DNA of 64,000 nucleotides from Ignavibacteriota bacterium (lineage in GTDB: Bacteria; Bacteroidota; Ignavibacteria; UBA10030; UBA6906), in contig CAWDEM010000008.1 of NCBI GenBank assembly GCA_963801355.1, positions 1,472,001-1,536,000 on the forward strand. Reading direction: 5' to 3'. The notes below the pieces were generated by a model. It saw only the letters and a program-made list of their open reading frames with translations, was not told the DNA's origin and did not search any database. Below are positions 1 to 64,000 of the stretch, one piece after another. A program made the position numbers and the translations under genes. Each line of letters opens with the position of its first letter. The first letter of the stretch is position 1.

Positions 1-1918
1 AAGTGTACAATTCCTTGTAGTCCTCCCAATGCGCATTCATTACATCTATTTTCCTTTTTAGTTGTGATGTCAAATCCGGTCCCAACATTCTTATTGTTTC
101 ATACTTGGGCAGAATAGCTTTTTGAATCAAGGGAATTCGTGAAGACTCGAGAATTTCTTTTAAGTTGGCAGTATTGTCAATTTCATTTCGTGCAATACGC
201 ATGATTTCCTGACGATCCCACGATGGACCTGTACCCAATACCGGGTTGGGCTCAGGACTAACATTTCTATTATGCGCAACATCCAATAATGCCTGATAGC
301 CCACAACATTATCAATAGTTCTCACAAGACTGTGAAGAACAGCTAAACGGTTTTTGAGGGCCTCCCATTGTTTAGCGGCTTCAGTATTCGTCTTCTGTCT
401 CAACAACGCATTTATCCGCTGTTCCGCCTTCTCTAATTTCTGAACGACCATTTCATAAACCCGCTGAACAAGAAGTCTTGCACCATACCCTTCAAACATT
501 CTCATTGCTTGAATGTCAATCAAATCATTCGCTTGTTCTTCTCCTTTTGCCTGAAAAATGAATGGACGGTAATAATCCTTTTCATTATCAGCTAAGTTTT
601 CCGGAATCGGTACCAGAGGACGATTGATCCAACGAGCCATGACAGGACCAAACGTAAGGACAGGCCCAAAATCTAAGACCTGTAGATCATTCGAGATATC
701 ATCAAGAGCTAACCATATATCCAACAAATCATCTGCCCCCTCCTTGCCAGCCAGGGTCTTCGCAAACTCTCGCAATACCTGCATTGATTCAACTGCATTG
801 TGTGGTTTTGCCTGCGCAAAAAAATGATACAACTCTAAATTGAGATCTGCTGTGGATGGATCTTCGTAAGAAACCAACAACTTGGAACCAGCGGGTTTCT
901 CTTCGTGAAACCTCCCCACAAGTTGCTTTGCTCTCAACACCGGATTGGGTAGTCCTAATACCGGCAAAAAACCTTCCTTCCCCCAACTCGAAATGCCTCT
1001 GTCAAATTGTTGCCCCTCTGCATTCTTATGATTGCCAATGGTTAATCCATCCGATAATCGGGCAGAAATAAGCTCGGGATGATCAAACGTTTCAATCATC
1101 CACTGCCTTGGAACAATTGGATGAATATTCACCTCTATATGTTTCCCTACTTTTCTGGCTGCATCTCGTAGAGTTTCCAGAAATCCCACCACTCTTTCGG
1201 TCATCGGACGCTTCTGGCAATTTGCATTTCCGTTTTGTCCTGAATACAAAGCAGGTGACCAACAAAAGCCAGAACCCGAATCGGATGTAAGAAACGAAAG
1301 AATCTCAATTTCGGGACAGCGAGCTAACAAGAGCTGCATTGATTCTTTGTACATCGCCAATACTTCAGGCTCATCAACACAGGGGGCGAAGCGTGCAACC
1401 CTGGATCGATTTGGATGATCTACCCGCGCCCCTCGAAGTTCGGGGTGATCTGTAAAAAAAGGCTCAGGCAATACATAAGGTTCATTTGCAAAATAGGCTC
1501 CTTTCATTCCATGCTTGCGAAGAACCTCACAACGTGCCTGAAAGAGTGAAGCCACTTTTTCTGCATAGTCCAAATCAACGTATGGCTGCAATTCCCGAGG
1601 CGGAAAAATCTTCATCAGTCCTGGACGATAAGTATACCACACCGGATAGGGGTCTCCGGGTGTGTCAAACTGCCAGAGCGCAGGAGGAGTGTCAAAAGTG
1701 ATATCGACATGGGTTGCGCCAATTTCCTTCGCTCTGATCACATAAGCTTCAAAACGTTTTAGCTCTTCACTAACATAAGTTGATTCCAGACCCTTGGCGT
1801 TGATATTCGGATCTACCTTTTTCCCTTTTGCATTTTGAGCCTGAGCACTAAATGTTATGACAGATAAAGCTGTCAATAACAGAACCAGGGCTACCTTGGT
1901 ACTTGTTTTCTTTTTCAT
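1..1918 (-). CDS. Secreted hypothetical protein (>630 aa, runs off the window edge); possible carbohydrate-active enzyme of the rhamnogalacturonan locus
   Basis: Absent from the ORF track because no stop lies in the window. Manual translation from ATG 1918 gives MKKKTSTKVALVLLLTALSVITFSAQAQ (signal peptide)...RGARVDHPNRSRVARFAPC...DSGSGFCWS...HWEDYKELYT, open to base 1. Confidence 0.85.
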   Translation of the reverse strand, partial: MKKKTSTKVALVLLLTALSVITFSAQAQNAKGKKVDPNINAKGLESTYVSEELKRFEAYVIRAKEIGATHVDITFDTPPALWQFDTPGDPYPVWYTYRPGLMKIFPPRELQPYVDLDYAEKVASLFQARCEVLRKHGMKGAYFANEPYVLPEPFFTDHPELRGARVDHPNRSRVARFAPCVDEPEVLAMYKESMQLLLARCPEIEILSFLTSDSGSGFCWSPALYSGQNGNANCQKRPMTERVVGFLETLRDAARKVGKHIEVNIHPIVPRQWMIETFDHPELISARLSDGLTIGNHKNAEGQQFDRGISSWGKEGFLPVLGLPNPVLRAKQLVGRFHEEKPAGSKLLVSYEDPSTADLNLELYHFFAQAKPHNAVESMQVLREFAKTLAGKEGADDLLDIWLALDDISNDLQVLDFGPVLTFGPVMARWINRPLVPIPENLADNEKDYYRPFIFQAKGEEQANDLIDIQAMRMFEGYGARLLVQRVYEMVVQKLEKAEQRINALLRQKTNTEAAKQWEALKNRLAVLHSLVRTIDNVVGYQALLDVAHNRNVSPEPNPVLGTGPSWDRQEIMRIARNEIDNTANLKEILESSRIPLIQKAILPKYETIRMLGPDLTSQLKRKIDVMNAHWEDYKELYT

Positions 1919-1938
1919 AAGAATGATAGTTGGACTAC

Positions 1939-4675
1939 TTATTTTTGTTCAGAATTTGCATCCTGGATTCTCGGGTTGTCTTCAGGAAGTTCACTACCAA
2001 CCATCTGCAGTAGTTCAATGGCATTCAGACACCACTGGGCGGTGTTGTTGGTGGAAACCCCTTTCACTTCATAGACGGGCCGCAAACTTTCAATGCCATC
2101 AAATTTTTGCATATGGAAATCAGTATGGTAATATCTCGCTTTTGCGTTAAAAAACTGATCCCATGCTCTCTTTGCATAAGCCATGTCACCCGTTACCGTA
2201 GCATAGTATGCGGGAAGTCGGGCATACCATGACCCGGGTTCACCCAACGCAACGTCTCTCCCAAATTCCTTTTCAACTTCTTCTTTGGGAGATCCATAGA
2301 ATCTGCAGAACTGCAGCCAGAGTTTGTCCCATGTCTTGTTGTGAAGAAGACGGCTGCATTCAAAAACCACTTCAGGTCCGCCCATCAAAACAGACAAGTG
2401 TGATGCGCCAATGTCATTCTCATTCAGTTGATACACTTTGCAGGTTTTCGGATCGTATCCGAAGGCACCGCTTTTACCGGAGAAGAATCCATAGGGCATT
2501 TCACTAAAGCTGTTCACACCTGCCATAATCCTGTCACGGTACCGAGCATCGCCGGTACGTTCCCATTCGGTCATCCAGTTGCCTACCAGCGCCAACCAAT
2601 CAGGACCAACACGAATGTGCGTCGGGTATGTACTCTTGTTCAAGATTTGACGCAGCGGGTCAATCCTGCCTATTGCTTCATTCGAAGCATCCACAACCGC
2701 ATGCATTAAATCCCCAGTGCGTTCATCAGTAGTCAAATAATAATAGAAACGACCTAAGGCAGCTTGAGAAATACGTACTTCTTTCGCGCCATCTCCCCAA
2801 TGGATAACATTATGGCGCGAGCCCAATCCTGTAAAACGTCCCAGATGATAAACATCTACTTCACCGGTATGACGAGTCATCGCCTCAGCCATGCGGAAAA
2901 TATCCTCCCGACCCGTTCGCAAATAACTGTAACCACAACCACATATTGGGCATCAATTCGGTATTGTCCCAGGCAAAGCCGCCCATGTCGTATTTCCAGG
3001 TGTGCCTTTGGGGGTCGTAACTATGTTGTATGTCTCCATAATTCCAGAAACCGTACCAATGCCTTTGTTCCACTTCCAATTTACAGTATTTAATAGCCAT
3101 GTCGAGTTGATCTTCAATCCAGCGTTTTCCTTTTGTGCTGTGGTCAGGCAGGCTCCAAATGCCGAATACCGGGATACGGTGTATGTATTCAGGAGAAGCT
3201 GCAAGCAAAGGCGGTTGATATCCGAGCTGCGATATTTCATGCAGTGTGTTATAGGACGGCACCTTGGTCGAGGCATACAACAGTATTTCAGAAGTGCGTG
3301 CGATACCGGTTGCTGTGCTGAACCCCGGCTGTACATCTTCGTAACTGGCGATGAGATCATGACCCCAGGCAAGAGTATCGTAGCTTCGCATGTCCATTGC
3401 TTCTGCTTCCGGCGACCACAGCCAAGCTTTCAGCTGAGCGGTATCTTTTTTTACGTCTCGAATTTCCAACTCTGACGGAAATGATTGCCAGAAATTACGA
3501 ACGCATATCGCCAATCCCCCCGATACATCGCCTGCGAAAGCCATTCCTGTAGAACGTTCACCGTATCCAGCATCAATCCATGCGCTTGCATCGTTGGTCC
3601 TCTTTTGAACTCTAAATCCATCCGCATTCGATTGTTTCAGCTTGAAGTCGTTCCAGCTTGCCCAATGGTCAATCAGAAATTGTTGTCTCTTTGAAAGAGT
3701 TTCGAGTTCGGGAATACGCTCACCGGTAAGCTGTCTGGAATACAACTCTCCTTCATGATCAAGCAGAGACCTCCCGTTGAGCGGCTGGCAAGGTTCAGCC
3801 CACAGCCTACCGTTGTCTCCTGAAAAGCGAATGTGCCGGTTGTACAATTGTTCATTGAGGGGAACATTGAACACCAATCCCAAACCACGGATAAAGTCCT
3901 TCTGCTGATCGCCGTCATAAATAATCGTATGCACCATGCGAATAGATTGTTGTCCCGCGTAAAAATACATCCGGATAATGAACGGCAGCCAGCTCCGGCT
4001 GCCTGATTCCGACACATGCGTGCCTTCGATTCTCACCACTGCCCTGACCGGTCCGTCTTGCTCAACTGTGACTTTTCCGGTATTGCCAATAAACTCTTCT
4101 CCAGAAGGTTGGGCGCCATCTTCCCGGCTTGGTCCATTCTGAAGAAGACAAACCAACCTTCCGCCCGTGGAAATTTCCTTGCCACCCATCTTAATATGTC
4201 GAATGAGTTGCCTGCCACATTTGGGAATATCGCACTGCAAAACGCCGGCATTCACCACAACATCATTCTTGGTCTCAGTTACTTCGATCTTCGCGTGTGG
4301 CGGAGAGACTACGCCTGATTTTTCAGACTCCAATTCAAATGTGCTTCCGGCGTTAGTATCGACCACGGTACACAAGCCCACCCATTTTAGTGAACCGTCA
4401 GGCCAATACGCTAACGGCCATGATTGTACCGGCAGTGCCTGCCCCCGGGCATTTTTCAATGAAAACCCGGCTGGAGATTCAATCTTTCCTTCCGGCAGCG
4501 GCACTCCCCAACTCACTCCCATAGACAGCGACGGCGGATTTCCGCCAAGCCATGACAACTTGATCGGACCGATGTTCTGAGCGAAAACCGGAATCTGTGT
4601 AATACCGCAAACAACTAAGATCCAAACCAATGCTATCTGTTTCTTACTTTCTATATACTGAAAAGGTGAATACAT
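1939..4675 (-). pseudogene. Exo-rhamnogalacturonan lyase (PL26, YetA/PcRGLX-like), split by a +1 frameshift near 2931
   Basis: ORFs 2885-4675 and 1939-2922 join as ...WDNTELMPNMWLW|YSYLRTGREDIFRMAEAMTRH... when one T is removed from TGG-T-TAC. Motifs WYGFWNYGD, GGFAWDN and GLGSRHNV are typical of the family. Confidence 0.8.
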
Positions 4676-4780
4676 TTGTTGCCTCTACCAGTAGATTTCT
4701 ATCGAACCGATTTAGTATCTCCTACAGCAAGAAACGATTCGTACACACTTGATTGTCATCGTATTCCCTTATAACCATTA

Positions 4781-4875
4781 GGCTTCTCTAAAAACAAAGT
4801 GAAGATGAAGGTTGCCTTCCACAAAGACCAAACCCTGGAGAAGGTAACCATCTACTTTAAGTTTTTGGAGAAGCC
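4781..4875. terminator. Long intergenic stem-loop
   Basis: GGCTTCTCTAAAAAC...GTTTTTGGAGAAGCC outer arms, with inner GGTTGCCTTC/GAAGGTAACC pairing. Confidence 0.6.
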
Positions 4876-6510
4876 CTAACGTAATAAGACAAATTGCCTA
4901 ACAATTGAAGTACCATCAACCGTTAGGTGGTAAAAATATACACCACTAGACAGACTGCTTCCGTCAAATTGAACTCTATATGTTCCTCCATTTTCTGTCT
5001 CGTTGACGAGTGTACTTTGTTTCTGAGCCAACAAATTATAGATCGATAATTGAACATGTGCAGAAAACGGGATTTCATAAACAATACTCGTCACCGGATT
5101 GAAAGGATTTGGATAATTCTGATGCAAGACAATGTTAGCAGGTGTGGTGTTTTCAAGTGCTATGACAAAGGTAGGGTAATCGGTTTCCAAGGCACCAATA
5201 TCCGGAGCCTTACCTCCGAAAGGAAATCCAATATCCACCCCTGCATCGATTAATTTGCTGCCGGTAGCTGGTTTCATAAAATCAATATCAGGCAGACTGC
5301 CATCAGGCTTTCGCAGCGCCATCAATTGGGATTCATCAAGACTAACAAAATCTTGATCGGTAATATTGAGGCCCAAATCAAAAGAGTTATGTGAAAGTGT
5401 ATTCTTTGAAGTATCTATATATGCGGTGTCAGAACTCCTTGCTTTATAACTTAGGTTGTTCTCTAGGACATGATTGTAACCGAATTCCCATATGCTGCTA
5501 TCTGCCAGCGGGCTCTCACGGTTAACCATGCTGAAGTTAATATCGTTCTTGTACGCCGTGTTGTTATACCAATAGTTACCATTCAAATGATGGTTGGAGT
5601 AGAACCCGTTTGATTTGTTTCCAACTGCTATGCAGAACGTGATTGTATTTCTCGGAACAGGATTTGGTATCTTACTAGCAGGATCATATGCATATCCACC
5701 TGCTTTGAATCCGTTCCCGTCACCCAATTTTTGAAAAGAAGTCGAATAGCCGTTATAGAATGACCAGCAGCTATCAAAAACGACTGCCGCACCTGACCGA
5801 ATGATATCATAACCATCATCACTATTGAACCAGGAACGGCACCCTCGAAAGACATTCCCCGCACCGCTGGATTTCGGATGGCAGCCGAAACCGTCCGTAT
5901 TGCTGCCAAGTTTGTCTTCAGAAACATTATCCCAGTTTCTATATGAATCACAATTCAAGAACAGATTGTAGCCTCCATCATAGTGTCGTAAGCCTGTCCC
6001 CACGTTGTCATGCATACTTATCTGCTCAAAGATGTTGTGATTCCCCTTGCTATAGATGCAGTAGGATTCCGTGTGCGTGGTTATGGTCACCTGCACACCG
6101 GTCATCTCCAATCCTTTGATGTGAATATAGCTACCTACCACATATATCCCTACTACTCTCTGGTTGGCCGGTTTTACTGCGGAGAAATCGAGAATAGGTC
6201 TTTCTCCAGGATACGCCCAATACTTGATCGTATGACCTTCTGTTCCACTCTTGTCCAAGTAGGTCACGCAGGCAAACAGACTCGACACCACATTTGATAT
6301 TTGGTCCTGCCGAACCCTGTAGATGCCGCCCCTTACATACACCGTGTCGTCAGGTCTCGCCACCTCCTGTGCTTTTTGCATTGATTCAAGTGGCTGCTCA
6401 ATTGTCCCGGGATTTGAATCGTTTCCATCAGGAGCAACATAAATCTGTGAAAGAGCAGAAGCACTTGAAATCATGAAAAGAGCGAGAGCATAGACGCTTG
6501 GTCGTATCAT
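4876..6510 (-). CDS. PL9-like right-handed beta-helix polysaccharide lyase with C-terminal T9SS sorting domain
   Basis: Signal peptide; YVAPDGNDSNPGT, DGFGCH, NSDDGYD and GDGNGFKAGG motifs; C-terminal QNYPNPFNP domain. Confidence 0.85.
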   Translation of the reverse strand: MIRPSVYALALFMISSASALSQIYVAPDGNDSNPGTIEQPLESMQKAQEVARPDDTVYVRGGIYRVRQDQISNVVSSLFACVTYLDKSGTEGHTIKYWAYPGERPILDFSAVKPANQRVVGIYVVGSYIHIKGLEMTGVQVTITTHTESYCIYSKGNHNIFEQISMHDNVGTGLRHYDGGYNLFLNCDSYRNWDNVSEDKLGSNTDGFGCHPKSSGAGNVFRGCRSWFNSDDGYDIIRSGAAVVFDSCWSFYNGYSTSFQKLGDGNGFKAGGYAYDPASKIPNPVPRNTITFCIAVGNKSNGFYSNHHLNGNYWYNNTAYKNDINFSMVNRESPLADSSIWEFGYNHVLENNLSYKARSSDTAYIDTSKNTLSHNSFDLGLNITDQDFVSLDESQLMALRKPDGSLPDIDFMKPATGSKLIDAGVDIGFPFGGKAPDIGALETDYPTFVIALENTTPANIVLHQNYPNPFNPVTSIVYEIPFSAHVQLSIYNLLAQKQSTLVNETENGGTYRVQFDGSSLSSGVYFYHLTVDGTSIVRQFVLLR

Positions 6511-6554
6511 GTTGGGTCTGTGGATGCTGGGTGTGCTCTTGATGATGCTATCAG

Positions 6555-6620
6555 CCGGTTTCTTTCTCTTGGATCGGGGTTGAGAGTAATCACTCTCAAC
6601 CCCTTTTCCAAGAAAACCGG
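6555..6620. terminator. Strong stem-loop (terminator or mRNA stabiliser)
   Basis: GGGGTTGAGAGT-aatc-ACTCTCAACCCC perfect 12-bp stem, extended by TCTTGGA/TCCAAGA and CCGGTTT/AAACCGG. Confidence 0.7.
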
Positions 6621-6634
6621 GAGAACAAATGTGG

Positions 6635-8341
6635 TTACTTGAGGAGCGTCATCTTCTTGAATTCAACAAAACTCCGTCCGCTCGTCCCAGTGGCGCGAAT
6701 ACTATAGAGATACACTCCACTACCCAGCTGAGAAGCATTGAAAATAGCTGAGTGAACTCCCGCTGCCAGATTTCTGTCACTCATTTCAAATACTTTTTGG
6801 CCCAGGATGTTGAATACACTCAAAGTCACTTTTGATTGTTCAGGCAATCCGAATTCGATTGTTGTACTCGGATTGAACGGATTCGGATAGTTGTTGCTCA
6901 GATAGTATTGCCCCGGAACATTTGAACTATTGGATTCAACATCGGTGATGTTTTTCGACGTAATCAACGCCGATGCACTGTCACCCGGAACATAGAGATA
7001 CTTCGCGTTCAACATTGAATCCCTTAGTGCGGCAATATACTGAGTTCTATTGGCCAGGTATATTGCTTTCTTCGCGGGGAACCAGTTCAAGTCGCCGAGC
7101 GGTAACTTGTCTGTACCGGCTGTCAGCAATGTATCATTCGTATAGGTCAGGTTGAATGGCGGCGGCCAATGGAGAACCGGGTTGCCGCCGGTATAGGTGA
7201 TAGGCGGCGTAACACGCCAGTTCGGTGCATTTGTCGGTAGTGCCGGACCCCTGAAGCCCGCAACCCATGCCAGCATACTATCGATGTTATCCGGAGGAGT
7301 GACGAACTTCGGGTCAAATTGCCAGTAGTTCTTGCCGATTTTGAAGTCGTTATCCGCAATGATCGTGGAATCGACGCCTCTGTTCCACAAGAGACATTGA
7401 TAGACGGAATCGCCCATATTGTTCTTCCAGAAATTCGTGAACCGGGGATCCAGGTAGAAGAGGTTGAATCCGTTATAGAGTGAAATGGAATCGAGCCTGC
7501 CCGATACAAGGTAATGGTACTCCCATGTGGTAAAGTAGGTTTCATACCCGTTCGTATTAGCCTTGCGCCCCGTCCAGCACCAATTGTAATAGATGTTATT
7601 TGCCTCCAGGCCAGAGTACCAATGAACTTCATGGCCGGTTGTCTGCATGTTAAGGTATGTATAATGTAATTCTATCATGTTGGATGTGAATTTCTCACCA
7701 CCATTCCCGAACTCTCTGGCCATATTCACAGAGGTGTTGTTCTCCAGCAGTATATCAGGAACGGCTCCATCAAAACGGTGGGGCATGCCCCCGCTCTGGT
7801 TGAACCTGTTTCTAATACCATTGATAAAAATACAGTTGGTAACATGAATTTTCTTTGAAGCTCCGGTACCTTTGATTGCATGACTATCATGGTCGGTGAA
7901 GACGCAATTATCAGCAATAATCGAATCACCGGCCGCATTTTCGATTATTTGGATGAGATAATTTCCATCACCCATGGATCCACTAAACAGAACATTCTTT
8001 ACCGTTATGCTTCCGCCCGCCCTGAGATTGATGAAAGTTCTACCGGTAGTACCGGCGCCCGGTGCCTGCAGAAATACGGGCGGTGTTGCTTGATTGTAAA
8101 GCCAGGTATTGTCATTGCCTTGAATTACCAGGGGAAAATTAACAAACAGGGTCCCGTCAAAACCGTAGATCTGTCCGCTTTGTGCCACATACACTGTCTT
8201 CGCCGGATCATGCGTTCCATTTGCTAGAGTGTCACCGGCAATTTGAATATTGACGAACTTGGCTGGATCGAGTGTCGTTTGAGCCATGGTTACGCCAAAC
8301 CAGCCAACGCACACAGACAATATGAAGAGCAGTTTTCTCAT
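6635..8341 (-). CDS. Secreted beta-helix-like protein with T9SS C-terminal sorting domain
   Basis: Likely start MRKLL at 8341 after an AAGGAG RBS; signal peptide; Asn-rich repeats; NNYPNPFNP C-terminal domain. Confidence 0.8.
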   Translation of the reverse strand: MRKLLFILSVCVGWFGVTMAQTTLDPAKFVNIQIAGDTLANGTHDPAKTVYVAQSGQIYGFDGTLFVNFPLVIQGNDNTWLYNQATPPVFLQAPGAGTTGRTFINLRAGGSITVKNVLFSGSMGDGNYLIQIIENAAGDSIIADNCVFTDHDSHAIKGTGASKKIHVTNCIFINGIRNRFNQSGGMPHRFDGAVPDILLENNTSVNMAREFGNGGEKFTSNMIELHYTYLNMQTTGHEVHWYSGLEANNIYYNWCWTGRKANTNGYETYFTTWEYHYLVSGRLDSISLYNGFNLFYLDPRFTNFWKNNMGDSVYQCLLWNRGVDSTIIADNDFKIGKNYWQFDPKFVTPPDNIDSMLAWVAGFRGPALPTNAPNWRVTPPITYTGGNPVLHWPPPFNLTYTNDTLLTAGTDKLPLGDLNWFPAKKAIYLANRTQYIAALRDSMLNAKYLYVPGDSASALITSKNITDVESNSSNVPGQYYLSNNYPNPFNPSTTIEFGLPEQSKVTLSVFNILGQKVFEMSDRNLAAGVHSAIFNASQLGSGVYLYSIRATGTSGRSFVEFKKMTLLK

Positions 8342-8467
8342 GATGATGCTCCTTGAGTTTTGTTGGATTGGTGTATTGTGGAATTGGTGAGGCTGCAATC
8401 AACCACGTTATTTCTGCGCTACGTCATCTTTCCCATGCTCACGTTTGGGCAAAAAGGATGACTGTCA

Positions 8468-11461
8468 TCAAAACGAATAACGAACTCCCAGATCTCCTGT
8501 CAGACCATAATATTGCACTTCAGACAGTCTTTCCAAAACACTTCTAAATTGACGGTCAGGTCTATCAGTAATATTGTTCACATTCATAAACAATTGAAGT
8601 CCTTCTAACCAGGGAAGTTTTTGATAAGCTGTGAAGTCCCATCTGTAATAGGCGTCCGTATATTGATCGAGTTCCTCTTGTCTTATATCTGCACTTCTCA
8701 GGACATTGTCCTGGTAGAGAAATGACAATCTGGCGGAGAAATCGCCGATATCATAACCCAATGTCAGGTTCAGGATATCATTTGGCTGATCGATCAACCT
8801 GCCGGTTCTGGTTGTATCCACCAGTTTGGATCCGAAGAGGCCGACTTTCACTGACTTTTGATATGGATAGTACGATTCAGAGTTTATGTGGGTATAATTG
8901 ACGTTCAACACCAGACCGCTTAAGAAGGAGGGGAGATACCAGAAGCGGGTCTGCCAGTCAAATTCAACGCCCCTGACATACGATGATTTTTCCAGATTGA
9001 TCCATGTACGGACTTCTGTATCAACACTATAGGCGAGCGGCATCCTGTAATGGATCTTTGAAGGGTCTCTGGTCAACAATGTCATAGGGACAATCAAGTT
9101 GTGTATTTCTTTATAAAAGAATCCGGCTGTGAACAACCCGATATCATTCTCGTGTACCGACAGGTACACATCGTAATTTTGAGTTATTGCGGGGCTGAGA
9201 TAGGGATTACCTAACTGCAAGGTTTGTGGAGTCGCTGCTGTGCTGAAATAGATGTACGGAGAGACGGCACGGTAGTCAGGATAGATTATGCTTCGCGTAG
9301 TGGCAAGACGAAGGTCCAGCCAATCCGTCGGTCTGACACGAATATGAAATTGCGGGAACCAGGTTCCCACTTTCGTGGAATCCCAGTGAATAGTCTTAAA
9401 GTCATATGCCTGGTAACCCAGTATGGTTTGCGTAGCTCTTTCGACCGTGGAATCCGCATCATAGATGTATTGATACCTTTCGTATCGTATCCCCGGCAGA
9501 AGCGTGATAAATGTGCCCAGATTTATTTCAGACATCACATAGAAAGCGCCGAAATGCCGGGTGAAGTCATAATCATATTGGGTGGATGCCTGCGCATTGA
9601 AGAAATAGTACGGATAGGATCGCCCGTCGACCGAACTCACAAAGTAGGTGTTCTTTGCCAATTCCTCCAAACGGCGGATTTTGGCAATGGAAAGCTTGTT
9701 GTAGAAAACATTGTTACTCACCCCTTCCTTGCCTGCAAGAAAATTGCCTATATCATAGTTCGGATCTCCAAACAGAGACGCATAGACAGCATTGTCATCG
9801 CCTATCCCGAGCTCCGGCCAAAGAGAAGTTTTCAAAAGAGGAATAAAGGTAGCTCCGGCGATGTCACTATTCAGACTCAGTCCCGATTGTGTTTCATCAT
9901 TTGATCTTGTGTTGCGGGTATATTTCCCGCCGAACTTGAGGGTACCCGCCAGGTACTCAGCAAAGTTGAAAGGCACATTAAGATCGATGACAGCCGATTG
10001 TGCGGTTTCATCAACATCCCGCTGCAGAGTGTACAATCTCTGCATGATTACAGTAGCTCCGCTGTTGACGTAATACGCGTTCAACAATTCGGTTGGAGTT
10101 ACTGACAAGTCGTCTTTCAGTGAGTCTCCCCACATATTCTGTCCGCCTGTCCTGGGGCCGATCTCCATCCTCAAATCGCCGGGATAGCGTTGCTTTGTAA
10201 TTGAATTGGAAAGTGAAACATTCATGTTGACACCGAAGAATTCAAATTCACCCTGAAGCGCATTACCGATTACCGTATTTGTAAACTCATTGTCCGCTGC
10301 GTAACCACTCCAGTTGTAGTTTGTCAGCGTCAGGCTGTTTTGCTGTACAATCTCATGATTGTTGATGCTGCTGATGAAGTTGTTCAGCATGAGCGAACCA
10401 AATGGTAACCGGTAATCCAGAACCAGGCTGCCGCCCGCTCTCTTTCTGTCGGTCACATTGTCACTTATATCGACATTGTTCAGGAACATCTTCAACAATC
10501 CGCCCTGTATTTCGGACTGTGCATTGGTAAAGTATGCGGCACTCATCCTATCGGAGCTTCTATTATATCTGTCCAGAGAACCTGACGCCTGGACGCCTAA
10601 CTCGTCGTCAAAAAACCGCGCACTGATCAGACCATTAGCTCTGTAATTGCCATAAGTTTTTGCCAATGATCCATACCCCCCTTGAATTGATAAACTACTA
10701 TGCAATTCCTCTTTGGCTTTACCTATTTTAAGGTCAATCGTCCCACCCACCGCATCTGCGTCCATATCCGCCGTGAGTGCTTTTCTCACTTCAATCCCGG
10801 AAAGGATATTCGGATCTATCATGTTCAGGTCCACACTACGATCGTCACGATCTGTAGATTGCATGCGTACCCCACTGACCATCATGATATTGTATTGCGG
10901 CGACATTCCACGGATAGTTACCTTCTGCCCTTCACCACCGCTTCTTATAAGTGATATTCCCGGTAAGCGTGCAATAGATTCTGCTGCATTAGCATCTGGA
11001 ATCTCACGAATGCGGTCAGCCGATACAACATTTGCAATTGTATTTGAAGCCAACTGCTGGTTAATCGCCTGCATTTGACCTTGAGCTTGGGCGGTGATAG
11101 TCACCGTCTCACCGGTTATAGCTGTCGGCTCCAAGTAAACATCTTGTTGAAGTATTTCGCCTTCCTTAATATCAATCTTGACTGCAGTCTTCTTGTAACC
11201 CACATACGAGACCGACAATGTTTGAGGACCCACAGGGACATAATGGATCACATAGTTTCCATACATGTCTGCAGAAGCACCTAAACTGGTCCCCAGTACA
11301 ACAATGTTGGCACCCGGCAATTCATCCTTTGTATCTCGATCGTATACTTTCCCTTTGACGTCGCCTGAATTTGCAGCCATGATTGACTGGGTAATAAACA
11401 ACAGGGCTGCGCAGCAACGAAAAACGGGTGTTCCGAGAAGCCTGCGACGAGAATAGAGCAT
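8468..11461 (-). CDS. TonB-dependent receptor
   Basis: N-terminal carboxypeptidase-regulatory-like domain, plug (AESIARLPGISL...GEG), GNPYLSP motif, terminal YSF. Start at ATG 11461 or TTG 11479. Confidence 0.92.
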   Translation of the reverse strand: MLYSRRRLLGTPVFRCCAALLFITQSIMAANSGDVKGKVYDRDTKDELPGANIVVLGTSLGASADMYGNYVIHYVPVGPQTLSVSYVGYKKTAVKIDIKEGEILQQDVYLEPTAITGETVTITAQAQGQMQAINQQLASNTIANVVSADRIREIPDANAAESIARLPGISLIRSGGEGQKVTIRGMSPQYNIMMVSGVRMQSTDRDDRSVDLNMIDPNILSGIEVRKALTADMDADAVGGTIDLKIGKAKEELHSSLSIQGGYGSLAKTYGNYRANGLISARFFDDELGVQASGSLDRYNRSSDRMSAAYFTNAQSEIQGGLLKMFLNNVDISDNVTDRKRAGGSLVLDYRLPFGSLMLNNFISSINNHEIVQQNSLTLTNYNWSGYAADNEFTNTVIGNALQGEFEFFGVNMNVSLSNSITKQRYPGDLRMEIGPRTGGQNMWGDSLKDDLSVTPTELLNAYYVNSGATVIMQRLYTLQRDVDETAQSAVIDLNVPFNFAEYLAGTLKFGGKYTRNTRSNDETQSGLSLNSDIAGATFIPLLKTSLWPELGIGDDNAVYASLFGDPNYDIGNFLAGKEGVSNNVFYNKLSIAKIRRLEELAKNTYFVSSVDGRSYPYYFFNAQASTQYDYDFTRHFGAFYVMSEINLGTFITLLPGIRYERYQYIYDADSTVERATQTILGYQAYDFKTIHWDSTKVGTWFPQFHIRVRPTDWLDLRLATTRSIIYPDYRAVSPYIYFSTAATPQTLQLGNPYLSPAITQNYDVYLSVHENDIGLFTAGFFYKEIHNLIVPMTLLTRDPSKIHYRMPLAYSVDTEVRTWINLEKSSYVRGVEFDWQTRFWYLPSFLSGLVLNVNYTHINSESYYPYQKSVKVGLFGSKLVDTTRTGRLIDQPNDILNLTLGYDIGDFSARLSFLYQDNVLRSADIRQEELDQYTDAYYRWDFTAYQKLPWLEGLQLFMNVNNITDRPDRQFRSVLERLSEVQYYGLTGDLGVRYSF

Positions 11462-11808
11462 AGGTCTCTCCCTTTCCAAATGGCTATCTTGACCTCACAC
11501 TAGTGCGCATCTTAGAAGACTCTTGCTGGCGCATGTGTGCTGAGTCGTTCGAAGAGTCCGTTGGATTCCACGGAGTCTGACGACCAGAATCAACAATTCG
11601 GCGAAAACAGTCCACCCTGGCGAGTCGATGTAGCATGACGAATCCCTTTTTCGGGATCCCCTGCCATAGAGAGTTAGAAGATCACACCGAGAATTGAACT
11701 GGGATTCACTTAGCGATTCATTGTGATTGAGATCTGAATCCCATGGAGATTGCGATGCACCATGTCAGCACGCAAGCCTTTTTCACGAATTCAAAATCAT
11801 CTTCCGCT

Positions 11809-12123
11809 TCAGTCCATGTGGAACACTTCTTCCAACGGCTGAGAAACGGGCGAGAAGTCGGTGTTGGTCTCCATGATGTCCGCCATAAATTCCCACCACC
11901 TGCGAACCACGGGATTCTTACCTAGATCCTGAGAAGACTTCTCCCCATCCTGGCTTTGAACGGCAAAAAGAGTATCGCTCCCCGTGTCGAGATAGATGGT
12001 GTAGTCTTTGATTCCCGATGCAGTCAGAACCGATTTCAGCTCAGGCCAGATCGCGTTGTGCCTGCGAATGTACTCTTCTCTGCAGCCGCTTTTCAATTTC
12101 ATCGTAAAGGCAAATCTCTTCAC
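11809..12123 (-). CDS. rhaM: L-rhamnose mutarotase
   Basis: KRFAFTMKLK..EEYIRRHNAIWPEL...GIKDYTIYLD...RWWEFMADIMETN..P.S.PLEEVFHMD. Confidence 0.92.
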   Translation of the reverse strand: MKRFAFTMKLKSGCREEYIRRHNAIWPELKSVLTASGIKDYTIYLDTGSDTLFAVQSQDGEKSSQDLGKNPVVRRWWEFMADIMETNTDFSPVSQPLEEVFHMD

Positions 12124-12154
12124 GGGCGGTGACGGTCCTCAGGCCAGTAGTGTC

Positions 12155-12340
12155 TCAAGGAATTTCATCGAAGTCGTCTGTCATCACGGTCGGGAAATTG
12201 AAACCATCCAGACTCCTGCCTCAACAGACGAACCGGATTCCTTCCTCGCTAATTTTTTTCAGGAGCGGATAGCTGGTCTTGCCGCCGGCGGCGTTGAGCA
12301 GGATGCCGTTGGCGTGAATGTCGTAGAGAAACTCGAGTTT
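12155..12340 (-). pseudogene. Remnant of a LacI-family regulator sugar-binding domain
   Basis: Reads LYDIHANGILLN...LLKKISEEGIRFVC*GRSLDGFNFPTVMTDD with an in-frame stop at 12221; resembles the DGIIL...GIPFV.DR...PSV..D pattern. Confidence 0.5.
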
Positions 12341-12751
12341 TGGGACTGCTTCAGGATGTCTTCTTTGCCGCCAGATGCGAGGATTTAGAACGAGCAAAAC
12401 GACTTTTGGGTTCGATTGCCCGCCGCGCTCTGGCGTGAGAATGTGCTCTCGTTGCATCCTCTTGGCTTCCGCTCTACCGCGTTACAAAGTGGTTCTTGTG
12501 GCTTCGCCGCCTTGGTCACAGAGGCTTCCTAAATCGGTTACTTAAACGATTACGCAATCGATGCCGTAATATATTGCATCCTTTTTCGTTTGTCAAGAGG
12601 CCGAATTGACTATCCAGAGAGCCGTGGCTATATTGGGGCATCAAGCCATGTGCCTGACCTGTACTGAGGATTCTGGCAACATCTATTTCGGAGGGCTCCC
12701 CCACAAGGGTAGCTACGGCTCATCGAGGGGACTTCGGACAAGGAGGAATCA

Positions 12752-14749
12752 ATGTTTTCAAAAATCAGACGACTGGTAATGAAACCGTTCACTGTGTGCC
12801 CCCGAACTGGTAGAATAACCGGACTTGAAATAGAAAAAAGAAAATCTGTGTGGCTTTGGATTGTTGTTGGTCTGGCCTCTGCCATTTGGGTTCTCATCCG
12901 TGTTGTACCCAAGCCCAGCCGTGCGACTTATCCTTGCCAAAGGGTGGCTCAGCCGCTGGCCGCCGGCTTTGTTGCCTGGTTGTTGGGATTGGCCGGATCC
13001 ACCTTGATCATTGGCCGGGCCCGTCGTCTGTTTCAAAAACAACGGTACGTAGTGGGGGCGATCTGTCTTACAGCGGCGGTCTTGCTTTGCTTTGGCACCT
13101 TGAGTGATACACGTGATGTTGCCGCGTCAGCCGAAATCTTTGTCCCCACCGATCCGGCTAACAGTCCTGTAGGTACCGGCAAAGGGATTCATCCCGGACG
13201 CGTCGTGTGGGTCTATGACAGCCTGCTCAGTGATCAAGGCAGCACAAGTGGTTGGTGGTGGGAGGATCGACGCACTGATCCAGAGGTAGCTCAGCGGATG
13301 ATGACGCAGGCGCTGCTCAACCTCACCGGCATTGACAATTCGGCTGCGGCATGGGATTCCCTCTTCAAGTACTTTAACCGAACGCGTTACGGCCAAAACG
13401 ATGTGGGCTACCAGGCTGGTGACAAGATCGCCATCAAGGTCAACAACATTTTCTCCCGTTCCTACGTATGGACCACCAGCCAGGACGGCCGGCCCTGTCC
13501 GCAAATGGTTCATGCCCTGCTCTGGCAACTGGTGAACAAAGCCGGCGTTCCTGAAGCAGACATCACCATCTATGACTGCGTCTTCTATCATGGCGACCCG
13601 GTTTACAGTTACAACCACAAAGACTTTCCAAGCGTGCGCTGGGCTGAAGGCGATGCTACGGATCGCAGTGGATATGAATCCGGTCCTGGTAGTGATCCTG
13701 GTACCCGGGAAAAGGTAGTGCCCGATACTAACTGTGTGGTCCATTATGGCGATCCGGGCATCGTTCCCGGCAGCGGTACAGTCTGCCTGCCCACGGTTGT
13801 CTCAGAGGCCAAGTATCTCATCAACGTCGCGTTGGCGCGCCCCCATGAACTGGCAGGCATCACCTGCTGCGCAAAGAACTTCTTCGGCTCGGTCTGGCAT
13901 CCCAATCCTCCCCCGGGGAACGATTATTATTACCATGGCTGGTGCCCGTTCTTTATGCATAAGGCAGTCGCCGCCCTCAATTTCTCCGCCGACATTCCCA
14001 TGCGCTCCATGGGATCCTACAATGCCCTGGTCGATCTCATGGGCCACAAAGACCTGGGCGGCAAGACCTTTCTGTTCATAGGTGAATGTATTCGCCCTAA
14101 GTACTGGTCGGCTCCACCCTTCAATCGCCGACCCGCATCGAGTTTGTTCATGAGCCAGGATATAGTCGCCATTGAGTCGGTCCTGCTGGACTTTTTGCAG
14201 TCTGCGGGAGTCGTGCCCGCAGGTACGCCTGAGAATTATCTCCACGAAGCGGCCCAGGCCGACAATCCGCCTTCGGGCACTGTCTACGACCCGGAAAACG
14301 ACGGCATCCCCTTGAAGAGCCTGGGCGTACATGAGCACTGGAACAACTCTACGGACAAGCAGTACAGCCGCAATCTGGGTATCGGTGAAGGTATTGAGCT
14401 GATCAAAATATTGAATCCTACCCCAACTGCTGTTGAGCCTAGCAATGGTGATATCCCAGCCACTTTCACGCTTTTTGCGAACTATCCCAATCCCTTTAAT
14501 CCATCAACCACCATTTGCTACTCACTACCGACTGCTGCCGATATCAGGTTGAACATCTACAATGTGACGGGAGAAAAGGTGCGTACGCTCATCAATCAGC
14601 ATCAATCTGCAGGCACCTTTCATATTAGTTGGAATGGGCGCAATGATAACGACGTACGTGTAGCTTCCGGTATCTTTATATACAGAATGGAAAGAATTAC
14701 AGGCAGAGAAACAGACAGCCAATCACATCAAATGTTGCTGCTCAAATGA
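12752..14749 (+). CDS. DUF362-type domain protein with N-terminal membrane segment and C-terminal T9SS/FlgD-like domain
   Basis: IRVVPKPSRATYPCQR, GIHPGRVVWV, IAIKVN, AGITCCAKNFFG, SLGVHEHWNN; ANYPNPFNP tail. Confidence 0.75.
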   Translation: MFSKIRRLVMKPFTVCPRTGRITGLEIEKRKSVWLWIVVGLASAIWVLIRVVPKPSRATYPCQRVAQPLAAGFVAWLLGLAGSTLIIGRARRLFQKQRYVVGAICLTAAVLLCFGTLSDTRDVAASAEIFVPTDPANSPVGTGKGIHPGRVVWVYDSLLSDQGSTSGWWWEDRRTDPEVAQRMMTQALLNLTGIDNSAAAWDSLFKYFNRTRYGQNDVGYQAGDKIAIKVNNIFSRSYVWTTSQDGRPCPQMVHALLWQLVNKAGVPEADITIYDCVFYHGDPVYSYNHKDFPSVRWAEGDATDRSGYESGPGSDPGTREKVVPDTNCVVHYGDPGIVPGSGTVCLPTVVSEAKYLINVALARPHELAGITCCAKNFFGSVWHPNPPPGNDYYYHGWCPFFMHKAVAALNFSADIPMRSMGSYNALVDLMGHKDLGGKTFLFIGECIRPKYWSAPPFNRRPASSLFMSQDIVAIESVLLDFLQSAGVVPAGTPENYLHEAAQADNPPSGTVYDPENDGIPLKSLGVHEHWNNSTDKQYSRNLGIGEGIELIKILNPTPTAVEPSNGDIPATFTLFANYPNPFNPSTTICYSLPTAADIRLNIYNVTGEKVRTLINQHQSAGTFHISWNGRNDNDVRVASGIFIYRMERITGRETDSQSHQMLLLK

Positions 14750-15353
14750 CAAGGTAGCTGTCGTGGGCGGGTCCCATCACTACTTGTCCCTCGTCAAGAT
14801 GTCACCCAGGTTCGAATTGGCGAATTGGCACTGAATTCGATACTTTGTCCTGTCCCGAAACCAATGATGAAACCCCTAGATGCTCAGATCTTTCCTGTCG
14901 TATTGCCTTCTTTTCTTAAAGATCAGAAACCAACTTCATTGGGAGATCCTTTGTCGAGGCGGCGATAACTTGAATTTCATACTGGAATCTTAGTCCAACC
15001 CACGCACCCGCGCAGGGGATCTCGTGATTCACGATGGCATTTTGCCCCGGACGGGATTTTGAAGAGAGACAGCTCACCGCAGGGCCTCGTCTGATTTTAT
15101 GGCGTAGTCGCATACAGCTGATTGTTGTCTGTTGCCTGTGAATCAGATATTCTGTAAGTACATCACACCAACAGACTTCGCGATTCAGGCGGACAAAAGA
15201 GCAACCGAGGTGCTTCATTACTATGGGCATTGATATAGGAAATTGTCAATTTGCGCCCAACAGCGGTATGCAGCGGACGCGCCACAAGAATGGCGCCATA
15301 GAATTTCAACGTTAAGTGGCAAACGCGATCTGTTCCAACATATCAATTCGCAC

Positions 15354-15590
15354 ATGACTAGTACTAGGCTTCTTGGACTCTTCCGTCTGTTTCGTTTTGA
15401 GCTTCCGTTTTCGGCCGGCGTTTGCGTCGTCTTGGGTCAGTTCCTTGCATTCGATTCAATCCCGCCGCCTCAAGAGATCGTGCTGGGTTTTTTGAGCGTG
15501 TTCTTCATTTCAGCCACAGCACTCATACTTAACGACTACTTCGACCTGGAGATAGACCGAATCAACGCGCCACACAGACCAATCCCCTCG
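15354..15590 (+). pseudogene. N-terminal fragment of a UbiA-family prenyltransferase
   Basis: LILNDYFDLEIDRINAPHRPIPS is the first Asp-rich UbiA motif; similarity ends abruptly at about 15590. Confidence 0.75.
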
Positions 15591-15749
15591 GACTTGCCTT
15601 TGTGGATCTGGCTGATGAACTGGAGAGTATACTCGGCATGCGTGTCGACCTCGTCTCTGGCGGAGCCCTGAACCAGAGAGGCTACGATTCCATGTCCGCG
15701 GATTTTCGCTATGTCTAGGCGCAACGCGCAACTCCTTATTCCATATTGA
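15587..15749 (+). pseudogene. C-terminal remnant of an MNT nucleotidyltransferase plus the first codons of a HEPN/DUF86 partner
   Basis: Alternate frame LGLAFVDLADELESILGMRVDLVSGGAL...FRYV* (TAG 15716-15718) overlaps ATG 15711 MSRRNAQLL, the usual MNT-HEPN gene overlap. Confidence 0.65.
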
Positions 15750-15779
15750 AATCGGTCCAATAAACGTGGTTCTTGTCGC

Positions 15780-16286
15780 ATGTCCATTCTAGAGAAAAAC
15801 ATTGAATCTATTGAAGTTCTCGCAGCTCAGAAGGAGAAAGAAAACTATCGATTTAGAATTCTGCTTAAACAACGTGATTCAACGCGAATCGATCGACTTG
15901 CCCATCGTATCAATTCAGAGGTTGTAAATGAGATTGACTGCACTGCATGTGGGAACTGCTGTGTCACGCTGAGACCGGTCGTTACTGACAAAGAGATCGC
16001 AAAATTATCCAGACTGCTAAACATATCAAAGGAGCTCTTTGCTGACCAGTACACCGAACATGTTGCAGACGAGAACGTGAGGATGCTCAAGGATACTCCT
16101 TGCACCTTCCTCGCCAATAAGAAGTGTACAGTGTACGACGCCAGGCCTCATGATTGCCGATCTTTTCCACACATCGAAAAAGACGGCTTCACATTCAGAA
16201 CACTGGAGATGGTTGAGAACTGTGGAATTTGTCCAATCATCTATAACGTGCTGGAGCGATTGAAGAAAGAGTTGCATTTTCGTTAG
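15780..16286 (+). CDS. YkgJ-family cysteine-cluster (CxxCxxCC) protein
   Basis: CTACGNCC, PCTFL..KKCTVYDARPHDCRSFP. Confidence 0.88.
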   Translation: MSILEKNIESIEVLAAQKEKENYRFRILLKQRDSTRIDRLAHRINSEVVNEIDCTACGNCCVTLRPVVTDKEIAKLSRLLNISKELFADQYTEHVADENVRMLKDTPCTFLANKKCTVYDARPHDCRSFPHIEKDGFTFRTLEMVENCGICPIIYNVLERLKKELHFR

Positions 16287-16391
16287 CACATCGGAGGACA
16301 TACTTCCAGTTTGCGGACGCCTCCCCGGTAGGTGTGATTGAGGCGAGCCCTGAGGGCTGCCACACTGCGGCTCGATGGGATCCCCGGGGGG

Positions 16392-17724
16392 TGTAGCTCT
16401 TCAATATTCCATCCGCGTCCAACATAGCGAATCCGAGCGACTTTCGCTACTTTGAATTGTGTATCAACCAACCGGACAGAAGCCCAGATGCTCAGTTCCT
16501 TCCTCTCGTTTTGTCTCCGATTCTTCAGATCACGGATTCAGCTTCAGCTGGAGATCATCTTCCTCCGAAAACAGCTCGAAATACTCGCTCGCACGTCCCT
16601 GAGACCCCGACTGCGATCCTCCGACAGATTCTTCTTCAGCACCATGACCAATGTTTTCGGCTCTTGGAAGGAGACGCTGCTGGTCATCAAGCCGGAAACG
16701 GTCATCCGGTGGCACCGGCAAAGCTTCAGATTGCTTTGGAAATGGAAAAGCCGATCAGAAGCGGGCAGACCGAAGATCCCGCAGGCCCAGATCAACCTGA
16801 TCAAGCAGATGGCAAACGAGAATCCCCTCTGGGGCGCCCCCCGGATTCACGGAGAGTTGCTCAAGCCCGGGTTTGATATCTCAGAAGCCACAGTACAACG
16901 ATACATGCCCAAGAGACAGCATAGAACCACCCGGCAACGTTGGAAAATCTTCTTGAAGAACCATTCATCACAAATCGTATCAGTTGATTTCCTCGTCGTC
17001 CCCACAATCACCTTCCGGTTGTTCTACGTTCTGGTCTTCCTATCACACGACAGGCGAAGAATCATCCATTTCAACGTCACGGCCAATCCCACCGCTCACT
17101 GGTGTGCTCAGCAGTTGCGCAACATCTTCTGTGATCATGAGCCACCAAGATTTCTTCTGCGGGATCGTGATGCGAAGTTCGGCGAGATGTTCACCGAGAT
17201 TGTGACCGCGCTTGGTATCGACCCACTGTTGACAGCCTACAGGTCGTCGTGGCAAAATGGATACGCGGAACGACTAATCGGGAGCATAAGGCGCGAATGT
17301 CTCGACCACTTGATTATTCTGAATGAAACACACCTGCGTGAGATTGTGCAGGAATACGTCCGCTACTACAACACGCAACGAACCCACCTGGGGATCGCCA
17401 AGGACTCACCTGAGCCGCGGGAGGTTCAAACCGAAGGGGAGATTGAGAAGATTCCTGTGGTGGGCGGACTGCATCACTATTACTTCCGACGGGCCGCGTA
17501 AGGAACACTCACGAACTGATTACTGCGATGTTGCCCGCGTGGGCTGTGGGGGGATCTACGTCCTTCCTTCGGAAGAAACCGTCCCTCAAGCAAGAATCTC
17601 AACTCCCTTCCCTACTCTGCTGGAAGACAACCCTCTTGAATTCTGTTTACTCCGCTTGAGGACTTCGCTCAACTGAGAGATCGCGGGAGTATTCCGCGTC
17701 GGATGGAATATTGACGAAGGAAAC
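16392..17724 (+). mobile_element. Integrase-core (rve) insertion sequence with terminal inverted repeats
   Basis: Perfect 15-bp inverted repeat TCAATATTCCATCCG (16401-16415) / CGGATGGAATATTGA (17700-17714) flanks the transposase; outer ends are approximate. Confidence 0.75.
16488..17501 (+). CDS. DDE transposase, integrase core domain
   Basis: ENPLWGAPRIHGEL, SVDFLVV, LLRDRDAKF, QNGYAERLIGSIRRECLDH, GGLHHYY. Confidence 0.9.
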   Translation: MLSSFLSFCLRFFRSRIQLQLEIIFLRKQLEILARTSLRPRLRSSDRFFFSTMTNVFGSWKETLLVIKPETVIRWHRQSFRLLWKWKSRSEAGRPKIPQAQINLIKQMANENPLWGAPRIHGELLKPGFDISEATVQRYMPKRQHRTTRQRWKIFLKNHSSQIVSVDFLVVPTITFRLFYVLVFLSHDRRRIIHFNVTANPTAHWCAQQLRNIFCDHEPPRFLLRDRDAKFGEMFTEIVTALGIDPLLTAYRSSWQNGYAERLIGSIRRECLDHLIILNETHLREIVQEYVRYYNTQRTHLGIAKDSPEPREVQTEGEIEKIPVVGGLHHYYFRRAA

Positions 17725-17958
17725 GGCTGTGTAGATGGTGGACATGATTCTGTCGTCCACATTGGGACAGCTCAAACCGTCGTGAGGTTTGATTAGGAAG
17801 TATCCAACCATTGAGATCATTCTAAGCGAAAGACCGCTTTCGAAATCTCGGGTTGGATTGCTCCGGCGTTTGAGAGAAGATTAGCAGCGAATTCCGCGAT
17901 CAAGTCTCAAGACTGACCTTCCAATGGCGAGCTACGCTGTTCTGTGTTCCTTGAACTA

Positions 17959-18000
17959 ACCACTTGACATTGTGCTTGATAAGTGGTAATATCACTACCA
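17959..18000 (+). promoter_or_regulatory. Sigma70-type promoter of the abiE operon with overlapping inverted repeats
   Basis: TTGACA (17964-17969), 17-bp spacer, TGgTAATAT extended -10; ACCACTT/AAGTGGT and TGGTA/TACCA inverted repeats overlap it. Confidence 0.65.
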
Positions 18001-18103
18001 CAATTCGCGCTGAACGTAAAATTGATCCTGTGCGACATCAGCTTGCCGCACAAAACAATGATGCTGTGGCAATTTGAATATCACCTGACGAACCGAACAT
18101 GAA

Positions 18104-18907
18104 ATGAAAGCAGAGGCATTCTTTTCCAGCCATCCGGTCTTCTCGTTTGCAGAGGCCGTGGCCACCCTGGCCCCCAAAAAGGATCGGCGTGGGATGGTGG
18201 ATCGCCTGAAACATCATGTGAAGAACCACACGCTGAAACAGGTTGCCCGAGGTGTGTACGCCGTCGTTCCACCAGGAGACGACACTGGGAAGTTCCGGCC
18301 GGATCCCTTCCTTGTGGGTGTAGCACTTCGTCCCGATGCAGTGTTCTCCCACCACAGCGCGCTTGAGCTTCTTGGGGCTTCACATTCAGCATGGAATAGC
18401 GTCACCCTCTTCTCAGCGAGACGAAGGACGAGTCTCACGGCTGATGGGATGAAGTTCTCCGTCTTCCAGAATCCTCAACAAATGAATGTCTCGGGCGAAA
18501 CAACGCTCGGAACACGCAGGGTGGAGAGACGGGGCAGGTTTCTGGTGGTCACTGGTCCGGAACGGACTCTCGTGGAGGGATTCCGACGCCCTGAATTGGT
18601 CGGAGGATTTGAGGAACTTGTTACTTCAGCCGCTGGCTTTGCGGTGCTTGATGTCAAGCTTCTCCTGGGAATACTTGAACGGTACCGAACATCTAGGCTC
18701 TGGTCGGCGGTGGGTTGGTTTCTCGAACGGTTCCGAAACGATTTTCATGTGAAAGACGACGTTCTCATGCGATGTGAACGGCAGAGGCCGGGTGCGGCTC
18801 AGTATCTTCAGCGAGACTCGCGGGGCGGCATACTCTTGAGGCGATGGAACCTAATAGTGCCTCAGTCTCTGACGAAGGCAGTGGAGCCGAATGAAGCTCA
18901 GTCTTGA
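18104..18907 (+). CDS. abiEi: Type IV toxin-antitoxin antitoxin / transcription regulator (AbiEi-like)
   Basis: N-terminal wHTH (VARGVYAVV), SHHSALELLG, VTGPERTLVE; overlaps the downstream toxin gene. Confidence 0.82.
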   Translation: MKAEAFFSSHPVFSFAEAVATLAPKKDRRGMVDRLKHHVKNHTLKQVARGVYAVVPPGDDTGKFRPDPFLVGVALRPDAVFSHHSALELLGASHSAWNSVTLFSARRRTSLTADGMKFSVFQNPQQMNVSGETTLGTRRVERRGRFLVVTGPERTLVEGFRRPELVGGFEELVTSAAGFAVLDVKLLLGILERYRTSRLWSAVGWFLERFRNDFHVKDDVLMRCERQRPGAAQYLQRDSRGGILLRRWNLIVPQSLTKAVEPNEAQS

Positions 18908-19862
18908 ATTCCTTGAGCGTTGCTCTGCCGAGACTGGCTTCCAAGTGGCAGCGCTGGAGAAGGTCACCAGGATGGGAGAAATAGCTGGCCACATTGCACG
19001 TCATCCAACGCTGGGTGAGGTTCTGGCACTCAAGGGTGGCACTGCACTCAACTTGTGTTTGGGTGCCCCTACACGACTCTCCGTCGATCTTGACTTCAAC
19101 TACATTGGAAGCGAAACGCGTGAGGGAATGCTGGTCGAACGGCCGAAAGTCCGTAAGGCAATTCTCACGCTCGCTGGCCGACTGGGATATCGCGCGCAGG
19201 AATCGGCAGAAGCATTTTCCGGAGGGAAGATCTACCTATCCTACCGATCAGTCTTGGGACCCCAAGACAGGATCGAGATCGATTTGAATTTCGTGTTCCG
19301 AATTCCTTTTTCCGGAACTCTCGTGCAACGCCTATGGCAGCCGGATGCCCTTGATCAACCCGATGTCCGAATCGTTGGAGTTACGGAACTTCTGATCGGC
19401 AAGCTCTTGGCGCTGCTGGATCGTGGAGCCGCTCGAGATGTGTGGGATGTGGCAAACCTCCCGAAAGCAGCACTACAAGTCGTAAAGTCGGACGAATTCC
19501 GTCGGCATTTCATCGCATTCTCCGCGACGCTCCCACATCCACTGACAACGTATACACAACGCCGGCTCGAGAACCTTGCGACCAACCAAGCACTGACTCA
19601 ACAACTGCTTCCGATGCTCATCAGGAATGAAGCTCCCGATTTGAGCACACTTGTTCCACGGGCTTGGGACGTAATTGCAGATCTCATCAAGGTTGATCCC
19701 GATGAATCCGAGTACATTGCTTCAATTGAACGAGGTGAAATCCGGGTTGAGCTGCTCTTTCCTGACGACCCTCACAAAGCAGAGCTCATTGCACGGCACC
19801 CTGCGATTCAATGGAAAATCAAGAATGTTCGTGACAGACGCGAGCGACAACGCGGGTTGTAG
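18891..19862 (+). CDS. abiEii: AbiEii/AbiGii nucleotidyltransferase toxin
   Basis: LKGGTALNL, RLSVDLDF, KLLALLDR.AARDVWD motifs. Confidence 0.88.
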   Translation: MKLSLEFLERCSAETGFQVAALEKVTRMGEIAGHIARHPTLGEVLALKGGTALNLCLGAPTRLSVDLDFNYIGSETREGMLVERPKVRKAILTLAGRLGYRAQESAEAFSGGKIYLSYRSVLGPQDRIEIDLNFVFRIPFSGTLVQRLWQPDALDQPDVRIVGVTELLIGKLLALLDRGAARDVWDVANLPKAALQVVKSDEFRRHFIAFSATLPHPLTTYTQRRLENLATNQALTQQLLPMLIRNEAPDLSTLVPRAWDVIADLIKVDPDESEYIASIERGEIRVELLFPDDPHKAELIARHPAIQWKIKNVRDRRERQRGL

Positions 19863-19872
19863 GTGTAGCAAA

Positions 19873-19886
19873 TAGCGGGGGCAGGA
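19873..19886 (-). repeat. Copy of tRNA-Met 3' end (putative att site 1)
   Basis: TAGCGGGGGCAGGA is identical to 43890-43903. Confidence 0.65.
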
Positions 19887-20070
19887 ACACTTCTAGACTT
19901 ACAACTTTCGAGCCGATTGTCGAGGTGGCGATAACCTAGTCTTTGCAGGAATATCGCTACCTACAGCTCAACATCCTCTTCACTCATCTTGGTAAGACGG
20001 GCTTCCGTTTCTGCCCGGGTCTTCCGATTCATAGCGGTGTCTTGAACCAGGTTCTGCGCATCCGCGCGGG

Positions 20071-22185
20071 TCACTTGAATTCCCCAACCAACCGCCGGAA
20101 ATCCTCATCTTCTCGGTATTCGTTGAAGTCCGGGTCATTAGTGATCGAGCCATGGAAAACCTTGCCACCCTCAAAGGCTAACTTCAGACACTGAAGCATT
20201 TCGCTCTTCTCTCCAAGCGCAGCGAGTGTGCACGCAGCGTTGTAGTGTGCGTGGCTGTCTGTCGGGTCGGAATTGCGTATCTTCCCCACTTCAGCCAAGG
20301 CCTTCTCGCGCTCGCCCAGCCGGGCGTACGCGTTTGCCACCCTGCTCCGCGTAATGGTATCATCGGGATTCAGCTCGAGCTTCCGGATCCCGATTTCGAG
20401 AGATTTGCGCCGTGCGGCGTCCGACGAGGCATAGTTACCCATTTCCCGATATACCATGTCCAGATGGACCCAGGGTTCTTCGCTGTAGGGTTTCAGTTCA
20501 CTGGCCCGCACAAAGCAGCTAATTGCGGCATCATGCTCTCCTGTTCGATCGAACACCATACCCAGCCAGAGGAAGCCTTCGTAGAAATCCGGTCTTTCCC
20601 GGATAATCGATTCGAAGGAACGCTTCGCTTCGTCGAAGCGCCTCTGATGAACGTAGACCGTAGCAAGAGCATGGCGTGCCTCGAATGATCCAGGATCCCG
20701 AGCCAGCGACTTTTCACTCACCTCGATAGTCCTACCGAGCCATTTTGGGTCTCCGTCATACCATGCGAAGATGTGGGCACACGCTTGGGCGAGTCCTGAG
20801 AGAGCTCCCACAAACCCAGCATCAATCACGAGCGCTCGCTCAAACATCTGCACCGCCTGCTCCGCATTCTTGCGGCCGCGTCGAGAAATGAGATCTTTAC
20901 CGCGCATGTAGAAGTCATATGCTCTCAGGTCATCTGTCGGTCTCTTTGCAAGTGCAGCTTCTTCGGTTTCGGTGAGCGAAAGGCGCAATGCCTCCACAAT
21001 CTTTCGAGCAACGTCCTCCTGAACATCCAGAATATCTTCTAGCAGCCTGTCAAATCGCTCCGCCCAGATTTGGTACCCCGTGCGCACATCAGACAACTGG
21101 GCCGTGATACGGATCCGATTCCCGGCTTTGCGCACGCTTCCTTCTAGGACATGACTTGTACGAAGCGCCTCTCCCAGCTTCCGGGTGTTGATGTCCTTGT
21201 TGCGAAATGGCAGGACGTCGCTGCGGGGTACGACCTTGAGGCTCGTGATCCTTGAAAGATCCGTGATGATGTCTTCAGTGATGCCGGCGCAGAAATAATC
21301 GGTGTCACGTTCGGAGCTCATGTTCTCGAAGTAAAGAACGGCGATACTCTTTTCCGCTACGGGGTTGGCGACGGGAGCCTGTGATCCTTTTAGCTCCCCA
21401 ACAAGTGTCCCCGCTGAAGGGATCCTCTTGGCGGGATCTTTTTCGAGGAGCTTGGACACCAGAATCTGTAGGCGGTCTGGGATATCGGGGCGATGCTGCT
21501 GGAGGGGAGGTGGTGTACTGTTCAGGATTTCGTACATGAGTGCGGCTTCGTGTTCTCCGTGGAAAGGGAGAGTGCCAGAAAGCATTTCGTACAGGAGCAC
21601 GCCGACCGACCAGAGATCCGTTCGCTGATCTACTTCTTCTCCCCGGACCTGCTCAGGCGACATATAGGCAAACGTCCCGAGTGTTGATCCAGATTTCGTC
21701 AGTCCGGTCAGTCCGGCGAGTTTTGCCAGTCCGAAATCGAGGATCTTCGCAGTCCCGTCAGTGCCAAGAAGGATATTTGCAGGTTTGATGTCCCGGTGAA
21801 CGATCCCTCTTGCGTGAGCGCTTGCCAGTCCTTGTGTGACCTGAAGTGCAAGAGCCAGGACATCCTCAATCCTCATAGGACCCCCCGCGATTTTCTCCTT
21901 CAGCGTCTCCCCCTCGTAGAGGTCCATGACAATGAACATTGTGCCGTCATCGGTCCGGTCGACATCGTGGATGGTGCAGATGTTGTTGTGCTGCAGGGCT
22001 GACGCTGCCTGGGCTTCAGTAATAAATCGCTCTCTGGCCACGCTGTCTTTCGTAAGGTCAGGAGGGAGGAATTTGAGTGCAACGGCGCGCTTGAGGCGGG
22101 TGTCCTCGGCTTTGTATACAACGCCCATGCCGCCTTCGCCAAGCTTCTCGAGGATCTTGTAGTGGGAAACAGTCTTGGCGATCAT
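20071..22185 (-). CDS. Ser/Thr protein kinase with TolB-like domain and TPRs
   Basis: LGEGGMGVVY, VALK, HRDIKPAN, DFG, YMSPEQ; SIAVLYFEN domain; TPR repeats. Confidence 0.92.
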   Translation of the reverse strand: MIAKTVSHYKILEKLGEGGMGVVYKAEDTRLKRAVALKFLPPDLTKDSVARERFITEAQAASALQHNNICTIHDVDRTDDGTMFIVMDLYEGETLKEKIAGGPMRIEDVLALALQVTQGLASAHARGIVHRDIKPANILLGTDGTAKILDFGLAKLAGLTGLTKSGSTLGTFAYMSPEQVRGEEVDQRTDLWSVGVLLYEMLSGTLPFHGEHEAALMYEILNSTPPPLQQHRPDIPDRLQILVSKLLEKDPAKRIPSAGTLVGELKGSQAPVANPVAEKSIAVLYFENMSSERDTDYFCAGITEDIITDLSRITSLKVVPRSDVLPFRNKDINTRKLGEALRTSHVLEGSVRKAGNRIRITAQLSDVRTGYQIWAERFDRLLEDILDVQEDVARKIVEALRLSLTETEEAALAKRPTDDLRAYDFYMRGKDLISRRGRKNAEQAVQMFERALVIDAGFVGALSGLAQACAHIFAWYDGDPKWLGRTIEVSEKSLARDPGSFEARHALATVYVHQRRFDEAKRSFESIIRERPDFYEGFLWLGMVFDRTGEHDAAISCFVRASELKPYSEEPWVHLDMVYREMGNYASSDAARRKSLEIGIRKLELNPDDTITRSRVANAYARLGEREKALAEVGKIRNSDPTDSHAHYNAACTLAALGEKSEMLQCLKLAFEGGKVFHGSITNDPDFNEYREDEDFRRLVGEFK

Positions 22186-22439
22186 GTGGATCTCCACCTG
22201 CGTGAATGATCCCGACGGTACGAAGAATCAGCAGTACGGCGGCAATATAGGGGAGAGGAGTGCGAGAGTCAACTATAGAAAAGAAGGTCAAGAGCACAGA
22301 AGGTCAAGAGCACTGAACGATCGTGTATTGTTAAAACAACACCCTTGAACAACAACCCTCTCCAGGGAGCTTCACAACCGGAACAATCCACGATGGTCGA
22401 TGGACGCTCAACAATCCACAGCCGGCGGCAAAGAAAAGG

Positions 22440-22599
22440 ATGTCGAGGCGTCGAAGAGATGAGTGTTGGAGGGTAATATCTGGTGAAGGAGGACTTCAGC
22501 GGAGTACTTCGATCGACGCAATAGCAGGCATCCTTTCTGACACATTCTCGGCCAACCGAGAAAAGCAGAAGCAGTGGTCTGCCTTTGTAAGACTCCAAA
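22440..22599 (+). pseudogene. Possible C-terminal remnant of a second AbiEii-type toxin
   Basis: LSDTFSANREKQKQWSAFVR resembles the F..D..KQ.QW.AF.R tail recalled for AbiEii proteins; it ends at the att-like site. Confidence 0.4.
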
Positions 22600-22610
22600 G
22601 TAGCGGGGGC
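22600..22610 (-). repeat. Copy of tRNA-Met 3' end (putative att site 2)
   Basis: GTAGCGGGGGC is identical to 43889-43899. Confidence 0.55.
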
Positions 22611-22767
22611 CCGCTCTCCCCTCTTTGCGCAACACTGCAGGGTCTTCGAGAGGCTCATTCACCCATGAACAGTCAAAGCTGCAATAACCTCTTTTTTTGT
22701 GCGGGAATCTCAGCCCAACCCACTCACCCGCATAGGGGATTTCGTGATCTATGGTGGAGTTCTGCCC

Positions 22768-22790
22768 CGGATGGAATTTGTAGAGGGACA
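22768..22790 (+). mobile_element. Orphan IS terminal repeat
   Basis: CGGATGGAATTTGTAGAGGGACA shares CGGATGGAAT with the IS right end at 17700; no transposase is adjacent. Confidence 0.5.
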
Positions 22791-22837
22791 GGGAGGAATT
22801 TCAGAGCAACGAAGCGGCCGACCTTGGGGTCCTGGTT

Positions 22838-24094
22838 CTATCCCAGACCCGTCCCCGTAAAAAGAAGGAACGCACTGAGGATGATGAGGATAATGGAGGT
22901 GCTCCATCCGACGATGTTCTGGAGGCGATTGTTCGTGTAGTTCTCCATGACTTCTGTCTTGTTGACAATGATCATCATGCAGATGAGCACCATCGGGAGG
23001 AGAATCGCGTTCAAGACCTGTGTCCAGATGGTAATGGTGATCAGCGGCGCATTCGGGAAAAGTATAATCACCACGCCGATCAGGATAATCAGCGTGAACA
23101 GCACGTAGAACTGCGGCGCCTCACTGAAACGCTTGTCAATTCCCGCCTCAAACCCGAAGGCTTCACAAACATAGAACGCCGTCGCAAGAGGAAGGATCGT
23201 TGCAGAGAACACCGACGCGACAAAGAGCCCAAAGGCGAACAACTGTGCGGCGGCGGCACCTGCCAGCGGACCCAGCGCCATCGCGGCGTCTTTTGCCTCC
23301 TCAATTCTGATGCCATTGACGTGCAGTGTAGCTGCGCAGGACACCACGATGAAAAACGCGACGACCACCGTGGCGATGCACCCCAACACCACATCCCAGA
23401 AGGTAAAGCGATAGTCGGCGACCTTGATCCCCTTTTCGATCACCGAGGACTGCATGTAAAACTGCATCCATGGGGCAACCGTCGTACCGACGAGCCCCAG
23501 GATCGTGGCGATCGTGGATGTATCCCATGTGACTTCCGGATGGATCATCGCATGTCCAATCGCGCCCCAATCGGGTTTTGCCATGAACGCGGAGAGCACG
23601 TAGGAGAGGAGGAAGACACTGAAGATCAGAAAGACCTTCTCCGAAAACTTGTAGTTCCCCTTGACCACCAGCACCCAGACCCCGATCGCTGCGATCGGCA
23701 CGGACACATACTTGCTGACGCCGAGCGCGTTCATGCTTCCCGCGACGCCGGCGAACTCGGTTGCGGTGTTGCCGATATCCGCGACGAGCAAGAAGATGAA
23801 TATGTAGAACGTCACTCTGACGCCGAAGTTCTCGCGGATGAGATCGGCCAGCCCTTTCCCCGTGACGATCCCCATGCGCGCATTCATTTCCTGGACGGCG
23901 AGCAGGGCGATGAAGGAGGGGATCAGCGTCCAGAGGAGATTGTACCCATACGTTGCTCCCGCAACCGAGTATGTGGTGATCCCTCCCGCATCGTTATCCA
24001 CACTCCCGGTAATGATTCCGGGGCCCACGAGGCCCAGGAAGACCACGAGATTGCGGAACGCCGGATGCTCTTTGAGCAGACGAAGAATCTTCAT
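22838..24094 (-). CDS. Nramp-family divalent metal transporter (Mg-transporting NRMT-like clade)
   Basis: GPGIITGSVDNDAGGITTY (instead of DPGN), GTTVAPWMQFYMQS; many transmembrane helices. Confidence 0.88.
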   Translation of the reverse strand: MKILRLLKEHPAFRNLVVFLGLVGPGIITGSVDNDAGGITTYSVAGATYGYNLLWTLIPSFIALLAVQEMNARMGIVTGKGLADLIRENFGVRVTFYIFIFLLVADIGNTATEFAGVAGSMNALGVSKYVSVPIAAIGVWVLVVKGNYKFSEKVFLIFSVFLLSYVLSAFMAKPDWGAIGHAMIHPEVTWDTSTIATILGLVGTTVAPWMQFYMQSSVIEKGIKVADYRFTFWDVVLGCIATVVVAFFIVVSCAATLHVNGIRIEEAKDAAMALGPLAGAAAAQLFAFGLFVASVFSATILPLATAFYVCEAFGFEAGIDKRFSEAPQFYVLFTLIILIGVVIILFPNAPLITITIWTQVLNAILLPMVLICMMIIVNKTEVMENYTNNRLQNIVGWSTSIILIILSAFLLFTGTGLG

Positions 24095-24095
24095 C

Positions 24096-25442
24096 TCAGC
24101 CTTTGGACTCCTCACGAACTTCAGGGAAGACCGCTTCCAGTGTATCGCGCAGCGAGACGATCCCACGCATCGTTCCATCCTCGTCGATCACCGGGATGGC
24201 GTCAAAATTGTATTTGAAAAAGATCCGTGCGGCCCGTTTGATGCTGGTCTCCGCTGTGACGGCAATCGGATGCTCCTGCATCAGATCCGCCAGAATCATT
24301 TCGGGCTCCGCAGAGATCATATACCGGAGCGTCACCACACCGCGCAACCGATCGTCCTCCCCCACAACGTACACATAATAAATGAGGTCCGTATCCTCAG
24401 CCCTGGCCCGGAGGATCTCAAGCGCCTCACGAACCTTTGTCGACGGTTTTGCGGAGATGAAGTCGGTGTTCATGATGCTGCCGACACTCGTCGGAGAGAG
24501 CCGGGAGAGCTCTTTGATCTCCGCCACTGTCTCGGCGGAAAACATGGCCATGAGTGTGGCGCGGTGCTCCGGGGAAAGGTTGTCCAGCAGATCCACAACC
24601 TTGTCGGTCTCCATCTCTTGGACCATGTGCGTGAGCGCCCCTTGGTCGATGGATTCAGCGACGCGGACCCTCAACGTGAGTGGCATTTCAGTCAGGGTGG
24701 CAGCCGCGGTCGCGGGGTCGAGCGACTCGAACAAACTGTTCCGTTCGTCGGCGCCGAGGTCTTCCAGGATGTCGGCAAGATCCGCCGGGTGCATCTCCGA
24801 GAGCTTTGACGAGTCGGTCGTCAGCTGGAGAGATCCGTAGACGTTTGTTGTCGTGGCAGCCTGCACATGTTTCCAGGGGACATAGACATCCTTCATCTCC
24901 CTGTCCAGCACCCATTGGACAACGGCGTTGATCATCCTGCCCCAGCCTAGCCGCCGCAAGAGCCCCTTGATCCCGATGTCGATGTGGACCAGCCAGAGGT
25001 TGGAGCGTTCCTTTGTGGTCAGTTCCACGAGCAGGTGGAGGTCATTAACACGCACGACTTTATGTCCTGACGTGGAAATCAGCTGGCGGTCAAGGAAACT
25101 CTTCTTCAGAAGGATGTCACTCTCGGCAGGACGGGCTGTGCCATTCTCCGCAGGGACGGAGTGTTCGACGGTGACCGTTTTGCCGGCCCCAGGCCAGAGG
25201 ACGCAACTCCATGGGATATACAGCGGTACAGAGTGGAACGGCTTCTTCACCAGAAGGCCGGTTACTCGGGGATACACTTTTTCAGGGGAAGCCGTCAGAT
25301 CGACCAGGCTACCAATGTGTTTGTCTCCGGGAAAACCACGCACATGGCGTCCGAGCAGCTCGGAGAGATAAGTGAACCTGAAACTCTCCTGAGGCACTGT
25401 CGGGATTTGAGCTCGTGCGATGGGATTCTGTGGTGGGGACAT
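24096..25442 (-). CDS. Soluble MgtE-like protein (PRC barrels, MgtE N-domain, CBS pair; no membrane domain)
   Basis: VVRVNDL, SEMHPADLADILEDL, GSIMNTDFI, IYYVYVV..RLRGVV; no transmembrane segments. Confidence 0.85.
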   Translation of the reverse strand: MSPPQNPIARAQIPTVPQESFRFTYLSELLGRHVRGFPGDKHIGSLVDLTASPEKVYPRVTGLLVKKPFHSVPLYIPWSCVLWPGAGKTVTVEHSVPAENGTARPAESDILLKKSFLDRQLISTSGHKVVRVNDLHLLVELTTKERSNLWLVHIDIGIKGLLRRLGWGRMINAVVQWVLDREMKDVYVPWKHVQAATTTNVYGSLQLTTDSSKLSEMHPADLADILEDLGADERNSLFESLDPATAAATLTEMPLTLRVRVAESIDQGALTHMVQEMETDKVVDLLDNLSPEHRATLMAMFSAETVAEIKELSRLSPTSVGSIMNTDFISAKPSTKVREALEILRARAEDTDLIYYVYVVGEDDRLRGVVTLRYMISAEPEMILADLMQEHPIAVTAETSIKRAARIFFKYNFDAIPVIDEDGTMRGIVSLRDTLEAVFPEVREESKG

Positions 25443-25751
25443 GCGTGTGCGTCCGATAGACGAGTCATTGTGTCCGATAACGTATGATAGGCAAGTGGAG
25501 CGAGAGTATCAATCGCAAAACCAATGCCACAAACAGAAATACGAGACCCGCCAGCTCAGAGCGTACTCTGTTGCCTACCGCCCCCCCATTTCTGGATGAA
25601 AAGGTATTATGCGGACCGTGGAAAACTTGGGGCACGGCAAGAATTGCAACACATTCCTGGAGGCCGATGCCATTCGGCTCGGGCCGCGTGCTTGCACATA
25701 GCAGGCCTGCGCATCAGCCACCGCCGTCCTTCTCAGTGCACGCTAGTCCCG

Positions 25752-26759
25752 TCATCGGATTCTCTTCTCAAGCCTTTTGAGCAGGTAGTAGTTGGCAAAT
25801 CCGATCACTGCCATTGCCAACAGGAAAACCGGATATGCGACCCTCCAGTGCTCAGGTCCGGTCATCATAGACCATTCTGACATCCCGCCGATCCCAGCTA
25901 GGAGTGTCAGAGGCATAAAGATGGTGGTGATAAAAGTCAGCCGTCTCACTGTCACGTTTGTCTCGTTGGCCGCTTTGGCCATCTGGTTGTTCAGCATCGA
26001 CAGATACATTTCCATGAGGCTGGTGACAATATCTCGGTAAGACTCGGTCAACTCGAAGAACTTTGCTAGATGGTCGTAGATGTCTCGATAGTGGAAAATT
26101 GCCTTTTCCGAGATGAAGGGACAGTCTTTGCGACAGATCTTCACGAGGATCTCCCGCTCGTGGAAAAGACTCTTGCGGAGGCTCAACAAGTCTCGACGCA
26201 TTCGGACCAGGTCTGCGGGGTTGAAGTTTGAAGCGTCAGCCAGCATCGCTTCTTCTACGGCGTCCAGCTCGTCTTCGAGCGCTTCGATCGCCAAAAACTT
26301 CTGATCCACGACAGAGTCTAGGATGACGTGCATCAGAAATGCCGGCCCCTGCTGTGCACTCTGGATGTCCATCTCCACGATGTGCTCGATGCCATCCAAA
26401 AGTCGGCGATTTTCAGAATTGCGTTGGCTGACGGTGACCAGAAAGTTGTCGCCGACAAAGAGATCGATCTCACCGATCGAGAGTTTTCCATCTGAATAAT
26501 CAAAGGCGTTGAACAGAAGAAAAGTATTTCGAGGAAAGTCTTCAATCTTGGGAATCTGGTCTTCGTCAAAACAATCCTCGACAGAAAGCGGATGAAGACC
26601 TAATGGATCGATGAGGATCGATAGTTCTTCCTTCGTTGGCTGACAGTAATTCAGCCACAGAAAGCCTTCGTCCTTTGCCGCAGCAAGAGCCGCGTCAATG
26701 GTTGCCAAGTGCGAGAGTTTTCCCGTCTGAGAGATATGATAGAACCATGATTCGGACAT
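25752..26759 (-). CDS. corA: CorA-family Mg2+/Co2+ transporter
   Basis: GLHPLSVEDC, YRDIYDH, TTIFMPLTLLAGIGGMS (GMS variant of GMN), two C-terminal transmembrane helices. Confidence 0.88.
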   Translation of the reverse strand: MSESWFYHISQTGKLSHLATIDAALAAAKDEGFLWLNYCQPTKEELSILIDPLGLHPLSVEDCFDEDQIPKIEDFPRNTFLLFNAFDYSDGKLSIGEIDLFVGDNFLVTVSQRNSENRRLLDGIEHIVEMDIQSAQQGPAFLMHVILDSVVDQKFLAIEALEDELDAVEEAMLADASNFNPADLVRMRRDLLSLRKSLFHEREILVKICRKDCPFISEKAIFHYRDIYDHLAKFFELTESYRDIVTSLMEMYLSMLNNQMAKAANETNVTVRRLTFITTIFMPLTLLAGIGGMSEWSMMTGPEHWRVAYPVFLLAMAVIGFANYYLLKRLEKRIR

Positions 26760-26920
26760 TATTTCCTCCACCGACTCCAAAGACCAGACTGGATATGAGT
26801 CTATTATGGTTACGCGCCATCATCGCGAATGCTTTAATGCGGCGACCACGCCCGAAGTCCCGCGCAGACAGAGATTGCGTTTGTTGTGGTATTAGGTATT
26901 TCGACTGCAGGCACATTCTC

Positions 26921-29482
26921 TCACGTCGAATGCTTTGTGAAGAACTTCACGAGAAACGGCAGTTTCGCTAGCTCGTTGATGATCACAGCAAGGATACCCG
27001 TTCCAAGACACAAGACGTATTGCCATGGATGCAGCGGGGAAAAATGGAACAACTCGCTAACAGATGGCACGTGTAACGTTATCAACAGCAGGGCTAGCGC
27101 GATGACAGTAATGTACCAAAGCGTTTTGTTCGGTATTCTCATGATTGAGAAGATGTTCTTCGTCCAATAACGATTTGAGAATATCATACCGATATTGCCG
27201 AGCACGAGATTGATGAATACGAGCGAGTGCGCCTCGCCTTCGCCGAACCCCGACGCAAGCGCCCAGGCGTATAGAGGAACGATAATTGCGAGATGTCCCA
27301 ATCCCTGGAACAGTCCGATGAAAACCATTCTGGGGCCGAAAAGAGGGTTGCCGACCGGGCGAGGTTTCCTGTCCATGATGTCCTTCTCTTCTTCCTCCAT
27401 CTCAAAAACCACCGTGCACGAGGGATCAATTATGAGTTCCAGAAACAGGATATGCACGGGCAGCAAAACAATGGGCCAGCCAAAGAGAACCGGGACAAGC
27501 GACATTCCGGCTATCGGGATGTGAACAGCAAATATGAACGTCATCGCTTTCTGGAGATTATCGAAGATCCGTCTCCCTAAGCGGGCCGCATTTACTATTG
27601 ATGAAAAATCATCGTCAAGCAGGACTAGTGCGGCGGATTCTCGCGCGACATCGGTACCCCGCCCCCCCATGGCAATGCCAATGTGGGCAGCTTTGAGCGC
27701 CGGGGCGTCGTTCACCCCATCGCCAGTCATTGCCACGACTTCTCCGTTCGCCTTGAGGGCCTGGACTATCCGAAGTTTCTGTTCTGGCACGGCCCGGGCG
27801 AAAATGCTGATGTCGCCAATGCGCCTCTTCAATTCCTCATCGTCCAGGGCGTCAAGTTCCTGACCGGTAATGAGGCCGTCTGGGTTGTCGAGGCCGATTG
27901 CCTTCGCAATGTTCTTCGCCGTACCCGGATAGTCTCCAGTTATCATGACGACGCGGATACCAGCGCGATTGGCCAACGATACTGCTTGGGAGACGTTTGC
28001 CCTGACCGGATCCAAAAGTCCGAGAAGCCCGAGAAAAGTGAAGGGGAAATCGTGCTGACCGACGGGGAGGGAGCCGCGATCAAACTCAGCGGCCGCGACG
28101 GCTATGACCCTTAAACCGTCATTTGCCAGGGAATCGATGTCTTTGTGAAATGCTGTCAGCTGATCTTCCGACATGTGGCAGAGATCGGCGATGGCCTCCG
28201 GCGCCCCCTTGGCCGCGATGATAAATCTGGTCCCGTCCCTTTGTTCCCACACGCGGCTCATGGCGAGAAGCCGATCAGAAAGAGGATACTCCCGTACAAG
28301 CGACCAATCGGCGTGAATGTGCTCCGTGTTCACCAACGTCCTCATCGCCAATTTCTTCACGGCCTTTTCCATAGGATCAAATGGATCGACGGGACTCGCC
28401 AGAACAGCATATTCGACGACAGGGTGAAACACATCCGGCAGGCTTTTCTGTCTCTCATCGACGTCGAACATGATGCCATCGACGCTCAAACGGGTCACGG
28501 TCATGCGGTTGTGCGTAAGGGTTCCGGTCTTGTCGGAACACAGAACCGTGGCCGCTCCAAGGGTTTCGATCGCTTGAGCCCGACGGGTGAGAACGTTGCG
28601 TCGCGAGATGCGCCACGCCCCCAGAGCGAGAAAAACGGTCATAACGACTGGAAACTCCTCCGGAAGGATGGCCATGGCGAGCGAGAGGCCGACGAGAATG
28701 CCTTCGATCCAATTGTACCGGGTCAGCCCATATACGATGATCACCACGGCGCAGAGCAGGGCTCCAACAACGGCAAACGTCTTTACTATTTTGCCGGTTT
28801 GCTTCTGAAGATAGGTGTCCTCTGTCTCTATCGTCTGCAGGGCCTTCCCGATTTTTCCGATCTCGGTTCTCGACCCGGTCGAAATGACTCGCGCGATGCC
28901 CTGTCCGCGTACGATCATACTGCCTGAATATACAACGGGGTTGTCATCGCCACCCGGACCGCCAAGCGGTGACACATTGTCCCAGGCGAGTTTTCTCACA
29001 GGCACTGACTCGCCGGTCAGCAGTGATTCGTCGGCGGACAGATTGACGGAATGGAGGACAACAGCATCTGCCGGAACGCGGTCACCCTCGGAGAGGAGGA
29101 TGATGTCCTCACGTACCACCTCCCGTCCTGCAATACGCGTCTGCACGCCCTCGCGAACGACCAAAGCACGGGGGCTTGAGAGATCGCGAAGCGCATCAAG
29201 GGCCCGTTCAGTCTTGTTCTCCTGATAAAGCGTGATGCCGATAATGACGAACACGAACCCGAGGAGCATGAGGGCTTCTTTGACATCCCCCAGGAGAAGA
29301 TAGAGAATGCCACAGGCGATCAGAAGCAAGAACATTGGCTCCTTGACTATTTCGAGCAATATGGAGAAAACACTCTTCTTCTTCGACTGGGGGAGTTCGT
29401 TGAATCCCTCAGCACGACGTCGGTCGGCAACTTCGACGTTCGTGAGTCCGCGAATTGCACTGAAATCAAACGAGCCAGCCAT
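26921..29482 (-). CDS. Cation-transporting P-type ATPase (P2-type)
   Basis: TGES, PEEFP, DKTGTLT, KGAPE, TGDGVNDAPAL. Confidence 0.93.
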   Translation of the reverse strand: MAGSFDFSAIRGLTNVEVADRRRAEGFNELPQSKKKSVFSILLEIVKEPMFLLLIACGILYLLLGDVKEALMLLGFVFVIIGITLYQENKTERALDALRDLSSPRALVVREGVQTRIAGREVVREDIILLSEGDRVPADAVVLHSVNLSADESLLTGESVPVRKLAWDNVSPLGGPGGDDNPVVYSGSMIVRGQGIARVISTGSRTEIGKIGKALQTIETEDTYLQKQTGKIVKTFAVVGALLCAVVIIVYGLTRYNWIEGILVGLSLAMAILPEEFPVVMTVFLALGAWRISRRNVLTRRAQAIETLGAATVLCSDKTGTLTHNRMTVTRLSVDGIMFDVDERQKSLPDVFHPVVEYAVLASPVDPFDPMEKAVKKLAMRTLVNTEHIHADWSLVREYPLSDRLLAMSRVWEQRDGTRFIIAAKGAPEAIADLCHMSEDQLTAFHKDIDSLANDGLRVIAVAAAEFDRGSLPVGQHDFPFTFLGLLGLLDPVRANVSQAVSLANRAGIRVVMITGDYPGTAKNIAKAIGLDNPDGLITGQELDALDDEELKRRIGDISIFARAVPEQKLRIVQALKANGEVVAMTGDGVNDAPALKAAHIGIAMGGRGTDVARESAALVLLDDDFSSIVNAARLGRRIFDNLQKAMTFIFAVHIPIAGMSLVPVLFGWPIVLLPVHILFLELIIDPSCTVVFEMEEEEKDIMDRKPRPVGNPLFGPRMVFIGLFQGLGHLAIIVPLYAWALASGFGEGEAHSLVFINLVLGNIGMIFSNRYWTKNIFSIMRIPNKTLWYITVIALALLLITLHVPSVSELFHFSPLHPWQYVLCLGTGILAVIINELAKLPFLVKFFTKHST

Positions 29483-29536
29483 GCCGTTGCCTCCTGTACG
29501 GTCTTGATCGCTCAACACTCGTGCGCCGCGTACACA

Positions 29537-32407
29537 TCACGCGCTATCCTTCAGCGCAATTCGTGCAGCATGCAGGCGCCGCACTATCTCCGGCGAATTA
29601 GGATATATCCGGTCAAGCTGGGTGAGAAGCTCAATCGCATCTGCGTGCCGCTTTTGGATCTCGTAAATATCAAGTAGAACACGATAGGGATTGTAGTAGG
29701 AGTTCATATCGATGGTGCCTTCCGCAATCCTCTGCTTGCACCTCTGTTCGACTTCGGTCGCCATCTCCCCAAACCGGCTTGTTCTACCCAGACGGTGGTA
29801 CATGAACATAATATCAGAGGCAAGCCCCAGTTCCATCGGACGCACCGCTCGCGGGATCAATTGTTCCATGCGATCCAGCGTAGCTGCACTTTGCACGGAA
29901 TCCTGGCGGTCATTCGCGTACGAAAGAGCGAGCCGCCAAAACGCCGCCCGATAGTTCAGGAGCATGCGCGACGCATTCTCGTCGAGAAAAACCGTCGGGT
30001 CGGAGAGCCCCCGGTACTTGTATCCCAGTTGCGGTGAGCGCGAGAAATCTCGCGCCTCGTGAAATAGAGACTCCTCAAGGACAGCATGGTCAAGGCCAAG
30101 CCCGTTCGGCGGCACTCGGCGCGGCTCGAGGCGCCACGCGAATCCACGATACCAAAGGTATTCGTCCAGTCCGATCTTGCTGTCCGGTGAGCAAGTGACG
30201 GCGAAATAGATCGGCCGTGTCCAGCGGTTGGTCATGAGTATGTTGAGCATCAGCATGTCCTGAACACGAATCCCCTTTGCAGAGCCTTGTTGTAGAGTAT
30301 GATTCATCTGCCAGGAGATCTTGCGGGTGTTTGTCGTCGCCGTGTCAGTTATGTTGTACCTGCCGTACACTTCGCCCGGCACATCGAGCGAAACCTCTTG
30401 TGGTTCCCATGCCATGGGAACAATGGCGGCAATGCTTGCGTCAGGGATCGAGATCGGTACAGCTCTGGCTTCCGAATAGTACGGCGCATTCTTCATTTGC
30501 TGAATGTACCACGGGGTGTTCCCCAGACTTAAATTAACGATCCGGACATCTCGCCGTATTCCTTCAACGTCTTGCACGAACCAGAGCGGAAATGTATCAT
30601 TGTCACCATTGGTGAAGAGAATCGCATCCTGCTCACATGACTGCAGGATGTTGTACGAGTGGTCCCACGGCATCCAGTCCTGCGACCGATCATGCGATGC
30701 ATAGTTCGTCTGCAGCATGCGTGCGGGTATACACAGCAACCCCAGAACCAGGAGTGCCGCAGCCGATGCGTGACCGACCACCCTGTTGGGTGTCTGACGG
30801 GCTACAAAGCGCAGTGTGCCATCTATGCCGAGACCGATCCATACGGAAAACACAAAGAACGCTCCAGGATAGAAATAGTCGCGTTCACGGGGCTGGGGTT
30901 CCTGTTGATTCTGGTAAAATGCCGTCACATATCCCATCAGGAGGAACAGCAGCAGTAGAGCCGCAGCGATCTTCCAGTCCTTGCGGAAGTGATAGAAGAT
31001 GCCGATAAGTCCGATGAGGAACGGGACGCCAAACAACTGGCCTAACTGCACACCGACATCCTGAACGGTCGAAACGCGACCGACATAGTTCCAGAGCAGA
31101 TACCGAGTGAACATGTGCCCCATCTGGTAGCGGAGGAGAAAGTCCAGATCACTGCTGTACTGGGTATATACACCCTGCTGGTGATGTTCGGGCGAAAAAC
31201 GGCGCTTGAACACTGGCCAATCGCCATACTGTTCACGGCTAATATATGTGCTCAGTCCCGAAAACGTCTTTGGGGCATTCTCGTTCATCGGTGGGTCCTG
31301 GTTGGCACGGATGACGATGGTGGCGTACACCGTATAGCCCGCTATCGCCAACACAATAGCCCCGGACACAAACTGCACCAACGATTTGCGGCGTTTCCCC
31401 GCCCATATCATGATCCCGGTGCCAATCGCCAACAGAACGACGAGCACAATCAACCCGTAGATATTGTTGTCTCCGGCGATGGCGACAAGCAGCTTAGGGA
31501 GATACTTCACGATGCCTGGGTAAGAGATGGCGAGAGTCACACCTCCCACGGCCAGAGGAAAGTAGATAGAGTCTCGTGTGAAGACCCGCTTCCGGAAGAC
31601 GAGAATCCAGAGGAGGCTTACGGCCGCCATGATCGACGTAAACCGGACATCAAAGGCATGAAACTGCTCGTACGTCGGCGGCGTGGTATCCGTCTGCGCG
31701 CTCCAGAGGAGAGAACCGGCGATGGCCATGACACCGATGTGCCCAAGGAGCACAAGCGCGCTTTTCCTACACGCGACATCGTTGCGCACATAGGTAACTA
31801 TCACGACGAGAAAAGCAACGGACGTAATCGCAAGGACGCTCATGAGGTGGACTCCCGCAGAGAGTCCTGTGAGGTACGCAATGAGGAGCAGGATTTTCGC
31901 ACTATGGCTTCCGTCAGGCGTCTCAAGCCACACCAGAATCAGCCAGAAGATGAATGCGAATATGAACGTGCTTAGCGCGAATACCTCTGCTTCCACGCCG
32001 TTAAACCAGAGCGTGTCACAAAAGGAAAACGACAGGGCACCGATCGCGGCTGCCATGGGCCTCGACAATTGCCACACGATTCCCCTGTCATTGGACGAAG
32101 GTATTCGCGCAAGCAGTTTCACGAGGGAAAGATAGAGAAACAGTACTGCGAGGGAGGTCGAGAACACCGAGAGAAGGTTCACCCTGAATCCCATACTTTC
32201 CGAGAACGGCAGCAGGTAGAACAACCGTCCGAAAAGAAGCGAAAGGGGAGCTCCCGGCGGATGTGGTACCTGGAGCAATCTTGCGGCCGCGGCAATCTCC
32301 CCTGCGTCCCAGAAAGACACCGACGGCTGAACAGTAAAGAGATATTGTCCGGCAGAGATGCTGAATACCAGGAATGCAAAGATCCGGTGGATAGTCCTTG
32401 ATTGCAT
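29537..32407 (-). CDS. DUF2723 / TMEM260-like membrane glycosyltransferase
   Basis: SFWDAGE, VPHPPGAP, EAEVFA, RERDYFY, FTNGDNDTFPLW, RRDVRIVNLSL. Confidence 0.85.
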   Translation of the reverse strand: MQSRTIHRIFAFLVFSISAGQYLFTVQPSVSFWDAGEIAAAARLLQVPHPPGAPLSLLFGRLFYLLPFSESMGFRVNLLSVFSTSLAVLFLYLSLVKLLARIPSSNDRGIVWQLSRPMAAAIGALSFSFCDTLWFNGVEAEVFALSTFIFAFIFWLILVWLETPDGSHSAKILLLIAYLTGLSAGVHLMSVLAITSVAFLVVIVTYVRNDVACRKSALVLLGHIGVMAIAGSLLWSAQTDTTPPTYEQFHAFDVRFTSIMAAVSLLWILVFRKRVFTRDSIYFPLAVGGVTLAISYPGIVKYLPKLLVAIAGDNNIYGLIVLVVLLAIGTGIMIWAGKRRKSLVQFVSGAIVLAIAGYTVYATIVIRANQDPPMNENAPKTFSGLSTYISREQYGDWPVFKRRFSPEHHQQGVYTQYSSDLDFLLRYQMGHMFTRYLLWNYVGRVSTVQDVGVQLGQLFGVPFLIGLIGIFYHFRKDWKIAAALLLLFLLMGYVTAFYQNQQEPQPRERDYFYPGAFFVFSVWIGLGIDGTLRFVARQTPNRVVGHASAAALLVLGLLCIPARMLQTNYASHDRSQDWMPWDHSYNILQSCEQDAILFTNGDNDTFPLWFVQDVEGIRRDVRIVNLSLGNTPWYIQQMKNAPYYSEARAVPISIPDASIAAIVPMAWEPQEVSLDVPGEVYGRYNITDTATTNTRKISWQMNHTLQQGSAKGIRVQDMLMLNILMTNRWTRPIYFAVTCSPDSKIGLDEYLWYRGFAWRLEPRRVPPNGLGLDHAVLEESLFHEARDFSRSPQLGYKYRGLSDPTVFLDENASRMLLNYRAAFWRLALSYANDRQDSVQSAATLDRMEQLIPRAVRPMELGLASDIMFMYHRLGRTSRFGEMATEVEQRCKQRIAEGTIDMNSYYNPYRVLLDIYEIQKRHADAIELLTQLDRIYPNSPEIVRRLHAARIALKDSA

Positions 32408-32547
32408 ACCGCTCGACTCCGTTAGCGTGTTTTCAATGAAGGCGCGCCTCACAAGAACCCGGGAAGGACCTCAATTATGTCTCGGGTATTCGCATCCTCC
32501 GCCCCTTCTTCCCGGCACCCTGTTCACTCCCGGATCATTCAGGCCCT

Positions 32548-34965
32548 TCACTCCAGAGCTTCGTCATACAGGAGAATATCCTCATCGTTCTCATTCTGTT
32601 GCGTCCCGAACCGATAAGTCACACTCAGCACGAAGACACGTGAATCGCGTATTCCATAGGAATGTTGTACAAGCTCAGGAGATTCCAGATAAAGCTCGTG
32701 GCGCATCGTTTGAAAAAGATCGGCGACAGTCAGCGTCGTGGTCAGTCTTCGATTGAAGAGATCTTGCCGAACACCAATATTCACCGCGCCCGTCGGGTCA
32801 TAACTGCCCTGAGGTGTTAGCCGGGCGGAACGGTAGTTGCCATTCAGCTGGATTCTGGTGCTGGAGCCAATGTCGACATTGCATGACAGAGTGCCGCTCC
32901 ACGACCACACTGAACGCGTCGACCCATAGCCCAGGTTTCCGGCATCGATCATGTTGTGAAAGCCATTCCAGCTTGCGGTGAGGGAAAAAAGGTCCCGGAT
33001 CCCTCCCGAAAACACCACTTCCACGCCGGCCGAACGATCCTCGGCAAGGTTTTCTTCGATAGTGACCAGCGTTGAATCGTTCAGCGGCTGCACCACCGAC
33101 GTGAACCGGTTACTAGTGTATCGATAGTAGAGGCTTGGAACCACACTGAACAGCTCGTGCTCCATCTTGCAGCCGATCTCGTACGAATTGATGTATTCCG
33201 GAAGGAGGCGGGGATTGCCGACCGTGACGTTCCGGGGGTCGCGGTACTCTGGAAAGGGATTCAGTTCATCAGCATGCGGCCGGTGTGTTCGCCGGCTATA
33301 GTTGAGCTGAAGTTCGAGGGCGGGCAGGACACGATACAACAGGTGGAGACTCGGGTAGAGCGCCGCATAGTTGCTGACCGCCTCGGTCCCCAGCGTGACA
33401 AGATTTGAAGTCCGGTACACCTGCTCGCCGCGCAATCCTCCCATCACACTGACCGGTCCGAACGCGCTACGGAATGTTGCGTACAATGCATGGAGCGACT
33501 GATCATGAAGAAAACGATGTGTCATGGAGAGATCTAGGACATAGGTTCTCCCCTCACCACCGAAGGATTCCGCGGCAGCGTCGCAATCAAATCCCGTGAT
33601 CTCAGCCGTGTATCCGGCCTCCAATTGCGACTCCTCTCCGAACGGTCTGACATATTCTGCAGTTAACTCAGTGGAACGCTGGACCTGCATGTTCGTCACC
33701 TTCTCTCCCTCAGTCGGCATTCCCAGACCCGCGAAATAGGTCTTTGCAAGGGTTTGCTCCTCTTCACGCTCCTGCGAACTCTGCAATTCAAACCGGATCT
33801 CATGGCGCTTATCAGGGAACTTGTGCTCCACCGCCAAGCGCAGGCCCACCTCTTCTTCGGAGCTCTCTTCTCCCGTTGCGCGTTCGGAAAACGCGGCTGC
33901 GCCGCTGTCCTCCCGTACGATCGTTGTGAGATCATCCATCGTCATCCGATTTGAAAAATAGTCTCCAGAGAGTGAGGCGGTCGTGCCTGAATTGAACTCG
34001 TGCTCGATGCCGAGTGTGCCCATGTGCGAGCGGGGGTTCGCCGATGCGCTTCCCTCCTGGCGGTATGTGCTCGTGACCGCCGTTCCCGGATCCAAAATAC
34101 GCATATCTGAATTAAACCTGTTCCGGATATCACGACGGAGACTGTAGCCGCAGAAGAGGTTGGTCTCCGCGGGCCGGACATTGAACCGGAAATTTCCACC
34201 GTGGCGGGCATCCTTCCCGACGTTTGCAGACAAAGAGCCATTTACACCTTTGTCTGCGTCTTTCTTCAGTTCAATGTTGATTATTCCGGCTGTCCCATCG
34301 GGACGATACCGGGCCGAGGGGTTTGTAATCACTTCAATCCGCTCAATGGTGTTGGCAGGCATCTGCTGGATGACCTCCGCGCGGTTTCGCCCCATCAATG
34401 GAGAATTCTTACCGTTGATGAGGATGAGCACGTCAGGCGAACCGCGGAGAGAAACATTTCCTTCGAGATCAACCTCCACCGAAGGAATATTCCTCAAGAG
34501 ATCGCTCGCTGAACCGGACACAGCAGCTATATCTTTATCCACATTGTACACCTTGCGGTCGATGTCCTGAATGATGAGCGATTTCTCTCCCGTCGTGACT
34601 ACTTCGTTCAAACTGACTGGCTTCTCTGTTAGCTCGACTGTGCCGATATCGAGGGATTGGAGCTGCGGCTCCAGGCGAATATGTGAGAGGATCCTCTGGT
34701 CATAGCTGAGGAGGCTGAACCGGAGGAAATAACTGCCGATGGAGATTCCCGCTATTGAAAACCTGCCGCTCCTCCCGGTAGTGGCCCCTGTCACCAAAGA
34801 GCTATCGGATGCGCGACACAGGTAGACATTTACAGATTCAAGGGATTTCCTAGTTATCGCGTCCACCACCTTACCGCTGATCTCCTGGGCAACAACTGCA
34901 GTAGAACACAACAACAAGCATGAGATCGTGTATATACCCGTGACCTGCCTCATTGAAACTGCCAC
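32548..34965 (-). CDS. TonB-dependent receptor (outer-membrane beta-barrel family)
   Basis: DRKVYNV, LLRNIPSVEVD, IERIEVITNPSARY.PDGTAGIINI, GNPRLLPE, terminal YRFG. Confidence 0.9.
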   Translation of the reverse strand: MAVSMRQVTGIYTISCLLLCSTAVVAQEISGKVVDAITRKSLESVNVYLCRASDSSLVTGATTGRSGRFSIAGISIGSYFLRFSLLSYDQRILSHIRLEPQLQSLDIGTVELTEKPVSLNEVVTTGEKSLIIQDIDRKVYNVDKDIAAVSGSASDLLRNIPSVEVDLEGNVSLRGSPDVLILINGKNSPLMGRNRAEVIQQMPANTIERIEVITNPSARYRPDGTAGIINIELKKDADKGVNGSLSANVGKDARHGGNFRFNVRPAETNLFCGYSLRRDIRNRFNSDMRILDPGTAVTSTYRQEGSASANPRSHMGTLGIEHEFNSGTTASLSGDYFSNRMTMDDLTTIVREDSGAAAFSERATGEESSEEEVGLRLAVEHKFPDKRHEIRFELQSSQEREEEQTLAKTYFAGLGMPTEGEKVTNMQVQRSTELTAEYVRPFGEESQLEAGYTAEITGFDCDAAAESFGGEGRTYVLDLSMTHRFLHDQSLHALYATFRSAFGPVSVMGGLRGEQVYRTSNLVTLGTEAVSNYAALYPSLHLLYRVLPALELQLNYSRRTHRPHADELNPFPEYRDPRNVTVGNPRLLPEYINSYEIGCKMEHELFSVVPSLYYRYTSNRFTSVVQPLNDSTLVTIEENLAEDRSAGVEVVFSGGIRDLFSLTASWNGFHNMIDAGNLGYGSTRSVWSWSGTLSCNVDIGSSTRIQLNGNYRSARLTPQGSYDPTGAVNIGVRQDLFNRRLTTTLTVADLFQTMRHELYLESPELVQHSYGIRDSRVFVLSVTYRFGTQQNENDEDILLYDEALE

Positions 34966-35030
34966 CTTTCCTTTCCGAGTCTTTCCATTGGAATGGACAA
35001 CTCCGTACTACCTCCAGTCCCCTCTACTAC

Positions 35031-35176
35031 GGCCAACCACGGTCTCGGGGTGACCTGCCGCCAGCCCCCGGATAGGGTTCACCCCAGTTTGGTCAGGCTT
35101 GCGCATTCCCACGGGAAGTCTTCTCACTGAAGGAAGCTTCTCAGGCAAAGCGAGTCTCGAAGGAACGCGATTGGCC
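35031..35176 (-). ncRNA. Candidate cis-regulatory structured RNA in the leader of the transporter cluster
   Basis: On the minus strand an 11-bp closing stem GGCCAATCGCG/CGTGGTTGGCC encloses GGGGTGAACC/GGTCACCCC and TTCC-cgtg-GGAA hairpins. Confidence 0.5.
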
Positions 35177-35243
35177 GAGAACAGACTCATCAAAAACGTT
35201 GATCAGCCGCGGGGCTGGCATTCGTCCCGCCGTGAGCGTCGGA

Positions 35244-35570
35244 TCAATCAGCGTGAACAGGAGGATGGAAGATCGATGATGCCAGAACGGGTGGACAGAG
35301 GAACTGAATATCGGCAAATGCTGCCGCAGGCGGGTCCGGACCACAGAGGGATGATGAAGAAACAATGGCGACGTAGTCACCGGACCCAGAATCGCAATGC
35401 CCGGAATTACTGTTGGAGCTAACGCCGTGCGGGAGCGAGTGGATATCTGAACACAGAGGACACTGCCCATCAAGCGTCGCCGACACCGGCAGGAATACCA
35501 GACACCAGGTGAGCAACAGTGCGATGATGATGGACTTGTTCGTGAACAACCTCAGTCTAGACTTGCTCAT
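35244..35570 (-). CDS. Small DUF2946-like leader protein (108 aa)
   Basis: Basic N-terminus, hydrophobic helix, CPLC, His/Cys-rich linker, near-terminal SIFHPP. Confidence 0.6.
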   Translation of the reverse strand: MSKSRLRLFTNKSIIIALLLTWCLVFLPVSATLDGQCPLCSDIHSLPHGVSSNSNSGHCDSGSGDYVAIVSSSSLCGPDPPAAAFADIQFLCPPVLASSIFHPPVHAD

Positions 35571-35640
35571 ATGCAAATGTAGGAAAAACGGAGACTGCAA
35601 ACAAGTGCGAATACCGCGTGAGGGGGACTCTTTCCATCGG

Positions 35641-38556
35641 TCACGCCACCTGTTTGTAGTAATGGTGATGCAGTCCACCCAGAACGGCACTCCGGCAAAT
35701 CGCACCACCCTTCTTCTCTTGCTCACCAGGCTTCGGGATCTGTTGCCGGATTCCCTGATGTGGCCGCTGGCTATTGTAGAAAGCGACGTACTCCTCAAGA
35801 ATCGTCTCGATCTGATCTCGGCCAGTAAGCAGAAAATTGTCCAGCTCTTCTCTTCTCAACGACCCGAAGAACCGCTTCATAATACTGTTCATGTTCGGCG
35901 CTTCCACGCCTGTTCTCACCGATACCAGATTGTAGGCCAGAAAGTCGATATTGAACATCAACGCATTGTCGTGGATCAGATAGACTTTGCTGGCAATGCC
36001 TTCGCTGAACAGCATCAACTGCTGACGGACGAATTCCCTTGTAGGATTCTCAGTCAGGGCAAACCGCACGATCTCGCGTGTCTTGTGTGAGATGATTGCG
36101 AAGAAATATATTCGCTTGCCCAGCATGGTGTCGACGGTTACGAGTCGAGTAGCGCGGGGGGATCTCACCCCCACGCCCTCACAGATCCGGACGTGAGACT
36201 CGCGCCTCATCCGGCTCTTACCCTCCAGCCTCCGGCCTAATGCCGAGTTGCCACAGGACAAACAACTGCGGGTCCCGTAGCGCGATACGTCCCAACCAGT
36301 ACATGGGCGCACGCGCTCGGCGTCTAAACCGTTTGAATTTCCATCGCGCCCATTGGGCGAGGGCCTTATTGATATGGCGGAGAACTTGAACACACTGAGA
36401 CCGGTAGAACCGGCCATAGTAGTTCATCCATCCACGCACCACCGGGTTGATAAGCCGCGCAAGGTCCTCCAATCGCTGGTTGTTTCTGGTGGAGGCCAGC
36501 CGCCACTCGCGGATGGTCTTGCGGATCGCTCTGGCTGACTTGGTGCTAATCGCCGGAAGAAAACCCACAAAGTGTTTCCCCCAGCGATCCTTCGCCCGTC
36601 GAGGTTGGAAGGTGTACCCCAGAAAGTCGAACTTGATATGTTCATACTCCCCACGGCGGTCGTCATCTTTGCAGTAAACGATCTGAGTCTTCGTTGGATG
36701 AAGCTCCAGACCGCACTGCTCAAATCGGACCCGGATGGCTTCCCGCACCGCCTTGGCCTGGGATTCGCTCCTGCAGTGGACAAGACCATCGTCCGCATAC
36801 CGCTCGAACCCGACAGCGGGATATGTCCGCTGCATCCAGGCATCGAACGCGTAATGCAGGAAGAGATTCGCTAGCAGCGGGCTGACGACCCCACCTTGCG
36901 GTGTGCCTCGCGTCCGTTGCTCCAGGCTCCCGTCCGGTCGCTGCACAGGGGCACGAAGCCACCGCCCAACGTACAGGCGAACCCACGGAAGGTCGGTGTG
37001 GTGGGCCACGGCGCGCTCAACCAGAGCATGATCCAGACTGTCAAAGAACGCTGTGATGTCCAGATCAATGACCCAGTCAGTGCCCCAGCAACGCTTTCTC
37101 GCCATCCCTACCGCACCGAGCGCAGACTTGCCGGGACGATAGCCATAGGAGTCCTCATGGAACACCGGTTCCACTAACGGCTCCAGGACCATCTTGACGA
37201 CCGTCTGTGCCACCCGATCCGATATTGTCGGTATGCCAAGTGGGCGCTTGCCCCCGTTATCCTTCGGTATCTCGACGAGCCGCACAGGTGACGGGAAATA
37301 CGAGCCCGACGACATCCGATTCCAGATCTTGTACAAATTATCCTTCAGATCCTTCTCGAATGCTGTCAGTGTCTCGCCATCCACGCCCCCTGCACCACAG
37401 TTCGCCTTCACCCGTTGGTAGGCTTCCCACACAAGTTGCTTTGGAATGCTGTATGGCTTGGCCTTAGTCACTGGCTCCTCTCCCGCTTCGCGGGATTGAC
37501 CAATCTCTAAAACCGGAGAGTCGGGCTCCTTTGCTCGGCCCGCATTACCAGGCGTCTTCGCTCGTACGAGCCCGTCCGTCCCTGTGCCTCGCTTCGGTAC
37601 TCTCATCCTAATGGGTCTGCCACTTGGATTTCTCCCTTAACATCAAGGCTACAGGTTCCCATGTTCCGCACAAAAGCCTATGCTCACGCTCGCGCCGTCT
37701 TCATGCCGGCCACCGCTCGGGCAGTCAGTAGGCATCTCCCGAACTTCATCCCGGACCATGGACTGGAGTCCGGTTTCGATGGCGTCCTTACGCTTTCGAC
37801 ACCTCATCAACGGTTCACTTTCGTTCGCCTTCGTGAGCTTCACCTGATCCCGTCAAGCGGGACCTTTTGCCGTAACGCTCACCACCTCGACCCTTAGATC
37901 AAAGCAGCTTACGGTGGTTTGGGCCCTGATCCTACAATCCGAGCCCGAGGGGCCTGCCCTCATCTTTTGTGCAGCAAGGCTGCGTTTAGGTGACCACGTT
38001 CAGTCTCCTTCCCGCGCCGTCATGGCGCACAGTCCATTGCGTAGATCGATTGAATCTGTGCTGTTAGGAACTTCTTCCAGGTTAGTGACCTCCGAATCTT
38101 GCCTCTCCGCCTGAAGGCCTGAAGAATCTTCCGAATGGTCTTTGTGCTCAGAGAGATATCCAGCTTCAACAGTTCGCCCTGAATTCTCTTCGCGCCCCAG
38201 AGCAAGTTGTCGTTCTTCATGCACAAGATCAAGTTCTTAATATTGGCATCGACAGACTTGCGACCCCGCTTGGTCGGAGAGTGCTTGAATGTCCAGAACT
38301 GCTTGATCAGGGTCCGTTGCCAGGAGAGCACCGTTTCCGGTTTAATCAGGGTAAGCCGGTGCTTGATGTCAGCTGCTCCGTTCAGGACGACGAGGAACAA
38401 CTTGTCGTAGACGTCGAATTGAACCCTCCTCTTCCCGAGCCTCCGCAACAGGATCTCGTTTTCCTTCTTGAGCAAACCGATCTCAGAGATGATTGTCCTT
38501 TTTGACCGGAAGACGTGAAAGAAGAGGCGCAGTAGAATGGAAAAGAAGGCTACCAT
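35641..38556 (-). CDS. DDE transposase in two exons (38556-38031 and 36143-35641)
   Basis: Joining the exons gives ...SIYAMD-F-VTVDTMLGKRIY...LIHDN...GGLHHHY, in frame. Confidence 0.85.
36144..38030 (-). mobile_element. Group II intron (1887 nt)
   Basis: 5' end GTGCG at 38030; domain V GAGCCGGATGAGGCGCGAGTCTCACGTCCGGATC; domain VI ending CTACTCGAC at 36144. Confidence 0.93.
36218..37471 (-). CDS. ltrA: Group II intron reverse transcriptase/maturase (no endonuclease domain)
   Basis: RPLGIPTISDR, GTPQGGVVSPLLAN, RYADD, FDFLGY, GWMNYYG; likely GTG start at 37471 after GAGGAG. Confidence 0.93.
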   Translation of the reverse strand: MTKAKPYSIPKQLVWEAYQRVKANCGAGGVDGETLTAFEKDLKDNLYKIWNRMSSGSYFPSPVRLVEIPKDNGGKRPLGIPTISDRVAQTVVKMVLEPLVEPVFHEDSYGYRPGKSALGAVGMARKRCWGTDWVIDLDITAFFDSLDHALVERAVAHHTDLPWVRLYVGRWLRAPVQRPDGSLEQRTRGTPQGGVVSPLLANLFLHYAFDAWMQRTYPAVGFERYADDGLVHCRSESQAKAVREAIRVRFEQCGLELHPTKTQIVYCKDDDRRGEYEHIKFDFLGYTFQPRRAKDRWGKHFVGFLPAISTKSARAIRKTIREWRLASTRNNQRLEDLARLINPVVRGWMNYYGRFYRSQCVQVLRHINKALAQWARWKFKRFRRRARAPMYWLGRIALRDPQLFVLWQLGIRPEAGG

Positions 38557-38732
38557 GTCGGCACTGGAAGTGGGGAAAATGCTTTCCAGAGTGAAATATC
38601 GGCACTTCAGAGGTCAGATGGAATAAGTCCCCCCCACGCCCGAACGCCCATCCCAAGCTCGAAGAATTGGAGCGGGTCCCCTACAAAACACAAACCGCAC
38701 TCCGTTCTGGAGTGCGGTTGCGCAATGTGGGA

Positions 38733-38743
38733 GTAGCGGGGGC
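38733..38743 (-). repeat. Copy of tRNA-Met 3' end (putative att site 3) with adjacent hairpin
   Basis: GTAGCGGGGGC, preceded by the AACCGCACTCC/GGAGTGCGGTT hairpin; same layout as the hairpin beside the real tRNA. Confidence 0.6.
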
Positions 38744-39080
38744 CCGAACTTTTGACTCTGCGAAACTCTACAGATCATTTTTGAAGAAGGTGTAGAGGTT
38801 CTCATGTGAGGATCTGTTACAGCCCAATCGTCCTATGCACGAGGACACCAGTCTAAGGTGTGCAAGCCATCGCCTCACCGCGATCAATCTCGGAAGGTGT
38901 TTGTTCGACCACGGGCTGACCCCACGATGACACGGGGCTCATAGGGCCGGTCGGATAGTGACAAGGAACAGGCCGTACACGATGTGCGAGGCATGCCTAC
39001 TATCTTTGCCCCCACCACTCCCAAGAATACCCTAAATTCGGTATGGCGTCTATTGCGGAAAACCGTATATTCAGCGGTGT

Positions 39081-42000
39081 ATGTCCTCTTCAAGATCCAA
39101 AATCCTGCTGGTCTCGTTTCTTTCGACACTCGCAGTGGCGCCGGCCGTTTTCTGTGCCAACGAGCGTGAAATCAGATTTGAACACCTCACAGTTGAACAG
39201 GGCCTGCCAAGTAATACTGTTTTCGGCATTTTGCAGGACAGCAGAGGATTCATGTGGTTTGGAACCGGGGATGCTGGGTTGTGCAAATTCGATGGCTACA
39301 GCTTTACCGTGTACAAATATGACCCCCTCGATTCAAACTCAATCCCTGCCAATAATATCAATCAAATCTATGAAGACGATTCGGGTACGCTCTGGCTTTT
39401 CGGTTGTGTAAGGTTTGAGAGAGCAACTGGAAAGTTCACGTCTTACAAGGACCTGGAGGCGTATCCTTCTTCTGCCTATGCGACTTATACACGCCCTCCG
39501 CATATGCATGAAGATATGTCTGGCGCACTCTGGTTTGCGTCCCAGGGCCTCAATAAGTTCGACCGGACAAGTGGGACGTTCACCCGGTATAGCCTGAGCA
39601 ATGATACTCTCTACGCCATCTGCGGGGATCCCGATGATGGGAGAATTTTCTGGATCGGAACCGCTCGCGGACTTGATAGATTTGACAGAGAAAACGGAAC
39701 TTTCGCGCATTATGACCATGGCTCCAGAAATGTGGTCAATACGATTCATGGAGATAAATTCGGCTTTTTGTGGATTGGCACTGACGAGGGATTATACAAA
39801 TTCAATAAAGTAACCGGAGCGTTTTCATACTATCCAATTGGCAAGAAAATTTTTGGAAGTCTCGAGAGGACTAACGTCGGCTTAATCTATGAGGACAACA
39901 GGGGTTTACTCTGGATCAGCACTGAAGCCGGGTTATTCAGATTCAACCGGGCAACCCGAACGTTCAAAGAGTATAAGAATGACGATGCTTCTGCGCGTTC
40001 TGAAGGCAGACAGGTGATGGCAATTCTTGAGGATAGAAGCGGCGAGCTCTGGGTCGGAATGTTAGGCGGAGGAGTCGCGAAATATGATCGTCCCAAAGAC
40101 AAGTTCTCTTTCTATGTCAACGATCCCAAGGACCCTCATAGCTTGAGCAATAACGATGTCACTAGAATTTATGAGGATAGCTCAGGAACGCTGTGGATCG
40201 GGACGTGGTGGGGCGGCCTTAACAAAGTCGATAGAGCACGGAAGGCTTTCACCCACTGTACACTAGAACCTGCCGATCCGAAGAGCTTGAGTGATAAAAT
40301 TGTCACTGGTCTCGTGGAGGACAGGTCGGGCGTGCTCTGGGTGGGGACAATGGGTGGCCTGAACAGGTTCAACAGAGAAACCGAGACATTTACGCACTAC
40401 ATGAATAATCCTAACAACCCCCAGAGCCTGGGTAGCAACGTTATCCGGTGCGTGCTCGCAGACAGCAAGGGCACGATCTGGGTTGGAACCTTGGGGCGCG
40501 GCCTCGACAGACTTGATCCCGTCAAGAGCGGCGGGACAGGCCAGGGAAAAGAGAGATTCAAACACTATACTCATGATGCGGGGAATCCCAACAGCCTGGG
40601 CAGTAACTACATTCTGTCACTCTTTGAAGATACGTCAGGCAGACTTTGGATTGGGACCCGTGATGAGGGGCTTGATGAATTTGATAGGAACTCTGGGAAA
40701 TTCATCCATTACAAACATGACCCCAAGGACCCCAACTCATTGGGCTGGAACTGGGTGAATGCCATCTATGAGGACAAGTCGGGCGCACTATGGGTTGGCA
40801 CCGCAACCGTGAACGCACTTAATAAGCTTGACAGAGCCACAGGAAAATTCACGCGTTACTGCTGCGACCCAAAGGACATCAAGAGCTTGAGTTTCTACAG
40901 TGTCCATTCAATCTATGAAGACAGTAGGGGTACGCTCTGGATTGGCACTGCCTCCGGTCTCAATAGGTTTGACCGGTCAACTGAAACGTTTACACACTTC
41001 ACAACAAAAGACGGCATTGCGAGCGACTTCATTGGGGCAATACTGGAAGACGACAGCGGATGCCTTTGGTTGAAAACCCTTAAGGGTGTGTCGAAGTTTA
41101 ACCCGCGCACGGGCACCTTCAGGAACTACGATGCGAGTGACGGTGTAAATATCAATCCGAGCTGGGGGAAAGCTTCTTATAAGACCAGGAATGGAGAAAT
41201 GTATTTTGGCGGGACCAACGGCTTTGTCCGCTTTCATCCGGACAGCATTAGAGATAATCCCAATGTGCCGCCGATTGTGATCACCAAGTTCCTCATATCC
41301 GACACGCTTGCCACGCTCGACACGGCTATTACTGAGAAGAAAGGGATCACACTTTCGCATGCCGAAGATGCCTTCGGGTTTGAATTTGCGTCGCTCAACT
41401 ACACGAACCCCGCGAAAAATCAATACGCCTATAAGCTTGACGGCTTCGACAAAGACTGGGTCAAATGCGGTACACGACGCTACGCCTCGTACACGCATCT
41501 TGATCCCGGTGCATATGTCTTCACCGTGAAGGGGTCGAACAACGACGGGAAATGGAACGAAGCCGGAACGTCGATCTCCGTTATCATACGGCCGCCGTAC
41601 TGGCAGACGTGGTGGTTCCGTTCTCTAGTGGCGATTGTAGTCCTCGCCCTGGTCGCACTTGCCTACAATTATCGTGTGGCAAGACTCCTGGAGATGGAGC
41701 GACTGCGAGTGCGCATTTCAACAGACCTGCACGATGAGATCGGCAGTAATCTGAGTGCGATTGCACTACAGAGTGACCTGGTGCGGTCTGGTGTCAGCAT
41801 GGGAGACAAAGGCAATGACCGGCTCATGGAGATCAGCAGGTCGGCGCGTCAGATGGCAAACGACTTGCGGGACATCGTTTGGACGATCAATCCGGGGCTT
41901 GATCGTTTGAACGACATGGTGGATCGGATGAGGACCATTGCCTCCACAATGCTGGGAGGGATATCGTATACATTCCAGGGCCAAGCCGGGACTGCGACCG

Positions 42001-42293
42001 ACAGGCTTGATATGGAATTCAGGAGGAATATTCTGCTGATGTACAAAGAGGTCCTGCACAATATTCAGAAACATGCCCGCGCAACCCAGGTTCGCATACT
42101 GATCAACGAGGATCCGGGTCATTTTGCCATCACGATTGAAGATAATGGAGTCGGGTTTGATACTGCACTTCCCAGCTCCGGCAATGGGCTAAGCAACCTC
42201 AAAAGCCGCGCTTCCTCCATGGGGGCAACACTCGAGATTGTCTCTGCCCCCGAACGGGGAACCCAGGTGAAGATTGCGGTGAGGCTGCCTTGA
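39081..42293 (+). CDS. Sensor histidine kinase with periplasmic beta-propeller, Y_Y_Y domain and HisKA_3 kinase
   Basis: Many IYEDxSGxLWIGT repeats; YAYKLDGFD..W; PPYWQTWWF plus transmembrane helix; DLHDEIGSNLS; EDNGVGF, GNGL. Confidence 0.93.
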   Translation: MSSSRSKILLVSFLSTLAVAPAVFCANEREIRFEHLTVEQGLPSNTVFGILQDSRGFMWFGTGDAGLCKFDGYSFTVYKYDPLDSNSIPANNINQIYEDDSGTLWLFGCVRFERATGKFTSYKDLEAYPSSAYATYTRPPHMHEDMSGALWFASQGLNKFDRTSGTFTRYSLSNDTLYAICGDPDDGRIFWIGTARGLDRFDRENGTFAHYDHGSRNVVNTIHGDKFGFLWIGTDEGLYKFNKVTGAFSYYPIGKKIFGSLERTNVGLIYEDNRGLLWISTEAGLFRFNRATRTFKEYKNDDASARSEGRQVMAILEDRSGELWVGMLGGGVAKYDRPKDKFSFYVNDPKDPHSLSNNDVTRIYEDSSGTLWIGTWWGGLNKVDRARKAFTHCTLEPADPKSLSDKIVTGLVEDRSGVLWVGTMGGLNRFNRETETFTHYMNNPNNPQSLGSNVIRCVLADSKGTIWVGTLGRGLDRLDPVKSGGTGQGKERFKHYTHDAGNPNSLGSNYILSLFEDTSGRLWIGTRDEGLDEFDRNSGKFIHYKHDPKDPNSLGWNWVNAIYEDKSGALWVGTATVNALNKLDRATGKFTRYCCDPKDIKSLSFYSVHSIYEDSRGTLWIGTASGLNRFDRSTETFTHFTTKDGIASDFIGAILEDDSGCLWLKTLKGVSKFNPRTGTFRNYDASDGVNINPSWGKASYKTRNGEMYFGGTNGFVRFHPDSIRDNPNVPPIVITKFLISDTLATLDTAITEKKGITLSHAEDAFGFEFASLNYTNPAKNQYAYKLDGFDKDWVKCGTRRYASYTHLDPGAYVFTVKGSNNDGKWNEAGTSISVIIRPPYWQTWWFRSLVAIVVLALVALAYNYRVARLLEMERLRVRISTDLHDEIGSNLSAIALQSDLVRSGVSMGDKGNDRLMEISRSARQMANDLRDIVWTINPGLDRLNDMVDRMRTIASTMLGGISYTFQGQAGTATDRLDMEFRRNILLMYKEVLHNIQKHARATQVRILINEDPGHFAITIEDNGVGFDTALPSSGNGLSNLKSRASSMGATLEIVSAPERGTQVKIAVRLP

Positions 42294-42952
42294 ACGTGAA
42301 TTCCTCACAGGACGACCAGTCGATTACCCTCTGGGTAATTGAGGATAATGCCACGTACAGGGACACAATTGCCGCGCTGGTTGACAGCACCGAAGGCATG
42401 CGCTGCACCCACGCCTTCCCATCTTGTGAAGAGGCTCTCAAGGCACTCGAGGACGACTTCGCCCCGGAAATCATTTTGATGGATATAGGCTTGCCGGGAA
42501 TAAGCGGGATAGAAGGACTCAAACGGATCAAGGCAATTTCACCGTCAACCGGTTTAATCATGCTCACCATCTTTGACGATGAGAGGCAGATATTTGAAGC
42601 CATTTGTTCGGGCGCCTCTGGGTATCTGCTGAAAAGTGCGCAACCACACGAGATTATCGGAGCGGTGCATCAAGTTCTCGGGGGTGGGGCGCCGATGGAT
42701 GCACGAATCGCCCGGAAGGTCCTCGACATGTTTTCCCGTCTCTCCGTACCGATGGGAGAGTACGGTTTGACCGGCCGCGAAAAAGAAATCCTCCACCTGA
42801 TGGTGGACGGGCTCACGGCAAAAGGGATAGCCGAAAGGCTGTTCCTGAGCTTTCGTACCGTCGATACACATGTGAAGAATATTTATACGAAACTGCATGT
42901 ACATTCGCGTAGCGGTGCCGTATCAAAAGCGTTCAGAGAACGACTCCTGTAG
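42290..42952 (+). CDS. NarL/LuxR-family response regulator
   Basis: LMDIGLPG, GASGYLLK, LTGREKEIL...TVDTHVKNIYTKL. Confidence 0.93.
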   Translation: MNVNSSQDDQSITLWVIEDNATYRDTIAALVDSTEGMRCTHAFPSCEEALKALEDDFAPEIILMDIGLPGISGIEGLKRIKAISPSTGLIMLTIFDDERQIFEAICSGASGYLLKSAQPHEIIGAVHQVLGGGAPMDARIARKVLDMFSRLSVPMGEYGLTGREKEILHLMVDGLTAKGIAERLFLSFRTVDTHVKNIYTKLHVHSRSGAVSKAFRERLL

Positions 42953-43110
42953 CTCCCTGCGCACCTTGCTCATCACGTGGCGCTGATCCTTCCTTCACCT
43001 ACCTTCCCTGCTGTCCCCTTTCGAAAATACCGAGTTCTCGGGATTGTTGTGCCCTCCTCGATGCATTACATTGGCACACACCAATGTCACACAATTTCCC
43101 GGGAGGGAAC

Positions 43111-43659
43111 ATGAAGAGCCCCCAGTTAGTAATTGCTGTCCTGCTCACTGCTGGTTGTATGATGAACGGTTGTACACAGGACAAACTCCCCACCCAGCCT
43201 TCCACCACCTATCCAACCCCAACCGCGATCGGCGCGGGAGTGCTCAGGGCGAATATTGATGGATCACCCTGGACGGCCGAGGACGCCACTGGCATTCCAC
43301 TCGGGACATCAACGTACAGTGGGAACATCTTGCACATCAGCGGGGTCCGACCCGCCGTCGGAGACACCGCGGAGGCGGAAACCATCGATCTCATCATCGA
43401 CTTTAGTGCCTCGAACGCAGTCCTCGGTCCGGGTACGTACGAGCTCGGTACAATACCCGCGCAGGAGGGAGAGGCTCAGCACTTCGATGGCCTGTCATGC
43501 GTCTGCCACACAAACAGCGCACACTCAGGAACTGTGACGATCACGGCGCTTGACATGTCCAGGAAGGTCGTATCCGGGATATTTGCATTCAATGGTATTG
43601 GAGTCGACGGGCAAACGCACACTTTTAGTGAGGGAATGTTCGATGTTACGTGGAAGTAA
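43111..43659 (+). CDS. Putative lipoprotein
   Basis: Lipobox-like MNGC; GTVTITALD...VSGIFAF...EGMFDV beta-sandwich. Confidence 0.7.
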   Translation: MKSPQLVIAVLLTAGCMMNGCTQDKLPTQPSTTYPTPTAIGAGVLRANIDGSPWTAEDATGIPLGTSTYSGNILHISGVRPAVGDTAEAETIDLIIDFSASNAVLGPGTYELGTIPAQEGEAQHFDGLSCVCHTNSAHSGTVTITALDMSRKVVSGIFAFNGIGVDGQTHTFSEGMFDVTWK

Positions 43660-43889
43660 CAATGACACGTTGCGCTCACACGATGTCGCGTTCGCACGTG
43701 CGGATTTGCCATCACCCTGACTTGAATCCAGTTCCGCCCAGAGTTAGCGAGACCAAGTCGAGGCTAACTCTGTTGGCGGGACGAGGATCCTCGTCCAGTT
43801 CCGAAAGGAACGGGACGGGACCTGCGACCACATACAACTCCAACCCATGAAATAAAAGAGCCTCCAGCGATTTGCCGGAGGCTCCCGTG

Positions 43890-43962
<73 letters not shown>

Positions 43963-44088
43963 ATCATTTAGCATACTAATATAGCAAATCGCCCTTTCGA
44001 AGTCAAGCCCACGACCCGGCGGTCAAGAAATATGACAGTCTGAAAGCACGCCGGGCAGACAACCACCTGGAAGCTTCCGCCAAGCCCT

Positions 44089-46782
44089 TCAGGGATTCCA
44101 CACCCACCTGGGCTTGCAGTCCGACGACGAAACGTAACGCTTTAAACTCGACAACAACGTGGCGGAAAACGGATCAACATCCGCCGTCCGCTGAAGCGGA
44201 AGCGCACACACCAGCAGCTTCCCCTTCCCTACCTTCATCTGCACAACATACCCCGCATGCCTGTGCACCCACCCGATGAAAAGCCCCGCTAACACATCCC
44301 CGAAATGTTCGGGAGGAATGCCGCGAACCGCATACGGCATCTCCATTCCCGCGGACTCAAATCCGAATCGACGGTCCGGACAAACACCACGGAATGGCCC
44401 CCTGTCGTTGCGTACCCAGCTCAACACCGACGCCCAATTCCCTTCGTACCCCCCCGTGTCCCGGTCGACTGCGATCAATGGAAAACCCGCAGGGAACACG
44501 GTAACGCTGTCCATCAACAACAACACATCCCCTCCTTGTTGCAGCGCAGCGACAGAACTCGAGTCCAATGCCGAGGTGACTTTGACCGCCGGGGTTCCCT
44601 CTTTTGCAGCTTCACGCGAAAACACTGCAAGATCCAGGTGATTTGTCGCCAACTCCGTACCAGCACTCGAGACCATCCGGAAGTTGATGTTGAGTTTCCC
44701 GGATGACTTTGCCCCCGCCGGGGGAAGCTGCATCGTGGGAAAGACCGTGACCGTGCCCGGTGGAACCTGACCGAACAAGATGCTCCCTGAATCCCCCCGC
44801 GATGTCCGCCAGTGAACCGTCACACCCCGCGCGCTCTCATCGGAATAACGGGAACACCGAACATCAATCGACGGCTCTTCATCATTCCACCAGGCGAACC
44901 TGGCGGGCCGCGCAACAATGACGTCCTGCTGCTGTATCGCCGGCAACACCTTGCCGCATTCCTTAAGGTTCCTCCACATGTCCATCAACCCGTTGCACTC
45001 CCAGTTGATGTCAGTGAACTCTGTGATGACATACCCTTCGATCCCCGGTGTGAACCGTAACATCTCAATCTGGTACTTCAGCGCATCCGACTGCGCCCGC
45101 TGGCTGACACCCAGCATCTCTCTGTAACTCCCGAACACGCTCGCGAGGTTGTACTGCGCGAACCGTGCCGCGTACCCTTCGGGGACGACAACTTCCGATT
45201 TTCCCAGACCCCTCCCCATCCACCAGGGCGCCGGATCGGGAACTGCCGGCAATCCCCACGTGCCAAACTCGGACAGCAGAAGAGGCTCTCTCCCAGTGGT
45301 CACCGCATCGCCGTACGGACTGAAGAGCCATGCAGGCCGCGCAGCCATGGCGGTGACGACATCATCAAACTGCTTCCGGCGATCGGGCATTGCGGCATAC
45401 TCGTGATAGTCGTTCAGGTCAGTCTTGAGATGGAAGTTACCCCGGCATGCGCTATTGTCCACGACAAGACGGCCCGTTGCGTACACCTTCATCCTGTCAA
45501 ATGCGCCCCGCAACCATTCCCTCTGCTCTGTCTTCTTTAGATCCACCCCCCAGCTTTCATTGATGATGCTCAGCATGACGAGCGACGGGTGGTTCCAATC
45601 GCGGTCAAGCATCTCCCGTAGCGTTTGCTCGCCGCGTGCGCCCGCTTCAGCAGTGAAGACATCCCAGTTGGGAATCTCGTACCAGACCAGCAGTCCAACT
45701 TCATCCGCAACTTTCAGGTAAAGGGGATCTGGCGCCTTGATATGGCACCGCAGCGTGTTCAGACCGATGCGCTTCGCTTTCAACATTTCGTCGCGCAGAT
45801 ACTCCTCTGAGGGCGTTGTGTAAATGGTGTGCGGATAGAAATCCTGATCCAGAGCACCGATGAGGTAGAACGGCCGCCCATTGAAAAGGATTTTCCCTCC
45901 GTCTGTCGCGATCGAACGGAAACCGAACCGGTCGCGGACGGGCGGGTTTGCATCGAGGTTCGCCTCAATTGTGTAGAGCGCCGGACTCACCGGACTCCAC
46001 AGCACCGGCTGGTTCACTTCGAGGGGGACATGCGCCAGGCTGTCCCTGACCGAAACCCGCGCGCGGGCACGGGCGACCACCTGACCTTTTTCGTCCTGGA
46101 TCTGAACTTCGAGTCGGTTGTGCGCGTCGGCCGCAATGGGTGCGGACAGGTGAAGGTTGACTTCCACTTCTCCGTTGATGTTCGGAGTGACTTCCAGCCG
46201 GGTGATCCTGCGGGGAGGCACTACATCGAGCCGGACGCTCTGCCACAACCCCGAAGTCTGCACGTACCAGGTCTGCTTCCCATGCGGGATGCTCCTGTAC
46301 ACAATCCCCTCCGTGCCTTCTCCTCCCAACACCGGATCCATGACACGGACAATGATTTCATTAGCGCCTGGATGGATGACGGCTCCGATATCGACACTGA
46401 ACGGCGTATACCCTCCCTCGTGTACACCATTGCGAGTTCCGTTTGCAAAGACCTCCGCCCTGTAGTCCACTGCTCCGAATGTCAGAACCGCCGTTTCACC
46501 TCTCCGGATGTGAGGGGCATCGAACGATTTCCTGTACCACCCCACACCCTGGTAGTCACGAAGATCAGGAAACTGAGCCTGCCAGGAACCAGGAACGGAG
46601 ATAGGCCGCCAGAATGCCCTGGCCACCACGGTTTCACTTGTGTACTGCCCACTGCTGTCGGCCGCAAAGAGCCATTCGCCGTCAAGACTCATCATGGTGA
46701 CGCGCGTTGGGGATGCACACAACGGGATTGCGGTGATCAGGAGGAGCGTGACTGAACAGCATATGCGGGGGAGATGGTCCAT
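44089..46782 (-). CDS. Glycoside hydrolase family 2
   Basis: FGAVDY, HEGGYTPF, LDQDFYP, RDWNHPS...NESWG, SEFG. Confidence 0.9.
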   Translation of the reverse strand: MDHLPRICCSVTLLLITAIPLCASPTRVTMMSLDGEWLFAADSSGQYTSETVVARAFWRPISVPGSWQAQFPDLRDYQGVGWYRKSFDAPHIRRGETAVLTFGAVDYRAEVFANGTRNGVHEGGYTPFSVDIGAVIHPGANEIIVRVMDPVLGGEGTEGIVYRSIPHGKQTWYVQTSGLWQSVRLDVVPPRRITRLEVTPNINGEVEVNLHLSAPIAADAHNRLEVQIQDEKGQVVARARARVSVRDSLAHVPLEVNQPVLWSPVSPALYTIEANLDANPPVRDRFGFRSIATDGGKILFNGRPFYLIGALDQDFYPHTIYTTPSEEYLRDEMLKAKRIGLNTLRCHIKAPDPLYLKVADEVGLLVWYEIPNWDVFTAEAGARGEQTLREMLDRDWNHPSLVMLSIINESWGVDLKKTEQREWLRGAFDRMKVYATGRLVVDNSACRGNFHLKTDLNDYHEYAAMPDRRKQFDDVVTAMAARPAWLFSPYGDAVTTGREPLLLSEFGTWGLPAVPDPAPWWMGRGLGKSEVVVPEGYAARFAQYNLASVFGSYREMLGVSQRAQSDALKYQIEMLRFTPGIEGYVITEFTDINWECNGLMDMWRNLKECGKVLPAIQQQDVIVARPARFAWWNDEEPSIDVRCSRYSDESARGVTVHWRTSRGDSGSILFGQVPPGTVTVFPTMQLPPAGAKSSGKLNINFRMVSSAGTELATNHLDLAVFSREAAKEGTPAVKVTSALDSSSVAALQQGGDVLLLMDSVTVFPAGFPLIAVDRDTGGYEGNWASVLSWVRNDRGPFRGVCPDRRFGFESAGMEMPYAVRGIPPEHFGDVLAGLFIGWVHRHAGYVVQMKVGKGKLLVCALPLQRTADVDPFSATLLSSLKRYVSSSDCKPRWVWNP

Positions 46783-46949
46783 AGAAATCTCTCAGGAAAG
46801 GTTCCCATAATAACCACAAGTGAGAGCAGTATGTCAAGAGCATAAGCATATCAGTCTACGGTATCAGTTTACGGTTGCTGTCTTGGCCCGTTGACAATAT
46901 CGATGACATTGCGTACACTTTCCCCCACACACCTCCGGAGGCTCCCGCC

Positions 46950-49238
46950 ATGCCGCGTATCCTGTTAACACTCTCGCTGATTCTCCTCACGGAATGCTCA
47001 TTTGCCTCGGACCCCGCATACTACATCCGCAAGGATTCCTGGAATGAAACTATGCGTTTGTCGCGGGAGTCCCTTTTTGCGTACCGGGCATCGCTCCCGG
47101 ACGCCGCCCGGATGTTTCTTTCCTCATGGAAACATGCCGGCCCATTCCATGCAGCTGCGGGATCACCCTTTACTGAGATCTTTCCACCGGAAATATCACC
47201 TGTGCTCGACTCGGCATACGGCGGCATCCGCTGGACTGGACATCCTGAGTGGATAGATGGAAAGGTGACCAGTCTAGGATCAGATACCATGTGCGCACAC
47301 TTTCTCCACCGGATCATCACGGCAGGGCGCGATACTTCTATTGTCTTCTCTCTCGGAAGCGACGATGGAATCCAGGTATGGGTGAACGGACGGAATCTTC
47401 TGTCACACGACGTCAACCGCGGCGCCGAACCCGACCAGGAACGACTTCCCGTACGCCTCCACAAGGGTGCTAACACCCTCCTTGTCAAAATCAGCAATAA
47501 CAACGGGCGGACCGGATTTTTCTTCAATGTCGAAGATTCCGAGAAGCGCATGCTGTGGGAACTCGTGCGAAGGGATTTCCCGGATTCCATCAGTCTGCGG
47601 GAAATGGAGTGGGAAACCGCCGACAGCATCTGGACCGCTGACTGGTCGCCGGGAGACGTGATGCCGCTTTCCATCCGTTACGCGGATCACGCCCTGTGCG
47701 AATCATTCGCGCAGTGCCACGCACTCGGCATCAAAGCCCGCATCGTGCAAAGCCCTTCGGATCTGGCGGAAATCCGGGAAGCATACCTGGTCTTCAAAGA
47801 GGCTGACCTCGTCCAAACGATCCTCACACCGAAACCTCCCGCCACACCGCGGATCAACGGGCCGCGCAGGATCGGGGCACGGCCGGGACACCCCTTCCTG
47901 TTTCTGGTGCCTGTCAGCGGCGAACGACCCCTCACCGTGCGGGCTTCCGGACTCCCACGCGGATTGAAACTCGATCCGCAATCCGGCGTGATCAGCGGAC
48001 AAGTGAACGCACCGGGCACCTACCGCGCCACCGTCACTGCCACAAATGCCCGCGGGCAATCAACGGGGTCTATTATGATTGTGATCGGCCCGGCGATTGC
48101 ACTCACTCCACCACTGGGTTGGAACAGCTGGAACTGCTTCGCCGAGGCCGTGGACGACCAACGCGTGCGCAGCGCAGCAGGCGCCATGATCGCCACCGGA
48201 CTCAGCCAACACGGCTGGTCGTATATCAACATTGATGACTGCTGGGAGATCAGACCCGGAAGCACCGACCCCATGCTGAGCGGCGTGCCACGTGATGCGA
48301 ACGGCAGGATCAACACCAACCGGAAATTCCCCGACATGAATGGGCTCAGCGCCTACATCCATGAGAAGGGGCTGAAGATGGGGATCTATTCTTCGCCCGG
48401 CCCACTGACATGTGCAGGCTATACAGGAAGCTACAACCACGAGGCTGATGACGCCCGTCAATACGCATCATGGGGAATTGACTACCTGAAATACGACTGG
48501 TGCTCGTACGGGCAGATCGCAAAGGACCAGAGCCTTTCCGAACTGAAAAAGCCGTATGAACTCATGCGCACGGCGCTCGACGGAGTGCCGCGCGATATTC
48601 TGTATTCCCTCTGCCAGTACGGCATGGGCAACGTCTGGGAATGGGGAGCAACGGTGGGGGGCAATTGCTGGCGCACTACCGGAGATATCACGGATACCTG
48701 GGAAAGCATGTCGGAGATCGGCTTCTCCCAGGCCGGACACGAACCATACGCCGGACCCGGCCATTGGAACGATCCGGATATGCTCGTCGTCGGCAAGGTT
48801 GGATGGGGGCCGTCACTGCATCCGACACGCCTGACACCGAACGAACAATACACTCATATCAGCCTCTGGTGTCTTCTCGCCGCTCCGCTGCTGATCGGCT
48901 GCGACATGACCCAGTTGGATGACTTCACTCTCGGACTGCTCACGAATGACGAAGTGCTCGCCGTGAATCAGGACCCGCTCGGGACGCAGGCACGGCGGAT
49001 CTCAAAAGACGGCGATCTGGAAGTATGGGCAAAGAAGATGGAAGACGGATCCCACGCGGTCGGACTGTTCAACAGGGGCCGGTGGATAAAGGAAGCCACT
49101 CTCCTGTGGAAGGATCTGGGCTTGAAGGGTGATCGCAAGGTGCGGGATCTCTGGCGACAGAAGGACCTCGGCACATTCAACGGCCGGTTTTCTGCTGAAG
49201 TGCCAAGACATGGAGTGGTGCTGGTCAGAGTTAAGTGA
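46950..49238 (+). CDS. GH27 alpha-galactosidase with N-terminal accessory and Ig-like domains
   Basis: TPPLGWNSWN, IDDCW, YLKYDWC, WRTTGDI, WNDPDML. Confidence 0.92.
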   Translation: MPRILLTLSLILLTECSFASDPAYYIRKDSWNETMRLSRESLFAYRASLPDAARMFLSSWKHAGPFHAAAGSPFTEIFPPEISPVLDSAYGGIRWTGHPEWIDGKVTSLGSDTMCAHFLHRIITAGRDTSIVFSLGSDDGIQVWVNGRNLLSHDVNRGAEPDQERLPVRLHKGANTLLVKISNNNGRTGFFFNVEDSEKRMLWELVRRDFPDSISLREMEWETADSIWTADWSPGDVMPLSIRYADHALCESFAQCHALGIKARIVQSPSDLAEIREAYLVFKEADLVQTILTPKPPATPRINGPRRIGARPGHPFLFLVPVSGERPLTVRASGLPRGLKLDPQSGVISGQVNAPGTYRATVTATNARGQSTGSIMIVIGPAIALTPPLGWNSWNCFAEAVDDQRVRSAAGAMIATGLSQHGWSYINIDDCWEIRPGSTDPMLSGVPRDANGRINTNRKFPDMNGLSAYIHEKGLKMGIYSSPGPLTCAGYTGSYNHEADDARQYASWGIDYLKYDWCSYGQIAKDQSLSELKKPYELMRTALDGVPRDILYSLCQYGMGNVWEWGATVGGNCWRTTGDITDTWESMSEIGFSQAGHEPYAGPGHWNDPDMLVVGKVGWGPSLHPTRLTPNEQYTHISLWCLLAAPLLIGCDMTQLDDFTLGLLTNDEVLAVNQDPLGTQARRISKDGDLEVWAKKMEDGSHAVGLFNRGRWIKEATLLWKDLGLKGDRKVRDLWRQKDLGTFNGRFSAEVPRHGVVLVRVK

Positions 49239-49274
49239 ATAGGCCCGGTCTGCGGTGCATGAAGTACAGAGGAG

Positions 49275-50324
49275 CTACTCCACCTTGAAGCATCTCCTGT
49301 ACAGTTCCTCGCCTCCTTCGGCCACGACATCAATCACCGGTGTGGAGAGTGCATTCGCCAGCGCAGACCGGCCAAAGGCCGCATCAAGATATGCCGGACG
49401 GTACGTCGTGCCATCGAATGCAGGATAATACGGATTGAATGTCACTGCAGCCAGTTCGGACCGGTGACGGTAGCATATCCGGACGGAGAGTTCCTCCAGC
49501 ATTTCGAGCAGGCCGCCAACCCGCACAGGTTCCCCCGCGAGCAAAAGACGGAATGGATTGTCAAACACGAGGGCAATCCCCCTCGCCTCCGCGTGTCGCA
49601 ACCGGTCGCAGAGCGCCGCCAGACCGTCGGCCGTCACCATCCCCGGCAGCACAATCCCGGCCAGCCCCTCCGGCAGCAGTCTCAGGGACCGGAGAATGTC
49701 TTCCGCGCTATGGAAATCACTCGACGCACACTGTACCTGCACATCCCTGGCCACAAGCCGGATTCCCGACACCTGCGCGTAGTCTTCGTCCGACAATCCG
49801 AACCGGAAGATCCGCTCTATCGCTGAAGTCTCTTCTACAAGCTGGCCGATGTTCGTCGAACGGGCGCCTCCGGTCGCAAACACCACGCGATCTGCAACCG
49901 ACATGGGCGCAATCCGGTTCAGTGACCCGTCAACCAGTAGTTCGGATGCTCCGAGTGACTCCATCTGCCGGGCCACCCTGGCGAGGTCGGCCGTCTTGTT
50001 CGGACCGGCGACAACAACAAGTCCCCCTTTCTCAACAACCGTAATGACTACTTCCCCCAATGCGGTGAACGTGGAGGAGTGCTGCAGTACACGCAATCGC
50101 GCGGTGGAGACCGACAGGCATTGCTCGGAGGTCGTGACAATCATGCCGGGTTTCACAATGATGCGCGGCTTCGGGAGCAGAGTGACGTTGTCACGTTCCT
50201 CTCCGTCATAGCCGATGCCGGTGACGCCCGGCAAGTGCCCCCTGGCATACGCTGTCTGGATCAGCGTGCCGAGTGTTGTTGTCTTTCCGGTATTCTTTGC
50301 AGTTCCGGCAACCCCGATGATCAT
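49275..50324 (-). CDS. P-loop protein resembling the accessory protein of lysine 5,6-aminomutase clusters (KamB-like)
   Basis: GTAKNTGKTT Walker A, TGIGYDGE, KPRI, TALGEV, LVDGSLNR, FATG. Confidence 0.65.
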   Translation of the reverse strand: MIIGVAGTAKNTGKTTTLGTLIQTAYARGHLPGVTGIGYDGEERDNVTLLPKPRIIVKPGMIVTTSEQCLSVSTARLRVLQHSSTFTALGEVVITVVEKGGLVVVAGPNKTADLARVARQMESLGASELLVDGSLNRIAPMSVADRVVFATGGARSTNIGQLVEETSAIERIFRFGLSDEDYAQVSGIRLVARDVQVQCASSDFHSAEDILRSLRLLPEGLAGIVLPGMVTADGLAALCDRLRHAEARGIALVFDNPFRLLLAGEPVRVGGLLEMLEELSVRICYRHRSELAAVTFNPYYPAFDGTTYRPAYLDAAFGRSALANALSTPVIDVVAEGGEELYRRCFKVE

Positions 50325-50327
50325 GGC

Positions 50328-52131
50328 TCAGGCAACCGTCCCTTTACCGAAGGTCCCGGGATACGCGCCATCCTCCCGGTCGCCCAGGAGCCCTGCCGAG
50401 ATGGCGGCAGGAAGATCCGGCGCAGATTTTACGCGGTCCAGGACTTCGGCGATCTTCGCGTGCATATCCGCCGTCATCGAGTCAGCTGCGGCGGTTGGCG
50501 CAAAACCCGCTTCACCCATGAAGCGCGCGGCTTCGTGAATGCCCTGTAGGCTGTCGATACGCGAAGCGATGCAGATCGGACCGCGGGAATACGCTTCGTC
50601 AGTCGACGCCACAGTCATCGCATCCACCTTGAGCGCAGTGCCGAGGGCCGCATGGAAGGATGTTGCCGCCGCGGATTGCACACGATCTTCGGTCTGTGTC
50701 ATGAATGCGATCGGCTCGCCGGGCCAGATGGGACAGTCGACGATGGCCCGCAGCGCACGAATCTTCGCCGCGTTGTAGTCCACAAAGGTCTGACGCATCA
50801 GTCCGTTGATGACGATGTGCGGACCATAACAGAAGAGAGGTTTGAGTATGCCACGCGCACCGAGACGCTTTCCCAAGTGCACGTTGATCAGAAGCCCGGC
50901 AAGAGTCTTCCACGCGGGAACGCCGCTCAGCTCATCGTTTCCCGGTATATCGAATGGCATGTTGAACCGGGCCGCGAGCCGGATGGCTTCCACCCCGTCA
51001 ACCGCCAGCCGCGCCGGATCCGTGCCGGCTCCAAGCGATCCGTACACGAGGTCAATCTTGGTCATATCCGCACCGCCATGCGCAGCCAGGACCACCGTCT
51101 CCGGCGTGTTCAGCCCTCTGTGCGCTCGAACCGTGAGCAGCGTCGAGGGATCCAGGAGTTCGCGCATCAGCCGTATATTCTCAACGGACGTGACGGTGCC
51201 GTCGTTCTGATGCGTGAGCGCGCCCTCCAGCAATCCTTCATATCGTGCCTCCCACGAAGGATTGATGAGCAGGAATCCATCCACACCCCACCGTTCGCAC
51301 ACTTTGGCGTGGATGAGGTCCATGACCGGACAGCCGGAACCGAGGAATTTGAAAATCAACGGCCGCTCGCCCGAATGACGCAGTGTCACCGGCCGGAACG
51401 CACTGCGCTCCTTCAACATCTCCCGGAGCGCCTGGAGTTCTTCCCGGGATACATTCCTCACCCCCTTGGGCATGACATTCCGCCGGAATGCATCAACGAT
51501 CACGCTGTCTGACAACGACAGGTATTCATCGAGCAAGGCCGCCTTCCTGGATCCGGATGCATCCGAAAACATTTCTCCGCGCAACCGCGCGCGCTTGACG
51601 CCGGGGCTGGATTTCCCTTCTGACCAGCGCAACAACTTCTCCACAATCTCATCCAGGGCACTCTCGATCCGCCGGTCGTGAACGCGGTAGCTGTAGCCCG
51701 CGGTGATATCGGGTTTCTTCTTCTGAACGCCTACGACTTGATCCTGCGCGGTCTTTCCCTTCGATGAATGCAACGATATCTTCGATGCGGGAGTGCTCGT
51801 CAAATCCGCGATCGAAACCAAGCTCGGCGGCAAGTTCGGAAGTAATAGCTTTGCCACCCAGAATCACGCGTGAACGCTCGCGCACGCCTGCGGCATCCAG
51901 AAGATCCACAAACCGTCCCAGAAGCTCCGCCACTCCGTACCCGAGAGTCCGGCTGACCAGTATGTCATCATACGTACCGGTCGCGGCACGCCGGACGATC
52001 TCTTCCATCGGCAGATCGGGTGAGAGCAGCTCGGTATCGAAGCCGCGGGTGGCAAGGGCGTTCCGAATGATCTTGATGCCCACATCATGCACCGGATCGA
52101 GTGGCACGCAGAGGATCCGCTTCTTGTTCAT
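50328..52131 (-). CDS. Cobalamin-dependent mutase (B12-binding domain fused to an aminomutase-type TIM barrel); +1 frameshift near 51755
   Basis: DPVHDVG...LVS...ILGG...AELGFDRGF B12 domain (ORF 51649-52131) continues into ORF 50328-51857 after GAAGGGAAAGACC; about 600 aa if joined. Confidence 0.75.
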
Positions 52132-52385
52132 GCCAGTTGGTCCTTCTCTCCCGGTCCCATAAGCCAGTGATAGGGATCGCCTGGCCTGTGAATGTACTTC
52201 CGCAGTCTCACCCGGACCCCGTAGCCGTCGAATTCACAGAACATGATATCGACTTCTCCGAGGCCCAGTTCGTGCCCAAGGCGGAGCGCGAGGTCTTTAC
52301 CCTCGCGCTCGCTCCCGCAGACAAGGTAGGTCTCGATGTCGAGACCGTCCATTACCGCATCAATGGCTTTCATCGTCTGACTCAT
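52128..52385 (-). CDS. Small protein resembling the aminomutase dimerisation domain
   Basis: Translationally coupled to the mutase (ATGA overlap); DG-strand-helix-LGL.E pattern. Confidence 0.7.
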   Translation of the reverse strand: MSQTMKAIDAVMDGLDIETYLVCGSEREGKDLALRLGHELGLGEVDIMFCEFDGYGVRVRLRKYIHRPGDPYHWLMGPGEKDQLA

Positions 52386-52440
52386 ATGTACATGGGAGAT
52401 AATTCCGGCCCTGCGGGCCGAACAATCACCGGGTGCCTGT

Positions 52441-53916
52441 CTATTCGAACATGCCGGATTCGTTGCAGACGATTTCGATCAACATGACCAGCGCCCGAAC
52501 GATCATCCGGGCACGCTCGGGAATCAGCTGACCATGCTCATCCGTCGTACCCAACCCGGGCGAGATGAAGATGTTCGCGTCGTATGCGATGGTCGGAATG
52601 ATCCCCATCTGGCTCATGCCATCCTGGAAGATGTTTGTCCCGGAATACATGTCTTCGATGGAGAAGATGGGAATGCCGAGCTTGCCGTCTTTCCAGCTGT
52701 CTTCATAGTTCACCTCGACCGCACCGGAGTTGTAGCTCTTGGCGATCTTAAAGAACGGACGGATGCGTGAGTCGATTTTCGCGAATTCTGCGACTACGAT
52801 GTCGTGCAGTTCATCAATGGGCTTCGTCATGACTTCCGGCTTGTCACGGAGCACTTTGAGGGCCGCCACCTGACCGGAGAGGGCCTCCTTGCCTGGATCC
52901 ATGGTAACGTACGCAGCTTTACCGTACGACGTCGTCGTGCCAAACCGGGCGCCGTGGTAGCCGAGAGCACGGCGGATCGGCACCATAACTTCTTCCCTGC
53001 CGATGATCAATGCACTGGTCGGTGAGCCGCTGGCCTTGTCCATGCTGAAGATCATGATATCTGCGCCGATCTTCTTGATGCTGTTGCCGATGATCGGAAT
53101 GCCCCACGCGTTGTCGATGATGTACGGAACATCATAGGACCGGGCGATTTCGGCGATCCCCTTCTGCAGCAGCGGCGTGCCATCGGCGTCCTTCGTGCCG
53201 TAGCCGTACCCAGGAGTATCATAACCAAGCGAGGCAAATCCGCCCAGGAGCGTTTCATGCTGCTTTGCCGCGGTCCGGATTGCTGCAATCGAAGCCTTGG
53301 CATCGACGTTCTTCATCAACGGAACGGGATGGTATTTGATGCCCTGGACAGGATAGGAGGCACCCGGAAGGGGCACAAACACCGTATCGAGATTGTGCGC
53401 GCGCTTACCGTAGAATCCCAACTCGCCGGCCGTACTGCCGCGATCAGCGAGAATATCCTTGTATTTGGGGGGGTACGGACGCCCATAGCCGCCCTGATGA
53501 TGGATGTGACGCTCCCAGGGAGCGATGTACCGTGTGCGGTAGTTGTCGCCACGCCCCTGGAACGGGGGAGACACGAGGCAGTCAAAACTCACCCAGAGGC
53601 CGCCTTCACAGGTATTAACCGGCGCGGCATCATAGTCGTCGCCATAAGCGCCCTTGACGATCTCGCGGATCTGATCGACATATACGGTGAGCGAAACGAC
53701 CTTGCGCCCTTCGACCGCCATCGCTTTTTCGATATCTTCACGCAACGGAGAGGGACATCCGGAGATGGCGCCGGTGAGTCCGATTGCGCCTTTCAATTCT
53801 GCCGGCATCTTGAGCGTCTCCGCAGCCTTCTTTGCCTCCGCATAAATCTTCGGCAGGTTTGCCTGAAGCCGCTTGTACATCTGGAATTTGAACGACGGTC
53901 GTGCCATTGAATGCAT
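52441..53916 (-). CDS. Fold-type I PLP-dependent enzyme, SelA/DgaE-like
   Basis: VPYIIDNAWG and IFSMDKASGSPTSALIIGR (putative PLP lysine). Confidence 0.78.
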   Translation of the reverse strand: MHSMARPSFKFQMYKRLQANLPKIYAEAKKAAETLKMPAELKGAIGLTGAISGCPSPLREDIEKAMAVEGRKVVSLTVYVDQIREIVKGAYGDDYDAAPVNTCEGGLWVSFDCLVSPPFQGRGDNYRTRYIAPWERHIHHQGGYGRPYPPKYKDILADRGSTAGELGFYGKRAHNLDTVFVPLPGASYPVQGIKYHPVPLMKNVDAKASIAAIRTAAKQHETLLGGFASLGYDTPGYGYGTKDADGTPLLQKGIAEIARSYDVPYIIDNAWGIPIIGNSIKKIGADIMIFSMDKASGSPTSALIIGREEVMVPIRRALGYHGARFGTTTSYGKAAYVTMDPGKEALSGQVAALKVLRDKPEVMTKPIDELHDIVVAEFAKIDSRIRPFFKIAKSYNSGAVEVNYEDSWKDGKLGIPIFSIEDMYSGTNIFQDGMSQMGIIPTIAYDANIFISPGLGTTDEHGQLIPERARMIVRALVMLIEIVCNESGMFE

Positions 53917-53931
53917 CCTTTCTGAAGTATG

Positions 53932-54369
53932 TTACGATTGAAAGCCGCGAATGAGGACGGACGTCCCCGGCCGGAGGCCGAGGCCTTCCCCGGTGACCCG
54001 TCCTGCTGTCTTGAGAATTATGTTCTGATGATTCGGTATGTGCGTGTCGTCATATCCGGCGATCGTCCCGATCGGCTTGCCATCCACTTCCACTTCATCG
54101 CCGACGAGCAGAATACCGCCAGTGGTCAGTTCGACGAATGCCACGTAGCCGATTCGGTCCACGGTCGCGCCCGGCACGGCGTTGGACTCGTCGGTGCTGA
54201 TGAATTCGACGATGGTGCCGGCCGGAAATGCCCGTGAGATGGGGGCTATCAGATGGAGCGCACGCGATTCCAGCATCCCGCGTAACACCGTCACCACCCT
54301 GCCACTCACGTCCGCCTTGGCGGCAAAGAATGTGCGATTGGTCATCTTCTGCTCATAGGGGTCGCCCAT
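53932..54369 (-). CDS. Conserved small beta-barrel protein (DUF6917-like)
   Basis: PGATVDRIGYVAFVE..GG...GD...IGTIAGYDDTHIPNHQNI. Confidence 0.7.
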   Translation of the reverse strand: MGDPYEQKMTNRTFFAAKADVSGRVVTVLRGMLESRALHLIAPISRAFPAGTIVEFISTDESNAVPGATVDRIGYVAFVELTTGGILLVGDEVEVDGKPIGTIAGYDDTHIPNHQNIILKTAGRVTGEGLGLRPGTSVLIRGFQS

Positions 54370-54376
54370 GGTCGCC

Positions 54377-55306
54377 TCACACAAGTTTTGTGACAAACGA
54401 ATCCACATCGCCATGCAGGAAATCCACGACGGGCAGCTCGATCATGGTATAGCAGCCGGGCTTCTGTCTCATCGCGGCACGGGCCGCGGAGACCATCACC
54501 TGCGCGGTCAGTGCGGGATTGTTGACCTTGAGCTGAAAGCGCATGGACTGGTTATGGGTGATGCCGGAGACACCGTTCCGCTCCAGCAGCACGCCGTGGC
54601 CCGTGTCCATCAACGAGGCGACGTCATCCACCTCGTAGACGTACGTCCGGTCTTTCACGAAGTACGGATCTGTCTTGATGGCGTGTTCGACTTCTTCGAA
54701 CTTTGCGCCGGATTCCAGCTGGACATAGACCATCCGGCGGTGAACACCCATTCCTGCCGGCACGGTGAGGGAGATGGCATCGTGCACTCCCTTGATGGCC
54801 CGCACGGCAACCGAGTGCCCCATGGAAAGTCCGGGTCCGTAATTCGTGTATGTGATCCCCCGCGGCGCCATGACCTGGAACCACGCCCGCATGACCGAGT
54901 CAACCCCGGGATCCCAGCCGGCGGAAAGAATCGACACCGTGTTGTGTTCACGGGCAACCTTGTCGAGTTGCTTGCGCAGTGTGGGGATATCATGATGGAT
55001 GTCAAAGCTGTCGACGGTGCGAACGCCTCGCTTCAGAATGGGTTCCACTGCCTTGACCACCGCTCGTGATGGACAGCTGACGATTGCCACGTCGATGGCG
55101 CCGAGGTCTTCGATCTCGGATGCGATCTTGACGTTCTGCATGCCGATCGGGTCACGCTCGGTCAAACGGTCCTGCTTCGTGATGAACGCCGGCACTTCGA
55201 CGACGCCGACCAGCTTCATATCCGGCTCGACGAGGATGGATTCGACTGCACAACGTCCGACATTGCCGTATCCGACGACAGCGACTTTGATGCGGGGTGT
55301 GGCCAT
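54377..55306 (-). CDS. ddh: meso-diaminopimelate dehydrogenase family (D-amino acid dehydrogenase)
   Basis: VGYGNVG, TVDSFDIH, AGWDPGVDS, GPGLSMGHS, GHGV, NPALTAQ. Confidence 0.88.
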   Translation of the reverse strand: MATPRIKVAVVGYGNVGRCAVESILVEPDMKLVGVVEVPAFITKQDRLTERDPIGMQNVKIASEIEDLGAIDVAIVSCPSRAVVKAVEPILKRGVRTVDSFDIHHDIPTLRKQLDKVAREHNTVSILSAGWDPGVDSVMRAWFQVMAPRGITYTNYGPGLSMGHSVAVRAIKGVHDAISLTVPAGMGVHRRMVYVQLESGAKFEEVEHAIKTDPYFVKDRTYVYEVDDVASLMDTGHGVLLERNGVSGITHNQSMRFQLKVNNPALTAQVMVSAARAAMRQKPGCYTMIELPVVDFLHGDVDSFVTKLV

Positions 55307-55344
55307 GACTGCTCCTGAGATAGTTCTGTTCCCTGAAGGACAGA

Positions 55345-56061
55345 TTACGTCTGTGAAGCTTTTTGTTGTTCGATGAACGCACACAGCGCAGCGCGGGCGG
55401 CATCGCCGTGCTCACGCACAAGCCGCTCCGCCGCATCGCCATCTCTTCGTGCGAGGGCCTCCAGAATGCCGGCATGCTCGCTGAGAGAGGCGGAGAGATG
55501 GGAGAGCACAGACAGATAGATGTAGTTGTAGCGCAGGGCCTGACTGCGCAAGACACGAATGTATTGAATGAGTTTTTCGTTGCGTGAAGCGTTGCTGACC
55601 GCTGCATGGAACTCTGCGTTCAGCTGGAGGATGCGGCGGTGATCGCGGGACCGGGCAGCGGCAAGACGCGTCATGCGCTCATGAATTTCCCGCAAAGCAT
55701 CCAGTTCGGCTTCGGTGATCTTTTCACTTGCCAGACGGGCCGCGAGCGACTCCAGCACGCCCTTGACCTGGTAGGTTTCCACGGCATCGTCCCGGGAGAG
55801 CTCACTCACCACGGCTCCGCGACGCGGGGTGACGTTTACAAACCCTTCGGAGTCAAGCTGCAAGAGCGCTTCACGGAGCGGAGTCCGGCTCACACCCAGC
55901 CGCGCGGCCAAATCGGGCTCGGCGAGTCTCTCTCCCGGACGGATCTTGCCGTCGATAATAGACGCCCGCACCATCTCCGCAATACGATCGCGCAGGGGCT
56001 TCACTTCCTCCAGATGCACATCCGCGAGGCTAACATCCTCCGTGCGCGCGGCGCGTGCCAT
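55345..56061 (-). CDS. GntR (FadR/FCD) family regulator
   Basis: PGERLAE..LA..LGVSRTPLREAL; FCD domain FH...SLSEH. Confidence 0.92.
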   Translation of the reverse strand: MARAARTEDVSLADVHLEEVKPLRDRIAEMVRASIIDGKIRPGERLAEPDLAARLGVSRTPLREALLQLDSEGFVNVTPRRGAVVSELSRDDAVETYQVKGVLESLAARLASEKITEAELDALREIHERMTRLAAARSRDHRRILQLNAEFHAAVSNASRNEKLIQYIRVLRSQALRYNYIYLSVLSHLSASLSEHAGILEALARRDGDAAERLVREHGDAARAALCAFIEQQKASQT

Positions 56062-56075
56062 ACTCTGTTTCCTTT

Positions 56076-56095
56076 GTATATTGTATACAATATAC
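56076..56095. promoter_or_regulatory. Putative GntR operator
   Basis: Perfect 20-bp palindrome GTATATTGTATACAATATAC, 14 bp upstream of the gntR start. Confidence 0.75.
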
Positions 56096-56189
56096 TGTAT
56101 CTAAATATCGGGAGGCGTTTCCAAAAAAGCAAGCCCCGCGGAACTTTTTTCAGTTGGAAATCATTCTGAATATTGCTACCCTGTTAGCA

Positions 56190-56344
56190 GATTCATCCAG
56201 AGTGGTGGAGGGACAGACCCTGCGAAGCCACAGCAACCGGTTCCGACAGCCCCCAAAGGTGTGATGCAGATGGGCGGCGGAATGCAGGTGCTAACTTCTG
56301 TTCCCGCCCCGGCCCGTGAATGGGCGGCGGGATGAAGATGAATC
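56190..56344 (+). ncRNA. SAM-I riboswitch
   Basis: TTCATCCAGAG-TGGTGGAGGGACAGACCC-TGCGAAGCCA-CAGCAACC...GGTGCTAA...GATGAA; upstream of metY. Confidence 0.92.
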
Positions 56345-56368
56345 CGTAATGAGCCAATAGAACGCGGC

Positions 56369-58891
<2,523 letters not shown>

Positions 58892-58895
<4 letters not shown>

Positions 58896-60280
58896 AACGC
58901 ATTGTCATGAAATTCGGCGGGACGTCCGTGGAAGATGCCCCCGCAATGGAGCGCGTCGCGGCGATAACGACGGCACAACAGTGCCCGGAACGCATCGTCG
59001 TTCTCTCCGCTGCGGCCGGCGTAACCAATCAGCTTCTCCGCACCGGTGAGCTGGCCGCACAGGGACAGGAGGCGTCGGCCCTCGAAGTGCTCAGCATCAT
59101 ACGCACACGCCACCTGGCGATTGCCCGGCAGCTGCTTCCACCCTCTCTCTCCGAGCCGGTATCCACTACAATCGATTCCTGGTGCGATGAACTGGGTGAC
59201 CTTGTGCACGGCATCTCAGTGCTCGGCGAGGCGACACCACGGTCGTTTGATCTTCTGGCATCGTTCGGCGAACGGTTCTCCACGCTGATTTTCCATGCGC
59301 ATCTGCAAGCACTGGGTCTCGCGGCGGAGCTTGTGGACGCCCGATCGTTTATGATCACCGATCACCAGTTCACGCGTGCGCTTCCCGACCTGCACGTCAT
59401 CCCGCGGAAGCTCGAGGAGCACGTCATGCCCGTTCTCCGCCGCGGAGCCATTGTGGTGACCCAGGGATTCATCGGGGCAACGGCCAACCATATCACCACC
59501 ACCATAGGGCGCGGTGGATCGGACCATTCGGCCGCGCTCATTGGATCGCTCCTGGATGCTGATGAGATTCAGATCTGGACTGATGTCGACGGCATTCTGA
59601 CTGCAGACCCATCGATCGTGCCCGATGCGCACCGCATCAAGGTCATGTCGTTCATGGAGGCATCCGAGCTCGCCTATTTCGGTGCCCGTGTCCTGCACCC
59701 GGACGCCATCCTGCCGGCAATCAGCAAACATATCCCCGTCCGCGTGCTGAACTCGCGCCGCCCCGCATCGCACGGCACGACTATTATCGCGCAGCCTGGC
59801 GCATCGGGGCACTGCATTGTGAAATCCATCGCGTACAAGGAACACATTACACTGATCAGCATCGTCTCCACGCGGATGTTCCTGGCGCATGGATTTCTCG
59901 AGAATATTTTCGATGTGTTCCACAAGTACCGCACGGTGGTGCACACGGTGGCCACGTCGGACATCAGCGTCTCGGCCACCATCAACGACACGACCCATCT
60001 CTCGGAGATCGTCGGAGAGTTGGGGCAGTTTGCGACGGTCAGAGCATCCGCAGCCAAGGCCATCGTCTGCGTTGTCGGAGACAATCTGCGGAACAGTCCG
60101 GGTGTTGCCGCGCGGGTGCTCAATGCCATCAGTGCGGTAAATATTAACATGATCTCGGCGGGCGCATCGGAGATCAACGTCAGCTTCGTGGTGGACGATG
60201 CACACCTGGAGGACGTCGTCCGCCTCCTTCACGATGAGTTTTTCAACTCACAGGACATTAACAGGGACATATTCGACTGA
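58892..60280 (+). CDS. lysC: Aspartate kinase
   Basis: KFGGTSV, GRGGSD, WTDVDG, two ACT domains. Confidence 0.94.
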
Positions 60281-61284
60281 TGAGCAACCGCACGTACAGG
60301 GTGATTGTCGCAGGCGCCACGGGCCTGGTGGGACGCAAGATGATCCAGGTGCTCGAAGAGCGCCGGTTCCCGGTCAGCGCGCTGATTCCTCTCGCTTCTG
60401 CCCGCTCTGTGGGGCGGTTGCTGCGGTTCCACGGGGCGGATCTGCCGGTGCAGGAGCTCTCCGAAGCTTCTCTTGCCGAGGCAAAGGCAGACATCGCGCT
60501 GTTTTCCGCGGGAGCGTCCGTCAGCAGGCAGTTTGCCCCGATTGCCGCACGTCTGGGCATCGTGGTCATTGACAACAGCAGCGCATTCCGGATGGAGCCC
60601 GGCGTGCCGCTCGTCGTCCCCGAAGTGAACCCGCAATCGGCCTTCATGCACAGGGGCATTATCGCCAACCCCAACTGCTCGACGATCCAGATGGTGGTAG
60701 CACTGAAGCCGCTACACGACGCATTTACCATCAAACGGATTGTCGTGGCCACCTACCAATCGGTCACGGGTGCGGGTTGGCGCGGGCAGCACCAATTGGA
60801 GCTGGAACTGGAAGGCAAGACGGATCCGGATCCGAAGTTCCCCCACCGCATCGCCATGAACGCCCTCCCCCATATCGACACATTCGGCGATGACGGCTAC
60901 ACAAGAGAAGAAGTGAAGATGGTGAACGAGACAAGAAAAATCATGGGGGATGATTCACTGCGGGTTACCGCGACCTGTGTGCGCGTCCCGGTGCTGGGCG
61001 GACACAGCGAAGCAATCAACGTGGAGTTCGAGATGCCTTGTGATATTGCACGGGTACGGGAACTCCTGGCGAAAGCCCCGGGAGTGATTCTCGTGGATGA
61101 TCCGCAGCGTGCGCGCTATCCCCTGCCGCTCGATGCGCACGACCGCGATGAGGTGTTTGTGGGCCGGATCCGCATCGACACAACGGTTCCCTCAGGCATC
61201 AACATGTGGGTCGTATCCGACAATCTCCGGAAGGGCGCGGCAACAAATGCGGTACAGATCGCGGAGTTGTTGAAAGAACCCTAG
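60280..61284 (+). CDS. asd: Aspartate-semialdehyde dehydrogenase
   Basis: GATGLVG, IANPNCST, TCVRVPV..GHSE, DNLRKGAA. Confidence 0.95.
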   Translation: MSNRTYRVIVAGATGLVGRKMIQVLEERRFPVSALIPLASARSVGRLLRFHGADLPVQELSEASLAEAKADIALFSAGASVSRQFAPIAARLGIVVIDNSSAFRMEPGVPLVVPEVNPQSAFMHRGIIANPNCSTIQMVVALKPLHDAFTIKRIVVATYQSVTGAGWRGQHQLELELEGKTDPDPKFPHRIAMNALPHIDTFGDDGYTREEVKMVNETRKIMGDDSLRVTATCVRVPVLGGHSEAINVEFEMPCDIARVRELLAKAPGVILVDDPQRARYPLPLDAHDRDEVFVGRIRIDTTVPSGINMWVVSDNLRKGAATNAVQIAELLKEP

Positions 61285-62168
61285 AACACCATCGTCACCC
61301 CGACCATAAACGTACTATTGCTGATCGGTGCCTCCGAATCGAATGGCCAGTTGCCATCCTTCTTCCGCAGTTCATACACCCCGTAGGATAAGGCATTCTT
61401 CAATACGAAGTTCACCACAGGCACCGCCTCCGGGGTCGAACGGAGAATCCTTTCGACGAATTTATCGAGAGCCCATGTCCCTGCCCCTTCGACGATGACA
61501 CTCCCCAGCCACTGCCAGAGTTTATGACGGCGATAGATCACCGACCGTTCGTAGCCCGCGTCTACCGCGAGAAGCGGGAGTACGTGGAAACGGACCATCC
61601 CGCCGCTTCGCGTGCCGAAGCGCAGTCCGGATTCGTACATCCCCAGGAGCGAACTGTCGGCGCTGTTTGTAATCCCGCCCTTCAAGCTGAAACTCGTCCA
61701 CTGGACCCCCTGTGAGGTCAGAAGATTGATGGAGGGACCTTCAAGCGAACCCGCCAACGCGTATCCATACCCGTCTTCCCAGACACCCCCGAACCGCCAT
61801 GCAGCATACTTCACCTCTCCCGGTTCCGGCTCGCCACCGAGATCACTGGAGGCCACCCCGAGAAAGAGACAGTCGTTCCTGTGCTCGACGATCGCCTCGG
61901 ATTCGTATGATTCGCGATGGAGAAGTCCGCCGAGACGCACTTCCGCAGTCCGCGGACTGAACAACGACTGCGCGGCGCCGTCCAGACTGCTCTGCATCCA
62001 ACCGTACGACAGGCCCAGCGTCGGGTTGCGGTGTGACATGAACTGGATCCAACGGTCATGATCATGCTCACGCCATTTCACCGAATCCTCCTGAGCGGCG
62101 GCGACGCCGGTCCAGAAAGCAAGGCACAGAATCGCGCCTGTGATGACCACCTTCTTGTTCATTCTCAT
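61281..62168 (-). CDS. Hypothetical outer-membrane protein
   Basis: Signal peptide, beta-strand-rich, terminal Phe. Confidence 0.7.
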   Translation of the reverse strand: MRMNKKVVITGAILCLAFWTGVAAAQEDSVKWREHDHDRWIQFMSHRNPTLGLSYGWMQSSLDGAAQSLFSPRTAEVRLGGLLHRESYESEAIVEHRNDCLFLGVASSDLGGEPEPGEVKYAAWRFGGVWEDGYGYALAGSLEGPSINLLTSQGVQWTSFSLKGGITNSADSSLLGMYESGLRFGTRSGGMVRFHVLPLLAVDAGYERSVIYRRHKLWQWLGSVIVEGAGTWALDKFVERILRSTPEAVPVVNFVLKNALSYGVYELRKKDGNWPFDSEAPISNSTFMVGVTMVF

Positions 62169-62234
62169 CCTCCGGTTGATCGCAAAGTCGGGTACACACC
62201 ATACTACGCAAACCGGGCCCCCGGGGTTACAGTC

Positions 62235-62322
62235 TCAAACCTTCCAGACCCCGTGGTTCACAGCCCCAACCCGTCCAGACCATGACGTGGCGGTTTCAAA
62301 CCGTCCAGACTCCGGGGATCAC
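62235..62322. repeat. Three degenerate 30-bp-period repeats at the amrS 3' end
   Basis: AAACCTTCCAGAC, AACCCGTCCAGAC and AAACCGTCCAGAC recur at about 62237, 62268 and 62298. Confidence 0.5.
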
Positions 62323-63444
62323 CGTGCCACAGTAACTGCACTTGCCATTCTTCATATGGTTCACGTGAATCGCGTACCCCCGTCGTTCGACGATCATCTT
62401 CTTGCAGCGATGACAGTAGGTATGCTCGGCATCGTGACCCGGAACGTTCCCGACATAGACGTACTTCATTCCGGCGCTCACAGCCGCCGCATGGGCGTCC
62501 TCAAGCCGTTTCACCGGCGTCGGGGCCAGCTGGTTGAGCTTGTACATCGGTACAAAGCGGCTGAAATGGAGCGGCACATCATCAAGTCCGTTCTTGCACA
62601 ACCAGTCGCACATCCGCCGGATCATATCCAGATCATCACTCCATCCCGGGATCACCAGGTTTGTGATCTCCAGCCAGACATGCATCTCATGAAACACCCG
62701 GAGTGTCCGGAGCACAGGGGCGAGTTTTCCGGCGTTCAGCCGCGAGTAGATGTTCTCGTCGAAGCTCTTCAGGTCGATATTCGCAGCATCGATCACCCGG
62801 CAGAGTTTTCGCAGCGGTTCCTCTTCTATGTAGCCGTTGGACTTCCAGACATTCCGAATCCCTTCCCGGCGGGCGATCTCCGCCGTGTCGTACGCATATT
62901 CGTAGAACGTGGTCGGCTCGGAGTACGTGTACGCGATCGATGCGCAACCGGTCCGGCGGCATTCATCCACCACCGCGCGCGGCATCAAATCCTGATTCTC
63001 GGTTTCCTTCGGACTCACCTGAGAGATTTGCCAGTTCTGACAATTCAGGCAGGCCAGATTGCATCCCGCAGCAGCGATGGAAAATGCCCGCGTCCCGGGA
63101 AGGAAGTGCAGCAGGGGTTTCTTCTCAATCGGGTCAACATGAACAGCGCAGGGGTTGCCATAGGCAATGGAGTACAGCTTTCCCCCGACGTTCACCCGGT
63201 TGCGGCAGAGTCCGGCTCCACCGACGGGGATGGTGCAATCGTTCGGGCATTTCAGGCAATGGATGGCATCTCCCGCTTGCTCCACGAAAAGCGCTTCCTT
63301 GCTCCATTTCCAGAGCTCGTCGCCGGCGGGAGCCCCGTTCAGCCACCCGGAGATCTCCGCATGCAGGTGTGCCGGCATCGGCCTCGTAAACACTGTATGC
63401 ATTGCACCAAATGCACAACACTGAAGGAATTCACGCTTTTTCAT
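62296..63444 (-). CDS. amrS: AmmeMemoRadiSam system radical SAM enzyme
   Basis: DPIEKKPLLHF, GCNLACLNCQNWQISQ, YTYSEP, LHFSRF, YVGNV, terminal PGVW. Confidence 0.9.
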   Translation of the reverse strand: MKKREFLQCCAFGAMHTVFTRPMPAHLHAEISGWLNGAPAGDELWKWSKEALFVEQAGDAIHCLKCPNDCTIPVGGAGLCRNRVNVGGKLYSIAYGNPCAVHVDPIEKKPLLHFLPGTRAFSIAAAGCNLACLNCQNWQISQVSPKETENQDLMPRAVVDECRRTGCASIAYTYSEPTTFYEYAYDTAEIARREGIRNVWKSNGYIEEEPLRKLCRVIDAANIDLKSFDENIYSRLNAGKLAPVLRTLRVFHEMHVWLEITNLVIPGWSDDLDMIRRMCDWLCKNGLDDVPLHFSRFVPMYKLNQLAPTPVKRLEDAHAAAVSAGMKYVYVGNVPGHDAEHTYCHRCKKMIVERRGYAIHVNHMKNGKCSYCGTVIPGVWTV

Positions 63445-64000
63445 AGCTTCTCCAGACGGGAGATGTCAATGAGATACCCGCACCTGTAATCACTGCGGCC
63501 GCACCAATGTTGGCCACTGCCTGCACCCCCACCAGCGGTAACAAGAACGGACCGACGAGCAGCGCACCTATCGCCGAGCCGAGCAGGTCCGCGCCATAGA
63601 GCCGTGACCCATTGCCGACAGGATCCTGCAACCTCACCCGCGATGTGAGTGTGAAGACGGCACCCGCACAGAGCGATCCAAACGTCAGACACACCACAAG
63701 ACCCGCCACACCTATGATGAGATCCTCTGACGTCGCGGACTGCAGGAAGGCGGAGGCCAGAAGAGTAACGGCCAGGCCGCACTGCATGACCGCATACCGG
63801 CGGGAGGTCAGTTTCAGATACCCCCCGGCAAATGCACCGATTCCCATGCCCGCCATGTAGAGACCTATGAGCGCACCGCTCATCTTGTAGACATTCCCGA
63901 ACGCGACCTGTACGATCATCAGGGCAATCAGCTCGAGCGTGATGCCGCCGAAGCCGGCGACCACCACCCCGAGCGACTCCCTGTCTGTCCGGACGATGAG
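63431..64000 (-). CDS. C-terminal part of a membrane protein (spermidine-synthase-associated type), truncated by the window edge
   Basis: Frame open to 64000; LYGADLLGSAIG motif and several transmembrane helices. Confidence 0.7.
   Translation of the reverse strand, partial: LIVRTDRESLGVVVAGFGGITLELIALMIVQVAFGNVYKMSGALIGLYMAGMGIGAFAGGYLKLTSRRYAVMQCGLAVTLLASAFLQSATSEDLIIGVAGLVVCLTFGSLCAGAVFTLTSRVRLQDPVGNGSRLYGADLLGSAIGALLVGPFLLPLVGVQAVANIGAAAVITGAGISLTSPVWRSYEKA

Follow-up and report, generated by a model that had tools for sequence, protein, structure and literature searches.

What amino acid would a tightly packed operon act on when it joins a B12-dependent mutase to a diaminopimelate (DAP) dehydrogenase, and does it do so by a known route? 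The question is raised by seven minus-strand genes at positions 49275-56095 of the window, the 64,000-nucleotide stretch of Ignavibacteriota DNA analysed here. An earlier note had described these genes as a close-packed series behind a perfect palindrome and had assigned each to a family, and both descriptions were borne out by the open reading frames, the palindrome itself and the Pfam and NCBIfam profile scores. The intergenic gaps are 3-55 nt, and the stop codon of the 85-aa protein gene overlaps the mutase start as ATGA. Judging from homologue lengths, three of the open reading frames as first read (DAP dehydrogenase, 54377-55384; DUF6917 protein, 53932-54414; PLP enzyme, 52441-53916) are likely to begin at the internal starts 55306, 54369 and 53907, respectively.

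The operon opens with a GntR-family regulator of 238 aa (55345-56061, minus strand) that belongs to the FadR/FCD subfamily, with 67.9 bits to the GntR domain (PF00392) and 91.9 bits to the FCD ligand domain (PF07729). Upstream of it, at 56076-56095, lies the palindrome, read directly in the sequence as GTATATTGTATACAATATAC; it is perfect over its 20 bp, has no strand and is the likely GntR operator. Its core, TGTATACA, has a T-GT-ATAC-A pattern of the GT...AC operator type and recurs ahead of gntR in 43 of the 46 related loci, at about -94 to +3 relative to the gntR start; 53 copies occur in the 1.03 Mb that make up all 68 loci, and longer palindromes of the same type were also found. In 45 of the 68 loci the cluster begins with the regulator gene. 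We suggest that the GntR/FCD protein represses the operon at TGTATACA until a substrate or intermediate of the pathway binds.

The second gene (54377-55306, minus strand; 309 aa from the ATG at 55306) had been assigned only to the DAP dehydrogenase family. That membership stands, and the protein is more than a mere relative: it is a genuine meso-diaminopimelate D-dehydrogenase (DAPDH), scoring 300.9 bits against TIGR01921 (cut-off 180.6) and matching over its full length the solved enzymes of Symbiobacterium thermophilum (PDB 3wb9, E 1.4e-118) and Porphyromonas gingivalis (3bio, E 2.7e-97). Across 25 DAPDH copies from the clusters, there is no variation at the residues that correspond to D92, W121, D122, H154, T171, R181, H227 and N253 of the Symbiobacterium enzyme; these are presumably the DAP-binding residues under that numbering, and the residue types agreed throughout. 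The Symbiobacterium enzyme, the closest one with a solved structure, accepts other D-amino acids, so the conserved residues are no proof that DAP is the substrate.

The next two genes encode a DUF6917 protein and a PLP enzyme. The former (53932-54369, minus strand; 145 aa; PF21891, 141.8 bits) carries an invariant DDTH-PNHQN block and has 338 representatives at E<=1e-3, some of which are fused to RidA, to Gfo/Idh/MocA oxidoreductases, to an M20 peptidase or to a 2Fe-2S domain. The latter (52441-53907, minus strand; 488 aa) is a fold-type-I enzyme of an unnamed, SelA/DgaE/YhfS-like family whose matches are weak and centre on the PLP lysine: 16.8 bits to Pfam Aminotran_5, and 28.4 bits to the DgaE/SelA-related ammonia-lyase model TIGR01437 (cut-off 385.3) over residues 254-317 only. 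Its S-x-D-K motif is invariant. We found 1258 relatives at E<=0.001 among the 8000 candidates scored, and nearly all source names among the 120 relatives listed read 'hypothetical protein'; the nearest annotated neighbours in a protein atlas are UPF0425/YhfS/SelA-like. Copies from Ignavibacteriota and Bacillota are 68% identical, so the enzyme forms a tight family of its own.

The 85-aa protein (52128-52385, minus strand) has no relative in Pfam, NCBIfam or the PDB, where OraS is among the solved chains. Its mean column identity across 29 sequences is 55%, and its gene lies directly upstream of the mutase almost without exception, in both of the cluster types described below; a CorA-like gene intervenes in three loci (L008, L009 and L012). 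From this conservation and position, it is probably the small subunit of the mutase.

The mutase itself was correctly identified in the earlier note, which had not recorded that its two domains occupy different reading frames. The B12-binding domain lies in an open reading frame at 51649-52131 and the TIM barrel in another at 50328-51857, both on the minus strand. In 118 of the best 120 homologues listed, one chain of 589-614 aa carries an N-terminal B12 domain and a C-terminal TIM barrel; this assembly therefore has one extra nucleotide in the linker. The frame junction falls between the EGK and PDITAGY of intact homologues, which places the insertion in an A run at 51754-51756; the first frame covers the B12-binding domain at 51757-52131, and the second the linker and TIM barrel at 50328-51753. 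A 94%-alike contig from another run (X4) has one base fewer at 51755, the frame is unbroken (634 aa) in a genome of the same genus, and it is likewise unbroken in all 17 other carriers in the order sample that have the mutase on one contig. The extra base near 51755 is either an assembly error or a real lesion, and the pathway is therefore either mis-assembled here or inactive in this strain. A search for a sequencing run holding this strain found none, the best share of words being 0.17.

With respect to kinship, the B12-binding domain scores 37.7 bits against PF02310 (cut-off 32.1), and in the PDB its closest relatives are KamE (E 4.5e-13) and the B12 domain of OraE (E 4.3e-10). Its cobalt-ligand motif reads D-P-V-H-D-V-G, a variant of the base-off/His-on DxHxxG type in which one more residue separates the Asp from the His than in the aligned corrinoid proteins; His15 and Gly18 of the motif are invariant in 16 sequences. 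An invariant lysine, Lys20, stands five residues past the ligand His. In KamE and OraE the lysine that forms the PLP internal aldimine is carried on the B12 domain, at what we take to be Lys144 and Lys629, respectively. The HMMER alignments to KamE start only after this PLP-lysine region, and a lysine occupies the position of Lys20 in corrinoid proteins that bind no PLP, too. The TIM barrel scores 24.0 bits against PF09043, just under the cut-off of 25; its profile finds PDB KamD at E 3e-3, and hhalign against a true KamD gives a probability of 70% (E 4e-5, 173 columns). A remote homology to KamD and to the N-terminal part of OraE is likely but not secure. The OraE residue that we take to be Glu81 aligns with an invariant Phe of the mutase. 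As the earlier note had supposed, the mutase falls outside the characterised KamD, KamE and OraE families, with all three curated NCBIfam equivalogs scoring far under cut-off (NF052384, 14.8 of 600 bits; NF052385, 49.7 of 280; NF040743, 28.2 of 800).

The last gene, which follows the mutase in both cluster types, encodes a 349-aa P-loop protein (49275-50324, minus strand), a putative mutase reactivase or chaperone. It aligns with the whole of the KamB model NF052386 (positions 1-326 of 326) at 193.1 bits, just under the threshold of 210, and it carries an invariant Walker-A-like G-T-x-K-N-T-G-K-T-T. It is a close relative and full-length homologue of KamB, the reactivase subunit of the lysine pathway, so the earlier claim that every lysine and ornithine partner gene is absent is untrue in this respect; the claim holds for Ord, whose model NF040740 reaches only 27.5 of 400 bits, on the Rossmann part of the dehydrogenase.

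The seven-gene arrangement is not a chance one. The genes co-occur as a unit: the 68 loci in other genomes comprise 45 in which every part is colinear on one strand, 18 that contig ends cut short and five exceptions. DAPDH is present in exactly the 10 mutase-bearing genomes among 201 of the class, within a few kb of the mutase in 8 of them, and in all 19 of the mutase carriers that a 151-genome sample of the order contains, related genomes in these counts being non-independent samples. A second, Bacillota-type cluster shares the core of DUF6917, PLP enzyme, 85-aa protein, mutase and KamB-like protein, and has an FAD oxidoreductase and RidA in place of DAPDH. In 41 metagenome loci longer than 6 kb that lack DAPDH, all of them found through the PLP enzyme, we counted DUF6917 in 35, the 85-aa gene in 34, the fused mutase in 32, the KamB-like gene in 28, a GIDA-like FAD oxidoreductase in 27 and RidA in 23; in some core clusters, such as L107, no oxidoreductase lies nearby. 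Transporters also accompany the clusters: 17 loci have an NhaC-type gene, and 14 have a 471-aa membrane protein of no named family. What these genomes show directly is gene content, homology, synteny, co-occurrence and operator conservation, and our literature searches found no description of this operon.

In terms of function, we consider it likely that these genes form a distinct amino-acid catabolic module centred on a B12 mutase. The mutase system would consist of the 85-aa subunit, the fused B12-domain/TIM-barrel protein and the KamB-like P-loop reactivase, and would work with the SelA/DgaE-like PLP enzyme and the DUF6917 protein, these five genes being the conserved core. The core is joined to an NADP-type meso-DAP D-dehydrogenase in this lineage and to the FAD oxidoreductase and RidA in Bacillota-type clusters. 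A catabolic direction is suggested by the FCD regulators, the transporters and the FAD oxidoreductase and RidA that stand in place of DAPDH. More specifically, we infer the cofactors, substrate, reaction order and direction as follows: after uptake, the D-centre would be deaminated oxidatively, the remaining amino group would be moved by a radical 1,2-shift, and a PLP-dependent elimination or cleavage would yield a keto acid and ammonia. The operon probably breaks down a diamino acid of the cell wall, and meso-DAP released from peptidoglycan peptides may be the most likely substrate, a choice to which we give slightly less than even confidence. The full statement, a self-regulated operon for diamino-acid catabolism or salvage around an undescribed AdoCbl mutase system with meso-DAP entering this route, is likewise tentative. 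Known aminomutase substrates have a terminal CH2-NH2 group that meso-DAP lacks, so a shift on DAP would be a 2,3-type reaction, which to our knowledge has never been shown for any B12 enzyme. If the reading as an anaerobic DAP fermentation is true, this would be the first dedicated pathway for peptidoglycan-derived DAP, and one of its steps would be the first alpha-to-beta amino shift that depends on B12. We could write no route that gave every cluster gene a necessary role.

The possible relation to DAP raised in the earlier note gains independent support from the complete DAPDH, from neighbouring genes and from the loss of DapA and DapB in carriers. LD-carboxypeptidase genes occur in 7 of 148 loci; in one (L144), an LD-carboxypeptidase, a family-5 peptide-binding protein and an NlpC/P60+SH3 protein are encoded immediately upstream in the same orientation. 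A true LysA occurs in 15 of 148 loci, and in 5 of these it is immediately upstream and co-oriented. Such peptidoglycan-related neighbours mark a small minority of loci, and some cases of LysA and DacF in Bacillota-type loci, among housekeeping genes, may be coincidental synteny. DapA above cut-off is absent from 12 of 19 mutase carriers vs 14 of 132 non-carriers in the order sample, the other 7 carriers keeping it, and DapB above cut-off was found in 0 of 5 carriers tested, being lost or in pieces. A DHDPS-family gene is missing altogether from the window's genome, which is 100% complete and retains DapF, LysA and its single DAPDH copy; the lysA match in this genome contains an in-frame TGA. 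In one family of the class (f17), DHDPS occurs in 0 of 9 genomes and the mutase in only 3 of 9. An operon for aspartate kinase and aspartate-semialdehyde dehydrogenase diverges from the cluster in this lineage. Taken together, the occasional LD-carboxypeptidase, NlpC/P60 and LysA neighbours and the loss of DapA and DapB point to DAP.

The same observations bear on other readings of the operon. The mutase could do the work of D-lysine 5,6- or D-ornithine 4,5-aminomutase in a variant fermentation, for which LysA might make the lysine from DAP. The DAPDH-type enzyme (or the FAD oxidoreductase and RidA) would deaminate the D-alpha centre of 2,5-diaminohexanoate or 2,4-diaminopentanoate, and the PLP enzyme would serve as racemase or cleavage enzyme. 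Every characterised relative of the B12 domain, the TIM barrel and the P-loop partner works on lysine or ornithine, known radical chemistry suits a terminal amino group, LysA is a neighbour in 15 loci, the NhaC-type transporters weakly match an ArcD-like arginine/ornithine antiporter, and the closest solved DAPDH has a broad substrate range. We nonetheless regard this reading as unlikely: the mutase reaches only 2-18% of the lysine and ornithine equivalog cut-offs, the presumed Glu81 of OraE is an invariant Phe, Kdd-, Kce-, Ord- and OrtAB-type matches at threshold are absent from Pfam and NCBIfam results, and the residues that we take to bind the L-centre in DAPDH are all invariant, which would be unexpected for a substrate with no distal carboxylate. 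That the mutase is not an aminomutase at all, catalysing another B12 radical reaction (a carbon-skeleton shift or an elimination) while the PLP enzyme does all the amino-group chemistry, seems to us distinctly improbable. The weak TIM-barrel likeness to KamD and OraE (under the Pfam cut-off; hhalign 70%), the unaligned PLP-lysine region, the domain order opposite to that of OraE and the shifted Asp of the cobalt-ligand motif would fit such an enzyme, whereas for each of the two domains, and for the partner protein, the best relatives come from aminomutase systems, and the Lys five residues past the ligand His is invariant.

A biosynthetic bypass would run the other way, with a B12/PLP route to L-2-amino-6-oxopimelate/tetrahydrodipicolinate and DAPDH making meso-DAP from it; this route would stand in for DapA and DapB in the synthesis of peptidoglycan and lysine. 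It would open a new branch of lysine and peptidoglycan biosynthesis in Ignavibacteriota/Bacteroidota lineages that lack the classical upper pathway. The DapA and DapB losses described above, a genome that lacks DHDPS yet holds DapF, LysA and a single DAPDH, the five loci with LysA directly upstream, the divergent aspartate kinase/aspartate-semialdehyde dehydrogenase operon and the DAPDH equilibrium, which is established to favour amination, are all consistent with it. Scavenging of external DAP, however, explains those losses equally well, 7 carriers keep DapA, and many DapA-less genomes have no cluster. The FAD oxidoreductase and RidA of the second cluster type are an amine-oxidising rather than an amine-making pair, catabolic operons typically have FCD repressors and transporters, and we know of no plausible starting compound from which a 1,2-shift and a PLP step would give 2-amino-6-oxopimelate; we judge the bypass very unlikely. 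Independently of these readings, there is a minor but appreciable chance that the operon is a decaying relic in this strain, the insertion being real and the mutase not made. The two mutase frames, the unbroken frame in all 17 other one-contig carriers and the in-frame TGA in lysA would agree with decay; against it, the insertion lies in an A run, the remaining operon genes are all intact, and the 8 contigs for 4.8 Mb suggest, as a guess, error-prone long reads.

Returning to the module that we favour, its closest parallels are the ornithine and lysine pathways. In the oraS/oraE, ord and ortA/ortB genes of Clostridium sticklandii, as here, a small-subunit gene precedes a large B12/TIM-barrel mutase gene; the mutase has as partners a DapB/DAPDH-fold dehydrogenase and a PLP enzyme that is itself accompanied by a small protein. 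OraE has its B12 domain at the C-terminus and the mutase here at the N-terminus, the 85-aa protein has no detectable likeness to OraS, and the dehydrogenase is a true DAPDH rather than an Ord. OrtB is a fold type II enzyme, whereas the PLP enzyme here is SelA/DgaE-like and of fold type I. No model named OrtA, OrtB, Kdd or Kce matched a cluster protein at E<=0.01, insofar as the Pfam and NCBIfam libraries contain them, and the cluster has no kamA, kdd, kce or kal gene. Its likeness to KamDE and the reactivase lies in a B12 domain nearest to KamE, a TIM barrel remotely like KamD and a P-loop protein that matches KamB end to end. The mutase differs in being one fused chain, in contrast to the separate alpha and beta subunits of KamDE, and in lacking the N-terminal domain of KamE, whose PLP-lysine region remains unaligned. 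Compared with the Symbiobacterium and Porphyromonas enzymes, DAPDH in this class is not the general enzyme of lysine biosynthesis and is confined to the mutase-bearing genomes (10 of 201). Finally, the 488-aa PLP enzyme weakly resembles the DgaE/SelA/YhfS/UPF0425 group around the PLP lysine, but is about 100 residues longer and below every family threshold. DgaE releases an enamine or imine, and an enzyme of this kind would be in keeping with the RidA that is encoded beside the PLP gene in clusters of the second type.

The packed arrangement of seven minus-strand genes behind a perfect palindrome, as claimed in the earlier note, is borne out at 49275-56095, with the palindrome at 56076-56095. 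Specifically, gntR (55345-56061; Pfam GntR 67.9 bits, FCD 91.9 bits) is followed on the same strand by genes for a 309-aa meso-diaminopimelate (DAP) D-dehydrogenase, or DAPDH (start most likely at 55306; homologues are about 307 aa long), a 145-aa DUF6917 protein (from 54369), a 488-aa PLP enzyme (from 53907), an 85-aa protein (52128-52385), a B12 mutase and a 349-aa P-loop protein resembling KamB of the lysine system (49275-50324). Intergenic gaps are 3-55 nt, and the stop codon of the 85-aa gene and the start codon of the mutase gene share an ATGA overlap. Divergent from this operon on the plus strand are a SAM riboswitch (56190-56344; 66.6 bits) and, behind it, a four-gene operon (56455-61284) encoding a Cys/Met-metabolism PLP enzyme, probably an O-acetylhomoserine sulfhydrylase, an alpha/beta hydrolase, probably a homoserine acetyltransferase, an aspartate kinase with ACT domains and an aspartate-semialdehyde dehydrogenase. 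These neighbours recur in seven related genome loci, and the first two genes in eight. The downstream end of the cluster is marked by a convergent gene for an alpha-galactosidase with an Ig-like domain (46875-49238, plus strand), which together with a GH2 glycosidase (44089-46782, minus) and a hybrid sensor kinase with beta-propeller repeats and a Y_Y_Y domain (39081-42293, plus) looks like a polysaccharide-use neighbourhood with no relation to the operon. A reverse transcriptase of the group II intron type, carrying a maturase domain, lies further along (36218-37606, minus; RVT_1 130.8, GIIM 55.5 bits).

With respect to conservation, 68 loci were obtained from genomes scanned at one per species, mostly in Ignavibacteriota and Bacteroidota with a few in Gemmatimonadota. 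All eight parts were colinear on one strand in 45 of them, so the operon genes do co-occur around mutase homologs; contig ends cut another 18, and among the five exceptions gntR is missing from three Gemmatimonadota loci, the 85-aa gene from a fourth locus and the four upstream genes from a fifth. No further gene family was found to be regularly attached to the 68 loci. The operator core TGTATACA was located just upstream of gntR in 43 of the 46 loci that reach that far, and only 53 copies occur in the 1.03 Mb of all 68 loci.

A second cluster type emerged when a PLP-enzyme sequence of the Bacillota type was used to search metagenome contigs. Among the 80 loci recovered, a DAPDH match was present in 17 (one weak, at a contig edge), 15 of which also carried gntR; the remainder had neither gene. 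The 41 DAPDH-less loci longer than 6 kb contained DUF6917 (35), the 85-aa gene (34), a fused mutase of about 608 aa (32) and the KamB-like gene (28). New members found regularly in these 41 loci are an FAD oxidoreductase of the GIDA type (27), a RidA-family protein (23), whose gene mostly sits between those for DUF6917 and the PLP enzyme, an FCD regulator that differs in its DNA-binding domain (23) and an unnamed membrane protein of 471 aa (14). The membership shared by both types defines a core of DUF6917, the PLP enzyme, the 85-aa protein, the mutase and the KamB-like protein. The enzyme that oxidises the amine can be exchanged, either an NADP-type DAPDH or an FAD enzyme plus an imine hydrolase filling this place, and this exchange is our main reason for reading the pathway as oxidative and catabolic. 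In five Bacillota-type clusters (loci L118, at about 17085-17780, L120 and three others) the gene immediately after the KamB-like one encodes a 231-aa ProC-like NADP oxidoreductase, which hints at a cyclic-imine intermediate.

In terms of the core proteins, the PLP enzyme forms a tight unnamed family of its own, with a mean column identity of 83% and 68% identity between the window's phylum and Bacillota. Its likeness to SelA, DgaE and Cys/Met enzymes is short and confined to the surroundings of the PLP lysine, and the protein-atlas neighbours of a Bacillota homologue are generic (SelA/YhfS/UPF0425-like). Relatives of known function for the 85-aa protein and DUF6917 were sought in Pfam, NCBIfam and PDB profiles and none were found; PDB sequence profile searches with these two and the KamB-like protein gave nothing meaningful, and in Pfam scans with relaxed settings the 85-aa and DUF6917 alignments produced matches at chance level only. 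DUF6917, a family of 338 representatives, is at times fused, among the ten long ones scanned, to RidA, Gfo/Idh/MocA oxidoreductases (not DAPDH), a 2Fe-2S domain or an M20 peptidase. These fusions link DUF6917 with oxidative deamination instead of with the PLP enzyme, and we therefore rejected a role for it as an OrtA-like partner of the latter.

The dehydrogenase is a bona fide DAPDH, as it scores 300.9 bits with TIGR01921 (cut-off 180.6) and matches the Symbiobacterium thermophilum and Porphyromonas gingivalis enzymes at E values of 1.4e-118 and 2.7e-97, respectively. At the positions that we take to bind the two DAP centres in the Symbiobacterium structure, residue type agrees throughout, which supports our numbering, and the residues are invariant in 25 cluster copies. 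In Bacteroides, DAPDH is a housekeeping enzyme of lysine biosynthesis. Such a role was rejected for the cluster enzyme, which is absent from 191 of the 201 genomes of the class sample. The ten genomes of this sample that encode the mutase are exactly those with DAPDH, and DAPDH therefore belongs to the module. In the order sample of 151 genomes, all 19 mutase carriers are among the 22 genomes with DAPDH, and of the other three, two come from a different family whose DAPDH is of a higher-scoring type and the third is a contig-edge match.

Four lines lend weight to the earlier suggestion that the substrate is possibly DAP-related. The first is the DAPDH itself, with its conserved DAP-binding residues. 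A second is the presence of neighbours for murein-peptide breakdown: LD-carboxypeptidase genes occur in 7 of 148 loci, and in one (L144) genes for an LD-carboxypeptidase, a family-5 peptide-binding protein and an NlpC/P60+SH3 peptidase lie directly upstream on the same strand. The third is a true LysA (508 bits) in 15 loci, in five of which its gene immediately precedes gntR in the same orientation. Finally, carriers have lost the upper part of the DAP pathway. The window's own genome, 100% complete, retains an intact DapB with both domains, DapF, LysA and one DAPDH; a DHDPS/DapA-family gene was sought there and none was found, nor did any match to LL-DAP aminotransferase reach the cut-off. 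A 288-aa ORF immediately upstream of dapB in this genome (L082, 482-1345, plus strand) was considered as a DapA substitute and dropped, as it has no Pfam match and by eye resembles a PfkB-type sugar kinase more than an aldolase. DapA above cut-off is missing from 12 of 19 carriers versus 14 of 132 non-carriers in the order sample, and from 6 of 6 versus 6 of 28 in the window's own family. DapB scored above cut-off in none of five carriers tested, one of which holds pseudogene pieces.

Taken together, these four lines are consistent with organisms subsisting on external DAP. Against this, the murein-breakdown and LysA neighbours occur in a minority of loci, some Bacillota LysA/DacF cases look like housekeeping synteny, related genomes are non-independent samples, DapA is absent from many non-carriers as well, and DAP has no terminal amino group of the kind shifted by known B12 aminomutases. 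No route that we have written makes every gene necessary, and the step order of our model is a proposal. Overall, the interpretation in the earlier note is borne out in part, and the DAP hypothesis is strengthened but unproven.

In the window, the mutase is split between two minus-strand frames that join at a G/A-rich run: the B12-binding domain lies in an ORF at 51649-52131 (PF02310, 37.7 bits) and the TIM barrel in a differently framed ORF at 50328-51857 (PF09043, 24.0 bits; cut-off 25). A homologue search scored 8000 candidates, 1002 of them at E<=0.001, and 118 of the 120 homologues listed consist of one chain of 589-614 aa that begins with the B12 domain; homologue linkers, including that of a 94%-identical partial protein, are continuous at the window's frame change. 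The frame is likewise unbroken in a same-genus genome (634 aa) and in all 16 other order-sample carriers with the mutase on one contig. These intact frames and single-chain homologues imply a one-base insertion in the A run of the window's gene. A 151-nt contig of about 94% likeness from sequencing run X4 has one base fewer at 51755; the contigs compared here derive from relatives, leave parts of the stretch uncovered and are uninformative on the strain's own base. Public sequencing runs were searched for this strain and none was found (best share of words 0.17). Programmed frameshifting at 51755 was ruled out by the plainly open frame in relatives, and the insertion is either an assembly error or a real mutation. 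The own-genome lysA match (L080; G000:C4:327072-328319) has one in-frame TGA within a 532-aa open frame, which may be a second sign of assembly error or of gene decay.

As for what the mutase does, its B12 domain is closest among solved chains to KamE of lysine 5,6-aminomutase (E 4.5e-13) and OraE of ornithine 4,5-aminomutase (4.3e-10). A variant of the lysine or ornithine systems is nonetheless unlikely, since the protein scores far below the equivalog thresholds (14.8/600, 49.7/280 and 28.2/800 bits) and, in keeping with the earlier note, falls outside the characterised families. That note had also excluded every lysine-pathway partner gene, which does not hold, as the P-loop protein covers the full length of the model for the KamB reactivase, at 193.1 bits against a cut-off of 210. 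The same match, together with the affinity of the B12 domain, argues against the mutase being no aminomutase at all. Such a reading could appeal to the barrel, which seems only remotely KamD-like (E 3e-3 in profile comparison with solved chains; hhalign probability 70%, E 4e-5 over 173 columns with a true KamD of the same phylum), to the failure to obtain an alignment with the PLP-lysine region of KamE/OraE, and to a variant cobalt-ligand motif with its Asp shifted by one residue; we consider it improbable. A biosynthetic bypass to DAP is very unlikely given the replacement of DAPDH by an FAD enzyme and imine hydrolase. True decay of the operon in this strain, a separate matter from these alternatives, is a tentative possibility that we somewhat doubt.

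We class the cluster as a probable B12-aminomutase-centred amino-acid catabolism with a new mutase architecture and new partners. The candidates scored included more than 1000 database relatives, which belong to Ignavibacteriota, Bacteroidota and Gemmatimonadota, and PLP-enzyme relatives occur in Bacillota as well; mutase and PLP-enzyme relatives are mostly named 'hypothetical protein' or 'cobalamin B12-binding domain-containing protein', and some are misnamed 'methylmalonyl-CoA mutase cobalamin-binding subunit'. A CorA-type magnesium/cobalt transporter gene, which may serve cobalt supply, is directly upstream of the mutase in four loci (L008, L009, L012 and L027), lying between it and the 85-aa gene in the first three. 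The titles and abstracts searched, which take in few subscription journals, gave no account of the cluster, of DUF6917 or of a DAP-linked B12 mutase; those on diaminopimelate, aminomutases and peptidoglycan catabolism mention no such pathway, and the diaminohexanoate/aminomutase titles listed all concern the known lysine pathway.

If the substrate is DAP, the cluster would explain how anaerobes of sediments, fens and digesters consume a large, nitrogen-rich fraction of bacterial necromass, and how carriers can lose DapA and DapB. It also suggests testable functions for DUF6917, the unnamed PLP family and the KamB-like protein, and provides a new radical enzyme with which beta- or shifted diamino acids could be made. 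One same-class genome encodes a 750-aa ORF (L164; G002:C6:26882-28843) in which a barrel resembling KamD/OraE precedes a B12 domain, a classical OraE-like order distinct from the operon's mutase family. To our knowledge, only two AdoCbl/PLP aminomutases have been characterised, lysine 5,6- and ornithine 4,5-aminomutase; if our reading is true, the mutase described here would found a third family, with a different architecture and its own small subunit, PLP partner and DUF protein.
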